Assembly: GCA_001783215.1 (NCBI GenBank)
Contig: MFRA01000001.1
Location: 157,449-221,448, forward strand
DNA: 64,000 bases
Source: Candidatus Magasanikbacteria bacterium RIFOXYD1_FULL_40_23
GTDB taxonomy: Bacteria > Patescibacteriota > Patescibacteriia > Magasanikbacterales > GWA2-37-8
Direction of reading: 5' to 3'
In this document: piece after piece, positions 1 through 64,000 of the stretch
Numbering within the stretch: the first letter of the stretch is position 1
Layout of the letters: each line of letters opens with the position of its first letter
Program-made: the position numbers and the translations under genes
Notes under the pieces: model-generated
Told to the model about the DNA's origin: nothing
Database searches by the model: none
The model's input: only the letters and a program-made list of their open reading frames with translations

Positions 1-308
1 AAGAAAGTATTACTACTCAACATTTTGACTGGGGGTATTTAGAAATTATTGCCGAAATGGGAGTTATCGGTTTGATTGCTTGGTTATCTTTGATTGGCTA
101 CACCATATACCATATAAGAAAATATAAAAACTTCTTTGCACCCTTAATCGCACTCTTATTTATAAATCTTACTTCCCCCGCCCTGTTTCATGTTATGGGA
201 ATAATATTTATTATTACATTTTTGGCAAATACAAAACCGGCCATCGAGACCGGTACAAATAACTTTCCTCCCCTTTTCTCCTTAAACAATCGCCCTCGCC
301 ACTGGTAA
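1..308 (+). CDS. membrane protein, C-terminal fragment (5' end lies outside the window)
   Basis: The frame is open back to the window start with no upstream stop. The sequence is hydrophobic with TM-like segments. The ORF track lists 57..308. Confidence 0.3.
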   Translation, partial: ESITTQHFDWGYLEIIAEMGVIGLIAWLSLIGYTIYHIRKYKNFFAPLIALLFINLTSPALFHVMGIIFIITFLANTKPAIETGTNNFPPLFSLNNRPRHW

Positions 309-959
309 TTCTTGGCGCGTTTTCTGCCGCATATATCGACGATAAGAAATCGCACGTACCACATTAACTGCCAGTGCAATTGCGCAAACCGTGACAGGGT
401 ATGCCAACTGCTCGAAGGTAAATTCCGAAACCGTGAATATCACGGCTGTATTGGCTACTTGGAAAAGAATCCATTCAAACAAATCCTCTGTCGTATAGTC
501 ACCCCACACCGCATAAAGCGTAGGGATGACCGCCGTAAAATCAATCATGAGATAGCAAACCAGAGCAACAAGCGCTGAGGACGTCTGCCACCAAACCGTT
601 GTAGCTACGGCGATTGCGGCCAAACAGCCTAGTTCGACAGCGTTCTTCTGGCACCACTCTTTTTTTGTTTGACTCTGGTTCTCCCTCAGCTTAGAAAAGT
701 TCCTTATCGTTTGGATAGACAAGGCCAAAGCCGTAAAGGAGATGCATCCCAAATCATTGAACAGCAAGGATAGTGCCCAAGTAGCACCGATCGCTTCGTA
801 CTCACTCTTGAGAAGAGCGATGGCCAGAATCGCCCACACAAACCAGGTAAACAGGTTTGGGCGAACCGTACCGCGTCGCATGCATTGCCACATGCGTATA
901 AAGGCTGCCAAGGCAGCCACTACAGTAATCGCTGCGGCCACGATGTTGATTGTTTGCAT
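282..959 (-). CDS. hypothetical multi-pass membrane protein
   Basis: 225-aa ORF with several hydrophobic helices. No recognisable motif. Confidence 0.45.
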   Translation of the reverse strand: MQTINIVAAAITVVAALAAFIRMWQCMRRGTVRPNLFTWFVWAILAIALLKSEYEAIGATWALSLLFNDLGCISFTALALSIQTIRNFSKLRENQSQTKKEWCQKNAVELGCLAAIAVATTVWWQTSSALVALVCYLMIDFTAVIPTLYAVWGDYTTEDLFEWILFQVANTAVIFTVSEFTFEQLAYPVTVCAIALAVNVVRAISYRRYMRQKTRQELPVARAIV

Positions 960-1029
960 GACTACCTCCCTTGGACATCAGCATAGCAAAAATGGTTTAT
1001 AAAAGCAACGAAAATTCCCCCATAACCTC

Positions 1030-1058
1030 TTGACAAAATTACAAATTATGATTAATAT
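1030..1058 (+). promoter_or_regulatory. sigma70-like promoter (TTGACA-17nt-TAATAT) upstream of the secreted-protein gene
   Basis: TTGACA at 1030-1035, a 17-nt spacer, then TAATAT at 1053-1058. The AGGAGGGG RBS and ATG at 1145 follow. Confidence 0.45.
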
Positions 1059-1144
1059 AGTCTGTCTTGCTGGTTGAGCGTGTTTAACCGTCAATCCGAC
1101 GGAAAACTACCTAAAAACAAGATCCCACCCAGGAGGGGCTGATC

Positions 1145-1786
1145 ATGAAAAAACTCATTCGTGCGTTCACACTTTTTGCACTACTGATGGCAACTACTGC
1201 CATTCTGACTACCACCCGCCAAGCTGAGGCCCAAACCTCTGGATTCTTGGGTGTGGAGTCCTCGACCAACCTCACTCCATGTGACTATCTCACCATCAAC
1301 ACTGGTCTCAACCGACAATTCAATAGTTGGTTGAGTGGAAGCGCTTTCTTCCAAGAGACGGGAGAGTGGGCTCAAGCCTATGCTGGCCCAACATGGACTC
1401 CAAACAAAGGGTTGGGCAGAGAATTAAGGGTAAACTTTTCGTTTGGAGTGGAACAAGGTCCAAACGGATTTAGACCACGCTACGCCACGTCCACATACGC
1501 CAAGTCTGGTAGACTAGTAATTTCATGGAGTGTTGAATTCAATCACAAAATATCCCGTATCAGTGATGTGTGGTATGACGCGAACCTGATGCTCGAGATC
1601 AGCCCATGGCTCTCCGTTGGTTTGAAGGATAGACTGCCAATAGGCGCCGGTCCATTCATGCAACTGCGAGTCGGCAAGGTCGAGATAGGTGCTCAGTGGG
1701 CAGTCACCCACTGGATTGAACAAGACCACCACAAAGGCTGGTTCCATCCTAAGAGCACGCTCATCTGGGCCAAGTACCACCTCTAA
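1145..1786 (+). CDS. secreted hypothetical protein
   Basis: AGGAGGGG RBS 6 nt before the ATG. N-terminal signal peptide (MKKLIRAFTLFALLMATTAILTT...AEAQ). Confidence 0.55.
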   Translation: MKKLIRAFTLFALLMATTAILTTTRQAEAQTSGFLGVESSTNLTPCDYLTINTGLNRQFNSWLSGSAFFQETGEWAQAYAGPTWTPNKGLGRELRVNFSFGVEQGPNGFRPRYATSTYAKSGRLVISWSVEFNHKISRISDVWYDANLMLEISPWLSVGLKDRLPIGAGPFMQLRVGKVEIGAQWAVTHWIEQDHHKGWFHPKSTLIWAKYHL

Positions 1787-1894
1787 TCAACTATCAGTAG
1801 ATATATACGAATGGTTACACGCGCCTTCGTACGAACTCTCAGCGTGCATAAATTTATGAACTGAATAAATAAAAATATTCAATTCCTGAACTAA

Positions 1895-1930
1895 ACAAAA
1901 AATCCTGATTTAATCAGGATTTTTTGTTTT
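1895..1930. terminator. bidirectional intrinsic terminator
   Basis: aaaaaATCCTGATTtaAATCAGGATtttttgtttt. A perfect hairpin flanked by A and T runs, sitting between convergent genes. Confidence 0.6.
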
Positions 1931-1935
1931 CTAAA

Positions 1936-2445
1936 TTATTTTCCAAGTTTTTTTCGTATCCAAGCCATTAACCTGTTCTCTTCCTTTGGGCTTGATTCTA
2001 GATGTTCAGAAATCCAAAGTTTTAATTTTAAAAAAAGTTCTTCTCTGCTAAAAGCTGGGGTATCTTTAAATTCGGCCACGTCTATCGCCCATTTGGCCAA
2101 TTCTTCATCGGATACTTTGAGCCAAAAATCATTTATCCAAAGAAATACAAGTAAGGATGTAGTAGCAACTCTCTTATTACCGTTTTGAAATGGATGATTT
2201 TTAATTAAAGAAAAGTAAAGAATAACCGCTTTATCCACTGCGGTTTCATATAAATCTTTGCCTCCATAGGTTTGTTTAGGCATTCCCAGCGAAGATTCTA
2301 ATAATTGGGTGGCATGCATCTGAAAAGAAGGAATCGGATCGTTACTATCATTAAAAATGGCCACCGCTAGAGGATGGCACATTTTTTCCATTAATTTAAT
2401 GTCGAGATAAAAAAACTTCTTGGCCATACACTCAAGCCTTATCAT
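1936..2445 (-). CDS. doc: Doc/Fic family toxin (death-on-curing-like)
   Basis: Contains HPFQNGNKRVA, matching the Doc/Fic motif HxFx(D/N)GNKR. Size is typical of Doc at about 170 aa. Confidence 0.7.
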   Translation of the reverse strand: MIRLECMAKKFFYLDIKLMEKMCHPLAVAIFNDSNDPIPSFQMHATQLLESSLGMPKQTYGGKDLYETAVDKAVILYFSLIKNHPFQNGNKRVATTSLLVFLWINDFWLKVSDEELAKWAIDVAEFKDTPAFSREELFLKLKLWISEHLESSPKEENRLMAWIRKKLGK

Positions 2446-2611
2446 GTTCTTCCAAAATCTTTAACGCACCTTTGTAATCTTTTACAGCTTTATTGGCGCC
2501 TTCCAAAACTTTTTTTTCCAGAATCTCTCTATTTTTATCTACTTTTTCTTCCGGAACAGTTTTGTTATTTGATTTTTTAAATAAATTGTAAGCCTTCTTT
2601 ATTATCGTCAT
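2433..2611 (-). CDS. small Lys-rich helical protein, putative antitoxin partner of Doc (not in ORF track, 59 aa)
   Basis: ATG at 2611 on the minus strand. Read by hand as MTIIKKAYNLFKKSNNKTVPEEKVDKNREILEKKVLEGANKAVKDYKGALKILEEHDKA*. Its stop overlaps the doc start by 13 nt, the classic type II TA arrangement. Confidence 0.4.
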
Positions 2612-2734
2612 ATATTAAAAATATATCATGAATTTACCAAGTTGTAAATATAGAGGCTTCGCCACATATATTATCATTCGTTCGAAAATTAAAAAACCCC
2701 GGCCTTAACCGAGGATTTTTAATATAAAGATTAT

Positions 2735-4279
2735 TTATACTTCGGGCTTGTTTAGTCTAGGAAACAACTGCTCTGGTTTGGCAATTTTGTTTCCTACAAT
2801 TAACTGTACCCAATTTTGTAATTCAGATAGTGGTTTGGCCAGTTCCGTGCCCACATTTAAACCTAACTGGGAGAGTAATTTTTCTGATGTTTCTGGCATT
2901 ATTGGCCAGATCATTACAGCCACATGTCGCAAACCCTCGGCCAAATGATGCAACATATTTTTTACTTCCACCTCTTTACCAGCTTTCATCATAGCCCAAG
3001 GTTGGCGATCGGAGATCATTTGGTCCGAATAAGAAATAAACTTCCAAACTGATTCTAGGGCGCGATCAAAACGCCATGCGTCCATATAATTTTTATAGTC
3101 TTTGTAAATTGTATTATTTAAAAAATCTACCATTTCTTGATTTACTTCGGTAGTTTCTGGAATTACGCTATCGCAATACTTTTCTACCATTACTAACACT
3201 CTATTGGTAAGATTTCCCAAACCATTGGCCAAATCAGCTTCATAACGTTCATCAAATTTTTTATAAGAAAAATCCCCGTCGTTATCAAATTGAATTTCTC
3301 TCATCAAGAAGTATCGTACAGCTTCTAATGGGTATTTTTCTACTAGTTCCAGAGGGTCAATTACATTGCCTACGCTTTTACTCATTTTTTGACCATCCAC
3401 GGTAATCCAACCATGCACAGCAATCTGTTTTGGTAAATCCACTCCGGCAGACATAAGCATGGCTGGCCATAAAAGAGAATGAAATCTGTTTATTTCTTTA
3501 CCGATTACGTGTGCGTTGGCAGGCCAATATGTTTTAAATAATTTATCATCGGCACTTCCCCATCCTAGGGCTGTAATATAATTGGTAAGAGCATCAAACC
3601 AAACATACATAACTTGAGTTTCGTCATCTGGAACGGCCACGCCCCAAGGTAATTTTTCTTTTACTCTAGAGATACTTACATCTTCCAAACCATTTTTTAA
3701 GATATTTTTCATTTCTTTGAAACGGTGTTCCGGATAAACAAATTCCGGATTTTTTTCAAACAAAAATTGAAGCGGCTCTTGATATTTGGATAATTTAAAA
3801 AAGTAATTTTCTTCTGATAAAGTTTCCGGCACTTTGTTGTGATCCGGGCATTTACCGTCTACTAAATCTGTTTCTAGCTTGAACGATTCACAACCAACAC
3901 AGTACAAACCTGTATAGCTTTTTTTATAAATATCACCCGTGGCCAAAGATTGTTTCCAAAACTCTTGAGCAGACTTCATATGCCTATCTTCGGTGGTACG
4001 AATAAAATCATTATTGGAAATATTCCATTCATCTGCCAACTTCAAGAATCTAGCGGACTTTTCGGCCGAAAAATCCTCTACCGTTCTATTTAGTTCCTTA
4101 GCTGTTTTAAGCATTTTTTGACCGTGCTCATCTGTACCAGTAAGAAAATATACATCCTTACCTAGCAGACGTTGATACCTAGCCATTACATCGGTATAAA
4201 GAATTTCCAAAGCAAAGCCAATGTGCGGATCTGCATTAGCGTACGGAATAGCGGTGGTGAGATAATATTTGTCCTGCAT
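2735..4279 (-). CDS. metG: methionine--tRNA ligase
   Basis: HIGH-type motif PYANADPHIGF and KMSKS motif both present. 514 aa. Confidence 0.9.
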   Translation of the reverse strand: MQDKYYLTTAIPYANADPHIGFALEILYTDVMARYQRLLGKDVYFLTGTDEHGQKMLKTAKELNRTVEDFSAEKSARFLKLADEWNISNNDFIRTTEDRHMKSAQEFWKQSLATGDIYKKSYTGLYCVGCESFKLETDLVDGKCPDHNKVPETLSEENYFFKLSKYQEPLQFLFEKNPEFVYPEHRFKEMKNILKNGLEDVSISRVKEKLPWGVAVPDDETQVMYVWFDALTNYITALGWGSADDKLFKTYWPANAHVIGKEINRFHSLLWPAMLMSAGVDLPKQIAVHGWITVDGQKMSKSVGNVIDPLELVEKYPLEAVRYFLMREIQFDNDGDFSYKKFDERYEADLANGLGNLTNRVLVMVEKYCDSVIPETTEVNQEMVDFLNNTIYKDYKNYMDAWRFDRALESVWKFISYSDQMISDRQPWAMMKAGKEVEVKNMLHHLAEGLRHVAVMIWPIMPETSEKLLSQLGLNVGTELAKPLSELQNWVQLIVGNKIAKPEQLFPRLNKPEV

Positions 4280-4287
4280 AGATTAGA

Positions 4288-4722
4288 TTAATTGCTACTA
4301 AGAGCGTTTTTTATTATATCAGAAAGTGGAACCGAATTTTTGAGTATATTATATGTGTAACTATCAACTTCGTCTAAACTAACCCAACGATATTCATCGT
4401 GTTCGTGGCTTAATTTAATTTCAGCGTTGTCATTTTTTATAATATAAATTAAACGAGACGTTGGAGTGTGATGCCCCATTGTATAACCAATCATACAACC
4501 AACCAAACGACCCATTTCAAACTCTGAGATTCCTAGTTCTTCTTGAATTTCTCGACGAAACGCCATTTCGGCAGTAGAGCTATCCAATTCTTCTACCTCA
4601 ATTCTCCCACCTGGCAATTCCCAATAATCAAAGCCGGCCGCACACATAATAAGGCACTTTCCATCGCGGATTAAAGCACCCCATTGGCTAATTGTAAATT
4701 TTTCATGCTCTTTATTCGCCAT
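4288..4722 (-). CDS. NUDIX hydrolase
   Basis: Nudix box GGRIEVEE...REIQEELGI. Confidence 0.75.
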   Translation of the reverse strand: MANKEHEKFTISQWGALIRDGKCLIMCAAGFDYWELPGGRIEVEELDSSTAEMAFRREIQEELGISEFEMGRLVGCMIGYTMGHHTPTSRLIYIIKNDNAEIKLSHEHDEYRWVSLDEVDSYTYNILKNSVPLSDIIKNALSSN

Positions 4723-4725
4723 ATT

Positions 4726-5418
4726 CTATCTTGAATTTATCACAACCACAAACTCACCTCTTTCGTCCTGCATAACTTCAGAAACTTCTCCAATAGTCCC
4801 TCGATAGATAGTTTCAAATTTTTTTGTTACCTCCCTGCAAATCATTACTTGTCTTTTTGCATCCAACACTTCTTTTAATTCTTGCAAACATTTTTTTATT
4901 CTATGACCAGATTCGTAAAACACCACCATAAATTCGCAAGCCGATACTTCCTTAAAATATTTTTGGCGTTTATTTTTGTGTGGCGGGAATCCCATGAAAA
5001 CAAACTTATCTGTCGGAAAACCAGATATAGACAGAGCTGCCACAATAGCCGAAGCGCCTGGTATCGGTACAACTTCTACTAGTTTAGAAAAACTTACAAT
5101 TTGTTTAATAAGCAATCCACCCGGATCACTAATTCCTGGTGTGCCCGCATCGGTTACCAGAGCCAAATTTTTGCCATCTTCCAACATTCCTATGATTTCC
5201 TTTATCTTTTTACCTTCGGTATGCTGATGATAACTGATAAGTGGCTTGGATATCTCATAATGCTCTAGCAAATTTTTGGTTACCCTAGTATCTTCGCACA
5301 AAATAAGATCAGCATTTTTCAATGTTTCTATGGCTCTAAGCGTTATGTCACCCAAATTACCAATGGGAGTAGCTACAATATATAGTTTTCCTGAGGTCAT
5401 ATAGCCATATATTAGCAA
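4726..5418 (-). CDS. rsmI: 16S rRNA (cytidine1402-2'-O)-methyltransferase RsmI (tetrapyrrole methylase family)
   Basis: N-terminal LYIVATPIGNLGDITLRAIETLKNADLILCEDTR is characteristic of RsmI. Confidence 0.8.
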   Translation of the reverse strand: MLIYGYMTSGKLYIVATPIGNLGDITLRAIETLKNADLILCEDTRVTKNLLEHYEISKPLISYHQHTEGKKIKEIIGMLEDGKNLALVTDAGTPGISDPGGLLIKQIVSFSKLVEVVPIPGASAIVAALSISGFPTDKFVFMGFPPHKNKRQKYFKEVSACEFMVVFYESGHRIKKCLQELKEVLDAKRQVMICREVTKKFETIYRGTIGEVSEVMQDERGEFVVVINSR

Positions 5419-5441
5419 TAATGCCTGGAAAAATCAATTAT

Positions 5442-5873
5442 CTAGGGCTTTTTATCTGCTCTGAAGAATAGGCATACTGCCCAGCTAACCCCAAAGATTG
5501 TGGCGCCAAGCATACCCATAAACATATCTTTCATTGTATCTGCCACGCTAGGCTGGGCATTTGTAAGAAGGTATAAATCCGAAAGATACTCATAAAACTC
5601 CCAAACTACCGTAATAGACATAACAAAAATCAGGATTATAAAAAAATCTACTACTTTGTTTAAGGTGTTAAGCAATTTAAACTTCTTAACTAAATCCAAA
5701 AGATAATATGCAAATATAGCTGTGCTTACTCCGCCCAAAAAATGCACCAACCTGTTTGGCCACCAGATAGTATGGTAACCATCCCAACCAATATCCCAAG
5801 CATACCCAAGTAGATAAACAAAAAGCATGGGTAATAGCATTTTGGCAAATAATTTTATACTCAGGTGTTGCAT
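5442..5873 (-). CDS. hypothetical membrane protein
   Basis: Four hydrophobic helices. No recognisable motif. Confidence 0.45.
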   Translation of the reverse strand: MQHLSIKLFAKMLLPMLFVYLLGYAWDIGWDGYHTIWWPNRLVHFLGGVSTAIFAYYLLDLVKKFKLLNTLNKVVDFFIILIFVMSITVVWEFYEYLSDLYLLTNAQPSVADTMKDMFMGMLGATIFGVSWAVCLFFRADKKP

Positions 5874-5874
5874 A

Positions 5875-6186
5875 TTAATCTTCTAGCAGTTTATCTAAAT
5901 TAGCTTCCTTTTCTTTTTGAGTTAGTGGTTTTGTTTCTGCAGCTTTTTCTATTTTATCCATTACATTGTCCGGAGTTGCTCCCATAACAAAATTGCTATT
6001 TACCAACATGTTTGGACCAAAATCACAACCCCCTAAACAGGCGCTATAATCTAGATCAAAATTTTTGTTCTTTTCTCCAAGAGCAAGACCGGTTTCGTCT
6101 TCTATTTTTTTCAACACTGCCTCGGCTCCGTTCTCCATACAAGAACAATCTTGGCATACTCTTACCACTGTAGGTTTTTTAGCCAT
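5875..6186 (-). CDS. thioredoxin-like [2Fe-2S] ferredoxin family protein
   Basis: Cys pattern CxxCxC ... CxxxC. Located immediately downstream of the cysteine desulfurase. Confidence 0.5.
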   Translation of the reverse strand: MAKKPTVVRVCQDCSCMENGAEAVLKKIEDETGLALGEKNKNFDLDYSACLGGCDFGPNMLVNSNFVMGATPDNVMDKIEKAAETKPLTQKEKEANLDKLLED

Positions 6187-6187
6187 A

Positions 6188-7414
6188 CTAATTCATTCTC
6201 GATATTTCTCGTAATTTTTTTACAGTCGCTGGCAAATATTTCATTAAATAATCTATATCTTTTTTGGTATTGCGCATGCCAAGCGAAAATCTGGCTGCAC
6301 CTCTGGCTTCAACTGCTGGAATACCTAAAGCTTTTAGCACATGAGATGGTTCTAATGTTCTGGCAGCACAAGCAGACCCCGTAGAACACATAATGCCGTA
6401 TTCATCTAAGTATAGAAGCAATGCCTCGCCCTCTGTGTCTAAAAAAGAAATATTTAAATTGTTTGGCAATCTTTGTGGGCCTATTTCCGGACCATTTAGC
6501 CTAATATCTGGAATTAATTTGTGGATTTTTTCCCAAAGATATTTGAGTAGAACTTCCAAACGAGCTGATTCTTTTTCTCTATTTTTTTGCGCTAATTCTA
6601 AAGCTTTTACCAAACCTGCAATACCAGGGGTATTTTCTGTACCAGAACGTGCACCTCTCTCTTGATCTCCACCCATAATTTGAGGCTTAATTGTTACGCC
6701 CCTGCGAACGTAGAGCATGCCGACCCCCTTTGGTCCGTAAATTTTACTGCCGCTTATCGCCATTAGGTCTACATGTAATTTTTCTACATCCAAATCTAAA
6801 TACCCAGCCGCCTGGCAAGCATCTGTGTGAAAAAATGGATAGATAGTATTGTTTGTTTTTCTGTATTGCAAAATCTGTTTGCCTATTTCGGGGATCGGAT
6901 AAATAGTACCAATTTCGTTGTTGGCATAAGCCAAGGAAATAAGTACTGTATCTGGGCGGATAGCCTTTACGATATCTCCGATTTTAATAAATCCTTTGCT
7001 ATCTGGCTGAACGTATGTGATTTCCCAGCCTTGTTTTTTTAAGTCTTCCAGAGAATTGATAACTGCATGGTGTTCTATCGGTGAAGAGATAATATGCTTG
7101 CCATGCTTTTCGTGAGCTTTGGCTATGCCATAAATTGCCAAGTTGTCGGATTCTGTACCACCGCTGGTAAAGACAATATTTTCTGGTAAAGCACCAATTA
7201 AATCTGCTGCCATACGACGGCTGTCCTTTAGCCCCATCTCCGCTTTTTTGCCTTCACTATGCAAAGAAGATGGATTACCAAAATCTTTATTAAAAAAAGG
7301 CATCATGGCAGCGAGCGCCTGATTACTCAAATAAGTCCCAGCCGCATGATCGAAGTATGCGCTTTTTTTGTCTTTGCTTTTTGAGTTAGGTTTTTTCTTT
7401 GGTGCCGTAAGCAT
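6188..7414 (-). CDS. cysteine desulfurase (NifS/IscS family, class V aminotransferase)
   Basis: PLP-lysine region SGSKIYGPKG, and the active-site loop MCSTGSACAAR. Confidence 0.85.
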   Translation of the reverse strand: MLTAPKKKPNSKSKDKKSAYFDHAAGTYLSNQALAAMMPFFNKDFGNPSSLHSEGKKAEMGLKDSRRMAADLIGALPENIVFTSGGTESDNLAIYGIAKAHEKHGKHIISSPIEHHAVINSLEDLKKQGWEITYVQPDSKGFIKIGDIVKAIRPDTVLISLAYANNEIGTIYPIPEIGKQILQYRKTNNTIYPFFHTDACQAAGYLDLDVEKLHVDLMAISGSKIYGPKGVGMLYVRRGVTIKPQIMGGDQERGARSGTENTPGIAGLVKALELAQKNREKESARLEVLLKYLWEKIHKLIPDIRLNGPEIGPQRLPNNLNISFLDTEGEALLLYLDEYGIMCSTGSACAARTLEPSHVLKALGIPAVEARGAARFSLGMRNTKKDIDYLMKYLPATVKKLREISRMN

Positions 7415-7418
7415 ACAT

Positions 7419-8000
7419 TTAGAAAGGCAAGGTTAAGTTTATGTTTTTAGCTGCACTTGATTTTGATTTATCCGAAGATATTGTTTCAAAATTAACGCCA
7501 AATGGTAAAACTTCTCCGGTTAGGTTTTTATAAAATAACTGTTTGTTATTTTTTCCAAACTCATATACTTCTTTAGTTACTTTTACATCTTGTTCACAAT
7601 ACTTTTTTATTTCGTCTATTTTACCTTCTTTCCACCACTTCATAGCTTGCAAACCGTCTGCGCTTTTGGTTATGTCTAGAGTTGCTTCGGCTACATCATT
7701 TAATCTTAGTCTTCGACCGATTGATTCTTTAATCACTTTGAGCAAATCTAAATGAGGAAAAACGGTAAGATCTCCTGGGTAATAACGATTAAGAATTGGA
7801 ATATCAAAATGTTCGCTATTATATCCAATAAGTCTGGTAGTTTTTTCTAAAATTGGCCATAGTTTGCCAAGCTCGCTACGTTCAAAAGAACTGTATTTGT
7901 CGTGTTCGTATTCATAAATAGAGACAACCGTAACCTCCATAGTTGTAAGGTCGGTAATATCGCCTATTGTTTCTATATCGAAAACTATTTCACTTGGCAT
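7419..8000 (-). CDS. DnaQ-like (DEDD) 3'-5' exonuclease domain protein
   Basis: Exo I motif FDIETIGD and Exo II-like GYNSEHFDIPIL. Confidence 0.45.
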   Translation of the reverse strand: MPSEIVFDIETIGDITDLTTMEVTVVSIYEYEHDKYSSFERSELGKLWPILEKTTRLIGYNSEHFDIPILNRYYPGDLTVFPHLDLLKVIKESIGRRLRLNDVAEATLDITKSADGLQAMKWWKEGKIDEIKKYCEQDVKVTKEVYEFGKNNKQLFYKNLTGEVLPFGVNFETISSDKSKSSAAKNINLTLPF

Positions 8001-8001
8001 A

Positions 8002-9135
8002 TTAATTTGTGCTAATAGGATATAAAATTACTTCAACGTTATCTATTATTTTTTGATCTATACTTTCTTCTATTTTTAAAATTCGGTCCAGCTTGGCTTT
8101 GGTTTCCGGATGTTTGGCTACAAACAAACTACAACAATCTTCGTATGGACGAATAGAGGTAGCCAGAGTGCCAATGGTTCGGGCGGTGTCTATTATATCT
8201 TTTTTATTTGTTCCTATCAACGGGGACATTTTGAGAAGCGAAGATGCGGCATAGATAACGGACATATTTTCCAAAGTCTGCGAAGCTACCTGGCCCAAAC
8301 TATCTCCAGTCACTAGTGCCAAACATTTATTTTCACGCGCTACTCTGTCGGCAATTTTGTTAAAAATTCTGCGAGTCACAATCATTCTATATTGAGCCGG
8401 AATCTTCATGATAATTTGTTTTTGGATCTCAGCAAACGGCACCATAAACAACTGTACTCCCGGCTGGTATCGCGACAAAATTTTGGCCAAATCAAATATT
8501 TTGGCGCTTACCTCTTCGGTAACAGTTGTTTGATTTTGAAAATGGATCAAATCTACATTGGCGCCTCTAGTCATCATTTTGTATACAGCCACAGGGCTAT
8601 CTATACCACCCGAAAGTAGAGCCATTACTTTGCCACAACTGCCAGTTGGCAGACCACCAGCAGCATTGTGAGTATTACCAAAAATATATGTATCGTCTTT
8701 ACCAACAGAGATATGTACATTTAAATCAGAATTGTTCAAAGCTACTTTCCAACCATATTTTACTCGCACATACTCGCCTATTTCTTTTTCTATCTCCAAA
8801 GACGAAGAAGGAAATTTCTTGTAAGATCTTTCGGCAGAAATACGAAATGTTTTTGTATTACCCTCGCTTTTTACCAGCTCATCTACAGCCTGCTTAATAC
8901 TTTCTATGGAACTGTCTGCTTTAAAGGCTATAGCGTAATTGGCAAACCCTGGCACAAGAGCCAACTGTTCCAACTGTTCGGGTAATACATTTTCCACCCA
9001 CAAAGACCCCTCTGTGCGTTTTATGTTTATTTTCGGAAAAAGCACTCTTAAATTATCCATTAGGCGTTTATAAAAAATAGGTTGGTTAGAGCCTTTTAGG
9101 AAGATTTCATCTATATGGATAATCAGGTTTAACAT
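8002..9135 (-). CDS. thiI: tRNA 4-thiouridine synthase ThiI (THUMP + PP-loop)
   Basis: PP-loop SGGIDSPVA. Length and domain order are typical. Adjacent to the cysteine desulfurase. Confidence 0.85.
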   Translation of the reverse strand: MLNLIIHIDEIFLKGSNQPIFYKRLMDNLRVLFPKINIKRTEGSLWVENVLPEQLEQLALVPGFANYAIAFKADSSIESIKQAVDELVKSEGNTKTFRISAERSYKKFPSSSLEIEKEIGEYVRVKYGWKVALNNSDLNVHISVGKDDTYIFGNTHNAAGGLPTGSCGKVMALLSGGIDSPVAVYKMMTRGANVDLIHFQNQTTVTEEVSAKIFDLAKILSRYQPGVQLFMVPFAEIQKQIIMKIPAQYRMIVTRRIFNKIADRVARENKCLALVTGDSLGQVASQTLENMSVIYAASSLLKMSPLIGTNKKDIIDTARTIGTLATSIRPYEDCCSLFVAKHPETKAKLDRILKIEESIDQKIIDNVEVILYPISTN

Positions 9136-9270
9136 AAATCTTGATTTGCCTCTATTCTACAGTCTTTTTTTAAATTGTAAACCCCCACAAGTTGACTTTT
9201 TAAATAATTTTAACTATCTTTATCATTAAAGGAGCTGTGCTAATGCCACCAAAAAACTTCACTATCCCAG

Positions 9271-9498
9271 ATGATAGCTTGCTTGAACAAATGCCGTGTA
9301 GATACCGGGCGAGAAAGTCAGGCTAAAGTCATAGGTGATGCAATTTACGTCTACAATCTGTTGGTGGAAGCGGCCAAAAACGGCGACAGAATCTTCATCG
9401 GCAAGTTTATGGACGTTAAAAATAGAGAAGTCGTGATGAAGGCACTTAACGAAGCCCGAGAAAAAGCACGCAAAGCTAATCTCCACCTAGTTCCTTAG
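9271..9498 (+). CDS. hypothetical protein
   Basis: 75-aa ORF in a GC-elevated segment. A competing minus-strand ORF (9262..9486) looks less protein-like. An AAGGAG RBS at 9229 precedes an out-of-frame ATG at 9243, so a frameshift is possible. Confidence 0.25.
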   Translation: MIACLNKCRVDTGRESQAKVIGDAIYVYNLLVEAAKNGDRIFIGKFMDVKNREVVMKALNEAREKARKANLHLVP

Positions 9499-9509
9499 CG
9501 TTCCATTTT

Positions 9510-9818
9510 ATGAACCAGAAGTCACACTTTCATAATCTGGCCAAACGATGCATGCTCTTTATAAAACGCAACGGAACAATCATAAGTATTGAAGCTATGT
9601 CGGATTTTTGTTTTTCGTCCATAAGGCTGGAATACCAGCACGAAAATCTTGCAACAGAATTTGAACATACCTACTCGAAGAATAGCCAAGATTGCTGGAT
9701 ACGCATAAAGAAAGGCGTTGGGTTGGTTTTCGAAACTAGCGGGCTATTCACAAAATCATGGCACTTCATTACTTTGAGATACGTTGCCGGTGATTGGGAA
9801 AAGGAAATTATCATATGA
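9510..9818 (+). CDS. hypothetical protein
   Basis: 102-aa ORF with no recognisable motif. Confidence 0.35.
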   Translation: MNQKSHFHNLAKRCMLFIKRNGTIISIEAMSDFCFSSIRLEYQHENLATEFEHTYSKNSQDCWIRIKKGVGLVFETSGLFTKSWHFITLRYVAGDWEKEIII

Positions 9819-9955
9819 TAAGCTCTTTGGCTCCAAAGGTGCCTGGCCATTTACAATACGTAAGTGGCCAATTTTTTAAATTATAAAGCAGAGGCTGTTG
9901 ACCTTTTTTCCAATTTATTGCATGCTACCTAAACATACTGATAAGAGCAACCAGC

Positions 9956-10423
9956 TTGCTCAAAAATAATCTAGTTCAAAACCTGCATAAACCACCTAAA
10001 GTGGTTAAGCAAAAACATGGAACGGAGGGGCACGTGACAAAAAAACCTCCAGAGTCACTGGTCGCGACTCTTCTAGTCTGCGCTGTTTGCGGAGGAAATG
10101 CGCACACTTTCTGCGCTACTTGCAAAAGCAAGCGAGGAAAACAGATCTTTATCTGTAGCACTGCTTGCGCTAAGACGCACCTAAAGAGCCATCCGAAGCT
10201 TACCGAAACAGGTTGTATTACCTGTCAGAAACCACCCGATGGCACATGCGCCTACTGCCCTGCTCCAGTATGCAATGGCCTGGCTTGCGAAGATAGTTGT
10301 CGAAACGAATCAGACGGTTCTTGCCACGAATATTGTGGAAAAACTTGCCGAGAAGTTCACGAGGCGAAACACTTCGACGCACGAAGCGACGAAGACAAGA
10401 AGAATAAGAAAAGGAAACCGTGA
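9956..10423 (+). CDS. Cys-rich zinc-finger protein (MYND/HIT-like CxxC spacing) with a Lys-rich tail
   Basis: CAVCGGNAHTFCATCKSKRGKQIFICSTACAKTHLKSH gives Cx2Cx7Cx2Cx9Cx3Cx3Hx3H. A second Cys cluster lies downstream. The annotated start is TTG, and a GTG with a GGAGGGG RBS is an alternative start. Confidence 0.45.
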   Translation: MLKNNLVQNLHKPPKVVKQKHGTEGHVTKKPPESLVATLLVCAVCGGNAHTFCATCKSKRGKQIFICSTACAKTHLKSHPKLTETGCITCQKPPDGTCAYCPAPVCNGLACEDSCRNESDGSCHEYCGKTCREVHEAKHFDARSDEDKKNKKRKP

Positions 10424-10436
10424 AACGGCTCATACT

Positions 10437-10478
10437 GGGATATCTACAAGTGTAGCTCTATCCCATCTATTTTTTTAA
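10437..10478 (+). terminator. intrinsic terminator
   Basis: GGGATA...TATCCC stem followed by atctatttttttaaaa. Confidence 0.4.
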
Positions 10479-10507
10479 AACTAAATTTAATTTCTCTAAT
10501 TTTACTT

Positions 10508-10912
10508 ATGTCCAAAAATATCGCCGTAATCTGTGGGGAATTTCACAAAAAAGAAGCAACAGAAATGCTAAATGAAGTTCGCAAAGTGGCCGCTGAAAAT
10601 AATTTAACTATTGCCGAAGAAATTTGGGTAAACGGAAGTTACGAAAAACCGTTGGCTCTAAAACGAGTACTAATGAAAGAAAATATAGATGGAGCGATTG
10701 CTCTTGGAATAATTGAACGCGGAGAAACAAAACATGGACTGGTAATGGGTCACACAGTAATGCAAACGATTCTAAACTTAGAATTAGAATTTATGAAGCC
10801 AGTTGGTGTTGGAATTTTGGGTCCAGAAATTTTACCAAGCCAAATTCCTTCTCGTTTACTTCCTACTGCACAAAAAGCAACCTTGGCTGTGGTACGAATG
10901 TTAGAAAAATAA
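10508..10912 (+). CDS. 6,7-dimethyl-8-ribityllumazine synthase family protein
   Basis: Collinear with RibH. IAVICGEFHKKEATEMLNEV matches the N-terminal region and GAIALGIIERGETKHGLVMGHTV matches the core. Confidence 0.5.
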   Translation: MSKNIAVICGEFHKKEATEMLNEVRKVAAENNLTIAEEIWVNGSYEKPLALKRVLMKENIDGAIALGIIERGETKHGLVMGHTVMQTILNLELEFMKPVGVGILGPEILPSQIPSRLLPTAQKATLAVVRMLEK

Positions 10913-10920
10913 ATAACACA

Positions 10921-11526
10921 CTACACACTCATCAGTTGAACTAACTTATCTAAATCATTCTTCCTTTCAAAATCGATATTGCTTCGCTCTAAAACAATCA
11001 ACTTTGTAGTTGATGGAACAAGAGCAAATATTTTTTCATATTTTTGCTGCAGCAACGCAATAGTGTCTTGATAGGAATCATCCATATCAAAATTCCTGCT
11101 CCCAAGTTCTGTAAATTTTTTTGTTCCTTCTTTATTATTTTTTAGATAAATAATAATATCAGGCCATTGTAAAGTTTTTAAATCTATTTCTATCAGTTCA
11201 TTTACCACGTCTTTGTCGTGCCCGCTCAATAAAACATCAACGTACATTTGGTTATCAACCCAAAAAGTATCCAGCACCACTCCCTTCTGTATTTTTTTCA
11301 ATTTTACAGCCTCTAACAAATGAGAAATTTGCCGATTGCGAAACCACAAAATCCTACGAAGATTATTTTCGCTATTTTTTATATCGTCTTCTATAAACTT
11401 TGGAAACTTGTCACCATAACCTTCTAAAAATGCCTGTGCCCCCAACACGGAAGCAAGCTTATTTACCAAAAATGTTTTTCCACTTCTGGGAGCGCCTATT
11501 ACCGCAATAATTTTTTCCTCGGGCAT
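10921..11526 (-). CDS. deoxynucleoside kinase family P-loop NTPase
   Basis: Walker A VIGAPRSGKTF. About 200 aa with dNK-like architecture. Confidence 0.55.
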   Translation of the reverse strand: MPEEKIIAVIGAPRSGKTFLVNKLASVLGAQAFLEGYGDKFPKFIEDDIKNSENNLRRILWFRNRQISHLLEAVKLKKIQKGVVLDTFWVDNQMYVDVLLSGHDKDVVNELIEIDLKTLQWPDIIIYLKNNKEGTKKFTELGSRNFDMDDSYQDTIALLQQKYEKIFALVPSTTKLIVLERSNIDFERKNDLDKLVQLMSV

Positions 11527-11527
11527 A

Positions 11528-13807
11528 CTACTTTATAGCCTTCAAAATCTTTTCTTTAATATCGTTTGGATTCATATCGGCCAAATCGTATAATTCTTCT
11601 ACATTGCCAGATTTTAAATATTGGGTTATGCCAATTGCTTTTTTGTCGTAATCGACTGGAAGCATAAATGGATACAAGAAACCTGGCCAACCGTTATGCA
11701 GAGTAACAACTAATCCCCTTTCTTCGTCTGCTAAAATACTTTGCGCTTTCTCTGGATTATTTTTTCGCAAATCTTCAAATAATTCCGGTGAAGTAACTGC
11801 GATAATTTTTACATCAAACCCTTGCGCTTCTAGCTCTGGCAAAATTTCCAGTGTATTTTTTAGTACTTGCATACCAGAAATTGCAAGGACGATTTTTTTA
11901 TTTTTAGGAATAGATCCCTCGTCGGCTACGGCCTCGCTCGGGATGACAACATTGGAGAATTGTTTATAAACATAAGCACCATTGTTTGCTTCTATCGCCT
12001 CTGGTACTTCGCTACGATCTATTACTGGTTGCTCTGGTCTGTAAGCAGAAAGCACAATCGGTTCGCCTTTTTCTAATGCACCAAACAACATCTCTACAGT
12101 TTCGTTGGCATCCAGTGGCTTGTACACCTTTATTCCTGGCAAAGCGTTATAAAGTGACATCCAATACATTCCTTGGTGTGTAGGGCCATCCTCGCCAGTT
12201 TCTGGGCCATCGTGGGCTGCCAGACAGATAAAAAATCCTTTTGTTTCTGGATTAAGATGATTACCTATTACTGCCAAACGGATAGAATTGGCCATCATAT
12301 TTGTAAACACAGCGAATGTACCAAATACCGAAACCGGTTTATATCCGCCAGGCAAAATATCTTGGGTTATAGCTGCACCCATCATAGCCATATTTTGTTC
12401 GGCAATTCCATAACGGATTCCACGCCCAAACGGATTTTCTTTACTAATCAATCCATAAACTTCTTCGGCAGAATTTGTAAAAACAGATTTCGCCAAATCC
12501 CCTGCTCCGGCATAAAAAAATGCAGTCTGTTTCATATACCAAGCAAACCAAGCTTGCACTGCTTTGCGTGTAGAAATTTTTTCTCCAGCTTTAAAAACTA
12601 ATTCTGGAGGCAAAACTTTTGGACGTTTGATACTTAACGGCTGAACAAACGGTCTGCCATCCAAAGCTTTCTTCATTTGGTTTACTAAGGAGTGTTCGGG
12701 CACAATTTTCTGCGCGCCGATTTCTAATCTTTCCAAAATATATTTTTCATCTTCTGGAGTAATATTCACTAGCACTTCTTGAATATCTTCTAAAACTCTC
12801 CCCTGCTCGCCCGGAATATTAAATCCTAACTTTTTCATTATACTTACATACTCGTCGTGCTTTACCGGAGATCCATGTGACGCAGCTGTGTTTTCTTTAC
12901 TTCCATAACCTTTGCCTTTGAGTGTATGACAAATAATTACAGTTGGCTGGCCGTTTTCAAATCCCTGCGCAGCCAAACGATACGCATATACCATTTCCAA
13001 AACATTGTGACCGTTTGTTTCAATTACATTCCAACCCAAACCTAGCCAGTGATTTATATATGGCGAAGAAATTACCTGTTCTATTTCGGCATCAATTCCA
13101 AAATGATTATAATCCAAACTTACAATCATGTTTTTTAATCCATTGGTGGCGATAATATTTCGCGCTTCATAGGTCATACCCTCTTCACTTTCGGCATCAC
13201 CCATAAACACCCAAGTTTTGGTATCTAGCCCGCAAGAAGAATGCGCCAACGCCATACCGCCAGCAGCAGCAAATCCGTGGCCAGATGGGCCAGTAGTAAA
13301 ATCAGAATAAGGATACTGCGCTTCGGCGTGGCCTTGTGGGCCGTCTGCATGACGAAAGCGTAATAAATCTTGTGGTAAAACTGCTTTGATTACAGCTTCG
13401 GAAAATTGTCTGCCCGTGCGTTTTAAAATTTCATAATATAGTGCTTGTCCAGCAAAAAGTAATGGCGTGCAATGCCCGGCACTCCAAATTAATCTATCTC
13501 TGCCAGGATTTTTGGGATTGATTGGATCAAATGCCATTACTCCACTTAGCGTCATTGCCAAGAATTGCTCTACTTTGCCGCTACTGCCAGGATGTCCGGA
13601 TTGACCAGCTTCTACAGCTGCAAAAATAAGGCCGCGAATAACTTTGGCTAATTTATCTAATCTAACGACATCTATACCGTCTAGGTTTTCTAGTTTTAAA
13701 TCTTTTATATTTAAGTATTCGGCTCCAGCAAATTCAAACTTCACCCTATCTTTTTCTTTTTTCTTAAATTTTTCTAAATCTTTTTTGTCTAAGAGATTGT
13801 AGGACAT
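11528..13807 (-). CDS. tkt: transketolase
   Basis: TPP-binding SGHPGSSG and GDAESEEGMTYEA (GDG-x-E type). Carries an N-terminal extension of about 50 aa. Confidence 0.85.
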   Translation of the reverse strand: MSYNLLDKKDLEKFKKKEKDRVKFEFAGAEYLNIKDLKLENLDGIDVVRLDKLAKVIRGLIFAAVEAGQSGHPGSSGKVEQFLAMTLSGVMAFDPINPKNPGRDRLIWSAGHCTPLLFAGQALYYEILKRTGRQFSEAVIKAVLPQDLLRFRHADGPQGHAEAQYPYSDFTTGPSGHGFAAAGGMALAHSSCGLDTKTWVFMGDAESEEGMTYEARNIIATNGLKNMIVSLDYNHFGIDAEIEQVISSPYINHWLGLGWNVIETNGHNVLEMVYAYRLAAQGFENGQPTVIICHTLKGKGYGSKENTAASHGSPVKHDEYVSIMKKLGFNIPGEQGRVLEDIQEVLVNITPEDEKYILERLEIGAQKIVPEHSLVNQMKKALDGRPFVQPLSIKRPKVLPPELVFKAGEKISTRKAVQAWFAWYMKQTAFFYAGAGDLAKSVFTNSAEEVYGLISKENPFGRGIRYGIAEQNMAMMGAAITQDILPGGYKPVSVFGTFAVFTNMMANSIRLAVIGNHLNPETKGFFICLAAHDGPETGEDGPTHQGMYWMSLYNALPGIKVYKPLDANETVEMLFGALEKGEPIVLSAYRPEQPVIDRSEVPEAIEANNGAYVYKQFSNVVIPSEAVADEGSIPKNKKIVLAISGMQVLKNTLEILPELEAQGFDVKIIAVTSPELFEDLRKNNPEKAQSILADEERGLVVTLHNGWPGFLYPFMLPVDYDKKAIGITQYLKSGNVEELYDLADMNPNDIKEKILKAIK

Positions 13808-13950
13808 ATTTAAATAATGGCATTATTACTTACATTGTACCGATTTTATCGGTTTAAAACAAGGTTTGTATATTTCAACATAATTTATCATTGACATTTT
13901 CCACAAAATATAATACGGTTTGGATCCCCCCCTCCAATAAGGAGCTCCCG

Positions 13951-14256
13951 ATGAGAGAATTGGTCATGCAGGCCATCCAACAAGCGATGAATGGCTCCCG
14001 TAAACTCAGAATTACGTTCAGTCAAGAGTTTTCCCAAGAGAGCGCTCGCAACCTTTTGACGATGATGTCAGTCCATCTCATTTGGATGCTGCCACAAGCT
14101 TGGCAGGCACTAGGCTTCCTGTCTAAAAATGGTCACTGGGGAAAAAATAGCAATCCAGTCGTGGAGATTACCCTGAACCAAGGTGATGGTGGCTTAGGGG
14201 CAATAATCAACGAGGTCTTCTTGTCTGGCATCGAAAAAGTTGAAGTCGTCAGCTAG
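13951..14256 (+). CDS. hypothetical small protein, paralog of 16043..16390
   Basis: AAGGAG RBS 6 nt before the ATG at 13951. The ORF track began it at 13891. Shares GS(R/H)KL(R/K)(I/V)xF and the C-terminal xVEVV(S/E) with the 16043 gene. GC is above surroundings. Confidence 0.5.
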   Translation: MRELVMQAIQQAMNGSRKLRITFSQEFSQESARNLLTMMSVHLIWMLPQAWQALGFLSKNGHWGKNSNPVVEITLNQGDGGLGAIINEVFLSGIEKVEVVS

Positions 14257-14357
14257 AAAGCACTTTATAGCAGAGGCCTACGAACAAGATGTTCGAGGCC
14301 TCGTATTTTTTTTAAAGCTATGCTACAGTAATTTAAGTTTATTATTAATAATAAAAT

Positions 14358-14768
14358 ATGGACGAACAAAACCCAAGCACTTCACCAGAAAGCGCACCCG
14401 TAGTGCCACCAGCAAACCCACAACCAACCCCTCAAGCTGAACAACCACATACTCCACCTCCAGCTGCCGAGCCAAAACACAACACTCTTATGGCAGTAGT
14501 GGCCTATATCCTATTCTTCGTTCCCCTACTTACCGATGCAAAGAATGATCCTTTTGTTAAATTTCATGTAAAACAAGGTCTAATACTATTTATCGCCTGC
14601 GTTGCTTCGGCAATATTTATCCGATTACCTGTAATTGGTTGGATACTTATGGTTCCTCTAAATATTTTCCTCTTTGTAGCTTGGATAATGGGCATACTTA
14701 ATGCTCTAAGCGGCAAACAAAAACATTTACCTTTTATTGGTGAATACGCAGACAGTTTCAAATTCTAA
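14358..14768 (+). CDS. DUF4870-family membrane protein with Pro-rich N-terminus
   Basis: Signature TDAKNDPFVKFHVKQGL followed by two TM helices. Confidence 0.6.
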   Translation: MDEQNPSTSPESAPVVPPANPQPTPQAEQPHTPPPAAEPKHNTLMAVVAYILFFVPLLTDAKNDPFVKFHVKQGLILFIACVASAIFIRLPVIGWILMVPLNIFLFVAWIMGILNALSGKQKHLPFIGEYADSFKF

Positions 14769-14780
14769 ATACTGATACCA

Positions 14781-14812
14781 AAAAAAGACCCCTGATAGGG
14801 TCTTTTTTGTTT
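14781..14812 (+). terminator. intrinsic terminator
   Basis: aaaaaAGACCCctgataGGGTCTtttttgtttg. Confidence 0.65.
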
Positions 14813-14860
14813 GACACTCTGCAATACCTAGACGATAATACAACTCAAGGAGAGACCAGC

Positions 14861-15055
14861 ATGGCAATCGATCTGGCAACGAAAATTAAACTAGTAAGCA
14901 TAGACGGCTTTGCCGCTTGCGCAGACGACACCGACAGGTCGGGTCTGTTGCGTGTGTACTTACTAACAGACACACCCGAAATGCGAGAAGCTGTTCTGGC
15001 TATCATCGGAAATCAGCTAACCGCGGACAAAGTGCTCTTCGAAAGGAAGTCGTAA
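14861..15055 (+). CDS. hypothetical small protein
   Basis: AAGGAGAG RBS before the ATG at 14861. The track began it at 14807. Confidence 0.35.
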   Translation: MAIDLATKIKLVSIDGFAACADDTDRSGLLRVYLLTDTPEMREAVLAIIGNQLTADKVLFERKS

Positions 15056-15325
15056 ATGAACTTGAACAATTTGGATTTTCCACCTAACCGACACAACCTT
15101 GTAAATGGTAGTATGCTAAAAGCTACCAGAGAAGGGTCGGGGTTCATTACTGATTTGATGATTGTGATTGGTTGGAATGGCAGCCAAGCTTGCTTCAAAT
15201 CTCTTCGCTGGAGCGTCGAACAGATCTGCCAAGATATTGACACTGGTATTTGGGTAATAATGGACAAGGCCTTGGATCTCTCGGACCCGAAGCAACTCCA
15301 GGCTTTCTCTATGTTCTGCAGATAA
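15056..15325 (+). CDS. hypothetical small protein
   Basis: TAAATG stop/start overlap with the previous ORF suggests translational coupling. Confidence 0.35.
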   Translation: MNLNNLDFPPNRHNLVNGSMLKATREGSGFITDLMIVIGWNGSQACFKSLRWSVEQICQDIDTGIWVIMDKALDLSDPKQLQAFSMFCR

Positions 15326-15387
15326 GCTGCGCCACACCTTTATCGGCGAGTAACTATCGCTGGTTGGTGTGGCTTTTTTTGCTTTAC

Positions 15388-15891
15388 TTATTTTACAATT
15401 CTTACCCCAACAGACAATCCTTCTTGAATTTTTTTCAAATCCGCTTCGGAATAATTATTGCCGGAAATATTTAATGTTATGAGGTTTTTTAGATTGGCCA
15501 GTTCGTATGGTAAACCGGTAAGTTTATTGTAAGAAACATCTAGAACTTCTAAATATTGTAGTTGCCCTATTTCGGCAGGAAGACCAGTCATTTCGTTATT
15601 ACTCAAATTTAATACTTTTAAGTTTTTTAGTTTTCTAATTTCGGCTGGAATTGCGCCGGTTAATTTATTATTGGATAAATCAAGCTCTACCAAGTTTGTT
15701 TGATTAAAAAGATCTTCGGGTACTTTTGCTAGTTCTCGCCCACTAAGATTTAAGCTATTTTCTGTGGTAGATTTTACTTCTGGAGTAGCGTCTGTTCCAG
15801 CTGGTTCGCTATTGGATTGATTTGAAGCAGGTAAACAGCCGGCGCCTAGTAACAAGACAGAAACAACAAGCAGAAAAAGGTTGTATCTCAT
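15388..15891 (-). CDS. leucine-rich repeat (LRR) protein with signal peptide, possible lipoprotein
   Basis: Repeated LxxLxLxxNxLTGxIP units. N-terminal MRYNLFLLVVSVLLLGAGC. Confidence 0.65.
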   Translation of the reverse strand: MRYNLFLLVVSVLLLGAGCLPASNQSNSEPAGTDATPEVKSTTENSLNLSGRELAKVPEDLFNQTNLVELDLSNNKLTGAIPAEIRKLKNLKVLNLSNNEMTGLPAEIGQLQYLEVLDVSYNKLTGLPYELANLKNLITLNISGNNYSEADLKKIQEGLSVGVRIVK

Positions 15892-15965
15892 ATGTTTTAA
15901 TTAGCTTGAATAAATATAGTATTTATCTAGGGTACCTTACTTAATCACCTAATACAATGAATAGA

Positions 15966-15994
15966 TTGACAAAAACGCTAAATTATAGTAATCT
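15966..15994 (+). promoter_or_regulatory. sigma70-like promoter (TTGACA-17-TAATCT)
   Basis: TTGACA at 15966-15971, a 17-nt spacer, then TAATCT at 15989-15994. A 5'UTR hairpin CGGGTT..AACCCG and an AGAGGAAAA RBS follow. Confidence 0.5.
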
Positions 15995-16042
15995 ATTTAA
16001 TCGGGTTGCTACAACTTAACCCGTAGAATAGAGGAAAACGTC

Positions 16043-16390
16043 ATGCAGACAATGCGAGATAGTCTGTCCAAGGTCTTCGACGAAGCGCTTGCTGGCAGCC
16101 ACAAGCTCAAGGTGATCTTCAAGCACGGCCGAGAAGGCTTTGATGTGATTTACTACCTGGCAGGTATGGTGGAGAGCAAGCTGGTGAAGCTGCCACCTGA
16201 CCAGGAAATTGCCTATATTGGCATCCGCACCGCCACCATCGAGGGGTGGCGGGACTACTGGAACGATATCAGCAATCGCACCACCACAATCGAGCTCACA
16301 GAGCTATTTCTGAACAACTACAAAAATTACAAGTTCTGGTTCTGTGACAGGTTGCATGAAGGCATGGCAAGTGTCGAAGTCGTCGAGTAG
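16043..16390 (+). CDS. hypothetical small protein, paralog of 13951..14256
   Basis: Carries GSHKLKVIF and the ASVEVVE C-terminus. Has its own promoter and RBS. Confidence 0.55.
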   Translation: MQTMRDSLSKVFDEALAGSHKLKVIFKHGREGFDVIYYLAGMVESKLVKLPPDQEIAYIGIRTATIEGWRDYWNDISNRTTTIELTELFLNNYKNYKFWFCDRLHEGMASVEVVE

Positions 16391-16410
16391 ATTGATATCG
16401 ACCAATAGCC

Positions 16411-16450
16411 AAGAGCCCCGAGGACGCTGTCCCGGGGCTCAAATTATTTT
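16411..16450. terminator. bidirectional intrinsic terminator between convergent genes
   Basis: GAGCCCCGaggacgctgtcCCGGGGCTC followed by aaattatttt. Confidence 0.6.
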
Positions 16451-17279
16451 ATAAAAGATAAGTTTTGTTTTTAAAAACATCCATTAACCATTTCGTATTT
16501 TCACCCACTTTGGCATTGCCAATTTTATTACTATCAATTTTTACTACCGGCAAAACTTCTCTAGTGGTAGATGTAAGAAATGCTTCTGTAATACTTTTTA
16601 TCTCGTTTACTTTTACATCTCTTTCTTCTACTTTAAACTTCTTTTTGGCTAATCCCAATACAAATTTTCTAATGGTGCCGGCAAGAATATTATTTTTTGG
16701 CGTAATTAACGTGTTTTTCTTAAAAAAGAATATGTTGCTGGTTGCGCCTTCTAGAACAAGTCCTCTGTTTACATAAAGTATTTCAAACGCTTTTTGTTTT
16801 TCTTTTTTATTTTGTAATTTAAGCATCGTAATATAATCTGTAGTTTTCGCCCCAGAATTATTTCTTTGAAAATCGTAAGTAATCATTTTTACTCCTTTTT
16901 TATAAAGCTCAACTTGGAGCTGATGGATTTCTTTGGCAATGATAATGACTGTAGGCGAATTTATATCAAAAGTTAACCCATCTTTGCTTGCGCCTCCAGT
17001 AACAATAATTTTTATCGTCGTTTCTTTTAATTTATTTTTCTTTAATAATTCATCTATAATCTTGCTTATCCTAACTTTTGATAAAGGAACTTTTAGCCCA
17101 ACCAACTTGGCAGAGTTTTCTAAACGATTCAAATGTTCTTGCAAAAGAAAAGGTCTGCCATTGTACGTTCGTAAAAAATCAAAAACCGCGTACCCTCTAA
17201 GCAACCCTAGATCATTTATGCTTACTGAAGCATCTTCTTCAAGAAGAATTTTTCCATTTATATGGCAAAACTTTTTCAT
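16449..17279 (-). CDS. class IV aminotransferase (branched-chain/D-amino-acid aminotransferase family)
   Basis: Fold-type IV length and architecture. Conserved blocks are ...RGLVLEGATSNIFFF... and ...AGTIRKFVL... Confidence 0.7.
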   Translation of the reverse strand: MKKFCHINGKILLEEDASVSINDLGLLRGYAVFDFLRTYNGRPFLLQEHLNRLENSAKLVGLKVPLSKVRISKIIDELLKKNKLKETTIKIIVTGGASKDGLTFDINSPTVIIIAKEIHQLQVELYKKGVKMITYDFQRNNSGAKTTDYITMLKLQNKKEKQKAFEILYVNRGLVLEGATSNIFFFKKNTLITPKNNILAGTIRKFVLGLAKKKFKVEERDVKVNEIKSITEAFLTSTTREVLPVVKIDSNKIGNAKVGENTKWLMDVFKNKTYLL

Positions 17280-17311
17280 ATTTTGTGAGCGCCGTTTAGA
17301 TCATGTGGATT

Positions 17312-19582
17312 TTACTTCCCCCAAAATCGCCCCTGTTCAAACATCTGGCGTTTCCATTTATAGAACTCTAAATATTCGCAGAGGGTAAGCGGTGTACTGG
17401 TAGAAGCGCTAGCAATTTCATCTTCACACTTTAATTCGCTTGGAATTTCGTAGCTTATATCTCGCCTATCTTCATTCAATCTTTGGTTGATATACAATCC
17501 GTACTCATGCATACCCAAAACATTCTGGTATTTGTTTCTGTCATCAAAAATTGAATGCCCTTCAAAGCTGTTTGGTGTATTTATATTTAAAACTTGCAAA
17601 AGTGTTGGGGCCATATCTATGCTGGACGAATACATATCTACTTCTTTTGGCAATTTATTCTGCGGCACATACATCATAAACATAGTCTCGTCATAAAAAC
17701 TAAGCTTATCCGCATCTGGCGGAAATAGTTTTTTGATTTCTGCGCCCGGGAAAACAGCATGGTCGGCTACAGCCACTACGATAGTGTTGTTGTAATATTT
17801 ACTTTGCTTAAACTCTTTCCAAAATTTGGCAAAGGCGTCATCGGCAGTGCGATAAGAGTTTAAAACATTACTTTCTCCATCTCTATACATCACCATATCT
17901 TGAGCCAAATCGTACGGCGCATGAGTATCTACGGTAGAAAGCATCATTAGGAAAGGTTCTTGCTTTTTCTTTTCTATAAGTTGCCACATCGCTGGGTAAA
18001 GCTGATGGTCCGAATAGCCCCAGGATAACGGCGCCCCTTTTATAATATTTTTTAATTCATCTTGGCCGTAGATGCCGTCGGTATCCATGCTGGTAAAAAT
18101 AGAATTTTTGTTTTCAAATTCTTTGTCTACAGCTGTAATATAAGTGGCAGATTTGTAGCCATTATTTTTTAAAATAGTAGGCAAGCAAAGCAAGCGCAAT
18201 CTTTGTAAGTTTTTATTATCCTCTACTTCGGTATAGCCAGTAGGAGGCAAGAATGAACAGAGTTGAGAAATAATTCCATTTATAGTTGGTGTAGATGCGT
18301 TGTAGAACTTTTTAAATACAGTAGTGTCACGATCATTGGCCATGCGCTCTAAACCAGGAGTAAGGCCTACCACATTTTGGTTATAGACACTGGTAAGCCG
18401 GCTAGAAAATGATTCAAAGAAAACAATGATTACATTTGGTTTGTTTATTGCGAATTGTTCGGGCAAAAGAACCTGGCTTGGAGCAAAGGCCTGCTCTTTA
18501 TGAGCCAAGTGAAAATCATCGGTATTATAAAATAAACCAAACTTCTCCATTTTTTCTTTTAATACCGGACTTAATTTCGCTTCGGTTTTTACACCCAAGA
18601 AAAAATTATAAAAATTTCTGGCAACTGTAAATTCCGGTGTGTTTTTAAAAGAACTTAAACCAAACAAGGAAAACAAAGAAACTGCCACCAAGGCCAAACT
18701 GTAGTAAGCCCATTGGCGAAACGAGCTGCTGTGGTAGGTATGAATAATTTTACGAAATACAAAACCAAAGATTATTAAAATAACAAGAATACCCGCCCCA
18801 AGCAGAGCGGTAAGAGTGCCAGAAGCCACACCGGTGGCACCATCAGCCACTTCTAGCATAAGAGGGCTTAGGTATAGCCCGGTAAAATACATAATACCGA
18901 TATTGATTCCCCAGATACAAACAAGCAACACAAACGAAATACCCCACAAAGCAACAGCAAAATAGCGCCAAGGTGAGCGAAGTTTCCAAAATATAAGGGT
19001 AGATACTACAAACCCTAAAATCCAAAACATGGTCATAGCCCAAGAACGGAAAAGAACTATATTGTAAAATTTTAGGTACGCATCAAAATTGGCAAAACGA
19101 TAAGCCAAATATTGGAACGAGGAAAACATTATAAATAAAAAGAAAATGATAGTAAAAACATTTTTGTTTACAATTTTCCATTCGTGCGCGCTTGGGTGAT
19201 GCGACAAATACGCTTGAGTTTTGTAATAAAACAACCCCATTAAGCCAAGAAATACAAACACACTAAATAGTTGGTTGCGACAAAAAAATACTAAGAAGAA
19301 AAGCGACGACAGAAAAAATAAACTGTCTAAAAACCTACCGAATTCCTTTTGCCAAAACATATGGCGATTGAATTTGGCGGTAAGAAAATGATAGAGCCAT
19401 CTAAACACTCTGTAACCAACAAAAACAACCAACCAGGTGGCTAAAACATAAATAAAAAATCGGTCGTATGGCTTATGCTTGGTATGATACCAATTCCATC
19501 CGGCCGAAATTACAAACGCGCCTGCCAAACTTTGCATTATCCCCCACAATGACTTGAGTTTATCTAAAATAATTTTAAGCAC
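17312..19582 (-). CDS. LTA synthase / sulfatase-family membrane protein (LtaS/MdoB-like)
   Basis: A multi-TM N-terminal half plus a C-terminal alkaline-phosphatase-like domain (VIIVFFESFSS...DTHAPY). Confidence 0.7.
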   Translation of the reverse strand: MLKIILDKLKSLWGIMQSLAGAFVISAGWNWYHTKHKPYDRFFIYVLATWLVVFVGYRVFRWLYHFLTAKFNRHMFWQKEFGRFLDSLFFLSSLFFLVFFCRNQLFSVFVFLGLMGLFYYKTQAYLSHHPSAHEWKIVNKNVFTIIFFLFIMFSSFQYLAYRFANFDAYLKFYNIVLFRSWAMTMFWILGFVVSTLIFWKLRSPWRYFAVALWGISFVLLVCIWGINIGIMYFTGLYLSPLMLEVADGATGVASGTLTALLGAGILVILIIFGFVFRKIIHTYHSSSFRQWAYYSLALVAVSLFSLFGLSSFKNTPEFTVARNFYNFFLGVKTEAKLSPVLKEKMEKFGLFYNTDDFHLAHKEQAFAPSQVLLPEQFAINKPNVIIVFFESFSSRLTSVYNQNVVGLTPGLERMANDRDTTVFKKFYNASTPTINGIISQLCSFLPPTGYTEVEDNKNLQRLRLLCLPTILKNNGYKSATYITAVDKEFENKNSIFTSMDTDGIYGQDELKNIIKGAPLSWGYSDHQLYPAMWQLIEKKKQEPFLMMLSTVDTHAPYDLAQDMVMYRDGESNVLNSYRTADDAFAKFWKEFKQSKYYNNTIVVAVADHAVFPGAEIKKLFPPDADKLSFYDETMFMMYVPQNKLPKEVDMYSSSIDMAPTLLQVLNINTPNSFEGHSIFDDRNKYQNVLGMHEYGLYINQRLNEDRRDISYEIPSELKCEDEIASASTSTPLTLCEYLEFYKWKRQMFEQGRFWGK

Positions 19583-19602
19583 GGAAATAATAAATTAAAA
19601 TA

Positions 19603-19815
19603 TTAAAATTTATAAAACGGAATACAGACTTTGCCACTCTTCTTAACTTTGGTTTTGCAGTATCCACCCTCTTCGGCTTGATTATTTATCAGACAACCTC
19701 TAAAAGAGTTTAGAACAGCACACTTTTTGGATAAATGGGAGTTTACAAAATAAAAAATTATCGCTACAGAAAAAATTAGCGCGAGCAATAAATGATATTT
19801 AAGCTCTTTGGACAC
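19603..19815 (-). CDS. small hypothetical membrane protein
   Basis: 70-aa ORF with one TM helix. Confidence 0.3.
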   Translation of the reverse strand: MSKELKYHLLLALIFSVAIIFYFVNSHLSKKCAVLNSFRGCLINNQAEEGGYCKTKVKKSGKVCIPFYKF

Positions 19816-19826
19816 AAAAAAGTCGA

Positions 19827-20186
19827 TTAAAGCTCCACTTGGTATTCTTTATTCTTTCGGGAGATTTTTTTATCTTTTTCACTTATGCGCTGCTTGAGCT
19901 TGTATTTTTTTAATTCACCCTGCAAATAATCCTTTACTTGATCTATAGCAAAATAGAGGTTTTCTGCCTGTTTGGCGGAAAAAAGGCTCTTTCCAGGCAC
20001 GTCTAGCTTAAATTCGGCTATGAACATGTCGCCTTTGCGGTGGTGACGATTGTTTATGCCTACTACTATTTCGGCCATGGTAATACGATTGTTATAAAAT
20101 TTATTTAAAGATTCTACTTTTTGACTAGCATAGTCTTTTATAGCTGGTGTTAATTCTATACCCTTGCCGGTTATTTGGATTATCAT
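19827..20186 (-). CDS. hpf: ribosome hibernation promoting factor (RaiA/HPF family)
   Basis: MIIQITGKGIELTPAIKDYASQKVESLNKFY... is a typical HPF N-terminus. Confidence 0.8.
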   Translation of the reverse strand: MIIQITGKGIELTPAIKDYASQKVESLNKFYNNRITMAEIVVGINNRHHRKGDMFIAEFKLDVPGKSLFSAKQAENLYFAIDQVKDYLQGELKKYKLKQRISEKDKKISRKNKEYQVEL

Positions 20187-20223
20187 ATGTATTACAAAAT
20201 TAAACTAATAAACCGCACTGTTT

Positions 20224-20295
20224 TGTCATCCTGAACGGAGTGAAGGATCCCTTTCGTTCGGACAAGAGGGATTCTTCGCTTTACTCAGAATGACA
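20224..20295. repeat. 72-bp imperfect palindrome (29-nt arms) between murB stop and hpf start
   Basis: One arm is tgtcatcctgaacggagtgaaggatccct and the other is agggattcttcgctttactcagaatgaca. The arms pair with T.G wobbles and a 6-nt internal bubble. Confidence 0.5.
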
Positions 20296-20309
20296 GGTGA
20301 GTGAAAAAT

Positions 20310-21257
20310 CTACTTAACAATTTGAACTTCGGGCTCCAACTCTACCTTGTATTTATCATACACTTTTTGTTTGATTTCTTCAACCAAAGATAGCACATCC
20401 GCTTGGGTGGCATTATCAAAATTTATCAAATAGTTTCCGTGCTCATCAGATATTTTGGCACCGCCGACTGCCAAACCGCGCAAACCCATCTGTTCGGTAA
20501 TCCAGCCGATTGGCACCGTACCGCGTTGCAAAAATAATTCTGGCAATTCTTTTGTATCACCAACCCATTGCGCGAGTTTGAGATTTTTGAAAAAACTACC
20601 GGCAGATGGATACGGCGTATGTTTGCGTTGGGCCAAATATTTCTGCATTCTTTCCATGATTTCCTGTTTGTTTCCTGGTTCCAAATATATACCCCCTCGC
20701 AAAACTATGCTTTTATCATGTTTAAAATCACTATTGCGATAACTAAAACCGCATTCTTCTGGCTTGAGCCTAACTACTTCGCCATTGCGCCATATTTCTA
20801 CCCAAGTGAGGACTTTGGATATTTCTTTGCCCATAGCACCAGCATTGCCACGTACAGCCCCGCCAAAGGTACCTGGAATGCCTATTGCCCAATCCATACC
20901 CGCTAAACTGTTCTTGGATGCCAAATTTACCACAGCGCTTAACATTACCCCTGCTTCTACCTCTATATCAAACCCGGCGCCTTTTGGAGTGACTTTTGGG
21001 GGCTGGTTGGTAGCAATTTTTATTACTATACCGTCAAAGCCCTGATCGTTCATGAGCAGATTAGATCCGCCAGCCAATATAAAATAATCTACGCCTTCGC
21101 CGCTTAAATAATTTAATAAACCGATTAGCTTTTCTGTATCATTTACAGTCACAAAAAGACCCGCTGGACCCCCTATTTTGAAGGTAACGTGTTTGGCAAG
21201 AGATTCGTTGATTTTGGCGTCTCCAAATTCTTTTAATTTTTCGTAAAGTTCATGCAT
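20310..21257 (-). CDS. murB: UDP-N-acetylenolpyruvoylglucosamine reductase
   Basis: FAD-binding domain FKIGGPAGLFVTV...GGSNLL. Start set at MHELYEKL (21257). The track extended it to 21431 with an implausible leader. Confidence 0.8.
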   Translation of the reverse strand: MHELYEKLKEFGDAKINESLAKHVTFKIGGPAGLFVTVNDTEKLIGLLNYLSGEGVDYFILAGGSNLLMNDQGFDGIVIKIATNQPPKVTPKGAGFDIEVEAGVMLSAVVNLASKNSLAGMDWAIGIPGTFGGAVRGNAGAMGKEISKVLTWVEIWRNGEVVRLKPEECGFSYRNSDFKHDKSIVLRGGIYLEPGNKQEIMERMQKYLAQRKHTPYPSAGSFFKNLKLAQWVGDTKELPELFLQRGTVPIGWITEQMGLRGLAVGGAKISDEHGNYLINFDNATQADVLSLVEEIKQKVYDKYKVELEPEVQIVK

Positions 21258-21306
21258 ATATCTAACTTGCTTTATAGTACTTTTTAGGCTATAATACAGG
21301 AAATTT

Positions 21307-22611
21307 ATGGTAAATTCAACTGTGGTAAATAAGGCCATTTCTAAGCGGCTAATTAAGCACCGCTTATTTTTTGGTCGAATGAGAGAAAAGAAAATAAATT
21401 TTCTTTTCCGAATGAGGGTAAAAAATACCAAAGTATTTTATGTTTGTCGAGATATAGAAAGAGCTGTTGGGGCTGGATTGGATTTAAATAATTACTTTAT
21501 TATTACCAACAAAAGCGACCTATCCCAAAAGCTAGCTAAACAGACTTCTAATATTATTATAATTAACAACAAAAATCAACTAAATACGGCCGAACTACTA
21601 AACCATACCGAAACAAAAAAACAGATAAAACCAAAAGATTATGTTTTGGTTTTTAAAAACAACTCTATTGTAGAAAAAATCTGCAAAGAAAATAAATGGG
21701 TACTGCTAAACCCAAAAGCAGAGCTGGGAGAACAAATAGAAAGCAAAGTATCGCAAGTTGCTTGGCTAGGAAAATTGGCAAAATATTTACCGCCGCACAA
21801 AGTAGACATCTGCCAAAATATAAAATGGAACAATGCGCCTTTTGTTCTGCAATTTAATCATTCCCATACCGGTAGCGGTATATTTTTTATAAAATCCAAA
21901 AAAGAATTAGAAAAATTACAAAATAAATTTGCTCGCCGACCGGTACGCACAATGGAATACATAAATGGTCCGGTTTTTACAAACAACAACGTGGTTTGGG
22001 GGAACAAAACTTCTATGGGCAATATTAGCTACCAAATTACCGGCCTATCCCCTTTTACCGAAAATAAATTTACTACTATTGGCAACGACTGGGCATTACC
22101 AAACAAAATTTTGGATAAAAAACAGATTAAACAGTACAAAAAAATAGTAACTGACATTGGCAAAAAATTAAATAACGATGGTTGGAAAGGATTGTTTGGA
22201 GTAGACATAATTGTAAACGAAAAAACCGGGCAGCTTTATTTACTAGAAATCAATGCTCGCCAACCGGCTTCTACTACCTTTGAATCGCAATTGCAGATTT
22301 TACAAGACGAAACAGAAGAATCCAAGACAACCACTTTTGAGGCGCATTTGGCCGCCGTTCTGGGGATTAAACCGACTAATACTGAATTAATCACTATAAA
22401 TAATGGGGCGCAGATAGTGCAAAGAGTTACAAGTAAAATTACTAAACTAAACAAATTAACAATCAAAAATCCCGCTATAATAAATATACTAAACTACAAC
22501 AATACTGCCTTGGGGGCCGATTTAGCTCGCATCCAATGCACCCAGTCTATTATGGAAAAACATAATACTCTTAACGCTTTAGGAAAAACAATTTCTATAT
22601 CTATATGTTAA
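21307..22611 (+). CDS. ATP-grasp domain protein (D-Ala-D-Ala-ligase-like C-terminal motif)
   Basis: GVDIIVNEKTGQLYLLEINARQPAS resembles the ATP-grasp / Ddl block RxDFF..dG..YLLEINTxPG. The start is uncertain; internal ATGs exist. Confidence 0.5.
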   Translation: MVNSTVVNKAISKRLIKHRLFFGRMREKKINFLFRMRVKNTKVFYVCRDIERAVGAGLDLNNYFIITNKSDLSQKLAKQTSNIIIINNKNQLNTAELLNHTETKKQIKPKDYVLVFKNNSIVEKICKENKWVLLNPKAELGEQIESKVSQVAWLGKLAKYLPPHKVDICQNIKWNNAPFVLQFNHSHTGSGIFFIKSKKELEKLQNKFARRPVRTMEYINGPVFTNNNVVWGNKTSMGNISYQITGLSPFTENKFTTIGNDWALPNKILDKKQIKQYKKIVTDIGKKLNNDGWKGLFGVDIIVNEKTGQLYLLEINARQPASTTFESQLQILQDETEESKTTTFEAHLAAVLGIKPTNTELITINNGAQIVQRVTSKITKLNKLTIKNPAIINILNYNNTALGADLARIQCTQSIMEKHNTLNALGKTISISIC

Positions 22612-23375
22612 ACCAAACAAGATTATCTACCCAGGCTGAAAAAGTAATTGAAGGTTACTTAAATTTGCCTTTCTCACAAATAACTGGCGTGCGTTGCCCT
22701 TATTTTAATAATGCCAGATTAGGACAGCGTGGCCAACTAAAAGTACTAATTGGCAAAGGCACACCCCAAGAAATATTGGAAGAAGCCAAAATAATAGCTA
22801 TCCAATATAAACAAGATATTTTTTCTGTAAACGACCCAGAACAAATTCGTAAATTTTTAATAGAACATAACTTGGGCATAGATTGTTCCGGATTTATTAC
22901 CAATGTTTTAAAAGCGCAATTTGCCGCCAAAGGAAAGAACCTAACCAAACAAATTTTCATTACACCAAAAAGAAATATTTTGCGCTGGATGATTAGCCAA
23001 CTACGACCGGTGGAACAAATGAATGTAAAGGTTTTTGCAAACGATAAAAACACAAAAACAATAACAGATTTAAAAGAAGTAGAGGCTGGCGACTTGATAG
23101 CTATGATTGATACTGGTCCAAACAAAAACCACGACCATATTTTGCTTGTTACCGAAACAGATGGAAATGTAATCAAATATGCGCACGCTCGCGCTTGGTC
23201 TAGCGAAGGCAGATACAAACACGGCGTATCTACCGGAACAATTACAATAAATAATCCAGACAAAGGTTTACTTGATCAAACTTGGGAAGAAAAAGACATG
23301 TTTAATCATGATAATGAAACATTCTGGGAAGCCAAAGACGCTACTATTTTACAAATTAGAAGATTGAAGTTTTAA
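22605..23375 (+). CDS. putative NlpC/P60-like cysteine peptidase domain protein
   Basis: GIDCSGFITNVL resembles the NlpC/P60 catalytic Cys block, with a downstream His (DHILLVTE). Overlaps the ATP-grasp gene by 7 nt. Confidence 0.35.
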   Translation: MLNQTRLSTQAEKVIEGYLNLPFSQITGVRCPYFNNARLGQRGQLKVLIGKGTPQEILEEAKIIAIQYKQDIFSVNDPEQIRKFLIEHNLGIDCSGFITNVLKAQFAAKGKNLTKQIFITPKRNILRWMISQLRPVEQMNVKVFANDKNTKTITDLKEVEAGDLIAMIDTGPNKNHDHILLVTETDGNVIKYAHARAWSSEGRYKHGVSTGTITINNPDKGLLDQTWEEKDMFNHDNETFWEAKDATILQIRRLKF

Positions 23376-23404
23376 TCTACACGGTCTAAAACCATATACA
23401 CTGT

Positions 23405-24520
23405 ATGAGTATCCAAATTATCCAAACTGCACTCGCCTATTTACTCTTCTCCGCCATTGGCGCTTTTGTTTGGGCTCCCCTGCTTACCAAATTTTTGTAT
23501 AAATACAAAATTACCAGACGCGACGAATTTGACTTCACTCTAAGAGGAGAAAGAAATCAAAAAGTTGGCACACCCATTATGGGCGGATTGTTGGTGGTAG
23601 TAACAGTCACAATAATTACAGTGCTTTTTAACTGGAATCGCGAAAATACCTATGTGCCTATGGGTGTAATGGGAATAGCGGCGCTACTTGGCGGAGCAGA
23701 TGACTTGTTGAATATCTTTGGTAAAAAAAGACGTGAACGAAAAATTGCTCATATTGCCAACCTAATTATCGTGCACAAAGTTTGGTATATGAAATTATGG
23801 TACATCTTTATTTTGCCTTGGGAATTATTTAGAAAAACTGTTTCTATTTTTGGTTCTCACCCAGGCCGCGGAATACAGGTGCACGAAAAGTTAATTTTTC
23901 AATTCTTGGCCGGAGCCATTACTGCTTGGTGGATATATTTCAAATTAGGCATACAGTGGCACAGTTTGTGGATACCGTTTGATGGTAGCCCATACGTTGG
24001 CTGGTGGATTATCCCAATTGTTATATTTTTCGTAATGTTTACTGCCAACGCTGTAAACTTTGCCGACGGTTTAGACGGACTGGTTGGCGGCTCGCTTATC
24101 CTTACCTTCTTGGGGCTAATGATAATCAGCTGGACCGAAGGACGCATATCTTTTACCTACTTAAATGCCACGGTAGTGGGTGCACTGATTGCTTATACAT
24201 ATTTCAATGTTAAACCGGCCAGGTTCCAAATGGGAGATGTCGGGTCGCTTGGGCTGGGGGCGCTTCTAGCCATAAACGCCATAGCTATAAACCGCACCCT
24301 GCTCATACCTTTCTTAGGCTTTGTATTCTATGTAGAAATTGTTTCGGTAATAATCCAAGTTTTCTTCCGCAGATTACTCGGACGCAGATTTTTCAAAATG
24401 GCACCACTACACCACCACTTCGAAATGCAGGGTTGGAGCGAAGAAAAAATTGTTATGCGATTTTGGTTAATTCACGGATTCTTTGTAATTTTGGCAGTTT
24501 GGATGAGTCTATACAAGTAA
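23405..24520 (+). CDS. mraY: phospho-N-acetylmuramoyl-pentapeptide transferase
   Basis: ANAVNFADGLDGLVGG and HHHFEMQGWSE, with multiple TM helices. Confidence 0.85.
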   Translation: MSIQIIQTALAYLLFSAIGAFVWAPLLTKFLYKYKITRRDEFDFTLRGERNQKVGTPIMGGLLVVVTVTIITVLFNWNRENTYVPMGVMGIAALLGGADDLLNIFGKKRRERKIAHIANLIIVHKVWYMKLWYIFILPWELFRKTVSIFGSHPGRGIQVHEKLIFQFLAGAITAWWIYFKLGIQWHSLWIPFDGSPYVGWWIIPIVIFFVMFTANAVNFADGLDGLVGGSLILTFLGLMIISWTEGRISFTYLNATVVGALIAYTYFNVKPARFQMGDVGSLGLGALLAINAIAINRTLLIPFLGFVFYVEIVSVIIQVFFRRLLGRRFFKMAPLHHHFEMQGWSEEKIVMRFWLIHGFFVILAVWMSLYK

Positions 24521-24530
24521 TTAAAACAAT

Positions 24531-25181
24531 ATGTACTTAGCCTGGAACGAAAAAACTATAGCCGATTTTTCTAATAAAAGTATAGAGTCCGCATACAATG
24601 ACGGTTATGTTTTTACGCGCGTGGGCCGAGGCAACATGAACCAAACTAGAATTCTACGTATAGATTTAAGCAAATTTAAACTATCTTCGGAAAACAAACG
24701 TATATTAAAAAAAACAGAAGATCTAAATTTGTTTGTCTCACCTATCCCCTATGGCCACTACGATTGGGCTATACACAAAATGGGTAAAGATTTTTATGAA
24801 CAAAAATTCGGACCAAAAACTTTTAGCGCTCAAAAAATAAAAGAGCTAATCACCGACAAAACAAAAAGTAATTTTAATACACTATTTGTGTATTTTACCA
24901 AGGGGCAAAATGTTGGCTATTGTATCGTACTAGAAACACCGCAAATTCTGCACTATTGCTATCCGTTTTATAATCTAGGCCTTAACTACCCAAACCTTGG
25001 CATGGGCATGATGCTGCGAGCCATTGTCTGGGCACAAGAAAATAACAAAAAATATATTTATCTTGGCTCTGCCCAACGCCCAACCGACACCTACAAAATG
25101 CAGTTTTCTGGATTAGAGTGGTTTGATGGAAAAGAATGGAGTGAAGATTTAACAAAATTAAAAAATATATTACAAAAGTAA
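24531..25181 (+). CDS. hypothetical protein (possibly acyl/aminoacyl-transferase fold)
   Basis: 216-aa ORF sitting in the cell-wall cluster. No firm motif. Confidence 0.4.
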   Translation: MYLAWNEKTIADFSNKSIESAYNDGYVFTRVGRGNMNQTRILRIDLSKFKLSSENKRILKKTEDLNLFVSPIPYGHYDWAIHKMGKDFYEQKFGPKTFSAQKIKELITDKTKSNFNTLFVYFTKGQNVGYCIVLETPQILHYCYPFYNLGLNYPNLGMGMMLRAIVWAQENNKKYIYLGSAQRPTDTYKMQFSGLEWFDGKEWSEDLTKLKNILQK

Positions 25182-25182
25182 T

Positions 25183-25716
25183 ATGCCTGAAGAAGCAGAT
25201 ATTAATCTCTCTAAAATAGACGTATCTAGACGTCAACTAGATCACGCTCTTAAGTTATTCTTTTTTAACGGGGACCCTATAGTAATTCATGTTTTAACAA
25301 GCAATGCACATGAAGTTTTGCACTCATTGGGTAAAAAGACTGGAATTAAATCATTTATAAAGGACGATATTTATGAAATGGTAAAACCTGAAAAAAAGGA
25401 CCACTTTTTAAAAGTAATTAATGCCCCTAGGAATTTTTTTAAGCACTCTAATAACGACGGAGAAAAAACAATACTTTTTAGTGAAGATAAAAATCATCAT
25501 TTACTCTGGGATGCCTGCCAACTTTATATTAAATTAACAAAAGAAACGACAGACATAATACAGACATATATAAATTGGTTCTGGGCTGATAATCCAGAAT
25601 TACTTCTTAGAAAAGAAGATATAGAAAAATATAAAAATTTCCCTTATAATCCAAAAAATAGGCCAGAATTTTACCAACAGGTGATGGAGGTTCTGAGCCA
25701 GAAATATACATTATGA
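25183..25716 (+). CDS. hypothetical protein
   Basis: 177-aa ORF tightly packed against neighbours, 2 nt after the previous stop. Confidence 0.4.
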   Translation: MPEEADINLSKIDVSRRQLDHALKLFFFNGDPIVIHVLTSNAHEVLHSLGKKTGIKSFIKDDIYEMVKPEKKDHFLKVINAPRNFFKHSNNDGEKTILFSEDKNHHLLWDACQLYIKLTKETTDIIQTYINWFWADNPELLLRKEDIEKYKNFPYNPKNRPEFYQQVMEVLSQKYTL

Positions 25717-27128
25717 GAATTCACTTCATCGGCATTTGCGGCGTAGCCATGAGCGCGCTGGCAACTGCTTTTCACAATGATAGCTGGGACGTAACTGGCA
25801 GTGATGTAGGATTTTTCCCGCCTATTTCTGATTACCTAAAAAATAATAAAATAAAATTTTATCCGGGTTGGCATGTAGACAAAATGATGGCTGGCGGCAC
25901 ACCGAATATAATAGTGGTGGGCAATGTGGCCGGATCTACCAACCCGGAATTTGCTTTTGCGCAAGAAAATAATTTGCACTATTTGTCTTATCCGGAATTA
26001 ATTGCCGAATATATTGTCCAAAAAAATTCTATTGTTTGCGCCGGTACTTATGGCAAAACTTCTAGCACGGCTCTGCTTACCCAAATACTACAAAAAGCCA
26101 ACATGGATCCAAGTTATATGTTTGGCGGCTTAAGCATAAACCTAAAGCACAGTGCCAAATTAAAAACCGACAAAAATACCTGGAGCGTCCTAGAAGGAGA
26201 CGAATACAAAACTGCTCGTTGGGACAACAGGCCAAAATTTGCGCTGTATTCCCCTACTCATTTACTACTTACTTCCGCATCTTGGGATCATGCCGATATT
26301 TACCCGACAGAAGAATCATACTTCCAAGCCTTTAGAGATTTAATTACAGCCATTCCAGACGACGGCTTAATTGTTGCTTGTACAGATGCCAAACAAATAA
26401 AAGAACTGATAAACACCAAGGAAAATAAAACCCGAACTATAACTTATAGCAAAAACGAATCTGCAGATTACCGATATTACGACTTAAAACAAGCACAAGA
26501 CGGTATTAGTTTTAAAATAAGAAATAACGACAAAGAATACGCTGTGCAAGCGCCTGTACTGGGCGAACATATGGCCGAAAATATTTGCGGATCATTTGCT
26601 TTGGCCAAAGAAATTGGCGTAGATCCAAATATTATTTTAAGCGCCATAGCCGAATTTAAAGGTGTAAAAAGACGTTTGGAAAAAAGATATACAAACGATA
26701 TAACTATTTACGACGACTTGGCTCACTCTCCAACCAAAGCCACAGCTACACTCTCTACACTACGAACTATTTATCCAAATAGCAAAATAGTGGCAGTTTT
26801 TGAACCAAATACCGGTAACCGCAAATCACAATCTGCTCCGGGATATGCAAATGCCTTTAAAAACGCAGACGAAGTAATAATTCCTACACTTACCAAAGTA
26901 AAAGTAAATAAAGACGACATAGACCCTCCTTTTGACGCAGATGCTTTGCAAAATATAATTTCTCAAACTCACCCAAACGCTTTGTTTATCCCAGAAGACA
27001 AAGATTTAATTGAGCACATTAAAAAAACTACCAGCAAAGGAGACGTGGTAGTTTTTTTGGGGTCGCATGGATTTAGAGGTATGATAGACAGCCTGATTAC
27101 TTCCCTTCATCCACCACTTCCGCGCTAA
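25713..27128 (+). CDS. Mur ligase family protein (MurC / Mpl-like)
   Basis: N-terminal MRIHFIGICGVAMSALA and GSDxxxxPPxS are MurC/Mpl-like. ATP site VCAGTYGKTSSTALL. Confidence 0.7.
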   Translation: MRIHFIGICGVAMSALATAFHNDSWDVTGSDVGFFPPISDYLKNNKIKFYPGWHVDKMMAGGTPNIIVVGNVAGSTNPEFAFAQENNLHYLSYPELIAEYIVQKNSIVCAGTYGKTSSTALLTQILQKANMDPSYMFGGLSINLKHSAKLKTDKNTWSVLEGDEYKTARWDNRPKFALYSPTHLLLTSASWDHADIYPTEESYFQAFRDLITAIPDDGLIVACTDAKQIKELINTKENKTRTITYSKNESADYRYYDLKQAQDGISFKIRNNDKEYAVQAPVLGEHMAENICGSFALAKEIGVDPNIILSAIAEFKGVKRRLEKRYTNDITIYDDLAHSPTKATATLSTLRTIYPNSKIVAVFEPNTGNRKSQSAPGYANAFKNADEVIIPTLTKVKVNKDDIDPPFDADALQNIISQTHPNALFIPEDKDLIEHIKKTTSKGDVVVFLGSHGFRGMIDSLITSLHPPLPR

Positions 27129-27261
27129 CAGTTTCGCCTTTAATGTCATTAACAAGTAAAGTAATTCCGCAAACATCGCATTCAATAACATTGCCTACAG
27201 CCAAATTTACATAAGCAGAAAGATTTACTTCGTTTTGACATTCTGGACAATTTAAATGCAT
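27097..27261 (-). CDS. LysW-like zinc-ribbon small protein (54 aa, not in ORF track)
   Basis: Read by hand as MHLNCPECQNEVNLSAYVNLAVGNVIECDVCGITLLVNDIKGETVSAEVVDEGK*. The CPEC..x20..CxxCG spacing and length match the LysW/ArgW carrier proteins. Convergently overlaps the Mur ligase 3' end by 32 nt. Confidence 0.35.
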   Translation of the reverse strand: MHLNCPECQNEVNLSAYVNLAVGNVIECDVCGITLLVNDIKGETVSAEVVDEGK

Positions 27262-27331
27262 ATATATAAAATTTAAAATTATTCAAACAGTAAATAGATT
27301 ATATAGCAAACTTTATTTTACTGCAACTACT

Positions 27332-28243
27332 ATGCAAACCCCACAGACACAAGCCAAAAATCTAGCAACTGCACTGGGCTTAAATGTAGACCTTTATTTG
27401 AAGCGTGAAGATCTGCACCCATACGGTTCACACAAAGGGCGCTCTATACCAATAATGATAGAAAAACACCAAAAAGAAGGTTGGGAAAGTTTTTGTCTTT
27501 CTTCTTCTGGCAACGCCGCTCTGGCAGCTATCTACACCATAAAAGAACTAAACAACCACCGCCACAGCGGGGCCCCGCTTCATAGCGGTGGAAAAACACC
27601 TACATTGCCAATTAAACTATATATATTTGTTGGTAAACATATTGACCAACACAAACTAGAACGTTTGCGCCAAACTACAGGCAACGATGTAAATATCAAA
27701 ATAGAAATGGTAGATGCTCCAAAGCGCGCAGCTTTTCAAATGGACAAAGATTTTAAAGCAAAAAATTTACGCCAATCAAACGACGATACAGCCTTGCTTG
27801 GTTACGAAACATTGGCAGACGAACTAGGAGAAATAAAAAATCTCTCTGCCATATTTATTCCAACTTCTAGCGGCACTACAGCCCAAGCGCTTTACCAAGA
27901 ATTTCTTACCCTAGATTCAATTCCTCAAATTCATATTGTGCAAACTCCCGCTTGTCATCCAATTGTAAAAAACACCGAACCAACTGGACCTTCTACAGCC
28001 ACTGCCATCGTAGACAAAACTGCTTTCCGCAAAAAAGCTGTGCGCGAAGCAATACAAAAAACAAAAGGAGCTGGTTGGATAGCCACCGACCAGGATATCG
28101 CCGAAATAAAAAAATTAGTAAAAGAAACCGAAGGTATAGACATTTCTTCCAACAGCGCTTTGTCTGTAGCGGGTCTAAAGCTTGCCCTACAAAAAAACTG
28201 GCAATTTAATGGGCCAGTCGCTTGCCTAATTACCGGCGAATAA
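27332..28243 (+). CDS. PLP-dependent enzyme, fold type II (Trp-synthase-beta/Thr-synthase superfamily)
   Basis: LHPYGSHKGRS resembles the PLP-lysine block xPTGSFKDRG. Confidence 0.5.
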   Translation: MQTPQTQAKNLATALGLNVDLYLKREDLHPYGSHKGRSIPIMIEKHQKEGWESFCLSSSGNAALAAIYTIKELNNHRHSGAPLHSGGKTPTLPIKLYIFVGKHIDQHKLERLRQTTGNDVNIKIEMVDAPKRAAFQMDKDFKAKNLRQSNDDTALLGYETLADELGEIKNLSAIFIPTSSGTTAQALYQEFLTLDSIPQIHIVQTPACHPIVKNTEPTGPSTATAIVDKTAFRKKAVREAIQKTKGAGWIATDQDIAEIKKLVKETEGIDISSNSALSVAGLKLALQKNWQFNGPVACLITGE

Positions 28244-28261
28244 AGACTTAACTCTCCCACC

Positions 28262-28360
28262 TAAAATAAAAATACAATAATTTTAGCAGCGACCATCGCA
28301 CCCTCGAGAGGGCGACCAGAGGGAGTTTGGGCGCAAAAAAATTATTGTATTTTTATTTTT
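28262..28360. terminator. long palindrome (22-nt AT-rich arms around a GC-rich 50-nt loop) acting as bidirectional terminator
   Basis: taaaataaaaatacaataatttt ... aaaattattgtatttttatttttt. The loop contains ccctcgagaggg. Lies between convergent genes. Confidence 0.55.
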
Positions 28361-30408
28361 TACTGCCTATTCATCAAAACTACTTCGTCTTTTCCATCAA
28401 AATCAACATCCACCGCACCCACATTTACCGGGCCAGTAGCAAAACTGGTAGAAACTTTAAATTGAGATAATAATTTACCAGCTAAATTATATATTTTTAC
28501 TTGTTTATTTGCGCCCGCATCAAAGGCTATAATAATTTCTTTTAATTTGTCGCCATTTAAATCGCCCACAGCCACACTCAACTCCCCTTTTAATCTGTAA
28601 GCATCGACAAAAAATCTTTTATTTATTTTGGAAAGATTGTTGTTATAAATAATAACTTCGGGACGATTGCCATTTCCTACCCCCATTACAATTTGGCCGT
28701 TCTTTTCTGCGCCCACAGCCGCATCTTCGGCAACAGCCACAGATAATCCGGATTTAAAGCTCTTTCCTAAAGGAAAAATATTTTCTCGCACCACTCCCCC
28801 ATGATAATTATAGATTACAGCTTGTCCGCCCTTATTTTGAGAAATAATTATAGATTTTGTTTTCTGACCAGCTAATTTACCAATCGCAATATTTAATTCA
28901 CCTTTATAACTTCCAGCGAAAGGAAAACCTTCAAACCAAACTTGGCCCAGACTATTAAATATCTGCACCTTCTGGCCATTTATTATTATTTTTTCTTGAG
29001 TTTCATCTCCGTCCAAATCACCCCTATATATTGTAGCTCCACCTAAACTACCTTCTTCATAGATAAACAACCCATTGCGAGAACGGTTCCCTTTTATATC
29101 AAAAAATCTAACAAAATTACCATTGCCAAAAACAATATTTTTTAAAGTTTGAAAAGTGCGCAACATTACCACACCGTCTTTGGCAGATAAGTTTAATTGA
29201 CTAACTATGGCGCCACTATTTATATTCTTGTCCTGTAAGCCGGTTATTTTTTCGTATTCTCCTCCCAAATCTATATCCTGAGAAATACCGGTGGCGTTTA
29301 CCACCGCAATTCCATTTTCGTATTCTCTGCGCCAAACATCTTCTTCAAATTTCGGTTTATTATTCAAAGATAAAGGTCCGCCAAGCGGTTGGCCTAGCTC
29401 TACATCATATTCGTCATACCACCAAGTTTCATTGTGGCTAGTATCGCCAAAATCAAAGGAATAATGGCCGTCTAACAACAAAGTGCTAGCCAAACCAAAT
29501 CTAAACTTTTGAAAACTTTGTGAATTGCCTTTATTACCCGTATTTGCATTTATTACCATAAAACGCGGCAAAACTGCGCCTTGCTGGTTGGCAGCATAGA
29601 CTCGCATAGTTTCTTTCCACCCCATAGATGGAAAGCTTTCTAACATAATACCGTTTAGATCATTTTTATAAACATCGCTGGTAGCGTTTCCCATAATAAT
29701 AAACTTGGCTCCGGCCAACCTTCTGGTTTCCAAATAAATAGAGCGCATACCCTCTCGCCAATGCAGATCTATATCCGTATCTGGCAATCCATCTTTGTTC
29801 AAATCGGCATTATCGCCGGCCACCCATCTTACATCTGCCCAAGCATTATCATAAAAAACACCGTCCCAAACTCCGGTAGATAAAATTTCTTTATTAACAA
29901 ATTGAGCTAAATACTGATTAAACCTAATCCCATTTACTTGTGGAGCATTGTCGGCCACATTAAGCATCCAAGTACCTGGCCAAAAAGTTTTTTTATTATT
30001 TGAAGTATCTGTAAGGTACCAGTTTTGACTTATACCAGATACCAATTTACGGCGCATAATACTATAACCAGTAGCAGCATCTGCTTTTATTTCTTGCGGA
30101 GTAATATAGGCAAGCATCACTATCTCCGGATTTATTTCCTTAATTTTGCGTAAATTTCCAAGACTGTTTATTTGCGTTTCCATATCCAGAATAAGCAAAT
30201 CCCATTTAGCCAGCTCTTGCACTTTGGAAGCTGGGATTTCCCACCCCAAAAAATAATTTGCTCTACGCGGAGAAATGCGCAAAGCTGAAGAACTACGTGG
30301 AAATAACACACCCACATAAGCGACTAAAACCAAAACCAAAGCAGCGGATACCAAATGGTACCGCTTTATTTTTCTATGCCTTATGCCCTTTTTTACACGT
30401 ACACGCAT
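28360..30408 (-). CDS. membrane-anchored secreted protein with FG-GAP/VCBS-like repeats and a putative glycosyl-hydrolase-like N-domain
   Basis: N-terminal TM anchor. C-terminal repeats GDLDGDETQEKII, GDLNGDKLKEIII and DVDFDGKDEVVLM. Confidence 0.45.
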   Translation of the reverse strand: MRVRVKKGIRHRKIKRYHLVSAALVLVLVAYVGVLFPRSSSALRISPRRANYFLGWEIPASKVQELAKWDLLILDMETQINSLGNLRKIKEINPEIVMLAYITPQEIKADAATGYSIMRRKLVSGISQNWYLTDTSNNKKTFWPGTWMLNVADNAPQVNGIRFNQYLAQFVNKEILSTGVWDGVFYDNAWADVRWVAGDNADLNKDGLPDTDIDLHWREGMRSIYLETRRLAGAKFIIMGNATSDVYKNDLNGIMLESFPSMGWKETMRVYAANQQGAVLPRFMVINANTGNKGNSQSFQKFRFGLASTLLLDGHYSFDFGDTSHNETWWYDEYDVELGQPLGGPLSLNNKPKFEEDVWRREYENGIAVVNATGISQDIDLGGEYEKITGLQDKNINSGAIVSQLNLSAKDGVVMLRTFQTLKNIVFGNGNFVRFFDIKGNRSRNGLFIYEEGSLGGATIYRGDLDGDETQEKIIINGQKVQIFNSLGQVWFEGFPFAGSYKGELNIAIGKLAGQKTKSIIISQNKGGQAVIYNYHGGVVRENIFPLGKSFKSGLSVAVAEDAAVGAEKNGQIVMGVGNGNRPEVIIYNNNLSKINKRFFVDAYRLKGELSVAVGDLNGDKLKEIIIAFDAGANKQVKIYNLAGKLLSQFKVSTSFATGPVNVGAVDVDFDGKDEVVLMNRQ

Positions 30409-30421
30409 AGGTTAACTCCAG

Positions 30422-31855
30422 TTGAATTTTAGCATAAAATCATGCTATACTCAAACTATTATGACCAACCACCTAAATAAATTTTCTTTTAGCGCCTTGA
30501 TGGTGATTTTTTTGTCATTTTTTATAATAATCAACCCAAACATTGGCTTCGATATCCTGGCTTTTTTGCTAATTCTATTTATAATTTTACAAAAACTATT
30601 TGGCGAATATTTTATTCTAATCCTACTGGCCATGCGCCCCACACTTGATTATTGGCGCGATTTTAATCTTTTTTCCGTTGGCTTAATTGATTTCAACATC
30701 AATGCTAGCTTATCAGTATTTTTGCTTGGCTGGTCTATCATTTTCTTTATAAAAAACTACGAATATTTTAGACGTGTCCCTCTCAAAATTTCGTGGCTAC
30801 TTTTTATTCTCTGGTGCACCATCTCGCTTACTTATACCTATCACGCATCCTCCACTATTATAGAAACCATGAAGTTAGCCAACCTGTTTGCCTTGTTTGG
30901 TATTACCTATATATTGGCAGAAAAAGATCGGCTTGGATTTAAAGCTAAATTTTTAAAGGCTGGGGTTGCCGCCGCAATAGCGCCCTTACTTCTTGGACTC
31001 TACCAATTCATATCAAAAACTGGCATGGATATAGATGAAGTTTCCAATAGAATTTACGGAACTTTGGCTCATCCAAATGTGCTCGCTACTTTTGCTCTTT
31101 TGCTTCTTATGGTTCTGGCCAACGAAATTATCGCCAAACAAAAAAATAAAGGCTCTTTGCTTAACCTAAAAACCGACACATTACCAAAACTGCTAGGATT
31201 ATTTCTACTGATAATTATTGCGCTTACATACACTCGTATAGCTTGGATTGGCGCAGCTATTTTATTTATCATTATAGGTATAATTTATTACAAAAAAACA
31301 CTTATCTACTCAATAGCTGGACTGATTTTATTTTTTATTCTCTTCTACCCTATCAATAATTTTTTAATTAGTTCCTACAATATAAATCTGCAGGCTTCTG
31401 GTTTGATTTCTAGACTAACAACCCGCAACCAAGACTCCGACTCCGTACGCTGGCGCACCAACCTAGTTACAAAAGTTTTGCCTTTATTTAAGAAAGAATA
31501 TATTAAAGGATACGGTTACGGCACTTTTGCCCGCGTTTGGGATGACAACAAAGACCTGACTAATCTTTGGGACAATACTTCCGAAGCTCACAATGATTAT
31601 ATAAAAGTTGCTTTTGAGTCTGGAGTGGTTGGATTGTTTTTATTTCTTGTTATTTTTGCCACTCTCCTTTATAGACAAATTACTTTTGCTATAAAAAACA
31701 ACTGGAAAAACATCGTCTTTATTGCCAGTATTTTTGTTTATCTAATCTTAAGCTTCTCGGACAATATGCTTCATCACACACCTACAATTTGGTGGTTCTG
31801 GGCAGTTTGGGGTTGGTGGGCAAACGAGTATCGGATTGAAAAAAATAAAGAATAA
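30422..31855 (+). CDS. O-antigen ligase/polymerase family membrane protein (Wzy_C-like)
   Basis: More than 10 TM helices, plus the ...YTRIAWIGAAILFII... block typical of O-antigen ligases. Confidence 0.6.
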   Translation: MNFSIKSCYTQTIMTNHLNKFSFSALMVIFLSFFIIINPNIGFDILAFLLILFIILQKLFGEYFILILLAMRPTLDYWRDFNLFSVGLIDFNINASLSVFLLGWSIIFFIKNYEYFRRVPLKISWLLFILWCTISLTYTYHASSTIIETMKLANLFALFGITYILAEKDRLGFKAKFLKAGVAAAIAPLLLGLYQFISKTGMDIDEVSNRIYGTLAHPNVLATFALLLLMVLANEIIAKQKNKGSLLNLKTDTLPKLLGLFLLIIIALTYTRIAWIGAAILFIIIGIIYYKKTLIYSIAGLILFFILFYPINNFLISSYNINLQASGLISRLTTRNQDSDSVRWRTNLVTKVLPLFKKEYIKGYGYGTFARVWDDNKDLTNLWDNTSEAHNDYIKVAFESGVVGLFLFLVIFATLLYRQITFAIKNNWKNIVFIASIFVYLILSFSDNMLHHTPTIWWFWAVWGWWANEYRIEKNKE

Positions 31856-32043
31856 AGATTAAATCATCACTCATTTTATCCGCCTCTCTGCCCGCCGCAC
31901 ACCCATTCGGCTCTTTAGCAGAAAATTCGGCGGATTTTCAACTGACACAAAATTATTTCTCTCGGACTTATAATTTTGGTCGTTGAAAACAAAAAACCAC
32001 CCGGAGAGAGTTACCTAAATAAGTACTAAGGTATTTACTCATT

Positions 32044-32118
32044 CGCTCGAAAAAGTAAATAAATTTACTCTTTCTCACTCATTTCGCAAATAAAAAATTA
32101 TTTATTCGGGTAATCGGG
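32044..32118 (+). repeat. orphan copy of the ACTCATTYCG leader-element family
   Basis: actaaggtattTACTCATTCGCTCGaaaaagtaaataaatttactctttctCACTCATTTCGcaaataaaaaa. It matches the elements abutting the start codons at 44045 and 53731. Confidence 0.4.
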
Positions 32119-32235
32119 TGGATGTTTTGCGAGGCAGATAAATCTGCCCATTTTTTTTCACTAATTTTTTAGTGAAGACAAACGGACAGACAATGCCAGA
32201 AAGAATTCGTTAGAACTCTTAAATTTTTTTTACCA

Positions 32236-32345
32236 TTTTCTACTCGCCTTCGTCTTTTACTTCGGCGTAGCGAAGAGTGATACAAAAGATTTAAGAGAGG
32301 AAGAGTGCTGTTGGTATTTATCCAACAAAGCTTTTTCTTCCTACC
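32236..32345 (-). terminator. island 3' module A (duplicate of 37002..37110): two-hairpin terminator-like element
   Basis: About 75% identical to module B over about 110 nt. Contains the hairpins CTTCGgcgtagCGAAG and GAGGAAGagtgctgttggtatttatccaacaaagctttttCTTCCT. Confidence 0.5.
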
Positions 32346-32374
32346 TCAGCGTTTGCCAAGGATTTGGGGTGGTG

Positions 32375-33166
32375 TTAGGGCGGGGGCGGAATCACCTCAA
32401 TGTAGATGGATGCTTGATGGGTGGTGTTACCCATTCCATCGAAGCAGGTGAAGGTGTGCATGGCACTAGAGAGCGGCGCGAACTGCGGTCTGGAACCCGC
32501 CACTTCGTACGCCCCGCTTGAGAGCCCGCCTTGAACCGACGGTTGGCTCATGCCACCACAGCTAGTGGAGACGGTGTTGTCACCATCCCAGACGAGCGGC
32601 ACTTGCTGCCCTCTGGGGATTGAGTAATTACCGTCGGAGACAACTGTCGCATTGGTTACCGACATGCGCATCGCTCGGACTGCCACCGACTTCGGCTCTG
32701 ACACTGCTCCGGACTGGTCGAAACAAATCAGGGTATAGGTAGTCGTCCTGAAGAGCGGAACAACGTCCACCAAACCATTCGCAGCTTGAGAGCCGGAAAA
32801 GTCTGTGGCGCCGTTGTTCGCGGTAGCAGCGCAAACAACAACGGAGGCGTTGGTCGTCCAGGTCAACGAGACGGTTTCGCCTACGCGAACTTTGTCGTCA
32901 CTGACCGTGAACTCGACAATGTTCGGCGGTTCTGCCGCAGCGTCGATGATAGTCATACCACCATCGGTGCCAGCGTCATCATCCATAGGCATTGCATCCA
33001 TCTCAGCATCATCGTCAGCAGCTTCGCCACTCGGGTCGAATGCACAGGCAACGATAATGAGTGCTGACGCGACAATACCAGAAATAAACACTGCAGTGCG
33101 ATGCATGACATGCTCCCCCGACCAAAAAGGCCGTAAAATGGTTTTAACTACGTGGCAACTTGCCAC
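32375..33166 (-). CDS. lipoprotein with Ig-like domain (same domain family as 33415..35664); probable true start at 33106
   Basis: GGGGGAG RBS before the ATG at 33106 (MHRTAVFISGIVASALIIVAC, lipobox IVAC). The domain block is ...VSLTWTTNASVVVC...TYTLIC.... High GC. Confidence 0.6.
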   Translation of the reverse strand: MASCHVVKTILRPFWSGEHVMHRTAVFISGIVASALIIVACAFDPSGEAADDDAEMDAMPMDDDAGTDGGMTIIDAAAEPPNIVEFTVSDDKVRVGETVSLTWTTNASVVVCAATANNGATDFSGSQAANGLVDVVPLFRTTTYTLICFDQSGAVSEPKSVAVRAMRMSVTNATVVSDGNYSIPRGQQVPLVWDGDNTVSTSCGGMSQPSVQGGLSSGAYEVAGSRPQFAPLSSAMHTFTCFDGMGNTTHQASIYIEVIPPPP

Positions 33167-33287
33167 CCTAAATTTAACAAAGAATTTCTCTATTAAATTT
33201 TAGGTGGCAAATATATTTTTCAAAGAAATTTTTTTATAATTCGATCTGTATCATCTTCCTAAAAATTATTTAAGAAGATAATTAGAT

Positions 33288-33317
33288 CGTGTGAGCTTGT
33301 TGGTACAAGCTCACACG
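33288..33317 (-). terminator. hairpin H1 downstream of island gene 2 (covaries with H2)
   Basis: CGTGTGAGCTTGttggtaCAAGCTCACACG, preceded by the shared motif tcttcctaaaaattatttaagaagata. Confidence 0.45.
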
Positions 33318-33414
33318 TGGCTGACTGTCGCTTGTCCGATTTGCTTGCGCATTTCAGGCTTGCGAACTTCCGACTGTTGTCATGAGTGTCGGAGAACTCT
33401 CCTGATTCCTGCCG

Positions 33415-35664
33415 CTACAGGTTCGTGTTGGGCGGACCCGTCAACACCGTGACCGGCGTTGCGCACTGCAGATCCCAGGTGATCCCACTCGGCGGATTCG
33501 CATCCGTCGCGTGGCCTGGCAGCAGCGAACACCCAGTGGTGTATCGACGCGCACTGTCCTGAACTGCCCCTGGCGTCCAGATGCTCGATCCGCCCACAGG
33601 CATGACCGTGAGGAACGACGCGTAGTGGCAGGTGATGGCACAGACGCCATCGGGACCTGAGACCTTGTTGCCGACGAGGGTCAGAACCTGCGGAACTCCC
33701 GTTGCCGACCAGCCCTTGCAAACATCTATGCTTGGCAGATCGGAGTTCTTGTAGAACGCCTCCATTCCGTGACACATCGTGTTGGCGGGCGGAGCGGTCA
33801 CGCTGATGTTGACGAACTTGGTGATGGTGCCACCAGCGACACGGGTGCAGGTAAGCGTGTAGGTGTGCGTCGCGATCATCGTGGGGTTCACGATGATGTT
33901 GCCGTCCACCGGACGATCACCAGTCCAGGCGTTGCTTGCGGTACAAGCGTCGGCGTGGGTGCTATCCCACTCGAGCTTGTAACCACCACCCAATTGCACG
34001 GCCACAGGCGTGGCAGTGAGAGTCAGCGCCAGATCGGGCAGTTGCGGAGCCGTTACGGTCACGTCGGCCGTCGCGTTCACGCTACCACCAGGGCCGGTGC
34101 AGGAAAGCTGGTACTTGGCATCGCTGGTGGGGCTAACCACCAAGGTGCCATTTACCGGCTTCGATCCACTCCAGCTACCCGTGGCCGTACAACTCGTCGC
34201 GTTGGCCGTGCTCCAGCTCAGCGTGCTGCTCTGCCCCATGGTGATGGTGGCAGGCGTTGCGCTGAACGAGAGCGTTGGAAGCGGATGTTGAACCACGGTC
34301 ACAGTCGCCGTGCGAGTGATCTGCTGTCCACCTGGACCGTTGCAGGTCGCGGTGTAGGTCTTCGTTGCGTTCGGGCTGACCGTCATCGTTCCGCTGGTCG
34401 GCTTTGACACCGACTCGATCGTACAGCTAGTCGTGTTCGTACTCGCCCAGCTCAGGCAGCTGCTATCACCGGCGTCGATCGTCGATGGGGAAGCAGAGAA
34501 ATTGAGCGTGAGCAAGGGGTTGACGGTCACAAGCGCGCCGCGAGTGATCGACCCTCCAGGACCTTCGCAGGTCAAGGAGTAGGTCGTCGTCGAGGTCGGC
34601 ATGAGATTCGTCCACGAACCGCTCAAGGGTTGTGTCACCCAGTTGCCGCTGCTGTTGAGGCTACGGCAACTCGTCGCGTTCGCGCTCGTCCAGGTCACGG
34701 TCGTCGTCCCGCCCACATTGATAGTGGCTGGGCTGGCCGTGACGGTCAGAGTCGGAAGCGGCGGAGGCGGTGCGGCGTTGACGACCACAGTAACCGAATC
34801 GGTGACCACATCGTATGAACTGTTGTAGCAGGTCAAGGAGTAGGTCGTCGTCGTGGTCGGCATGAGTCCCGGCCACGATCCATCGATCGGCTGGGGTACC
34901 CAGTAGCCGCTAGCGTTCAGGCTCAAACAGTTCGTAGCGTTCTCGCTGTTCCAGCTCACTGTGGTGCTCTGCCCCACAGTGATGCTGGTCGACGTCGCGG
35001 TGACGTCGAGGGTCGGCAGTGGCGGTTGGATCACGGTCACGGTGACCGATCCATTGTAGCCATGGCCATCCAGACCAGTGCAAACCACCGTGTAGGCGGT
35101 CGTCTGGATCGGAGAGACCACGAAGGTGCCGTTGGGCATCTGCGACCACGTCTCGCTGTTGGTACAGCTCGACATGTTCGTGCTCGTCCAAACCACTGTG
35201 GCGCTCTGCCCCCTGCTGATTGTCATCGGAGTCGCCGTGACTTCGAGAGTCGGATCCGGCGGCGGAGGCGGCTGGATCACCGTCACATCGACGTGATCCA
35301 TGATGCCGACGCCGTTAAGACCGGTACACACCACCGTGTAGGTGGTGTCCACGGTCGGCGAGACCGTGTAGGTACCGTTGACCGGCTGGGACATGCCCAT
35401 GCTGGTGCAGTTGGCCGTGTTGGTAGACAGCCAGTTGATCGTTGCGCTCCCACCGAGGTTGATCTCCATCGGCGTGGCAGTCACGACCAAGGTCGGAGCA
35501 CCGGGCGGTGCATCCGGCGGCGGTGCGTCGGGCGGGGGCGTCGAAGCATCCTCTCCCATCGCATCCACCTCCGGCACGCTGCCGTCGGCTCCCAGGCCTT
35601 GTCCATCCACGACACATGCGGTGACCGAAGCCACCAGGAACAGCAAACTGATTGCCTTACGCAT
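33415..35664 (-). CDS. lipoprotein with about 7 tandem Ig-like domains (about 85 aa each, conserved Cys pair)
   Basis: GGAAGGAG RBS and lipobox VTAC. Repeats follow the pattern PTLxVTATPxxIxxGQSxTVxWxSxNATSC....TYTLTC. High GC. Confidence 0.65.
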   Translation of the reverse strand: MRKAISLLFLVASVTACVVDGQGLGADGSVPEVDAMGEDASTPPPDAPPPDAPPGAPTLVVTATPMEINLGGSATINWLSTNTANCTSMGMSQPVNGTYTVSPTVDTTYTVVCTGLNGVGIMDHVDVTVIQPPPPPDPTLEVTATPMTISRGQSATVVWTSTNMSSCTNSETWSQMPNGTFVVSPIQTTAYTVVCTGLDGHGYNGSVTVTVIQPPLPTLDVTATSTSITVGQSTTVSWNSENATNCLSLNASGYWVPQPIDGSWPGLMPTTTTTYSLTCYNSSYDVVTDSVTVVVNAAPPPPLPTLTVTASPATINVGGTTTVTWTSANATSCRSLNSSGNWVTQPLSGSWTNLMPTSTTTYSLTCEGPGGSITRGALVTVNPLLTLNFSASPSTIDAGDSSCLSWASTNTTSCTIESVSKPTSGTMTVSPNATKTYTATCNGPGGQQITRTATVTVVQHPLPTLSFSATPATITMGQSSTLSWSTANATSCTATGSWSGSKPVNGTLVVSPTSDAKYQLSCTGPGGSVNATADVTVTAPQLPDLALTLTATPVAVQLGGGYKLEWDSTHADACTASNAWTGDRPVDGNIIVNPTMIATHTYTLTCTRVAGGTITKFVNISVTAPPANTMCHGMEAFYKNSDLPSIDVCKGWSATGVPQVLTLVGNKVSGPDGVCAITCHYASFLTVMPVGGSSIWTPGAVQDSARRYTTGCSLLPGHATDANPPSGITWDLQCATPVTVLTGPPNTNL

Positions 35665-35687
35665 GAGAATCTCCTTCCGTAACGGTT

Positions 35688-35796
35688 GAGTGAGGCCGAA
35701 ATGGCCACTTGATGGCCACCATGGCCGAGAAACTACTCGGAGCTTACTACTTGTTGCCTCCGAATTAAATAAATATATTTTTTATATTTACTAAAT
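35688..35796 (-). promoter_or_regulatory. island 5' leader module L1 (near-identical to L2 at 36846..36963)
   Basis: About 110 nt and about 92% identical to L2. Contains two TGGCCAT direct repeats about one helical turn apart, a CTCGGAG/CTCCGA hairpin and an AT-rich promoter-like tract. Runs into the GGAAGGAG RBS and ATG of gene 2. Confidence 0.6.
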
Positions 35797-35903
35797 TCGA
35801 AGGCAACTTTTTGATTTTAATTTACTTTGGTTTTTTGAAAAGAACGCTTTTGTTTTTTAAGCTTCTCATCCTCCTAAATTTAATTAAGAAGATAAGATAC
35901 TAT

Positions 35904-35940
35904 CGCGACGTGTTCTCTGTATGAGAGAGAACACGTCGCG
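35904..35940 (-). terminator. hairpin H2 downstream of island gene 3 (covaries with H1)
   Basis: CGCGACGTGTTCTCTgtatgagAGAGAACACGTCGCG. It sits in the same position and after the same aagaagata motif as H1 but has a different stem sequence. Confidence 0.45.
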
Positions 35941-35987
35941 AACGCCTGCCTACACTTCCGATCGCTCGGTTGCGTAGATTGCGCTTG

Positions 35988-36812
35988 TCAGAACCAGCCG
36001 GTCCTGATGCCCAAACGGACACCCAGACCGAATCCGGTCCACCTGCCGACGTACATCGGCTCGGTGCTTACGGCTCCGACCACATCGGCGAACATGCCGA
36101 AGTGTTCCCAGTTGCCGGCCAACCGCAAGCCTGCATCCACGGCACGGAGCTGAACCAGCTCCTCTCCGGGATCGTCGACGTTGGAACAGAAGCTGAGGTT
36201 GACGGTGGGGCCGAGACCGAAGTGATCGCTGCGCTTGTTCAAGAGCGCCGCACCGGCCGTGGCCGCCACCTCGCTCTTGCCACAACCACCAACGCCAACG
36301 TTGGCGCTCCACTCCCAGGAACGGGTGTTGAGCGTCCCGACGAAGCCGGCGGTGAGCATCTCTTCGACGCTCTCGTCGTACCCGTCGCGATCATCGCGAG
36401 GTTGGAGCAGGACGAACCCACTGCCGAACAGGCCACCGCCAAAGCGGTACCTGCTCGTCTCCACCACCGTCACCGGGAACGGATCGAGCGTGACCGCCGG
36501 CGAAACCGCCGGTGCCTCCTCGTCCTTGCCGTTGTAGGTGTGGTTGATCACCTCGACGCACGCCGTGTCGATGTTCTTGACCGTGTGGATGACACCGGTG
36601 ACGGCGTCGACTTGGATCTCGGTGCGCGGCTTGCCCTCGGCACAGTCATCGTCGACCGGGACGACGCTGGTCTCCACCACCACATCGGCGGGAGGATCTT
36701 CGTTGCTCTGGGCTGCGACTTCCTGCGCCATCATGCCGATGAGGCAGATGCTGGCAAGGGTCAACAGACCATTCTTCTTCCACTGCATGTGCGAAACCTT
36801 CTTGACGAACAT
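35988..36812 (-). CDS. secreted protein with beta-barrel OMP-like C-terminus (ends ...GIRTGWF)
   Basis: GAAGGAG RBS before the ATG at 36812 (MFVKKVSHMQWKKNGLLTLASICLIGMMAQEVAAQ signal peptide). C-terminal alternating hydrophobics ending in Phe. High GC. The track began it at 36833. Confidence 0.55.
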   Translation of the reverse strand: MFVKKVSHMQWKKNGLLTLASICLIGMMAQEVAAQSNEDPPADVVVETSVVPVDDDCAEGKPRTEIQVDAVTGVIHTVKNIDTACVEVINHTYNGKDEEAPAVSPAVTLDPFPVTVVETSRYRFGGGLFGSGFVLLQPRDDRDGYDESVEEMLTAGFVGTLNTRSWEWSANVGVGGCGKSEVAATAGAALLNKRSDHFGLGPTVNLSFCSNVDDPGEELVQLRAVDAGLRLAGNWEHFGMFADVVGAVSTEPMYVGRWTGFGLGVRLGIRTGWF

Positions 36813-36845
36813 GGCGAGTTCTCCTTCTTCCAAAAACTGGTTGCG

Positions 36846-36963
36846 TGAGGCCGAAGTGGCCAGTAACGATGGCCACCATGGCCGAGAAACTTCTCGGAGC
36901 TTACTACTTGTTGCCTCCGAATTAAATAAATATATTTTTTATACTTACTAAATTCGAAGGCAA
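36846..36963 (-). promoter_or_regulatory. island 5' leader module L2 (duplicate of L1)
   Basis: See L1. Differs mainly by a 2-nt indel in the spacer between the TGGCCA hexamers. Confidence 0.6.
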
Positions 36964-37001
36964 TGTTTTTTGTTTTGTAAAGAACTTTTCCAATTTTTTC
37001 T

Positions 37002-37110
37002 TTTCACCACTCGCCTTTGCTTTTTGCTTCGGCGTAGCGAAGTGATGAGCAGAAAATTTGGGAGGAAGGGAGTGGTTGGTATTTCTCCAACAAGACTTCC
37101 CTTCCTCTTT
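37002..37110 (-). terminator. island 3' module B (duplicate of module A)
   Basis: ttttcaccactcgcctttgctttttgCTTCGgcgtagCGAAGtg...GAGGAAGGGAGtggttggtatttctccaacaagaCTTCCCTTCCTC, downstream of 37138..38025. Confidence 0.5.
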
Positions 37111-37137
37111 GACGACTGCCTCGAACTACTCGAGGCG

Positions 37138-38025
37138 CTACTTGCGCGTCACCTTGGCCGGCCGCGGGGTCTTCGGCGGCGGACCAGGGTGATTGACGGT
37201 CTTAATCCTGACCGTCACGGGCTTGACCGTTTCTTCTGCGGGCATCCCGGGCAGATCGCTTACCTTGATCCGATCCATCTTCTTGATCTGCTCAACATCG
37301 AGCTTGATGGAGTCGATGTCCTTCCGGACGTCGACCATCTGCTTGTTCAGCTTGCCGATGGCGGTCCACTGACCGCGCTGTCCCTTCTCGAATTTCTCGA
37401 GCTTCTCCACCCGCTCCTCGATCGTGGGCGGATCCACTTCCTCTTCCTGCGCAGCAGCACGCTCCGCACAGGGATCGTCGGCGGGAGCAGCTTCCTCCTC
37501 GGTCTCCTCCTCTTCGGTAGGCGTCACCACAGCCTGAGGCTGAGGCACTTCCTCCACCGCCGCGGGCGCGGGAGCCGGGGCGGCGACCGGCGGCGGAGCG
37601 TTCTCCGTCGGGGCAGCAGCACCGGAACCCTTGCCCACGTTGGTGACCTTGGTGCTGGCGGACTTGGACGAGTCCGAGCCACCGGACTTGAGCAGCATGA
37701 CGACGACGCCGAGAGCGACCAGGATCGCGATGGTGATCGCGAAGACGGTCCACGACTTCTTGTCGTCGGGCGGCGACGGGTCCGGCTGCTGGTACTGCAT
37801 GGTCTGCGGCGGCAGATTGATCTGCGCCGTGGGCGCCGCCGACTGCTGATACTGCGGCGGGAGCGTCGGGGGCGGGAGCGTCGGCTGGGGCGGGCTGCTG
37901 GGCAGCGGACGCTGCGGGGCCGGCGGCATGCCGGGGAGCGGGCGCTGCGGACTGATGGTCCCAGCAACAGGGGCTTGTGACCGAACAGTGGGCGAACCAT
38001 ACGGGGGCGTGGTCTTCTGCGGCAT
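37138..38025 (-). CDS. Pro-rich, single-pass membrane-anchored coiled-coil protein
   Basis: AAGGAG RBS. N-terminal PxxP-rich region, TM helix WTVFAITIAILVALGVVVMLL, Ala/Pro/Glu-rich linker, then C-terminal coiled-coil (EERVEKLEKFEK...). Two alternative high-GC frames were rejected. Confidence 0.6.
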   Translation of the reverse strand: MPQKTTPPYGSPTVRSQAPVAGTISPQRPLPGMPPAPQRPLPSSPPQPTLPPPTLPPQYQQSAAPTAQINLPPQTMQYQQPDPSPPDDKKSWTVFAITIAILVALGVVVMLLKSGGSDSSKSASTKVTNVGKGSGAAAPTENAPPPVAAPAPAPAAVEEVPQPQAVVTPTEEEETEEEAAPADDPCAERAAAQEEEVDPPTIEERVEKLEKFEKGQRGQWTAIGKLNKQMVDVRKDIDSIKLDVEQIKKMDRIKVSDLPGMPAEETVKPVTVRIKTVNHPGPPPKTPRPAKVTRK

Positions 38026-38191
38026 GGCGGTCTCCTTCTGTGTCTACCGAATCGTTGACTCGTGAGTTTCTTTCCCGCCTGATCAAATTGATCTTGCGAG
38101 AATCCACGAGTTGAAATACGTTGCTGCTAACTAATTCAAGGTACTACTTTTTTCTTTTGAACGACCACCTTTTTATCAGTGATAGTTCCAA

Positions 38192-38228
38192 TTAAAAACA
38201 GTAAAACCTCTTCTTTGCGAGAGAGGTT
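38192..38228 (-). terminator. putative intrinsic terminator downstream of the giant gene
   Basis: Minus strand: AACCTCTctcgcaaagaAGAGGTT then tttactgtttttaat. Confidence 0.35.
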
Positions 38229-38450
38229 GCAAGCTTAAATGCCCTTTATTGATCTGTTTAAATGGCTAAAACAACACCTCTCAATATTGCTCTAACCTCT
38301 AAATTTTCAACGATAGGCCACTATACCATAAAACCTAGTTTTTGTCAATAGGATGACAGGGGGAAATTATCTTTTTGGCTAACTACAAACAAAAAGTACC
38401 CCTTTTTAGAGATACTCTTTGTTTAAAATTTATAAAACTAAGTCATTTAG

Positions 38451-41400
38451 CTATTCAATAGGCGCGCCCGGCTCATTTTTTAGCATATCATTTGCCAGAT
38501 TTACTGCCTCTTCATAAGAATATTTTTGTACAATTTTTCCATCATCCATCTTTAATAAAACACCATCTTTAACGACAAAGGTATTATCCAAATCAGAAAT
38601 AAGAAATTCTTTACCTTCTCTGTCTGTAATTCTAGCAATATGACTATCGTTGGCCAGCATTTTAACACCGTCTTTATTAGGATCTAAAAATAATTTAAGC
38701 TCTTCACCTTCAAGATTTTTGTACCAATCCGGATTCTTATCTATATGATTAAACGCATCCAGTGTATCCTTCATTGTTCTGACGCTTTCAACTACTTTTT
38801 CATCTAAATTAGAAACATCGCCGGCAAAAACTTTTTTGGCATACTCTTTAAAGCTTGCCATTGACGGCTCATTTTCTATTTGTTTTTTAAGTATATCTTG
38901 GCCATCACCTACCATAATAAATTCCGTTTTTTGCAGCGCAATATTAGCTTTCATTGATTCAAAATTCTGATACATAACTTTAAAGCTTTCCACACTTTTC
39001 TCTGTCAATTCTGCAGGTTCTCCTGCAATCGCTTCGCTCTTTTCTGCCTGCTGCTTAGCGGACTCTTCTACTGTAGGTGATACTGGTTTTATTTCAGATG
39101 TTGACTTCGCAGTGTTTTCTAAACTAGTTTTAATTTCTACCTGCTTCGCTCCAGGAGCTGCTTGCACCACTTCCCCGCTAGCCTTAAAAGTTTTGATTGT
39201 TTTACCAACTAAAGTTTTTTCTGTCGTAGTTTCTTCACCTACTACCTCTGGTCCTTGAATATCATTTATAATATTGGCATTTGCCCAAAGCTTATCATCA
39301 ACAGACATTCCGTCATTGATACTTGTTCCGTTTAAGTTACCGGCTTTTTCTTTGGCTGCATTTATCACATATGTTCCTACGGGCTCTCCAGCACGTGCTC
39401 TATCAGAAATATTTATTGCTTCTTCTCCCATTTTGGCAAACTTAGCTTTGTCTGCTTCAATTTCTGCAAGTACAGCGCGATCACCCTCTGGCAACTCGAC
39501 AGCAGGAGCGTTTTTAAAATCACCTTCGTATGGAGCCTCTTCAATTGTTGTAGGAGAAGTTGTAATTTTAACCATTACCGTTTCTTTCAAAACCACTCTG
39601 CCCTGACCGCTCAAAATAGGTTCACCTTTTTCATCTAAACCAAAATATTTAAGCTCACCACCCTGCAAACTTACAGTTCTGCCAGTTCTATCTTCGGTAG
39701 CAGCCCTAAAGAAACCGGCATTGGCCAAATCTGTATTACCCTTGCCTTGCATGGCTCTAAATAAACCATAGACCATCTTTTTATCTGGTTTTTCGTCGTA
39801 TTGCTCTACAAATTTTAAGTAATCTTCGTGCGTGCCTTTGCCAATATATTCGGCCAAATAAGATTTATGCCTACTACTAAAATCTTGACTCTCCAAATAT
39901 TTAGCCGCACCTTCATAATCTTTTGCTTTTACAAGTTCTTCAAAAATTACAGATCTGCGTTCGCCTTCAGCCTCTATAAGAGTGTCTACATCGCCACGAA
40001 CAAGATCGGCATGATGGAATTTAACCCCATCACCCACTTTACTTGCTTCCAAAATCCTACTCAAGGATTCTTCTTTTAAGCTTGGATACTGTTCAACTAA
40101 TTTTTGTAACGGAACCAAGGACTCTTCACTTAATTTATGTTCGGCAGCAAAATCTTGCACAGAAAATAGTGCTGTTTCTGGTGCTATTGCTTCCGGAACT
40201 GGTTCTACACTAACCGTATTCACTGGCGCCACAATATCTTCTTTTGGTAATTCGGCAACTGAACTTGGCAATGCTATTTCTGGTGCAATACTTTCATGTC
40301 CAGTTACCTTGTCCCAAGCGCTCTCAGCTAGATGTCCAATATTTCCTGGGGTCTCCCAAACACGCTTTGCGTTTTGTACAAAACTATCAGATATAATAGA
40401 TGCATCTTTTTCTTTTATCGCTTGGATTAAATTATCTATACTTTCTTTTGGAGAACCTCCATGCAAAACTGTGATATTAAATATACCCACGCCGCGAGCA
40501 ATGGTGCCCAATGCTTTTACAAAATCCATAGCTCTAGCGACACCAGAAGAACCTTCCTTGGCGCCACGGAAAGTAAGCGCACGAGCAGTTTCTTTAGCAG
40601 TACTTGATATTATATCTTTCGTAAATGTTTTTGCATCTTTTTTGTCTTTTAAAGAGCCGGCGATATCTTTTATTTCTTCTTTTTTAACTTGCTTTATTTT
40701 TTCAAAAGCAGAAGCAGCAAGATACACTGCACCTCGCAACAAAGAAATGCCGGTAACTGTAAGTCCTAAATTTAAAGCGTCTTTGGCAATTTTAACTCCC
40801 GAAACTTTTCCATGTATATATGATTCTAAAAGCTCTCTCACTTCACTATCCCTATCATTTCTAGACTTAGTTGTTTCTGTTTTATGTTTTATGGAAATAG
40901 CCCATAATCTTTCTAAAATTTGTTTTTTGGCTTCTTCTTTAATATTTGCAGATCCAATTTTTTCTTTCAAATACTCTATACGTTTTTCAATTCGTTCATT
41001 TTCTGACAAAGCCTCCCCTTTTTTATTTTTTTCGGAAGCCACTAATAAATCTTGGTGGGCTGCAAAAATACTTTCTACGGCTGTTTTGGATTCTTTTGAT
41101 CCCTTTCTCCATTCTGCAAAATCTCCTCTTCCAGTTAAACCACCATATACAATATCTGTAATAATTTTTACACCAAAAAGAGTGGTTACAGTATCATAGC
41201 TTGCTTTTCCAATCGCAAGCCCAAATTCTTTACTAATGACAGCTTTTTTTAAACCGCTCGCTTTTTCTTTTACCCAACCCCACACACCTTTTTTCTCAGG
41301 AGCAGGCGCTGCCGGTACTTGAGGAGATATCTTTTGTATGAATTCCGCATGCAATTTTGGATAGTGTTTTTGCAAATCCTCTGCAAAAGCTTGCATATTA

Positions 41401-44045
41401 TAAAGAACCGTTTCATCCAATTTATTGTGCTGAGACATTTCTTTCTTAGCTTTATCAATATTCGTACGGATAACTTCCATTCTCCATTTAAAACTTTCCA
41501 TAACTTCCGGATTACCACTATTTTGTATAATTTTTTCTAAGGTACCAAAATCACGCTCATACATTTGTAAAAGCATTTTCTGTTCTGGAGATGGAAGGTT
41601 TTCTTCCCCAGATATTCGAGCTGTCGTAGGCGTCTCTAATGTATTTTTATCTGTTTCTGGAAAAGGTAAATCTACAGATGTCGGTTGAGATTTTTTATTG
41701 ATTTCAGCCAACCTACCATAAAATTTATTTTTTACTTCTTTTAACTCTTCTGGTAAGGTCAACTTACCAAAGGCTCTCATCAGTTTATCCAATTTTTCTT
41801 CGTATACATCTTCATTGTCCAAATTATTTTTTGCCTCTGCTATAGCATCCTTTACAGCTTGCAAGTCAGCAGTAAACTTAACACGTAAATTTTTATCCTG
41901 CTCATCCATTACCATCTCAAACAAAGACAAATCATCTTCTGTCTTCTTTATTCTATTTTCATATTCCTCTCTTTCCTGCTTTGTTCCAGAAGTTTCTTTT
42001 CCATTTAATCTAAGCTGATGCTCTTTTTTTACATTATTAGGAAGGGAATTCCACAACTCATTAATTAATACTTTTGCTTCCTTTAAATGAAGCTCGTGCG
42101 CCACACTGTCTTTTTCTACCAAACTTGCCTTCGCCTTATTTAAAAGCTGTATTGCAGCATCTACTAATAAAGATGTACGAGTTTCATAAAAATTATAACT
42201 TTTGTCTTTGCTATGAAAACGCTGTCGCATTATACGTTCAACCATCTTTATTCTCCTTATCTCTTCAAGGATAAGATCTACCCCTGAATCTTTGTCTTCT
42301 ACCTTGTCTTTAATTTCTTTTATAGAAGTCGTATCTTTTTTAACCATCTCTTCTCTTCTCAAAGAAGGTGTCTTGTCGGCAAGCTGGCTTTCGTACTCTA
42401 ATTTTACTTCTGATGGGACTTTGGTCAAAAGTTCAGTAAAGGCACTTTCGGCTCTATCTATTTCTCTGCTATGTACTCGAGGATTTCTGGCATGGTAAGT
42501 AAGGTCCAAGCTTTCCTCAATTTCTTCAACTAAAGACCTAATATTATCTGCTTGATCATCGGTCAAAATTTCTTCGGCAATATTTTTAAACAAAGCAAAC
42601 TTATCGTTCATTTCTTGATATCTTTTTTGTCTATATTCTGGAGCATCTTTATCAACAACCGCATCACCCACTACGACACTTGATTCTTTTTCGTCTTTTT
42701 CAACAACTGGTACCACTTTTTTCTTTTCACCTTTACCCAAAGAAGCTTTCTGGAGATTAAATTCTTTTCTTACCGCTTCTGAAACATTCAAAAAAACTTT
42801 GGTAAAATTGTGTTCAAATACTCTAAGCTGCTCTCTATATTCATCCCAATCATCGGTAGCTTCTATTTTTTCCAAAGCACTTTCAATTTTCTCTTCGTTT
42901 TCTTTGGTTTCTGCTCTTTCTTCTTTGGTCATTTTTTCCATAGCAAGAGACCTAAGCAACTCCCATCGCTCATCCGCATATTGCAATGTTTTATCCCTAT
43001 CTTCTTGCCAGTCTTTTTCCACAACTGGTTCTGCTTCTTTTTCTTTAGTCTTAACCTCTTCCTTTTCCCAGAATGGAGGGTTACCATTTAACTGACTAAA
43101 ATATTCCAACCTTGCTTTTGTTGGAATAGTGCGAATGATTAAATCAAAATTACGTTCAAACGCCGACATGGCGTTTTCGTATTCTTCTGCGTCATTAGAT
43201 TCAAGCGCTGTTTTTAAACCACCATTAATCGCATCCGTGGTTTCTTCGCTAACCGAACCTTCTCTCAACATTTTACCTATTATTTCCTGGAGAATATCCC
43301 ATCTTTTAACAGCATCCTGGTGTCTTTCTACTCTCTGCTCTTGCCCATTCTCAACAGCACCAGCTTTTCTTTTAGAGGCCTTCTTGGTTTTGTGCTCTGG
43401 CTTTTCTTTTTCGTCTTCTTCAGGCTCCGGCTGTAATTGTTCTGGAACCGCAATTTCTTTAGAATCAGTCTCAGCCTTATTTTCTCCTTTTTTTATATCC
43501 AAGAGAGCCAAGGTCTCTGTTTCTATTTCTAATTTTTTAGCCTCATAGCCTGCTGGGTCTTTAATCTCTAACAGTTCGGTAATTTCTCCCTTTATTTTTT
43601 TATATTTTCCAAAATTTTTAAACAAAACATTATCGCTCGCACTAGACTGTCCAACCAAATGCAACCTAGCTTCTTCGAGGTCTGCAAACAATTTAGCCTG
43701 CTCTATTTCTCTATCTTTTTTACCTTTATACTCTTTGAAGCTAAACGGCTTAGCTTCTGCCGATTTTCTTTTGGAATTTTTTGCTCCTTGAAACTCCAGC
43801 CCCAGGCTAGCAATTTCTAAATGAATTTTATTTTTAAATTCTTTTTTATTATCTGCACCATCATAAGAATCTAATTTTTCAGAAATCTTTCTTAAAGCCA
43901 AAATAAGATGGTCTTTTTTATCTTGAGGTATATCGGCCGAATTAATTTCGGCCTCTAACGAAGCCAGCCTAGTAGCTGTATCTTTTTGAAATGTGCTTTC
44001 ATTTTTATCTGGGGACGATCCCCTCTCCGGACCTCTTTTTGCCAT
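38451..44045 (-). CDS. giant K/E-rich surface/membrane protein (1864 aa), hypothetical
   Basis: The first about 900 aa are highly charged coiled-coil. A central region has hydrophobic helices (GLAIGKASYDTVTTLFGVKIITDIVYGGLTG, LNLGLTVTGISLLRGAVYLAASAF). The C-terminal region is globular. Start set at ATG 44045 (MAKRGPERG), which directly abuts the conserved leader. The track TTG at 44066 is less likely. Confidence 0.7.
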   Translation of the reverse strand: MAKRGPERGSSPDKNESTFQKDTATRLASLEAEINSADIPQDKKDHLILALRKISEKLDSYDGADNKKEFKNKIHLEIASLGLEFQGAKNSKRKSAEAKPFSFKEYKGKKDREIEQAKLFADLEEARLHLVGQSSASDNVLFKNFGKYKKIKGEITELLEIKDPAGYEAKKLEIETETLALLDIKKGENKAETDSKEIAVPEQLQPEPEEDEKEKPEHKTKKASKRKAGAVENGQEQRVERHQDAVKRWDILQEIIGKMLREGSVSEETTDAINGGLKTALESNDAEEYENAMSAFERNFDLIIRTIPTKARLEYFSQLNGNPPFWEKEEVKTKEKEAEPVVEKDWQEDRDKTLQYADERWELLRSLAMEKMTKEERAETKENEEKIESALEKIEATDDWDEYREQLRVFEHNFTKVFLNVSEAVRKEFNLQKASLGKGEKKKVVPVVEKDEKESSVVVGDAVVDKDAPEYRQKRYQEMNDKFALFKNIAEEILTDDQADNIRSLVEEIEESLDLTYHARNPRVHSREIDRAESAFTELLTKVPSEVKLEYESQLADKTPSLRREEMVKKDTTSIKEIKDKVEDKDSGVDLILEEIRRIKMVERIMRQRFHSKDKSYNFYETRTSLLVDAAIQLLNKAKASLVEKDSVAHELHLKEAKVLINELWNSLPNNVKKEHQLRLNGKETSGTKQEREEYENRIKKTEDDLSLFEMVMDEQDKNLRVKFTADLQAVKDAIAEAKNNLDNEDVYEEKLDKLMRAFGKLTLPEELKEVKNKFYGRLAEINKKSQPTSVDLPFPETDKNTLETPTTARISGEENLPSPEQKMLLQMYERDFGTLEKIIQNSGNPEVMESFKWRMEVIRTNIDKAKKEMSQHNKLDETVLYNMQAFAEDLQKHYPKLHAEFIQKISPQVPAAPAPEKKGVWGWVKEKASGLKKAVISKEFGLAIGKASYDTVTTLFGVKIITDIVYGGLTGRGDFAEWRKGSKESKTAVESIFAAHQDLLVASEKNKKGEALSENERIEKRIEYLKEKIGSANIKEEAKKQILERLWAISIKHKTETTKSRNDRDSEVRELLESYIHGKVSGVKIAKDALNLGLTVTGISLLRGAVYLAASAFEKIKQVKKEEIKDIAGSLKDKKDAKTFTKDIISSTAKETARALTFRGAKEGSSGVARAMDFVKALGTIARGVGIFNITVLHGGSPKESIDNLIQAIKEKDASIISDSFVQNAKRVWETPGNIGHLAESAWDKVTGHESIAPEIALPSSVAELPKEDIVAPVNTVSVEPVPEAIAPETALFSVQDFAAEHKLSEESLVPLQKLVEQYPSLKEESLSRILEASKVGDGVKFHHADLVRGDVDTLIEAEGERRSVIFEELVKAKDYEGAAKYLESQDFSSRHKSYLAEYIGKGTHEDYLKFVEQYDEKPDKKMVYGLFRAMQGKGNTDLANAGFFRAATEDRTGRTVSLQGGELKYFGLDEKGEPILSGQGRVVLKETVMVKITTSPTTIEEAPYEGDFKNAPAVELPEGDRAVLAEIEADKAKFAKMGEEAINISDRARAGEPVGTYVINAAKEKAGNLNGTSINDGMSVDDKLWANANIINDIQGPEVVGEETTTEKTLVGKTIKTFKASGEVVQAAPGAKQVEIKTSLENTAKSTSEIKPVSPTVEESAKQQAEKSEAIAGEPAELTEKSVESFKVMYQNFESMKANIALQKTEFIMVGDGQDILKKQIENEPSMASFKEYAKKVFAGDVSNLDEKVVESVRTMKDTLDAFNHIDKNPDWYKNLEGEELKLFLDPNKDGVKMLANDSHIARITDREGKEFLISDLDNTFVVKDGVLLKMDDGKIVQKYSYEEAVNLANDMLKNEPGAPIE

Positions 44046-44066
44046 ATACGATATGAGTGAGTGCAA

Positions 44067-44125
44067 AAGTTAAATGTATTTAACTTTACACGAGCGAATG
44101 AGTATATATGCGGCTTTAGCCCATA
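44067..44125 (-). promoter_or_regulatory. ACTCATTYCG leader element abutting the giant-gene start
   Basis: Minus strand: atatatGGGCTaaAGCCgcatataTACTCATTCGCTCGtgtaaagttaaatacatttaacttttgcaCTCACTCATATCGTAT-ATG. Confidence 0.45.
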
Positions 44126-44146
44126 TATTTTTTAAATGAATGGCCA

Positions 44147-44437
44147 TTAAACAATGGAATCAAGTGCTTTTATAGTATCAGCATTTACCTTTCCCAATTC
44201 TTCTTGAAACTTATCATCTACGGCCTGTAAATCGTCAGCTAGCTTTTTATCTGTATCTTTGGTAGCGGCTTGTAAATATTTGACCTCCAAAACATTTGTA
44301 AATTCTTCTAGTTGAGCCTCCGTCATTTGCGGCAACAGAGACAACAAAGCCTCCCTTTCTTCTTCTGAAATATTTAAGGAAGCAATAAGTACTCCTAATT
44401 TTCTACCTTTTTCTTCGGCTGTTTGTAAATCTGACAT
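44147..44437 (-). CDS. hypothetical small acidic helical protein
   Basis: 96-aa ORF between the Wzz-like gene and the giant gene. Confidence 0.45.
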   Translation of the reverse strand: MSDLQTAEEKGRKLGVLIASLNISEEEREALLSLLPQMTEAQLEEFTNVLEVKYLQAATKDTDKKLADDLQAVDDKFQEELGKVNADTIKALDSIV

Positions 44438-44451
44438 AAATTTATTATTTA

Positions 44452-45078
44452 TTACCCTCCAAACAAATTATGTTTTTTGTATCGGATTACCCACAAAGAG
44501 AAAATTAAAAAGCCTACCAAAAATCCTACCGCACCATTTAGTGGCACGCTAGGGCGTACTGGCCATTTGGAAACAAGTGGTTCGCTTACTATTTTGATAG
44601 CAACATCTCCACCCAAATATTCCCAACCTTGAGTAACCAGTGTTTGAGAAACTGCTTTGGACAGCGCAGCTGCTTCGGCCTGGCTATAGCTAAAAACTTT
44701 TACATTCATTAGACTAACACCATAAAGCATGTTGGCAGAAATATCTTTATTCCATTTTTTTCTTTGTCCACGGTCTGTTAATTTGGACCAGGGAGTTTTA
44801 TCAAAAGAAGCTGGAGAGCTCATTACTTTGTTATAAAAATCAGTAGTCTTCATGATTTGAGCCAAATTCGCGCCGATTTTTTCGGCAGATCTTGCTTGAG
44901 TGTATGGGTCTGTGCCTTCTTTGTCTCTAGATATAATTAGAACCTGACTGGTAGCACTATACTGCTTTGGAAAAAACAGACTACTAACCATGGATAAAAT
45001 CGCAAAAACAAAACTCCAGACTAATATTAGTTTTATGTTTTTAACTAGCAAGTGCCACATAACGGTTGAAATTAACAA
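44452..45078 (-). CDS. polysaccharide co-polymerase (Wzz-like chain-length determinant) family protein
   Basis: N- and C-terminal TM helices around a periplasmic-type domain (...PKQYSATSQVLI...). Confidence 0.5.
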   Translation of the reverse strand: MLISTVMWHLLVKNIKLILVWSFVFAILSMVSSLFFPKQYSATSQVLIISRDKEGTDPYTQARSAEKIGANLAQIMKTTDFYNKVMSSPASFDKTPWSKLTDRGQRKKWNKDISANMLYGVSLMNVKVFSYSQAEAAALSKAVSQTLVTQGWEYLGGDVAIKIVSEPLVSKWPVRPSVPLNGAVGFLVGFLIFSLWVIRYKKHNLFGG

Positions 45079-45164
45079 TGAATTAAGAATTGTGAATTAG
45101 GAATAACGCAAACAATTTTTCCACTAATCATTATTCATACTTCCTTATTCGTAATTCAACAGGT

Positions 45165-46229
45165 TTACTTTGTTGCTACAACTTTAACTTCTACTTCCAA
45201 AGTTTTACCAGATCTTAATATTTTTACTTTTACGCTTTCGTTGTTATTTATAATATACCATAAATTATCGGGCGCTACAATTCTACCATTAACTTCTAAA
45301 AGCAAATCGCCTTTACGCAACACACTGCCAACCGACCATACACCTGAAACCAAAAAACCACGGGCCTTTTCTCCCGCCTTTAGCTTGGTTTCCGAAACAG
45401 TAAATATTGTCTGCTCTTCACCAAACCATCCCTCTACTCCCAGAGACGGATAAGACAAAGCTTGCTGGCTTAAAACTTGAGATAAAACTCTGGTAATATA
45501 AAACCCAGGCAATAATAAATTATTATCTGCAACAAAACCAACTACTCTACCTTGATTATTTATAGCAATCTGCCCGGCATTAAAGGATCCGTTTAGGGAG
45601 TAGGATTTTATCGGAGCAGTGTCTAAATGAGGAATTTTGTAATTAAAAATTGGATAAAGTACTGTGCCATGATACCAATTATCATTTTGCCAAACAAAGA
45701 TATCGTCCAAATCAGACCCTTCGTCTGCAAATCCAACCACTTTAAACTGTTCGTTTTGAATTTTCAAATAAAGAACGCCGGAATATTTATCCCAAACAGC
45801 TTTTTCTGGTTGAAAAATATTTCCACCGTCGACTGCTATATAGATATTTTTATAATTTCCATCATAACGAGGCTGATACATGGCAAGCCAACCGTCTGAG
45901 CTTAACATAATGCCATCCCCTATTTTTTTATTAAAATAATTTACACCACCTACGCTGGTTGTTCCTCTATGCACAGACACAACCCGAGTAGAAATTTCTT
46001 CTCGTATACGAGTCTCTAGCTGTGCTCGCGACATTCCAGAGTTGGTATAAGAAGTTATCCATACATCACCATCAGCAAATCTTGGCCAAATCCATCCGAT
46101 CATCATGCTTGCGCCGCTGGCACCAGCAATAACGCTAAAAACAACTATGGCCAACAGTAATTTAAGCCTTTGTAAGTGGCGATGGGTTTCTATACTGCTA
46201 GTTTTAGGCGGAAGGTGTGGAGGAACCAT
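45165..46229 (-). CDS. membrane-anchored PDZ domain protein
   Basis: N-terminal TM segment. C-terminal PDZ-like GDLLLEVNGRIV...VKVKILR. Confidence 0.5.
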   Translation of the reverse strand: MVPPHLPPKTSSIETHRHLQRLKLLLAIVVFSVIAGASGASMMIGWIWPRFADGDVWITSYTNSGMSRAQLETRIREEISTRVVSVHRGTTSVGGVNYFNKKIGDGIMLSSDGWLAMYQPRYDGNYKNIYIAVDGGNIFQPEKAVWDKYSGVLYLKIQNEQFKVVGFADEGSDLDDIFVWQNDNWYHGTVLYPIFNYKIPHLDTAPIKSYSLNGSFNAGQIAINNQGRVVGFVADNNLLLPGFYITRVLSQVLSQQALSYPSLGVEGWFGEEQTIFTVSETKLKAGEKARGFLVSGVWSVGSVLRKGDLLLEVNGRIVAPDNLWYIINNNESVKVKILRSGKTLEVEVKVVATK

Positions 46230-46345
46230 ACATTTTGATTTCTAATTACTAATTTCTAAATTCTATTTTCGGACAAAGTGAGGGAAATGAAAATTTATTA
46301 TCATTTCCGAACGTGTCCAGAAAATACCTTAGTATTTTCTAATTT

Positions 46346-47143
46346 TTATTTCCAACGAACTACAAAAATTAAAAAGCTAATAAATAAAACTGTGTTTATT
46401 CCCAAAAACCATATTTGTTTTTTCCAAACTATACCTTCGGGAGTAAGATTAAATCTCGCCATAAGCCAAGCCATATACCAACACCAAATTAAAATTAGAC
46501 TGCTAATCAAATAACCCAGCGGCAAAAGATTTACCACCCAAAGCAATTCTAACATGAGCACAAACCATAAACCAACCCATACCCAAAAACGTTTGTTTAC
46601 GCTAGCACCATACTCTAACCACCACCAACCAGCAAAAAGTGCAGCACATATGGCTGTGATCACAAACCAAACCATAGCACTTACTCCTGGCACAATCTGA
46701 AAAGAAACAATAGCTTGAGCGCCTTCAAATATGCCGGCCAAACCAATTATTGACATAACAAAACGCCAACGCAGGTGGGGTTTTAAAAATACAGACAAAC
46801 TGACGTTGGAAGATGGCAATAACCAAAAACTGAAAAAAGAGAAAAAGGAAAAAAATGCTCCAAATAAATACCAAGCAAAGTTCCATTCTATAAACAATAG
46901 AAACGCCATTGAGCCTATGGTCATTACCACTAGCGACAGCAAATGTTTAAGGCGACTCATTTCTTTTGGATAATAAACCACCAACATAAATGCTAACCAG
47001 ACAAGCGTACGGATAATTAACCACATACCCACCATCCACCAAGCATTGAGCTGTTTTACCCACCCCAGCATTATGAGGTTTATAAACAAATCCAGCACGG
47101 CTGCCAGTTTTGGATGGAAAGATATTGGCTTAAAATTAAGCAT
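46346..47143 (-). CDS. hypothetical multi-pass membrane protein
   Basis: 265-aa ORF with about 8 TM helices. Confidence 0.5.
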   Translation of the reverse strand: MLNFKPISFHPKLAAVLDLFINLIMLGWVKQLNAWWMVGMWLIIRTLVWLAFMLVVYYPKEMSRLKHLLSLVVMTIGSMAFLLFIEWNFAWYLFGAFFSFFSFFSFWLLPSSNVSLSVFLKPHLRWRFVMSIIGLAGIFEGAQAIVSFQIVPGVSAMVWFVITAICAALFAGWWWLEYGASVNKRFWVWVGLWFVLMLELLWVVNLLPLGYLISSLILIWCWYMAWLMARFNLTPEGIVWKKQIWFLGINTVLFISFLIFVVRWK

Positions 47144-47308
47144 AATATAACTATGATTTTACCCTAAAAAAGGAGAAAGGGCAAGGTTGTATAAAAAAAC
47201 AACCCTTGGAATTTCTCCCAAGGGTGGACATTGTTCCAATCCACGTTTGAAAGTGTTGAAACAATACATTATTTTAAAGGTCATTACATGGCCGTTTTTC
47301 TACTGACT

Positions 47309-47542
47309 CTAGATTTGGCAAACAGCCTGGTTCAGCTTGCAGAACGAACTGACCATCTTGTATGCAAAGTACTGAAACTCTGCAACCGAACCAGCACACA
47401 ACACACCCAGCCAAAACACTGCTACCGAGATGATAACACACCTGGCGATGTTATTGGAAATGCGCGTAAGGCTTGATTCTTGCCGAAGGTACGGGTACAT
47501 GGAGAACCCCCTGTTTGACTTTAGGGATTTTGAAGCTGCCAC
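47309..47542 (-). CDS. possible small membrane protein (GTG start); competes with + ORF 47231..47476
   Basis: Contains a TM-like segment CVIISVAVFWLGVLCAGSV. The strand assignment is uncertain. Confidence 0.2.
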   Translation of the reverse strand: MAASKSLKSNRGFSMYPYLRQESSLTRISNNIARCVIISVAVFWLGVLCAGSVAEFQYFAYKMVSSFCKLNQAVCQI

Positions 47543-48267
47543 GAATCGGCTGCTCTGTACTTACAAACAACTGGTGACCAGAGCGGCTTTCTCACGGAGC
47601 TGAGAGTGTGAAGCATAGTACCTCGACCATCGCATTCATCTGGAAAGCGCTCGCCACTCATCTCCGCTTTTAGCTTGGCAACCTCTTCTGCGCCCAGCTG
47701 CTTCTCCAGCTCTGGCGAAAACCGAACTTCTTGCTCGGTCTCAACAGCAGATGACATCTGCGCTTCCATAATCACACGTCTTTCCTCGAGCTCTTTGGCC
47801 TGACCATCGGAATGGCTGAGCCTAACCGGACCGCAATATGATTCATAAGCCAGATTACTACAGGCTCTTTCCTTCATATCTCGACGGACAATGAACTCCA
47901 CCTCTTCGGTATAACGTGGAACACGACCACTGAACGAGCCGTCTTGGTGCCTTACCGGCAGCATCGTTACGGTGTATGAACGCCCATCATATTGGTAGCG
48001 CATTTCCACCAAAAACGGAATTTCCTTACCTGAGAACCTGTTCTGGTAAGGTTTCTCCAACACCTGAAGAGTATAAGTTTCAACATCATACCCATCAAGA
48101 TTGCCAGGATCCAAACGTTGATCCAAGCGTACTGTCTGCCTACAAGAATCGCTCTTGCAAACATTCTGTCCGTTAGGACCAGCACAGCCACAGCTATACA
48201 ACATGATAGCTAGGCCAATAAGGATAGAAACCAAAGTAATCAGCAGTCTGCGCATCGACATGGCCAT
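47521..48267 (-). CDS. hypothetical secreted/anchored protein
   Basis: GGAGG RBS before ATGGCCATG (MAMSMRRLLITLVSILIGLAIMLYSCGCAG). GC is above background. The track began it at 48345. Confidence 0.5.
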   Translation of the reverse strand: MAMSMRRLLITLVSILIGLAIMLYSCGCAGPNGQNVCKSDSCRQTVRLDQRLDPGNLDGYDVETYTLQVLEKPYQNRFSGKEIPFLVEMRYQYDGRSYTVTMLPVRHQDGSFSGRVPRYTEEVEFIVRRDMKERACSNLAYESYCGPVRLSHSDGQAKELEERRVIMEAQMSSAVETEQEVRFSPELEKQLGAEEVAKLKAEMSGERFPDECDGRGTMLHTLSSVRKPLWSPVVCKYRAADSWQLQNP

Positions 48268-48486
48268 TGCCTCCGTACTCCCCTTTTGCTGGGAAGATTT
48301 GTTTGGTACTACATGCGTAGAGCACTTACTCCAACGCACATACAAACAATCAATTTAAATTACTTGTATGTGCGTTAGAATTTTAAATTTTTAAATAACA
48401 AATACTTTCTCAACCATCTCTATTTTTAATAAAGATGATAATTGAAAGTGCGAAATATCTCGCACCGTATTTAAAGAGCAAATCGA

Positions 48487-48978
48487 TCACTTGAGCAACC
48501 TCACTTTTGGCAATTCCGGACGCTCTCCAGGATACCAAGCTGATGGGTCACAGAACATATCGATATATTCTACTCCGTCATAGTAGAATCGCTTTGCCAA
48601 CGATTCAAGAAAACACTGCGCAATTTCACGTAAATGCGGATTGTCCGAAAACAACTCACACTTCAATGGCCCTTTGGAATCATAGCGGCGGTCTCCTCCA
48701 AACACATCCTCCTGTGGCTTTGGTATCACAGCACCCGTGATGCGTAAAACATTTCGGCGCACAGTCTTTTCCCACAAGAATGGCCACCGACCACACCGCC
48801 TTGTTTTTCCAACCTGGAATGTGTAAATAACACTATCATCCAAGGTTTTTCTCGTTATTTCACCAACCCCTTCATAGTCTTTGAGATACAAACTAAACGA
48901 GTAGCAAATAAGTTCCGTGGCCAATTTAATTTCATCTATCCTCGAAAGCGCTTCTTTATCCGAAAGAAGATTTGACAT
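48487..48978 (-). CDS. hypothetical protein
   Basis: AAGGGTGG RBS before the ATG at 48978 (MSNLLSDKE...). The track used a GTG at 48987. Confidence 0.45.
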   Translation of the reverse strand: MSNLLSDKEALSRIDEIKLATELICYSFSLYLKDYEGVGEITRKTLDDSVIYTFQVGKTRRCGRWPFLWEKTVRRNVLRITGAVIPKPQEDVFGGDRRYDSKGPLKCELFSDNPHLREIAQCFLESLAKRFYYDGVEYIDMFCDPSAWYPGERPELPKVRLLK

Positions 48979-49133
48979 TATTACCACCCTTCCGAAATGT
49001 GATTAACCCAAATTGCTCGGGTAAATGTTCCGCTTATTTAGCGGATGGATTAAATTAACATAAAAAATATAAGCTGTCAAAGCTGGACACTTAATATGTT
49101 TTTTTGATACTATTAGGCCCAAAGGAGAACGAC

Positions 49134-49298
49134 ATGGAAACTGCAGAGGTAAGTTTCTGGGTGCTGATGCTTGTCGCGGCTTTATTTGCAATTTCTGGCA
49201 TGAACGGCAACAGAAGTTCTGCGGTAGTGGCTGCTGTAGCAACTACTGCTGCGATCGCTCTTGTAATCGCAATCCACATTACTGTAGCTCTACGATAA
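49134..49298 (+). CDS. small membrane protein (54 aa)
   Basis: AAAGGAGAA RBS before the ATG at 49134. METAEVSFWVLMLVAALFAISGMNG... has two hydrophobic helices. Confidence 0.4.
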   Translation: METAEVSFWVLMLVAALFAISGMNGNRSSAVVAAVATTAAIALVIAIHITVALR

Positions 49299-49319
49299 AA
49301 CAATTGTTCTTTGCGCTAA

Positions 49320-49352
49320 AGTACGGCCCGCTGACGGTCGTACTATTTTTTG
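49320..49352 (+). terminator. intrinsic terminator
   Basis: AGTACGgcccgctgacggtCGTACT followed by attttttgcc. Confidence 0.5.
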
Positions 49353-49366
49353 CCTAACAATAAAAT

Positions 49367-49825
49367 TTGTGCTATTGTTTGCCTATGTCCCTTGCCGAAA
49401 ATAAAAAAGCTTTTTTTGACTATGAAATCCTAGAGAAAATCGAGGCTGGTTTAAAGTTGACAGGGCAAGAAGTAAAATCCGCTAAAGCTGGCCAAATAAA
49501 CCTAAAAGGCACTTTCGTCACCTTTCATAACGGCGAAGCCTACGTAACAAACATGCATATAAACAAATACAAAGCCGCAGGCCCTATGCCAGACTATGAC
49601 CCTACTCATTCTCGCCAATTACTCCTACGCAAGAAACAAATCGCTTATTTACAGGCAAAATCCCATGAAAAGGGCTTGACAATTATGCCTTTATCCGTGT
49701 ATACTAAGGGACGATTGATAAAGATTGAAATCGCTGTAGCTAGAGGAAAAAAGTTATACGACAAAAGAGAATCAATCAAAAATCGAGAACTCAAAAGAGA
49801 GCTTGATCGAGCGAGAAAAAACTAA
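49367..49825 (+). CDS. smpB: SsrA-binding protein SmpB
   Basis: ...KKAFFDYEILEKIEAGLKLTGQEVKS...GKKLYDKRESIKNRELKRELDRA is typical of SmpB. The likely start is an internal Met (MSLAENKK). Confidence 0.85.
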   Translation: MCYCLPMSLAENKKAFFDYEILEKIEAGLKLTGQEVKSAKAGQINLKGTFVTFHNGEAYVTNMHINKYKAAGPMPDYDPTHSRQLLLRKKQIAYLQAKSHEKGLTIMPLSVYTKGRLIKIEIAVARGKKLYDKRESIKNRELKRELDRARKN

Positions 49826-49826
49826 A

Positions 49827-50220
49827 GGGGGTGCCGGGCTTCGATAGAGGCTGCTGGCTACGCTGGCATACCGAGGAAGCTCTGATCCTCGTAAATCACA
49901 AAGAGCAACATAATAAGTGCAAACTTGTTATCAAAAGCTAAAGTTGCTGTAGCAAATTTATTTGCTGTCAGAGCTTTCGCTCCGGTAATGGCTTAATAGC
50001 CTGTTACCCATCGCGCCGATAATACTCAGTAATCGAACCGCGGTGTCATTAACTGAGAGTAGCTAATATGGAGCGCCGACTGTATATTAGTGAAGTTACC
50101 CGGCTCGTCAATCCAATTTTCGTCCTCTTTTATCGGGTTGATTAAATAACAAGAGACACTAAGTATGTAGAAGGTTTAGTCAAAGTTATCTACACGCGAG
50201 TTCAACTCTCGCCACCTCCA
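49827..50220 (+). ncRNA. ssrA: tmRNA (ssrA), 394 nt
   Basis: Begins GGGGGUGCCGGGCUUCGA 1 nt after the smpB stop. GCAUACCGAGG...CCUCGUAAA and the tag ORF with GCAAAC resume codon and UAAUAG double stop parallel E. coli tmRNA. T-arm GCGAGuucaacuCUCGC. Acceptor GGGGGUG/CACCUCC with discriminator A. Confidence 0.75.
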
Positions 50221-50303
50221 CTGTGTCGCGCCGAAGCTTTAGCGGAGGCGGACAACAAAATTAAACAGTCGCCTTCGCCTTTTAGGGCTTCGGCGTACCA
50301 AGT

Positions 50304-50849
50304 ATGCGTATATCCCACAAAAAACATAAACCAGAACCAAAACGAACGTACTTTTTTAATTTAGGTATTACCGTACCCGAAGTAATGGTCTTGGATAATG
50401 ATGGAACAAATTTAGGAGTAATGGCACCAGCCGAAGGATTAAAGCTTGCCAAAGAGCAAGAGCTAGATCTGGTTCTTATCAACCCTAAATCTACTCCACC
50501 AGTAGCCAAAATTATTGACTTTGGACAATTCAAATACCAACAAGAAAAAGAAGAACGATTGAAACTGGCTCATGCGCACGTCACCGAGGTAAAGACTGTC
50601 CGACTTTCATTGCGCATCAGTCCACACGATATGGAAATTCGCCAAAATCAAACTATTCAATTTTTAAACGAAGGCGACAAAGTAAAAGCGGAAATAATCC
50701 TAAAGGGAAGAGAAATGCAGCAAAAACCGATGGCTGCCGCTGTAGTAGAAAAATTTATAAACAACGTTAACGCAGCTTTACCAATCAGAAAAGACCAAGA
50801 GATAGAACACCAGTTCAATAAGGTAACTGCCATAATTGCCAAAAAGTAA
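50304..50849 (+). CDS. infC: translation initiation factor IF-3
   Basis: EVMVLDNDGTNLGVMAPAEGLKLAKEQELDLVLINPKSTPPVAKIIDFGQFKYQ... matches IF-3. The infC-rpmI-rplT order is conserved. Confidence 0.85.
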   Translation: MRISHKKHKPEPKRTYFFNLGITVPEVMVLDNDGTNLGVMAPAEGLKLAKEQELDLVLINPKSTPPVAKIIDFGQFKYQQEKEERLKLAHAHVTEVKTVRLSLRISPHDMEIRQNQTIQFLNEGDKVKAEIILKGREMQQKPMAAAVVEKFINNVNAALPIRKDQEIEHQFNKVTAIIAKK

Positions 50850-50906
50850 AAGATTGTCTTCCTTAGCAGAAGCTGTCTCTAAAAAAATAATTTTTATTAG
50901 AATACT

Positions 50907-51101
50907 ATGCCAAAAATGAAAACACACAAGGCTACAGCCAAAAGATACAAACTTACCAAAAAAGGTAAAATCATAAAGCGTACCGCTGGACAAAACCATT
51001 TTAACGCTCGTGAAAACGGCAATACTGGCCGCAACAAAAAATCAGATGTAATTGCCAGCACAACCCTAAACCGAGTAATGAAAACTAATCTACCTAATTA
51101 A
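50907..51101 (+). CDS. rpmI: 50S ribosomal protein L35
   Basis: MPKMKTHKATAKRYKLTKKGKI... Confidence 0.9.
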   Translation: MPKMKTHKATAKRYKLTKKGKIIKRTAGQNHFNARENGNTGRNKKSDVIASTTLNRVMKTNLPN

Positions 51102-51171
51102 CATAACTCAAGATACACGCATCACTATTCACTATGAATCATGCTGTGTGCATCATGTATCATGAAATGAT

Positions 51172-51519
51172 ATGACAAGAATTAAAGGTGGTTTACTCCA
51201 CGCAAAACGCAGACGAGGAATTTTAAAACATACCAAAGGTTTCCGCTGGGGCAGAAAATCCAAAATCAAGTTGGCAAAACCTGCCAAAATGAAAGCTGGC
51301 CAATATGCCTTCAATGATCGCAAGATTAAAAAGCGCACAAACCGCGGAGTATGGAATATCAAAATCAATGCTGCTGTACGAGAATTCGGTTTAAGCTACA
51401 GTCGCTTGATAGACGCAATGAAAAAAAGCAATGTTGCTATCGATAGAAAAATCTTGGCAACACTTGCCGAACACCACAAAGCTGTTTTTGCCAAAGTAGT
51501 TGAAGCTGTAAAGAAGTAG
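51172..51519 (+). CDS. rplT: 50S ribosomal protein L20
   Basis: MTRIKGGLLHAKRRRGILKHTKGFRWGRKSK... Confidence 0.9.
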   Translation: MTRIKGGLLHAKRRRGILKHTKGFRWGRKSKIKLAKPAKMKAGQYAFNDRKIKKRTNRGVWNIKINAAVREFGLSYSRLIDAMKKSNVAIDRKILATLAEHHKAVFAKVVEAVKK

Positions 51520-51598
51520 TCCACAAGCACAATCTTGACAAAAACTGCAAAATTAGTAATATATACTCAAAATTAAAACTCCTTAAGGCCCCGACAAT

Positions 51599-51670
51599 GC
51601 GTGGTATAAGGAGGAAACGTACCCTCCTTCGTTTCCTCTCCTCTTACCACGCACTGTCTGGGTCTTTTTG
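51599..51670 (+). terminator. long stem-loop terminator after rplT
   Basis: GCGTGGTAtaAGGAGGAAACGtaccctcctt CGTTTCCTCtCCTctTACCACGC, then ...ggtctttttg. Confidence 0.5.
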
Positions 51671-51746
51671 ATTTAATGATGGCGGATATACAAATAAACA
51701 ACCGCCCAACACATAGTGCTAAGCGGCCAATAATCTTCCCCTTTAA

Positions 51747-53099
51747 TTATTCCTGTTCGGAATGCCAGCGGTGTACCGCCCTTGCCCAAGCTTTTTCAAA
51801 CTGAGGCGTAATATTTTGCGGATTTTCTACCCAGTACAACTGGAACCGATGGTAGTTTACTCTTTTCTTAAACGATTCTTCAAGCACCGCGCTTTGCACA
51901 GGGAATCCCAGACTATACGGCACAGCCTTGCCATATCTATCCAATACATTGTATTTGTCTGTTTTGGATTTACTGATCTGAAAATCTCCTGGGTCGACTA
52001 CCAAAGTAAAACAACCTTTGGCACGCAGTTCGTTTTCACACTCCAAGAGATCTTTCTTGAAATCAAACTCTCTTCGCATAGGCCAGCCACCCAACAAATC
52101 TAGGTTAAACACAGCGTCGCTTGGCCAACCAAAAACATCTTCAACTATGTTCCAAAGCCAAGCATCATCCTGCTTTAGCAAACCTTTCAGATCTACCATT
52201 CCCTCCTCTACCAAATACGGGTAAACTACTTTGTGCATCAATAGCTCCAAGAATTTCGTGGCTGGGGTGTTATACACTCCACCCCACAACAAAGCTCTCA
52301 GCCAAAGAAAGTTTTCCAGGACTTCCGGCTTAAGAACAACAACTTTGTCATCCACTAAATGAGTATAATGCCAAATATCCCATGGATTATCATTGGCAAA
52401 ACTCAAGATTTTACCAAAATTTTCAACTCCATGCCGATTGGCAATCCTGGAGATTTCTGCCAAATCACCCAACATATAACTGGCTGTATCGGCTATCTCT
52501 TGGATTTGCCCACGCAAACCATTGCCCCACACAATTGATTGCACTTCTTTTAGTGTGACGTGAGCATTTAGGCCATGACGCTTACAGAGTTTTCTCCATT
52601 CCTTCCCATTTAGCTGTAACATTTTCTGCATAAACCCATCGTCTTCATCACACATGCTCAACTGTCCAGCCATAGCTTTTTGCTGATTGGCAGACTTCCA
52701 CGAATCTCCACCCGAAAGTAACCACATATCGTGCAAAAGAGCAGCAAGTTGCCCAACAACCAACTCTCGCTCACCCACCCTAACTTTGGCGCCAATCAGC
52801 TGAAATATAGCTGCCGCTAGAAGTGAGTGATTCCAACGAGTATGGCAAAAAGTATGCGGCCCCACAAAAGGATTTGCCGTTTCTCCAATCAAAGCCCAGC
52901 TAATAAGTTGGAGCTGGTTTCTTCCTTTCAAGCTTCTATCCAAGCCTAGCAAATGAATAGCATCTGATAGCAGGCCCGAACTAAAGGAGAAAGATACGCT
53001 CCTATCGAGAGGCAAGACACCCTTTTGAGATACAGACTCACCTGAGAGCAGCGCAATGCCGCTCTCAAGGCCTTTTTTGTCCCTGGTCTTGATTGACAT
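51747..53099 (-). CDS. HD-domain phosphohydrolase (dNTP triphosphohydrolase-like)
   Basis: HD motif pair ...CHTRWNHSLLAAAI... and ...LAALLHDMW.... Confidence 0.55.
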   Translation of the reverse strand: MSIKTRDKKGLESGIALLSGESVSQKGVLPLDRSVSFSFSSGLLSDAIHLLGLDRSLKGRNQLQLISWALIGETANPFVGPHTFCHTRWNHSLLAAAIFQLIGAKVRVGERELVVGQLAALLHDMWLLSGGDSWKSANQQKAMAGQLSMCDEDDGFMQKMLQLNGKEWRKLCKRHGLNAHVTLKEVQSIVWGNGLRGQIQEIADTASYMLGDLAEISRIANRHGVENFGKILSFANDNPWDIWHYTHLVDDKVVVLKPEVLENFLWLRALLWGGVYNTPATKFLELLMHKVVYPYLVEEGMVDLKGLLKQDDAWLWNIVEDVFGWPSDAVFNLDLLGGWPMRREFDFKKDLLECENELRAKGCFTLVVDPGDFQISKSKTDKYNVLDRYGKAVPYSLGFPVQSAVLEESFKKRVNYHRFQLYWVENPQNITPQFEKAWARAVHRWHSEQE

Positions 53100-53171
53100 T
53101 TCGCATTACTCCTCTGGTTGTGAGTTGTAAAACAACAAAAATTGACTAACTATATTATAGCCAATTACAAA

Positions 53172-53201
53172 ACAAAAATCCCACCCTTTGTAAAGGTGGG
53201 A
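53172..53201 (-). terminator. intrinsic terminator of 53222..53731
   Basis: Minus strand: CCCACCtttacaaagGGTGGGattttt. Confidence 0.55.
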
Positions 53202-53221
53202 CCATTGTATTGAAGTTTTTA

Positions 53222-53731
53222 TTACGGAGTTGTGCTAGCAGAAGGGGTGGTGGTAGGGGTAGGAGTAGAAGTTGGACTTGGGGTGGTAGTTGGGGCTGGT
53301 GGAACTACCAATAATTTCCTAGCTTCTTTTAGAGCTGCTTGGTAAGCTCTGTTGGCTGCCAATATAGCGGCTCTATGTTCGGCTTGAGCTTTTTTAACAG
53401 CTGCCTGATAGGCTGCGTTTCTGGCTCTGCGTTCCGCGTCTTTTCTTTTTAATTCTGCTTTTCGCGCTTCAACTTTTGCTTTTCGTTCTGCAAGCAATTT
53501 TTCCTGTTGTTCTTTTTTTGCTTCTCTAGTATTTTTTACTTCTTCCTGCTTTTTTTCCATTTCTATCTTTTGAGCTGTGCGTAAGTTTTTCATCTCTTCT
53601 ACTTTTTTTTCATAAGCCTCTCTGGCATTGATGCTGGTTGTCATAGCATCAGTTTCTTCTGCGCTGACCAAAGAAGGAACAACGGAGAACATGACTGCCG
53701 CCATCAAAAAAATTGATAGAAACTTCTTCAT
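53222..53731 (-). CDS. secreted K/E/A-rich coiled-coil protein with Thr/Pro-rich C-terminal tail
   Basis: Signal peptide MKKFLSIFLMAAVMFSVVPSLVSA. C-terminal tail PPAPTTTPSPTSTPTPTTTPSASTTP. The start codon abuts a leader element. Confidence 0.55.
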   Translation of the reverse strand: MKKFLSIFLMAAVMFSVVPSLVSAEETDAMTTSINAREAYEKKVEEMKNLRTAQKIEMEKKQEEVKNTREAKKEQQEKLLAERKAKVEARKAELKRKDAERRARNAAYQAAVKKAQAEHRAAILAANRAYQAALKEARKLLVVPPAPTTTPSPTSTPTPTTTPSASTTP

Positions 53732-53805
53732 ATACGAAATGAGTGAGAGAAATAATCAAATGTTGTTGATTATTTCCGAGCGAATGAGTATATATGGGCT
53801 TTAGC
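53732..53805 (-). promoter_or_regulatory. ACTCATTYCG leader element abutting the start of 53222..53731
   Basis: Minus strand: cCACTCATTTCattaTATGGGCTaaAGCCCATATAtACTCATTCGCTCGgaaataatcaacaacatttgattatttctCTCACTCATTTCGTAT-ATG. The palindrome is perfect. Confidence 0.45.
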
Positions 53806-54020
53806 CCATATAATGAAATGAGTGGGCGTAGTAATTAAATACGCTTATCATTATATTAAATAAATAAATTTATATTTAAATTTTAACATACCAGCTAGCA
53901 TTTCGCAACTACCTAAATTTTGTAGTAGCTACGAAATACAGACGAAGCTTACGATAGCGGGTGGAGATCTTTTTTTCACCACCTTCTGACTGGCTTCGTC
54001 AATGTTTATCTCCTTTTCAT

Positions 54021-54239
54021 TCATCGGCGCGGGCCACGCATACGCCCAAGCACTGTTACCCTTAGAATCTTATACCACTCACCTACCGGTGGACCGTCTC
54101 GCAAAGCGATATCGCACAAACACTCCCGCTCGAGCTCTTCTAGAAGTTCGGAACTTTCCAATGTCGCTGCAAAAGCCTTAAGGTTGGTTGGATTATTTCT
54201 GTTAGAATCCACAAAGTGACGCTGACCTGTTGAAAGCAT
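54021..54239 (-). CDS. hypothetical small protein
   Basis: AGGAGGA RBS 5 nt before the ATG. 72-aa ORF. Confidence 0.45.
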   Translation of the reverse strand: MLSTGQRHFVDSNRNNPTNLKAFAATLESSELLEELERECLCDIALRDGPPVGEWYKILRVTVLGRMRGPRR

Positions 54240-54435
54240 GGCTGTCCTCCTAATAAAAGTATAGCACTTAAATAAAAAAATTGACAGTGCTTAGGTTATA
54301 TAATAGACTAAAAATATAATTCGATGCGAATATAAGCAATTATTTAATTATAATTATTTACATACGCGTTGAATTCTAAAAAACAAAACGTGTAGGCTTG
54401 ACCCTGCCAAAATGGGTACAGAAGGGTGTCGCGCC

Positions 54436-54756
54436 ATGAATCCCCTAACCCGAGAAGTTAACCCTCCAAGGTGGAGACTTAACCTTGCTAGCGCCTCGCT
54501 CTTCCATAGAGCCAAACCCTTTGCAAATGTTGCTCTGTACGTACTGCTGGTCTCTGGACTGGCCTGCAGCTTCCTCGCCCTTTTTCACCATATGACTACC
54601 AGGCCCGTGCCGACTTTTTTTCACGGCATGAACCATGCATTCATCATCTACCCACAGAACCAGTACGCACTTCTTCCATCCACGATACGCCTACAAGCAG
54701 GCTACGCATCGCACAACAAACGACTGAGAACTACAATCTTCTCAGACAATCATTAA
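54436..54756 (+). CDS. possible small membrane protein (alternatively a structured non-coding transcript)
   Basis: GAAGGGTG RBS-like tract before the ATG at 54436 (MNPLTREV...) and one TM segment. A strong terminator immediately follows. Coding status is uncertain. Confidence 0.25.
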   Translation: MNPLTREVNPPRWRLNLASASLFHRAKPFANVALYVLLVSGLACSFLALFHHMTTRPVPTFFHGMNHAFIIYPQNQYALLPSTIRLQAGYASHNKRLRTTIFSDNH

Positions 54757-54781
54757 AGGCCATTCAATGGCCGTTTTTTTT
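54755..54781 (+). terminator. intrinsic terminator
   Basis: aaaGGCCATTcAATGGCCgtttttttt. Confidence 0.6.
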
Positions 54782-54943
54782 ACTCACGCTCTCGGTATCA
54801 CCGAGGGCAATTTTTTTAATATATGGGCTTTGCATAAAAAATATTAGCTACACTATATTTTCTCATTCATTCAGAAATAGCCAGGCTCAATATTTATATC
54901 TTGCAAGCAGTCTATAAACATCTCACTGTCTATTTCACTCACT

Positions 54944-55030
54944 CATTTCGAAAATACTAAGGTATTTTTCATACACGCTCGTAAATGAAAATAAATTTTC
55001 ACTTATCTCACTTTGCATAAAAAATAAAAA
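54944..55030 (+). repeat. degenerate copy of the leader-element family
   Basis: CACTCACTCATTTCGaaaatACTAAGGTATTTttcatacacgctcgtaaatgaaaataaattttcacttatctcactttgcataaaaaa. Confidence 0.4.
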
Positions 55031-55137
55031 AGCCACCAACCAATCATACTTCCATCTAGTGAAAATATGGTTGGTATGGTGGTGGCTTTTTTGCAAACAC
55101 CCCATCATACACAGATCGTAAACAGATGTTGCGACGG

Positions 55138-55518
55138 CTACTTAACCGGCGCAGACCAAGTATGCACCCACTTGAATCGTTCCAGCAATTGCTTGCGGTC
55201 CATCTCCCAAATGTCCTTCGGGATAGAGACGCCCATCATCCGAACCAGGTCCGTGATCAACAGAATCAAACCGTACTCGATCTTAGACCAATCATCCCTG
55301 GGTTGCGGCTTCTCAAGGTGAGTAATGAGCTCTGCCAAGGCTTCCACAGGCTTACGTCGCAACTTTTCAGCAGCAATGGAAGCCGTCACACTGTCTGCGA
55401 TAGATGGCCCCTGACACAACCGAAGCTCGCGAATGAACATATTTGCATGCGTCTTCACAAGCACAGCAATCGGAACTTTCATTCTCGTAAACAGGCTAGC
55501 ACTGTCTGTTGTGTACAT
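55138..55518 (-). CDS. putative all-alpha NTP pyrophosphohydrolase (MazG-like) protein
   Basis: ...EALAELITHLEK...EYGLILLITDLVRMMG resembles the EExxE...D...L(I/V)YLLRLA blocks of MazG-like enzymes. GGAGAA RBS before the ATG at 55518. The track TTG is at 55545. Confidence 0.3.
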   Translation of the reverse strand: MYTTDSASLFTRMKVPIAVLVKTHANMFIRELRLCQGPSIADSVTASIAAEKLRRKPVEALAELITHLEKPQPRDDWSKIEYGLILLITDLVRMMGVSIPKDIWEMDRKQLLERFKWVHTWSAPVK

Positions 55519-55668
55519 GATGTTCTCCAATTCTATAACCTGCAATGACCATACTATAAAAATACAAAAAAGTCAATGCTGGACAAAAAAACACCGTTAT
55601 TTATGCGGTATTTTTATTGGCGGAGAGTAAGGGGCGAAGTGGAAACTTGAGCTAATATTAATTATTAA

Positions 55669-55745
55669 AAATACCAAGGTATTTTCTTCACACGTTCAGA
55701 AATTAAAATAAATTTTATTTCATTCACTTTGCTTGAAAATAAAAG
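55669..55745 (+). repeat. degenerate copy of the leader-element family
   Basis: ACCAAGGTATTTtcttcacacgttcagaaattaaaataaattttatttcattcactttgcttgaaaataaaagcc. Confidence 0.4.
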
Positions 55746-55787
55746 CCGCACCAGTGTATTGGCGCAGCCGTAACGAAAAACGAATGA

Positions 55788-56252
55788 TCAATCATCGGGG
55801 TTGAGCCAGTAACGAAATTGGCCCAATCCTTCATGGTCGTGTGTGATGAGAACAAAATTTCCACGGTTTGTTCCCCACAGCCACCATTCTCTTTTTTTCG
55901 CGGTAGAACGAATATTATTTTCCATGTCTCCCACAATGCAGAGTGCTAGCGCTAAGGGCCAGCGTCCCTTGTTGTGGTCGGTGCCTACAGCAAGCCCGTT
56001 CATATCCAAAACTTTATACACAACATCACTCCCGGGATTCCGTTCAATCTGATAAATAATGATGTTACCCTGACCATCTTTCCACTCATGATAATCGTCC
56101 GTACCCAATCTTATCAAAGATTCCATGGTCAGCTTAAGCAGTCTTTCGGGGATTACTCCGTTGGGCTTGTTTCTTTCCAGTAGGAAATCAACCCGTTCCT
56201 TACCGCCTCTGATTTCGTTTATGACTTCATCACCATGCAGAAGTTTGGACAT
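55788..56252 (-). CDS. hypothetical protein
   Basis: AGGAGGA RBS 4 nt before the ATG. 154-aa ORF. Confidence 0.45.
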   Translation of the reverse strand: MSKLLHGDEVINEIRGGKERVDFLLERNKPNGVIPERLLKLTMESLIRLGTDDYHEWKDGQGNIIIYQIERNPGSDVVYKVLDMNGLAVGTDHNKGRWPLALALCIVGDMENNIRSTAKKREWWLWGTNRGNFVLITHDHEGLGQFRYWLNPDD

Positions 56253-56499
56253 GTTTCCTCCTGGCTGGATTTAACAACATTAAACGTGTTTTGTCAATGT
56301 ATAATCCGTTATTTCCCTCCACGCAAAAAGAAGGCTGCATACGGAACCTGCTTTTTCGCGGGGTGTATGGGACGACGTGGGAACTTGTTTAAACAAAAAC
56401 AACCCAGTTATATGAGTTGCTTTTGATAATACCGCGAATGTTTTTATCGACATCTTATTAGGCGTTTCGCGGTGGTACGCCAGTAATCGTTGTGGAACT

Positions 56500-56781
56500 C
56501 TAGTCGTTAATGATAATCTCGAAGTCACCCCAGTCAATCGGCTTACCATTATTAAGGTGATGGGGATTGTCGACGAGTTCCCCGTTTTTCCATTGCCGCC
56601 AAGCACCTTCAGCCATGCCGACCATGGTTCCTTTTATGACTAGCCAGTTACCATTGTGACCGAGCGGATTGGGAATGCGCTCCAGCTCAAAGTCACCTGG
56701 CCCCCTTTCCACCTTGCTTCTGTTGGGAGAAGAAGCGTCAATAAGTTCCCAGACTCGCTTGAGTGTTGCCTTCATGACCAT
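56500..56781 (-). CDS. hypothetical protein
   Basis: AAGGGG RBS before the ATG at 56781 (MVMKATLKRVWELI...). The track began it at 56844. Confidence 0.4.
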   Translation of the reverse strand: MVMKATLKRVWELIDASSPNRSKVERGPGDFELERIPNPLGHNGNWLVIKGTMVGMAEGAWRQWKNGELVDNPHHLNNGKPIDWGDFEIIIND

Positions 56782-56893
56782 GGCCCCTTGTGTATTTGTT
56801 GGTAACCGATGAATAAAGATAACATAAAAAAATATTAAAGTCAATGATACTAAAACAAAAAACAGCCTTTTATGAAAGCTGCTTTTTGTTTAG

Positions 56894-56914
56894 AGCGGGT
56901 CGGACGGGACTCGG
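56894..56914 (-). repeat. duplicate of the tRNA-Asp 3' end (GCGGGTCGGACGGGACTCG) 166 bp downstream of the tRNA
   Basis: 19 to 21 nt are identical to 57079..57099. A candidate att-site remnant. Confidence 0.4.
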
Positions 56915-57079
56915 CTTCACCTCTCACTCGCTTCCACTCGTTCGGGTTAGCCACCACCTCGCGGTCGCACTCGCCTGCCTGCGTCGTGCGACATCGCTCC
57001 GGCGTTCTCGTCCCGACGTAATGCAAACTATTGCATTACTTCCGCCCACGCAAAAAGAAGGCTTTCGCCTTCTTCTTTT

Positions 57080-57153
57080 GCGGGTCGGACGGGACTCGAA
57101 CCCGCAACTTCTGCCGTGACAGGGCAGTGCTCTAACCAGTTGAACTACCGACC
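57080..57153 (-). tRNA. tRNA-Asp (GTC)
   Basis: Minus strand: GGGTCGGtaGTTCAACTGGTtAGAGCACTGCCCTGTCACGGCAGaagtTGCGGGTTCGAGTCCCGTCCGACCCg. 7-bp acceptor stem, anticodon loop CUGUCAC, T-loop GGTTCGAGTCC. CCA is not encoded. Confidence 0.8.
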
Positions 57154-57339
57154 CAAATTGTTTGATTTATCCTGTTAAATGCTGCTTTGCAGACCCCGCC
57201 TTGCGGGGATTTAACAGGATGAACAAGAAAATTATACAAAAAAACCAAGAATATGTCAACTTTACTGTTCTGGCTTGAATATTATGAAGGGATAGGCTAG
57301 GATAGATTTTACATACTCTCATCCAAGGAAAAACATCCA

Positions 57340-57639
57340 ATGGACAAAATCGTCAGAACAAAACTTGCTCCTTCAGCTCATTCCGAAGAAAAATGGTCCG
57401 CCGAAATGCGACCTACATTGCTAGGGCTACTGGTCCACGCAACCCTTAGAAACCACCCGGATAACAACGGTGGAACCATTTACTTCTACTTCATCCCCCG
57501 TTCAGAAATCTTGGATGCCCTGCGCCTAAACAACCCTACGGCTCACGCCTACTGGGAAAAAGAGATGGCCACACACTTTGGCCTCATGTTCTACACAGAG
57601 GAAGCTACTCTCTGCGAAGACTTGAGAGCGCAATACTAA
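57340..57639 (+). CDS. hypothetical small protein, paralog family member A (YWE motif)
   Basis: AAGGAAAAA RBS. Shares ...SEILDALRLNNPTAHAYWEKE with paralogs B and C. Confidence 0.5.
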   Translation: MDKIVRTKLAPSAHSEEKWSAEMRPTLLGLLVHATLRNHPDNNGGTIYFYFIPRSEILDALRLNNPTAHAYWEKEMATHFGLMFYTEEATLCEDLRAQY

Positions 57640-57658
57640 GCACCGTGCCAACTTTAAC

Positions 57659-57747
57659 CAAAGGTGCTCTGCGCAACAAATCCCGTTCGCATCACCTGAT
57701 TTATTTCTAAATAATTGGAAACAAATCAGGGCGAACGGGATTTTTGG
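57659..57747 (+). terminator. structured 3' element R1 (extended hairpin + U-run), family of three
   Basis: aaaggtgctctgcgcaacAAATCCCGTTCGCatCACCTGATTTatttctaaataattggaaacAAATCAGGGCGAACGGGATTTttggttt. Confidence 0.55.
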
Positions 57748-57877
57748 TTTAACGAAACCATATCGCGTAACGTCATTTGAAACGCGACGCTTTTATAAAT
57801 TTTAAGAACAGATAAGGTCTTGAAAAATAATTATATATGGTATATAGTGGCGTCAAATCAAATCGGAGATTCGCACC

Positions 57878-58150
57878 ATGAAAATCACGCTAAAGAACCC
57901 TCGTTTCAGCTGTCGTAAACCCGACGGCCATAGAGATTGCAAACATGCAGATCAAGGCATGACTCAAGAACTTGCCGGACTAAGCCTAGAAGCATCCTTG
58001 CAAAGCTGCGGGCACTATCGATGTGACAGAGATACTTTGCTTAAGGCAATAGAGCTGAGAAACGGTCTCAACTCACCCTTGTACAAGTATTGGGAAGACT
58101 TCTTGCCCACCGACCAACCTATCCACTTTCCACAAGAAGAAATTGAATAG
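57878..58150 (+). CDS. hypothetical small protein, paralog family member B
   Basis: Shares ...RDTLLKAIELRNGLNSPLYKYWEDF with A and C. Confidence 0.5.
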   Translation: MKITLKNPRFSCRKPDGHRDCKHADQGMTQELAGLSLEASLQSCGHYRCDRDTLLKAIELRNGLNSPLYKYWEDFLPTDQPIHFPQEEIE

Positions 58151-58180
58151 GAGCTAGTCAGTTAGCATAAAATAACGCTC

Positions 58181-58278
58181 ACAAAGGGTGCTCTCCGAAC
58201 AAATCCCGTTCGCAACACCTGAAATATTTCTAAATTTTTGGAAGTATCTCAGGGAGGATAGCGAGCGGGTTTTTGTTT
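58181..58278 (+). terminator. structured 3' element R2
   Basis: acaaagggtgctctccgaacAAATCCCGTTCGCaaCACCTGAaatatttctaaatttttggaagtatCTCAGGgaggataGCGAGCGGGTTTttgttt. The outer stem is kept with a wobble. Confidence 0.55.
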
Positions 58279-58351
58279 ATACCCACTCTTGTAAAAAATA
58301 GATAAAATCTTTATACTAGCAACCAAGACAACAACCTTTGAGGTACAAACC

Positions 58352-58885
58352 ATGGAACCTGCCACAAAAGTTTTGGTAAGGTTTATCAAGGCTCCAAACG
58401 GTCATTCGCGCCTAAGAGAAGACATGCGCAACGCTCTAGTGGGCGTTATGGTAAAAGCAGTCCCAGATCCCAACTGCTTTATTATTGAAAACAGCAATGT
58501 CTTACTAGAAGCGATCGCAGCGCAGCGCCCTCCGAGCGTACACTTCTACTGGGAAGAAGTTCTTGCCCATGACTCAAAGCCTATTTTTCTAGGACGAAGC
58601 GAGTGCGAACCTGTCTACGGCTTCCAACTAGAGCTTATCACACCTCTGCCCAGCACGAGCCTTCATAAAGAAATTTGCAGAGCCTGTGTCGGTTTAAAAA
58701 TCAGGCTAGAGCCTGGAGCTTTTGAACCACAGAAAAATGGCTTCTACGCCAACCTACTGATGGTAACTGACCAACTACAACAACACAATCACGTGGTCTT
58801 CTCGCGTTACGTGGCTAACTTGCCTACCACAGAGACTGTTCGCACATTGTTCTTGCCAGCCCATACATACAAAATCTTGCCATAG
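58352..58885 (+). CDS. hypothetical protein, paralog family member C (N-terminal paralog domain + about 90-aa extension)
   Basis: GAGGT RBS. Shares VRFIKAPNGHSR...LLEAIAAQRPPSVHFYWEEV with A and B. Confidence 0.55.
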   Translation: MEPATKVLVRFIKAPNGHSRLREDMRNALVGVMVKAVPDPNCFIIENSNVLLEAIAAQRPPSVHFYWEEVLAHDSKPIFLGRSECEPVYGFQLELITPLPSTSLHKEICRACVGLKIRLEPGAFEPQKNGFYANLLMVTDQLQQHNHVVFSRYVANLPTTETVRTLFLPAHTYKILP

Positions 58886-58899
58886 ATATGGCTACGCAT

Positions 58900-58995
58900 C
58901 AAAAGGTGTTGCGTTACAACCCCGTTCGCACCACCTGATTTACTCCCAACACATTGGAGGTAGATCAGGAGGATGACCGCGAACGGGGTTTTGTT
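58900..58995 (+). terminator. structured 3' element R3
   Basis: caaaaggtgttgcgttacAACCCCGTTCGCacCACCTGATTTACTCCcaacacattGGAGGTAGATCAGGaggatgaccGCGAACGGGGTTttgttt. The compensatory t-to-c / a-to-g change relative to R1 preserves the outer stem. Confidence 0.55.
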
Positions 58996-59036
58996 TACAG
59001 GAGATATTTTTTATTATATGCTTATATAGTATTAAA

Positions 59037-59624
59037 ATGCTAAATAGACCTATGTCCGAAACAAAATTTACACCGCCAGAAGCGCAGGCTAAACCAAAAA
59101 CCGAAAAAGAAGACCTTCTCAAGAGACTGCTCTCTCCAGAAATAAAAAAATTAATACTTAGCATAGCTTACAAATACAGCGTCAAACCAAGCGATGCGGA
59201 AGATGTTGTGCAAACTGTTCTATTTAATGCCTACAGAGCTATTTCTGAAGGAAGATTTGATGAAAAAGATGCAAAATTAACAAGTTGGTTACACACAATA
59301 ACAAAAAATGAATGCATAAATTTATTTAGAAAAGAAAATCGACTATCAAAAAACGACTTAACTGCCGTAGAATTTGACGACAATAGAGTAGAAGGCCACC
59401 TTCCTACAAGCGTAGATCATATAGAAAACAAAGAAAAAGATGAGGCACTGCAAGGTTTATTAAGGAAATTAAAACCAAAACAACAAGCAGTTATGGAGTT
59501 GTACTTACAGGGATACAGCCAAAAAGAAATTGGAGAAAAACTAGACATGCCGACTAATACAGTAGGCGTCCAAACACACTATGCAAAAAAGCGAATGCTA
59601 GAATTGCTAGAAGAAGAGAAATAA
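59037..59624 (+). CDS. RNA polymerase sigma-70 family (ECF-type) sigma factor
   Basis: Region 2-like DAEDVVQTVLFNAYRAISEGRFD...SWLHTITKNECINLFRKE. Region 4 HTH LKPKQQAVMELYLQGYSQKEIGEKLDMPTNTVGVQTHYAKKRM. Confidence 0.75.
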   Translation: MLNRPMSETKFTPPEAQAKPKTEKEDLLKRLLSPEIKKLILSIAYKYSVKPSDAEDVVQTVLFNAYRAISEGRFDEKDAKLTSWLHTITKNECINLFRKENRLSKNDLTAVEFDDNRVEGHLPTSVDHIENKEKDEALQGLLRKLKPKQQAVMELYLQGYSQKEIGEKLDMPTNTVGVQTHYAKKRMLELLEEEK

Positions 59625-59658
59625 AAAAACCTCGATAAACTCGAGGCTTTTTTATTTT
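59623..59658. terminator. bidirectional intrinsic terminator
   Basis: aaaaaaaCCTCGAtaaaCTCGAGGcttttttatttt. Confidence 0.65.
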
Positions 59659-59663
59659 AAAAA

Positions 59664-59978
59664 TTATTTCTTTTCGGTAGTAGAAACAACAGTATTTTCT
59701 ACAGGGGCACCCACATTGCGCCATCCGCTCATCATACCCGGACCGAAGTTACCGTTGCGGTACATCATGTTATATCCGCCATAATTGTCGTATCCCCAAC
59801 CGCCAAAATAACCGCGTAACACACCCAATTTATATCCAAAGCAAAAAACTATAATAAGCACTACTGCGCCTATTACCCAATGCAACAAAGACTTGTGGCC
59901 CCAACCACAACCCGTTTTGCCTCCCCCACAACAACTTCCACCTTCTTTGTTACCACAACCCATTTTGTCGTCACACAT
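59664..59978 (-). CDS. Gly/Cys-rich small membrane protein
   Basis: N-terminal CxxC/GG-rich region, one TM helix (HWVIGAVVLIIVFCFGY), and a Gly/Tyr/Asn-rich tail. Confidence 0.45.
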   Translation of the reverse strand: MCDDKMGCGNKEGGSCCGGGKTGCGWGHKSLLHWVIGAVVLIIVFCFGYKLGVLRGYFGGWGYDNYGGYNMMYRNGNFGPGMMSGWRNVGAPVENTVVSTTEKK

Positions 59979-59996
59979 ATGGTTTATATTAAAAAA

Positions 59997-62993
59997 TTAA
60001 TTAACTTTAAAATCAGTCATTGAACTAAAAATAAACTCATTAAACTTACTTGTATTGCCCATTATTTTTATTACTGTTTTGGATTTATTATATCCATCAG
60101 GGTAAATTTCTAATAATCTTACAGCGTATTCGGATTTAAACGGTAGGGTAAAAAAGAATTTTGCCGGATAGCCACGCCACGTATTTGTCGGATAACCCTC
60201 GTTTTCAGCTGTAGAAGTAGTTTGGCTAAATTCCTTAAAATCTCTGCTCTGGGCTGGTTTCCCTTCTGATATACTAAACCACTCTTGCGAACCGTTGACT
60301 GAAGAAAACTTGACCATACCATCTTCATGGCTTATAACCCAGCCTAATGGATACGCTAAAGTAAACTTTGCAAAACTATCTTCTACATAATTAGACCTTC
60401 CCTCTGATTGTTTTCTTTCAAATTCCTGCTCCATTTCTCTTTTCAACTCCGATTTAGCCAAAGCCACCTGGTTTGCTACCTCTATCTGCACATCGGCCGC
60501 CGACATTTTATTATCATTTACAGTCTGGCAAGTATACCCACCCAAACTAGTGGCCAAACCCAAAACACCAAAAATCAAAAGCATTTTGGAAGCCACACCC
60601 ATTTTAAAACTTGAGGGTGGTTTGGCAGCTACTTTTTTCTCCATTGCAAAGATGCGTTCACGAGTTTTTAAAACGGTATCGGGGTTAAGAGAAATACTGT
60701 CTATCCCCTCTTGTACCAAAAATTCAGCAAATTCCGGATAGTCACTTGGCGCTTGGCCACAAATACCTACTTTTCTTTTATTTTCATGAGCTACTTTTAT
60801 CACTTGTCTGATAAGTGTTTTTACAGCTTCGTTTTTTTCATCATACACATGACTTACCAATGCCGAATCTCTATCTACCCCAAGAGTTAACTGAGTTAGA
60901 TCGTTGGAGCCAATACTAAACCCATCAAAGATTTCCGAAAATTCTTTGGCCAAAATAACATTGGCAGGGATTTCACACATTACATACACTTGCAGACCAT
61001 CTTTACCCCGCTCTAACCCAAATTCCTTCATGGTAGCCAAAACTTTTTTACCTTCTTCTACCGTACGGCAAAATGGCACCATTACAATTAAATTCTTCAT
61101 CCCCCACTGGTTGCGAACTTTTTTTATCGCTTCGCATTCTAATTTAAATCCGGCTTTATATTTTTCGTCATAATAACGAGAAGCTCCACGCCAACCAATC
61201 ATTGGGTTTTCTTCTTTTGGTTCGTAGGCTCCACCACCAACAAGAGTGGCGTATTCATTTGTTTTAAAATCAGACAATCGAACAATCACATCGTTTGGAT
61301 GAAAAGCGGCTGTAATAAAGGCGATGCCTTCTGCCAGTTTGTCTACACAATATTTGGCTTTATCTTTATAGCCAACAGTTAGCTCGTCTATTTTTTGTTT
61401 TATTTCTTTTGGCTGATCTTTGTAATTTACAAGCGCAAGCGGATGAATCTTAACAAAATTTGTAAAAATAAATTCTTCTCTGGCCAAACCTACACCATCG
61501 TTTGGCAATGCAGATAGCGTAAACGCGCTACTTGGATCGCCGACATTCATCATTATTTTTGTTCTGGTATCTGGTACAGATTTTATTTCGGTTTTTAATA
61601 CTTCAAATGGTAATAACCCTTTGTAAACATAGCCGGCTTCTCCTTCGGCGCAAGATACGGTAATTTCTTGTCCGTTTTTTATTACCTGGCGCGCCTTGGC
61701 TGCACCCACAATAGCCGGTGTACCCAACTCTCGACTTACAATAGCCGCATGAGAGGTCTTGCCACCTTGTTCGGTAACGATTGCGCTTGCCATACGCATA
61801 ATAGGCTCCCAATCTGGATCAGTGATACGAGTAATCAAAACTTCACCAGGCTTGAACTGTTTCATCTGTTTTGGTGAATTGATTACTCTAGCTCTACCCT
61901 GGCCAATCTTTTGACCAACACTAGTACCAGTAAGTAAAATTTTGCCTTTTTCTTTTTGTTTAAGTTGGTATTGCTCAATAACATTTACTATCTTGGAACG
62001 TACAGTTTCGGATCTAGCTTGCACTATATATAACTGGCCGTTTTGACCATCTTTGGCCCATTCTATATCCATAGGGTGGCCGTAGTGCTCTTCAATCATT
62101 ACTCCCCACTTAGACAATTGCAAAACTTCGTCGTCGGCAAGAGAATATACTTTCTGATCAGATAATTTTACTTTTTCTTGTTTGGTACCAACTTTACCAT
62201 ACACAAGTTTTACTTCTTTGGTACCAAGCTGTTTGCTAATTATAGATTTGAAGCCGTTTTTCAAGCCGTCTTTAAAAACATAAAACTGATCCGGTGTTAC
62301 CCGGCCTTTTACTACATATTCTCCCAAGCCGTAGGCAGCATTTATAAGTACCACGCCTTTGAATCCAGATTCGGTATCCAGTGTAAACATTACACCACTT
62401 GCACCCATATCGGAGCGCACCATTTCTTGCACACCCACAGACAACGCAATAGCTGTATGGTCGTAGCCTTTATCTTCTCGATAAGAAATTGCACGATCGG
62501 TAAAGAGTGATGCGATGCATTTTTTGCTAGCAAGCAATAATTCTTTGTCTCCGCGAACATTTAGGTATGTTTCTTGCTGACCGGCAAAACTAGCGTCTGG
62601 CAAATCTTCGGCAGTCGCACTACTACGCACAGCAACGTCTATATTTGTTTTTTTAGAAGATTTACAAAGTTCTTTATAGGCAGCGACAATTGCTTTTTCG
62701 GCATCTTTGGAGAAGCGCGACTCTAAAATCATTTTTCTTATCTTGGCACCCACCACTGCCAAATCATGTACGTTTTTTTTATCTAAACCTTTTAATGTAT
62801 CTTTGATTCGTTTATCTAATTTATTTTCTTTTATAAAATCCCAATAAACATCGGCGGTCAACGCAAAACCATTTGGCACCTTCATGCCTTTGGAAGTTAG
62901 TTTGGCGTACATTTCACCCAGAGAGGCGTTTTTACCGCCTACAGACGGAATATCTTTGATGGTTAAGTCTTTGAACCAACTGATATACATCAT
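59997..62993 (-). CDS. ppsA: phosphoenolpyruvate synthase (pyruvate, water dikinase) with C-terminal TM + about 200-aa extension
   Basis: N-terminal PEP/pyruvate-binding domain, phospho-His domain GGKTSHAAIVSRELGTPAIVG, and C-terminal PEP-utilising TIM barrel. Extra MLLIFGVLGLATSLGGY TM helix plus tail, in frame with no intervening stop. Confidence 0.85.
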   Translation of the reverse strand: MMYISWFKDLTIKDIPSVGGKNASLGEMYAKLTSKGMKVPNGFALTADVYWDFIKENKLDKRIKDTLKGLDKKNVHDLAVVGAKIRKMILESRFSKDAEKAIVAAYKELCKSSKKTNIDVAVRSSATAEDLPDASFAGQQETYLNVRGDKELLLASKKCIASLFTDRAISYREDKGYDHTAIALSVGVQEMVRSDMGASGVMFTLDTESGFKGVVLINAAYGLGEYVVKGRVTPDQFYVFKDGLKNGFKSIISKQLGTKEVKLVYGKVGTKQEKVKLSDQKVYSLADDEVLQLSKWGVMIEEHYGHPMDIEWAKDGQNGQLYIVQARSETVRSKIVNVIEQYQLKQKEKGKILLTGTSVGQKIGQGRARVINSPKQMKQFKPGEVLITRITDPDWEPIMRMASAIVTEQGGKTSHAAIVSRELGTPAIVGAAKARQVIKNGQEITVSCAEGEAGYVYKGLLPFEVLKTEIKSVPDTRTKIMMNVGDPSSAFTLSALPNDGVGLAREEFIFTNFVKIHPLALVNYKDQPKEIKQKIDELTVGYKDKAKYCVDKLAEGIAFITAAFHPNDVIVRLSDFKTNEYATLVGGGAYEPKEENPMIGWRGASRYYDEKYKAGFKLECEAIKKVRNQWGMKNLIVMVPFCRTVEEGKKVLATMKEFGLERGKDGLQVYVMCEIPANVILAKEFSEIFDGFSIGSNDLTQLTLGVDRDSALVSHVYDEKNEAVKTLIRQVIKVAHENKRKVGICGQAPSDYPEFAEFLVQEGIDSISLNPDTVLKTRERIFAMEKKVAAKPPSSFKMGVASKMLLIFGVLGLATSLGGYTCQTVNDNKMSAADVQIEVANQVALAKSELKREMEQEFERKQSEGRSNYVEDSFAKFTLAYPLGWVISHEDGMVKFSSVNGSQEWFSISEGKPAQSRDFKEFSQTTSTAENEGYPTNTWRGYPAKFFFTLPFKSEYAVRLLEIYPDGYNKSKTVIKIMGNTSKFNEFIFSSMTDFKVN

Positions 62994-63055
62994 AGTACAG
63001 ATATGATAACACTTTTTTAGCGAAAGTTCAATTATACAACCATCTCAAAAGAACG

Positions 63056-64000
<945 letters not shown>

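Follow-up and report, generated by a model that had tools for sequence, protein, structure and literature searches.

The window, by which we mean the whole 64-kb stretch of DNA that was analyzed, comes from a CPR genome of the Magasanikbacteria type and contains a compact array of three small genes on the plus strand. It is bounded on the left by a tRNA-Asp (GUC) gene on the minus strand (57080..57154) and on the right by a conserved gene for an ECF-type sigma-70 family factor (59037..59624, plus strand), with a PEP synthase gene also among the surrounding genes. As the preliminary description of this locus had it, genes A (57340..57639, 99 aa), B (57878..58150, 90 aa) and C (58352..58885, 177 aa) each carry a ribosome-binding site, which reads as the GGAG/GAGG type in the sequence and lies 7–8 nt upstream of the ATG. 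The GC content of the array genes is about 10 points above that of the neighboring genes. The order A-B-C-sigma is identical in all loci of related genomes that were compared, and the synteny with housekeeping genes is stable even in distant relatives; in one locus (L251) a B-like and a C-like gene occur without a hairpin element between them. A GC-rich stretch to the left of the tRNA gene (56895–57025) has no significant structure.

Promoter-like sites of the sigma70 type, all on the plus strand, precede each of these genes. They were found at 57275..57303 for gene A (TTGAAT-17-TAGGAT, conserved in L008 and L009), at 57820..57848 for gene B (TTGAAA-17-TATAGT, conserved in five loci) and at 58289..58317 for gene C (TTGTAA-17-TATACT, conserved in four loci). 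With 8/12 matches, the site of gene A falls under the threshold of the scanner and was taken from the sequence and the alignment. The sigma gene has a site at 58994..59022 (TTTACA-17-TATGCT) that overlaps the tail of the last hairpin; in L253 this promoter is conserved, but lies about 150 nt away from the element. Orthologous loci retain the hexamers in otherwise variable surroundings, and the tRNA-Asp gene has a perfect TTGACA-17-TATAAT promoter (57259–57231). The promoter scan revealed no promoter inside the 3′ ends of the ORFs, and a candidate ECF promoter inside the hairpin element (GAAC...CGTT) was rejected because its spacing is wrong. Since a conserved promoter precedes every gene, we regard the array as three separate promoter-ORF-terminator units. 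By the same token, control by read-through is not needed for the expression of any downstream gene.

The three proteins share an N-terminal domain of approximately 85 aa. Protein A consists of this domain only, while C represents the full-length form of the family with an additional C-terminal domain of about 95 aa; B is the most diverged paralog, and four cysteines are conserved among its orthologs. The alignments contain two common blocks, xPxxH..M..L.G...A and LL.A(I/L) ... YWE. The relationship of A and C is significant in pairwise comparison (BLASTP E 8e-7) and against the profile of the C family (hhalign E 4e-8). B is not significantly similar to its paralogs in BLASTP-type pairwise comparison, but matches the C-family profile (hhalign E 1.1e-5, probability 81.5%) and, weakly, the profile of A (E 1.4e-3). 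The earlier claim of three tandem paralogs is thus borne out by profile-profile comparison, with the link between A and B being the weak one. Searches of Pfam, PADLOC and PHROGs with A, B, C and the neighboring small proteins gave no matches, and neither a sequence nor a fold match to the family was found in the PDB. Two profile matches to giant proteins (P0012, P0013) were discarded as repetitive low-complexity artefacts. The small minus-strand proteins of the island and a 105-aa protein of L253 show no detectable kinship to A, B or C (best E 0.07). The structure of C was modeled by AF2 with a pLDDT of 89. The proteins are soluble and mildly acidic to neutral, and the modeled barrel is weakly SH3/KOW-like. 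A, B and C are an ORFan paralog family of very narrow distribution.

Downstream of each gene lies a homologous structured RNA element (R1, R2 and R3), in agreement with the preliminary description. The three copies have a 57-nt core, in which the other two are 84% and 70% identical to R1, and the motif CCCGTTCGCANCACCTGA occurs three times against 0.05 expected occurrences. The predicted folds of R1, R2 and R3 have energies of -42.6, -42.7 and -48.6 kcal/mol and z-scores of -8.3, -6.2 and -5.6, respectively. In their common architecture an A-tract leads into two helices, an outer one of 13 bp that is rich in G+C and an inner one of 15 bp, and a U-tract follows; AACAAA precedes the hairpins, and the stem is directly followed by GGG(A/G)UUUUUGUUU in all copies. 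All three lie on the plus strand. The R1 hairpin (57678..57749, U-tract 57741–57749, CM score 122 bits) is built from the outer helix AAAUCCCGUUCGC/GCGAACGGGAUUU, a 4-nt bulge on the 5′ side and the inner helix CCUGAUUUAUUUCUAAAU/..AAAUCAGG. R2, of type b (58201..58278, U-tract 58270–58278, 110 bits), is distinguished by a GGGAGGAUA bulge on the 3′ side and by G.U pairs, and R3, of type c (58918..58996, U-tract 58989–58996, 100 bits), by a GGAGGAUGACC bulge on the 3′ side. In the locus alignment R1 is followed by a second small hairpin with a T-run on the same strand (UCGCGU...ACGCGA, 57763..57794), which L006 and L008 lack and in which L005 and L007 show compensatory changes. R4, a possible fourth and much more diverged copy on the minus strand (55010..55122, 26 bits, E 6e-5), has the same architecture with a different sequence and lies 3′ of a 135-aa minus-strand gene (55545–55138). 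Hairpins of 25–30 bp are common at terminators of this genome, so that the length of the element is not special. Its primary sequence, on the other hand, is strongly conserved (CCGUUCGCA.CACCU, UUGG, GCGARCGG), beyond the needs of a plain terminator. At the gathering thresholds of Rfam 15 the window yields only tRNA and tmRNA, and the elements match no family. A permissive search of 56300–59100 returned nothing above 22.6 bits, and the best Rfam match to the element itself, mraW RNA, lies on the other strand (20.5 bits, cut-off 50). The element is a modest new RNA motif, most likely a transcription terminator and possibly a switchable one, and not a new kind of system.

Selection acts on the RNA structure of this element. 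The compensatory change from U-A in R1 to C-G in R3 and the G.U wobbles of R2, on which this conclusion was originally founded, are present, and the covariation holds when more copies are added. In a CM-fitted alignment of 17 copies from related contigs, 97.3% of the cells pair on the sense strand (slid controls: 32–54%), and double changes occur in 10 of 28 pairs, a number reached by none of 500 shuffles. The same 17 copies contain 50 G.U cells versus 7 A.C cells, which identifies the sense-strand RNA as the selected form. The antisense strand pairs in 88.2% of the cells, and CM scores are 85–127 bits for the sense and 38–64 bits for the antisense strand.

All 17 strong copies are found in sense orientation just 3′ of a stop codon, in seven different gene contexts. 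Within the 64 kb the strong copies are confined to the three at the array, with one weak copy besides. The element is not private to the A/B/C proteins: in other CPR contigs it also closes unrelated genes, including compositionally foreign ones (L249, L250). The subtypes a, b and c are position-specific and orthologous across genomes, which implies that they are old and have been inherited vertically. In L253 the C-like protein is only 28% identical to C, and its element still scores 86 bits. Scans of genome contigs and viral contigs with 14-nt patterns produced chance single matches only (L010–L208). In viral contigs, a 19-nt pattern gave chance matches without a CM match, and a long pattern gave no match.

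The segment upstream of each hairpin, the box, had been described as conserved and single-stranded. It is conserved, but in its exact form occurs only in R1 (AGGUGCUCUGCGCAAC, 57662..57677); the R2 box has one extra G (AGGGUGCUCUCCGAAC, 58185..58200), and that of R3 reads AAAAGGTGTTGCG (AGGUGUUGCGUUAC, 58904..58917; all plus strand). It also need not be single-stranded, as its sequence complements the 5′ arm of the hairpin (GUUCGCAUCACCU in R1) and resembles the 3′ arm (AGG..GCG.AAC), which makes it a candidate antiterminator strand. In every strong copy, box and 5′ arm can form an alternative hairpin of approximately 12 bp that excludes the terminator. It appeared in the minimum free energy folds of the 13 copies (of 15, R1 and L005_a not among them) whose transcripts were folded after truncation at the 5′ end. 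Its z-scores range from -2.2 to -3.9 in 16 of the 17 copies, a set which includes the divergent L249, L250 and L253 copies with boxes of different sequence. The L250 copy forms 11 perfect base pairs (GGUGGUGCGAG/UUCGCACCACC). Among 46 control sites in the window that consist of a hairpin and a T-run, R1 ranks second, R3 fifth, R2 tenth and R4 eleventh. In the duplex-shuffle test R1 alone is significant (p 0.0005; the others p 0.07–0.37). In R4 the alternative hairpin is not significant in the z-score test (p 0.10). The box side varies (GCGCAAC, CCGAAC, GCGAA, GCAGAAC, GCGAG) but keeps its complementarity, whereas the arm side, which also belongs to the terminator, is invariant for this reason, so that the alternative helix varies on the box side only and shows no true two-sided covariation. 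A likeness of the box to the boxA of rrn operons and phage lambda (UGCUCU..AACAA) was rejected, as the UGCUCU part varies (GUGUUG, GCCAAG, GGUGCG) and the paired parts stay. Taken together, the arrangement of box and arm has the topology of an antiterminator, with moderate support only.

The reading that we favor, at a probability of roughly 0.6, is that of tandem-duplicated, separate units with lineage-specific terminators that have a terminator/antiterminator topology. An ancestral gene of the full-length, C-like form would have been duplicated in tandem, with A and B retaining the N-terminal domain only. Each unit, consisting of a sigma70-type promoter, a ribosome-binding site, a small ORF and a Rho-independent terminator, would be transcribed independently. 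R1–R3 would act as sense-strand RNA, namely as the long two-helix intrinsic terminators of a lineage-specific family, and judging from their sequence and fold they very probably do terminate transcription. While the transcript emerges, box and 5′ arm (GUUCGCAnCACCU) could join in the hairpin of about 12 bp and so exclude the terminator. The element would then probably set or tune how much transcription runs on into the following unit and, at the end of the array, into the sigma gene. The original suggestion that the element is more than a terminator survives in this restricted form, but not in its variant of a recombination site. That the alternative hairpin functions as a regulatory switch is a tentative proposal, and the odds are somewhat against it. 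With predicted energies of -9 to -13 kcal/mol, compared to -32 to -45 kcal/mol for the terminator, it is far weaker and would need a stabilizing factor or a kinetic window. No aptamer-sized conserved structure, leader peptide or gene for a known RNA-binding antiterminator that could serve as a sensor was found, and known antiterminator protein domains were likewise not detected in the scanned ORFs of the neighboring genes; a protein of a new kind might take this part. Since the box starts 18–35 nt after the stop codon and not at the constant distance of about 20 nt given previously, it is unlikely to be coupled to the terminating ribosome. A dedicated factor might also bind to the hairpin of box and 5′ arm, and one of the A/B/C proteins is a possible candidate given their weakly predicted SH3/KOW-like barrels, but we consider this improbable.

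The most serious competitor is that R1–R3 are plain constitutive terminators which were copied with their genes, the box being conserved for an unrelated reason or decaying slowly and its complementarity having no function. We regard this as unlikely, if clearly less so than any of the other alternatives. Their anatomy as terminators is complete, each gene has its own promoter, other terminators of the window reach similar z-scores, and the alternative hairpin is weak, with a duplex test that is non-significant in five of six lineages. However, the complementarity of box and arm has been kept in copies with altered boxes (L249, L250, L253_m and L253_p), the element is conserved far better than the proteins, as the L253 copy illustrates, and the tandem second hairpin behind R1 suggests that R1 is leaky.

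Quite improbable is a role as a small RNA derived from the 3′ UTR or as a processing or stability module, in which the box would be the seed or cleavage site and the hairpin would serve as terminator and protector of the 3′ end. Known small RNAs of this type have a conserved unpaired segment followed by a terminator hairpin and a U tail, and the element resembles them in all three features; three sibling copies are present at the locus. The divergent copies, however, retain the complementarity in cis and not the sequence of the box, no candidate target was found, and the 3′ ends of the ORFs contain no internal promoter.

The preliminary description suggested for A, B and C an array of immunity proteins or antitoxins. 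Such arrays for a polymorphic toxin or defense system would fit tandem small paralogs that diverge fast, but the proteins lack Pfam, PADLOC and PHROG matches, no toxin, Rhs, CDI or nuclease gene was found adjoining them, and their neighbors are the tRNA-Asp, ECF sigma and PEP synthase genes in a housekeeping synteny that is stable in distant relatives, so that we consider this role very unlikely. Even less credible is a REP- or MITE-like dispersed repeat that landed behind these genes by chance. Its occurrence after unrelated genes in other contigs and its highly conserved primary sequence would be compatible with a repeat, but not the restriction of strong copies in the window to this locus, the uniform sense orientation at gene ends (17/17), the old, vertically inherited subtypes and the failure to find copies in viral contigs; the copies examined in other contigs also show neither target duplications nor terminal repeats beyond the hairpin. 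Finally, an integron-like cassette array (CALIN) with the hairpins as attC sites, to which the co-oriented small ORFans with imperfect inverted repeats of 70–90 nt (..AAC start, GTT.. end), the elevated GC content and the copies behind foreign genes had pointed, is largely refuted by the 3′ end GTTTA in place of GTTRRRY, an R-box complementarity limited to AAC/GTT, the better pairing of the coding strand, the lack of any tyrosine recombinase or integrase domain in those ORFs of the flanking ~13 kb that were scanned, the conserved promoter of every gene, the fixed gene order across genomes and the paralogy of the genes.

To our knowledge, no CPR organism is genetically tractable, and gene regulation in these bacteria is therefore almost completely unexplored. 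A covarying terminator family with conserved sequence and a competing hairpin, as favored here, offers a concrete and testable cis-element for one CPR clade; it can be used as an Rfam-type annotation model and is a candidate part for transcription studies in vitro. If the switch is real, attenuation-type control would operate at the 3′ ends of genes in a lineage with minimal genomes. If it is not, the locus would be a clean case of promoter-gene-terminator units that evolve by tandem duplication, with the terminator outlasting the protein in conservation. Should the hairpin bind a dedicated factor, conditional termination at the three elements would be under protein control, in a cascade that meters read-through into the ECF sigma gene. 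RNA and protein would then constitute a new antitermination pair that is private to one CPR lineage, and the element would double as a portable 3′ expression module, attached also to genes of foreign composition (L249, L250).

Among known systems, the element is similar to intrinsic terminators with an A-tract, whether bidirectional or ‘L-shaped’. It has a G+C-rich stem with a U-run after it and a complementary A-run before it, it is sense-oriented right after the stop codon, and selection is on the pairing rather than on the stem sequence. Unlike these, it has a long stem (28 bp, two helices, fixed bulge), a sequence that is strongly conserved across paralogs and genomes whose proteins are less than 30% identical, and a conserved upstream partner segment. 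With integron attC sites and CALIN arrays the locus has in common co-oriented small ORFans, each followed by an imperfect palindrome of 60–90 nt with AAC...GTT flanks. However, attC sites need R″ RYYYAAC and R′ GTTRRRY, whereas the element has GCGCAAC, CCGAAC or GTTAC at its 5′ end and GTTTAAC, GTTTATA or GTTTACA, with T in position 4, at its 3′ end; the strand preference, promoters, fixed order and paralogous genes of the array and the failure to find an integrase are further differences. Several terminator-like cis-regulatory motifs in Rfam are comparable in size and hairpin shape, none of them at gathering score. Terminator/antiterminator attenuators, such as the RAT of the BglG/SacY/LicT family and riboswitch platforms, share with the element a weaker hairpin, overlapping and incompatible with the terminator, in which the terminator's 5′ arm is paired to an upstream segment. 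The element differs from them in that no sensor was found, be it an aptamer, a leader peptide or a gene for a known RNA-binding antiterminator, and in its lack of sequence similarity to RAT. Moreover, attenuators are located in the 5′ leader, whereas the element lies at the 3′ end of a gene, with the promoter of the next ORF in between.

Genes A (99 aa, 57340–57639), B (90 aa, 57878–58150) and C (177 aa, 58352–58885) are plus-strand ORFs of a Candidatus Magasanikbacteria (CPR) genome, with a tRNA-Asp (57080–57154, minus strand) upstream of A. The next gene after the array encodes an ECF-type sigma factor (59037–59624, plus strand) and is followed by a convergent gene for a small Cys-rich membrane protein and by PEP synthase. 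That the three genes are tandem paralogs, as proposed in the preliminary description, was confirmed: A and C are significantly similar already as single sequences (E 8e-7). B yields no significant single-sequence alignment with A or C, and its relationship emerged from profile-profile comparisons supplied with orthologs from searches with an A+B+C profile (B-family versus C-family, E 1.1e-5, probability 81.5%; B versus A, E 1.4e-3), which also linked the A and C families (E 4e-8, probability 95%). The first ~85 residues represent the unit common to all three proteins, to which C-like proteins add a domain of ~95 residues. All three are soluble (pI 5.9–7.7), and the family is tiny: the A+B+C profile matched 9 of 5.8 billion proteins and 8 of 1.8 billion representatives, two of the latter being repetitive artefacts. 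Searches of Pfam, PHROGs, PADLOC and PDB sequences with the family proteins gave nothing. The tandem arrangement had suggested an immunity-protein or antitoxin array, a reading discarded for want of both a toxin neighbour and a family match.

One and the same repeat is found 3' of each gene, the 57-nt cores of R2 (after B) and R3 (after C) being 84% and 70% identical to that of R1 (after A). The 64 kb contain the signature CCCGTTCGCANCACCTGA three times, where 0.05 occurrences are expected. R1, R2 and R3 fold into long hairpins, with energies of −42.6, −42.7 and −48.6 kcal/mol and z-scores of −8.3, −6.2 and −5.6, respectively. In each element an A-run (AACAAA) precedes an outer helix of 13 bp (AAAUCCCGUUCGC/GCGAACGGGAUUU); a fixed 5' bulge of 4 nt (AnCA) separates this from the inner helix (15 bp), whose loop contains UUGG, and an optional bulge on the 3' side comes before the final UUUUUGUUU. 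Rho-independent terminators have this anatomy. The 3' bulge distinguishes the subtypes a, b and c; these are kept by position across genomes, which marks the three copies as paralogs of old standing, not products of recent gene conversion. The elements are conserved far better than the coding DNA of their genes, and detectable sharing between the coding DNA of A and C is limited to 19 nt surrounding the YWE motif. Long terminator hairpins of 25–30 bp with other sequences are also present in this genome, which makes length by itself an unremarkable trait. Two very long hairpins followed by T-runs, at 28273–28349 and 51587–51664 (27–29 pairs; −26 and −44 kcal/mol), show no sequence relationship to R1–R3, and the genome seems to make regular use of long terminator hairpins.

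Selection on the structure, also claimed in the preliminary description, was assessed with 17 sense copies, namely R1–R3, their orthologs, two copies from the more distant genome L253 and one from each of the metagenome contigs L249 and L250, located by long-pattern search. In the covariance model (CM) alignment of these copies, the fitting of which favours the structure, standard pairs fill 97.3% of 473 cells, both sides have changed at 10 of 28 pairs (reached by 0 of 500 shuffles) and the covariation score is 0.277, compared with 0.179 in shuffles; slid controls pair at only 32–54%. An alignment of 15 copies made with MAFFT only is 96.1% paired, with 6 covarying pairs. Of the cells, 50 are G.U and just 7 are A.C; therefore, the pairing of the sense strand would drop to 88.2% on the antisense strand. 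CM scores are likewise 85–127 bits for sense and 38–64 bits for antisense, and the form under selection is the sense-strand RNA. Neither of the two refuting outcomes named in the preliminary description, loss of supported covariation on adding copies and a non-significant profile-profile comparison of the proteins, was observed.

A site scan detected sigma70-like sites on the plus strand for B (TTGAAA-17-TATAGT, 57820–57848), C (TTGTAA-17-TATACT, 58289–58317) and the sigma gene (TTTACA-17-TATGCT, 58994–59022), and A is preceded by a weaker site (TTGAAT-17-TAGGAT). All four are kept in orthologous loci where the adjacent sequence is variable, and the sigma promoter persists in L253 even though ~150 nt separate it from the element there. 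Directly 3' of R1, some lineages have a small hairpin with a T-run (57763–57794, UCGCGU...ACGCGA), which is replaced by the compensatory GCCGAGC...GCUCGGC in L005 and L007 and is missing in L006 and L008. Judging from the predicted promoters, A, B and C would be independent transcription units.

The conserved box 5' of each hairpin had been described as single-stranded. It does lie outside the hairpin, but it is complementary to the 5' arm and provides a competing upstream helix. In transcripts cut before the 3' arm, on which this alternative fold was examined (13 of 15 copies, win_R1 and L005_a falling outside), the MFE structure has three paired segments around a loop of ~7 nt (AGGUG/CACCU, (U)GCG/CGC(A) and AAC/GUU). 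The alternative hairpin draws on nucleotides from the upper end of the outer helix and the lower end of the inner one, so that it and the terminator are mutually exclusive. Its stability exceeds that of dinucleotide shuffles in 16 of the 17 copies (z −2.2 to −3.9), including those with a differing box: L249 (GUGGUG...CGAAC), L253_p (GCGAA), L253_m (UGC-A-GAAC) and L250, where GGUGGUGCGAG/UUCGCACCACC forms 11 perfect pairs. In a duplex-only shuffle test, R1 alone is significant (p 0.0005; others p 0.07–0.37), and among 46 hairpin-plus-T-run control sites in the window R1 ranks 2nd, R3 5th, R2 10th and R4, a possible distant fourth copy, 11th. The alternative helix is without two-sided covariation, its arm side not being free to vary. 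Given these limits, we regard a terminator/antiterminator topology as present and consider that the alternative hairpin may function as an antiterminator. Coupling to the terminating ribosome is argued against by the variable stop-to-box distance (18–35 nt). At the elements neither an aptamer nor an Rfam match was found as a sensor for such a switch, and the neighbouring ORFs scanned encode no antiterminator protein of known type. The box is preserved as a complement in cis rather than as a sequence, which speaks against the 3'-UTR sRNA previously considered.

The element is not private to the A/B/C family. It also stands at the end of a minus-strand gene for 105 aa in L253 (92 bits), a 265-aa ORFan containing HExxH in L249 (966–1763, minus strand) and a 110-aa ORFan in L250 (4535–4864, minus strand; 65% GC on a contig of 25–40% GC), whose products have no detectable relation to A, B or C; R4 (55010–55122, minus strand), a weak match with 26 bits and E 6e-5, is situated after a further small gene, again unrelated. 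All these copies are in sense orientation. The L249 and L250 ORFans are strongly GC-rich with AT-rich promoters upstream, and the element may mark slots expressing compositionally foreign genes. L251, another genome, contains a tRNA-Asp, an 88-aa B-like gene and a C-like gene without a sigma gene, and the 30-nt gap between the paralogs lacks the hairpin. The pair of small and large paralogs is therefore older than the elements, which are not obligatory partners of these proteins.

The orthologous contigs L001–L009 have identical genes in identical order, adjoining the same sigma and PEP-synthase genes. In L253, where the C-like protein shares 28% identity with C, the order is SmpB, IF3, L20, several small minus-strand genes, tRNA, C-like gene, sigma, Cys-rich protein, PEP synthase and ligase, paralleling smpB, tmRNA and infC of the window. 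The locus is thus of old age with preserved synteny, and is no array of shuffled cassettes. A recombination site of the integron attC/CALIN type fails on several counts: the core site is GTTTA, not GTTRRRY, pairing favours the wrong strand, a scan of ORFs from the ~13 kb on its flanks showed no recombinase, and the mutually paralogous genes have fixed order and a promoter each. REP/MITE elements are dismissed because the copies are few within the 64 kb, in one orientation only, of position-specific orthologous subtypes and not found in viral contigs.

Several further features of the window were observed. The Cys-rich protein (59664–59978, minus strand; 101–106 aa, conserved) has one transmembrane helix, a Cys/Gly-rich N-terminus (MCDDKMGCG..CCGGG..CGWGHK) and no Pfam match; its gene is always placed between PEP synthase and the sigma (or C-like) gene, in the window as well as in L251 and L253 and probably in L003 and L005, and it could act as a partner to the ECF sigma factor. 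The genes smpB, tmRNA (tag ANLLSKAKVAVANLFAVRAFAPVMA) and infC are consecutive at 49367–50849, and the order smpB...infC recurs in L253. From infC to the sigma gene (51700–58900), both strands carry entirely small ORFans (GC 0.45–0.50 versus 0.36–0.39 in flanking core genes), each equipped with a promoter-like site and a terminator of its own, and all lacking a Pfam, PHROG or PADLOC match; L253 has a similar group at the equivalent position. The 3' end of the tRNA-Asp is duplicated exactly over 19 nt (56895–56913 and 57080–57098), enclosing a GC-rich stretch of ~125 nt without significant structure (z −1.3) and a terminator; the arrangement resembles the att-type scar that an integrated element would leave on its loss. 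A GC island of ~6 kb (32000–38100, GC 0.50–0.64 versus 0.35–0.40 in the genome), without Pfam matches, codes for secreted proteins (749 aa, 33415–35664, and 263 aa, 32375–33166, both minus strand) that bear Ig-like TVTATP repeats, and could be a horizontal transfer or an assembly chimera. Within it, near-identical ~50-nt segments (35753–35807 and 36910–36965), both with a terminator-like hairpin (AGAAACUnCUCGGAGCUUACUACUUGUUGCCUCCGAAUUAAAU...), bracket about 1.1 kb.

The best account of the array is that of three promoter-gene-terminator units in tandem, built from an ORFan paralog family, each of which would end in an intrinsic terminator from a family that is lineage-specific, conserved in sequence and provided with a competing upstream hairpin. 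The element would represent a new mechanism only if a dedicated factor for the alternative hairpin exists. Compared with known systems, it is a terminator/attenuator-type RNA absent from Rfam 15. In a clade in which regulation is almost wholly unexplored, it offers a cis-element that is both usable and open to testing.
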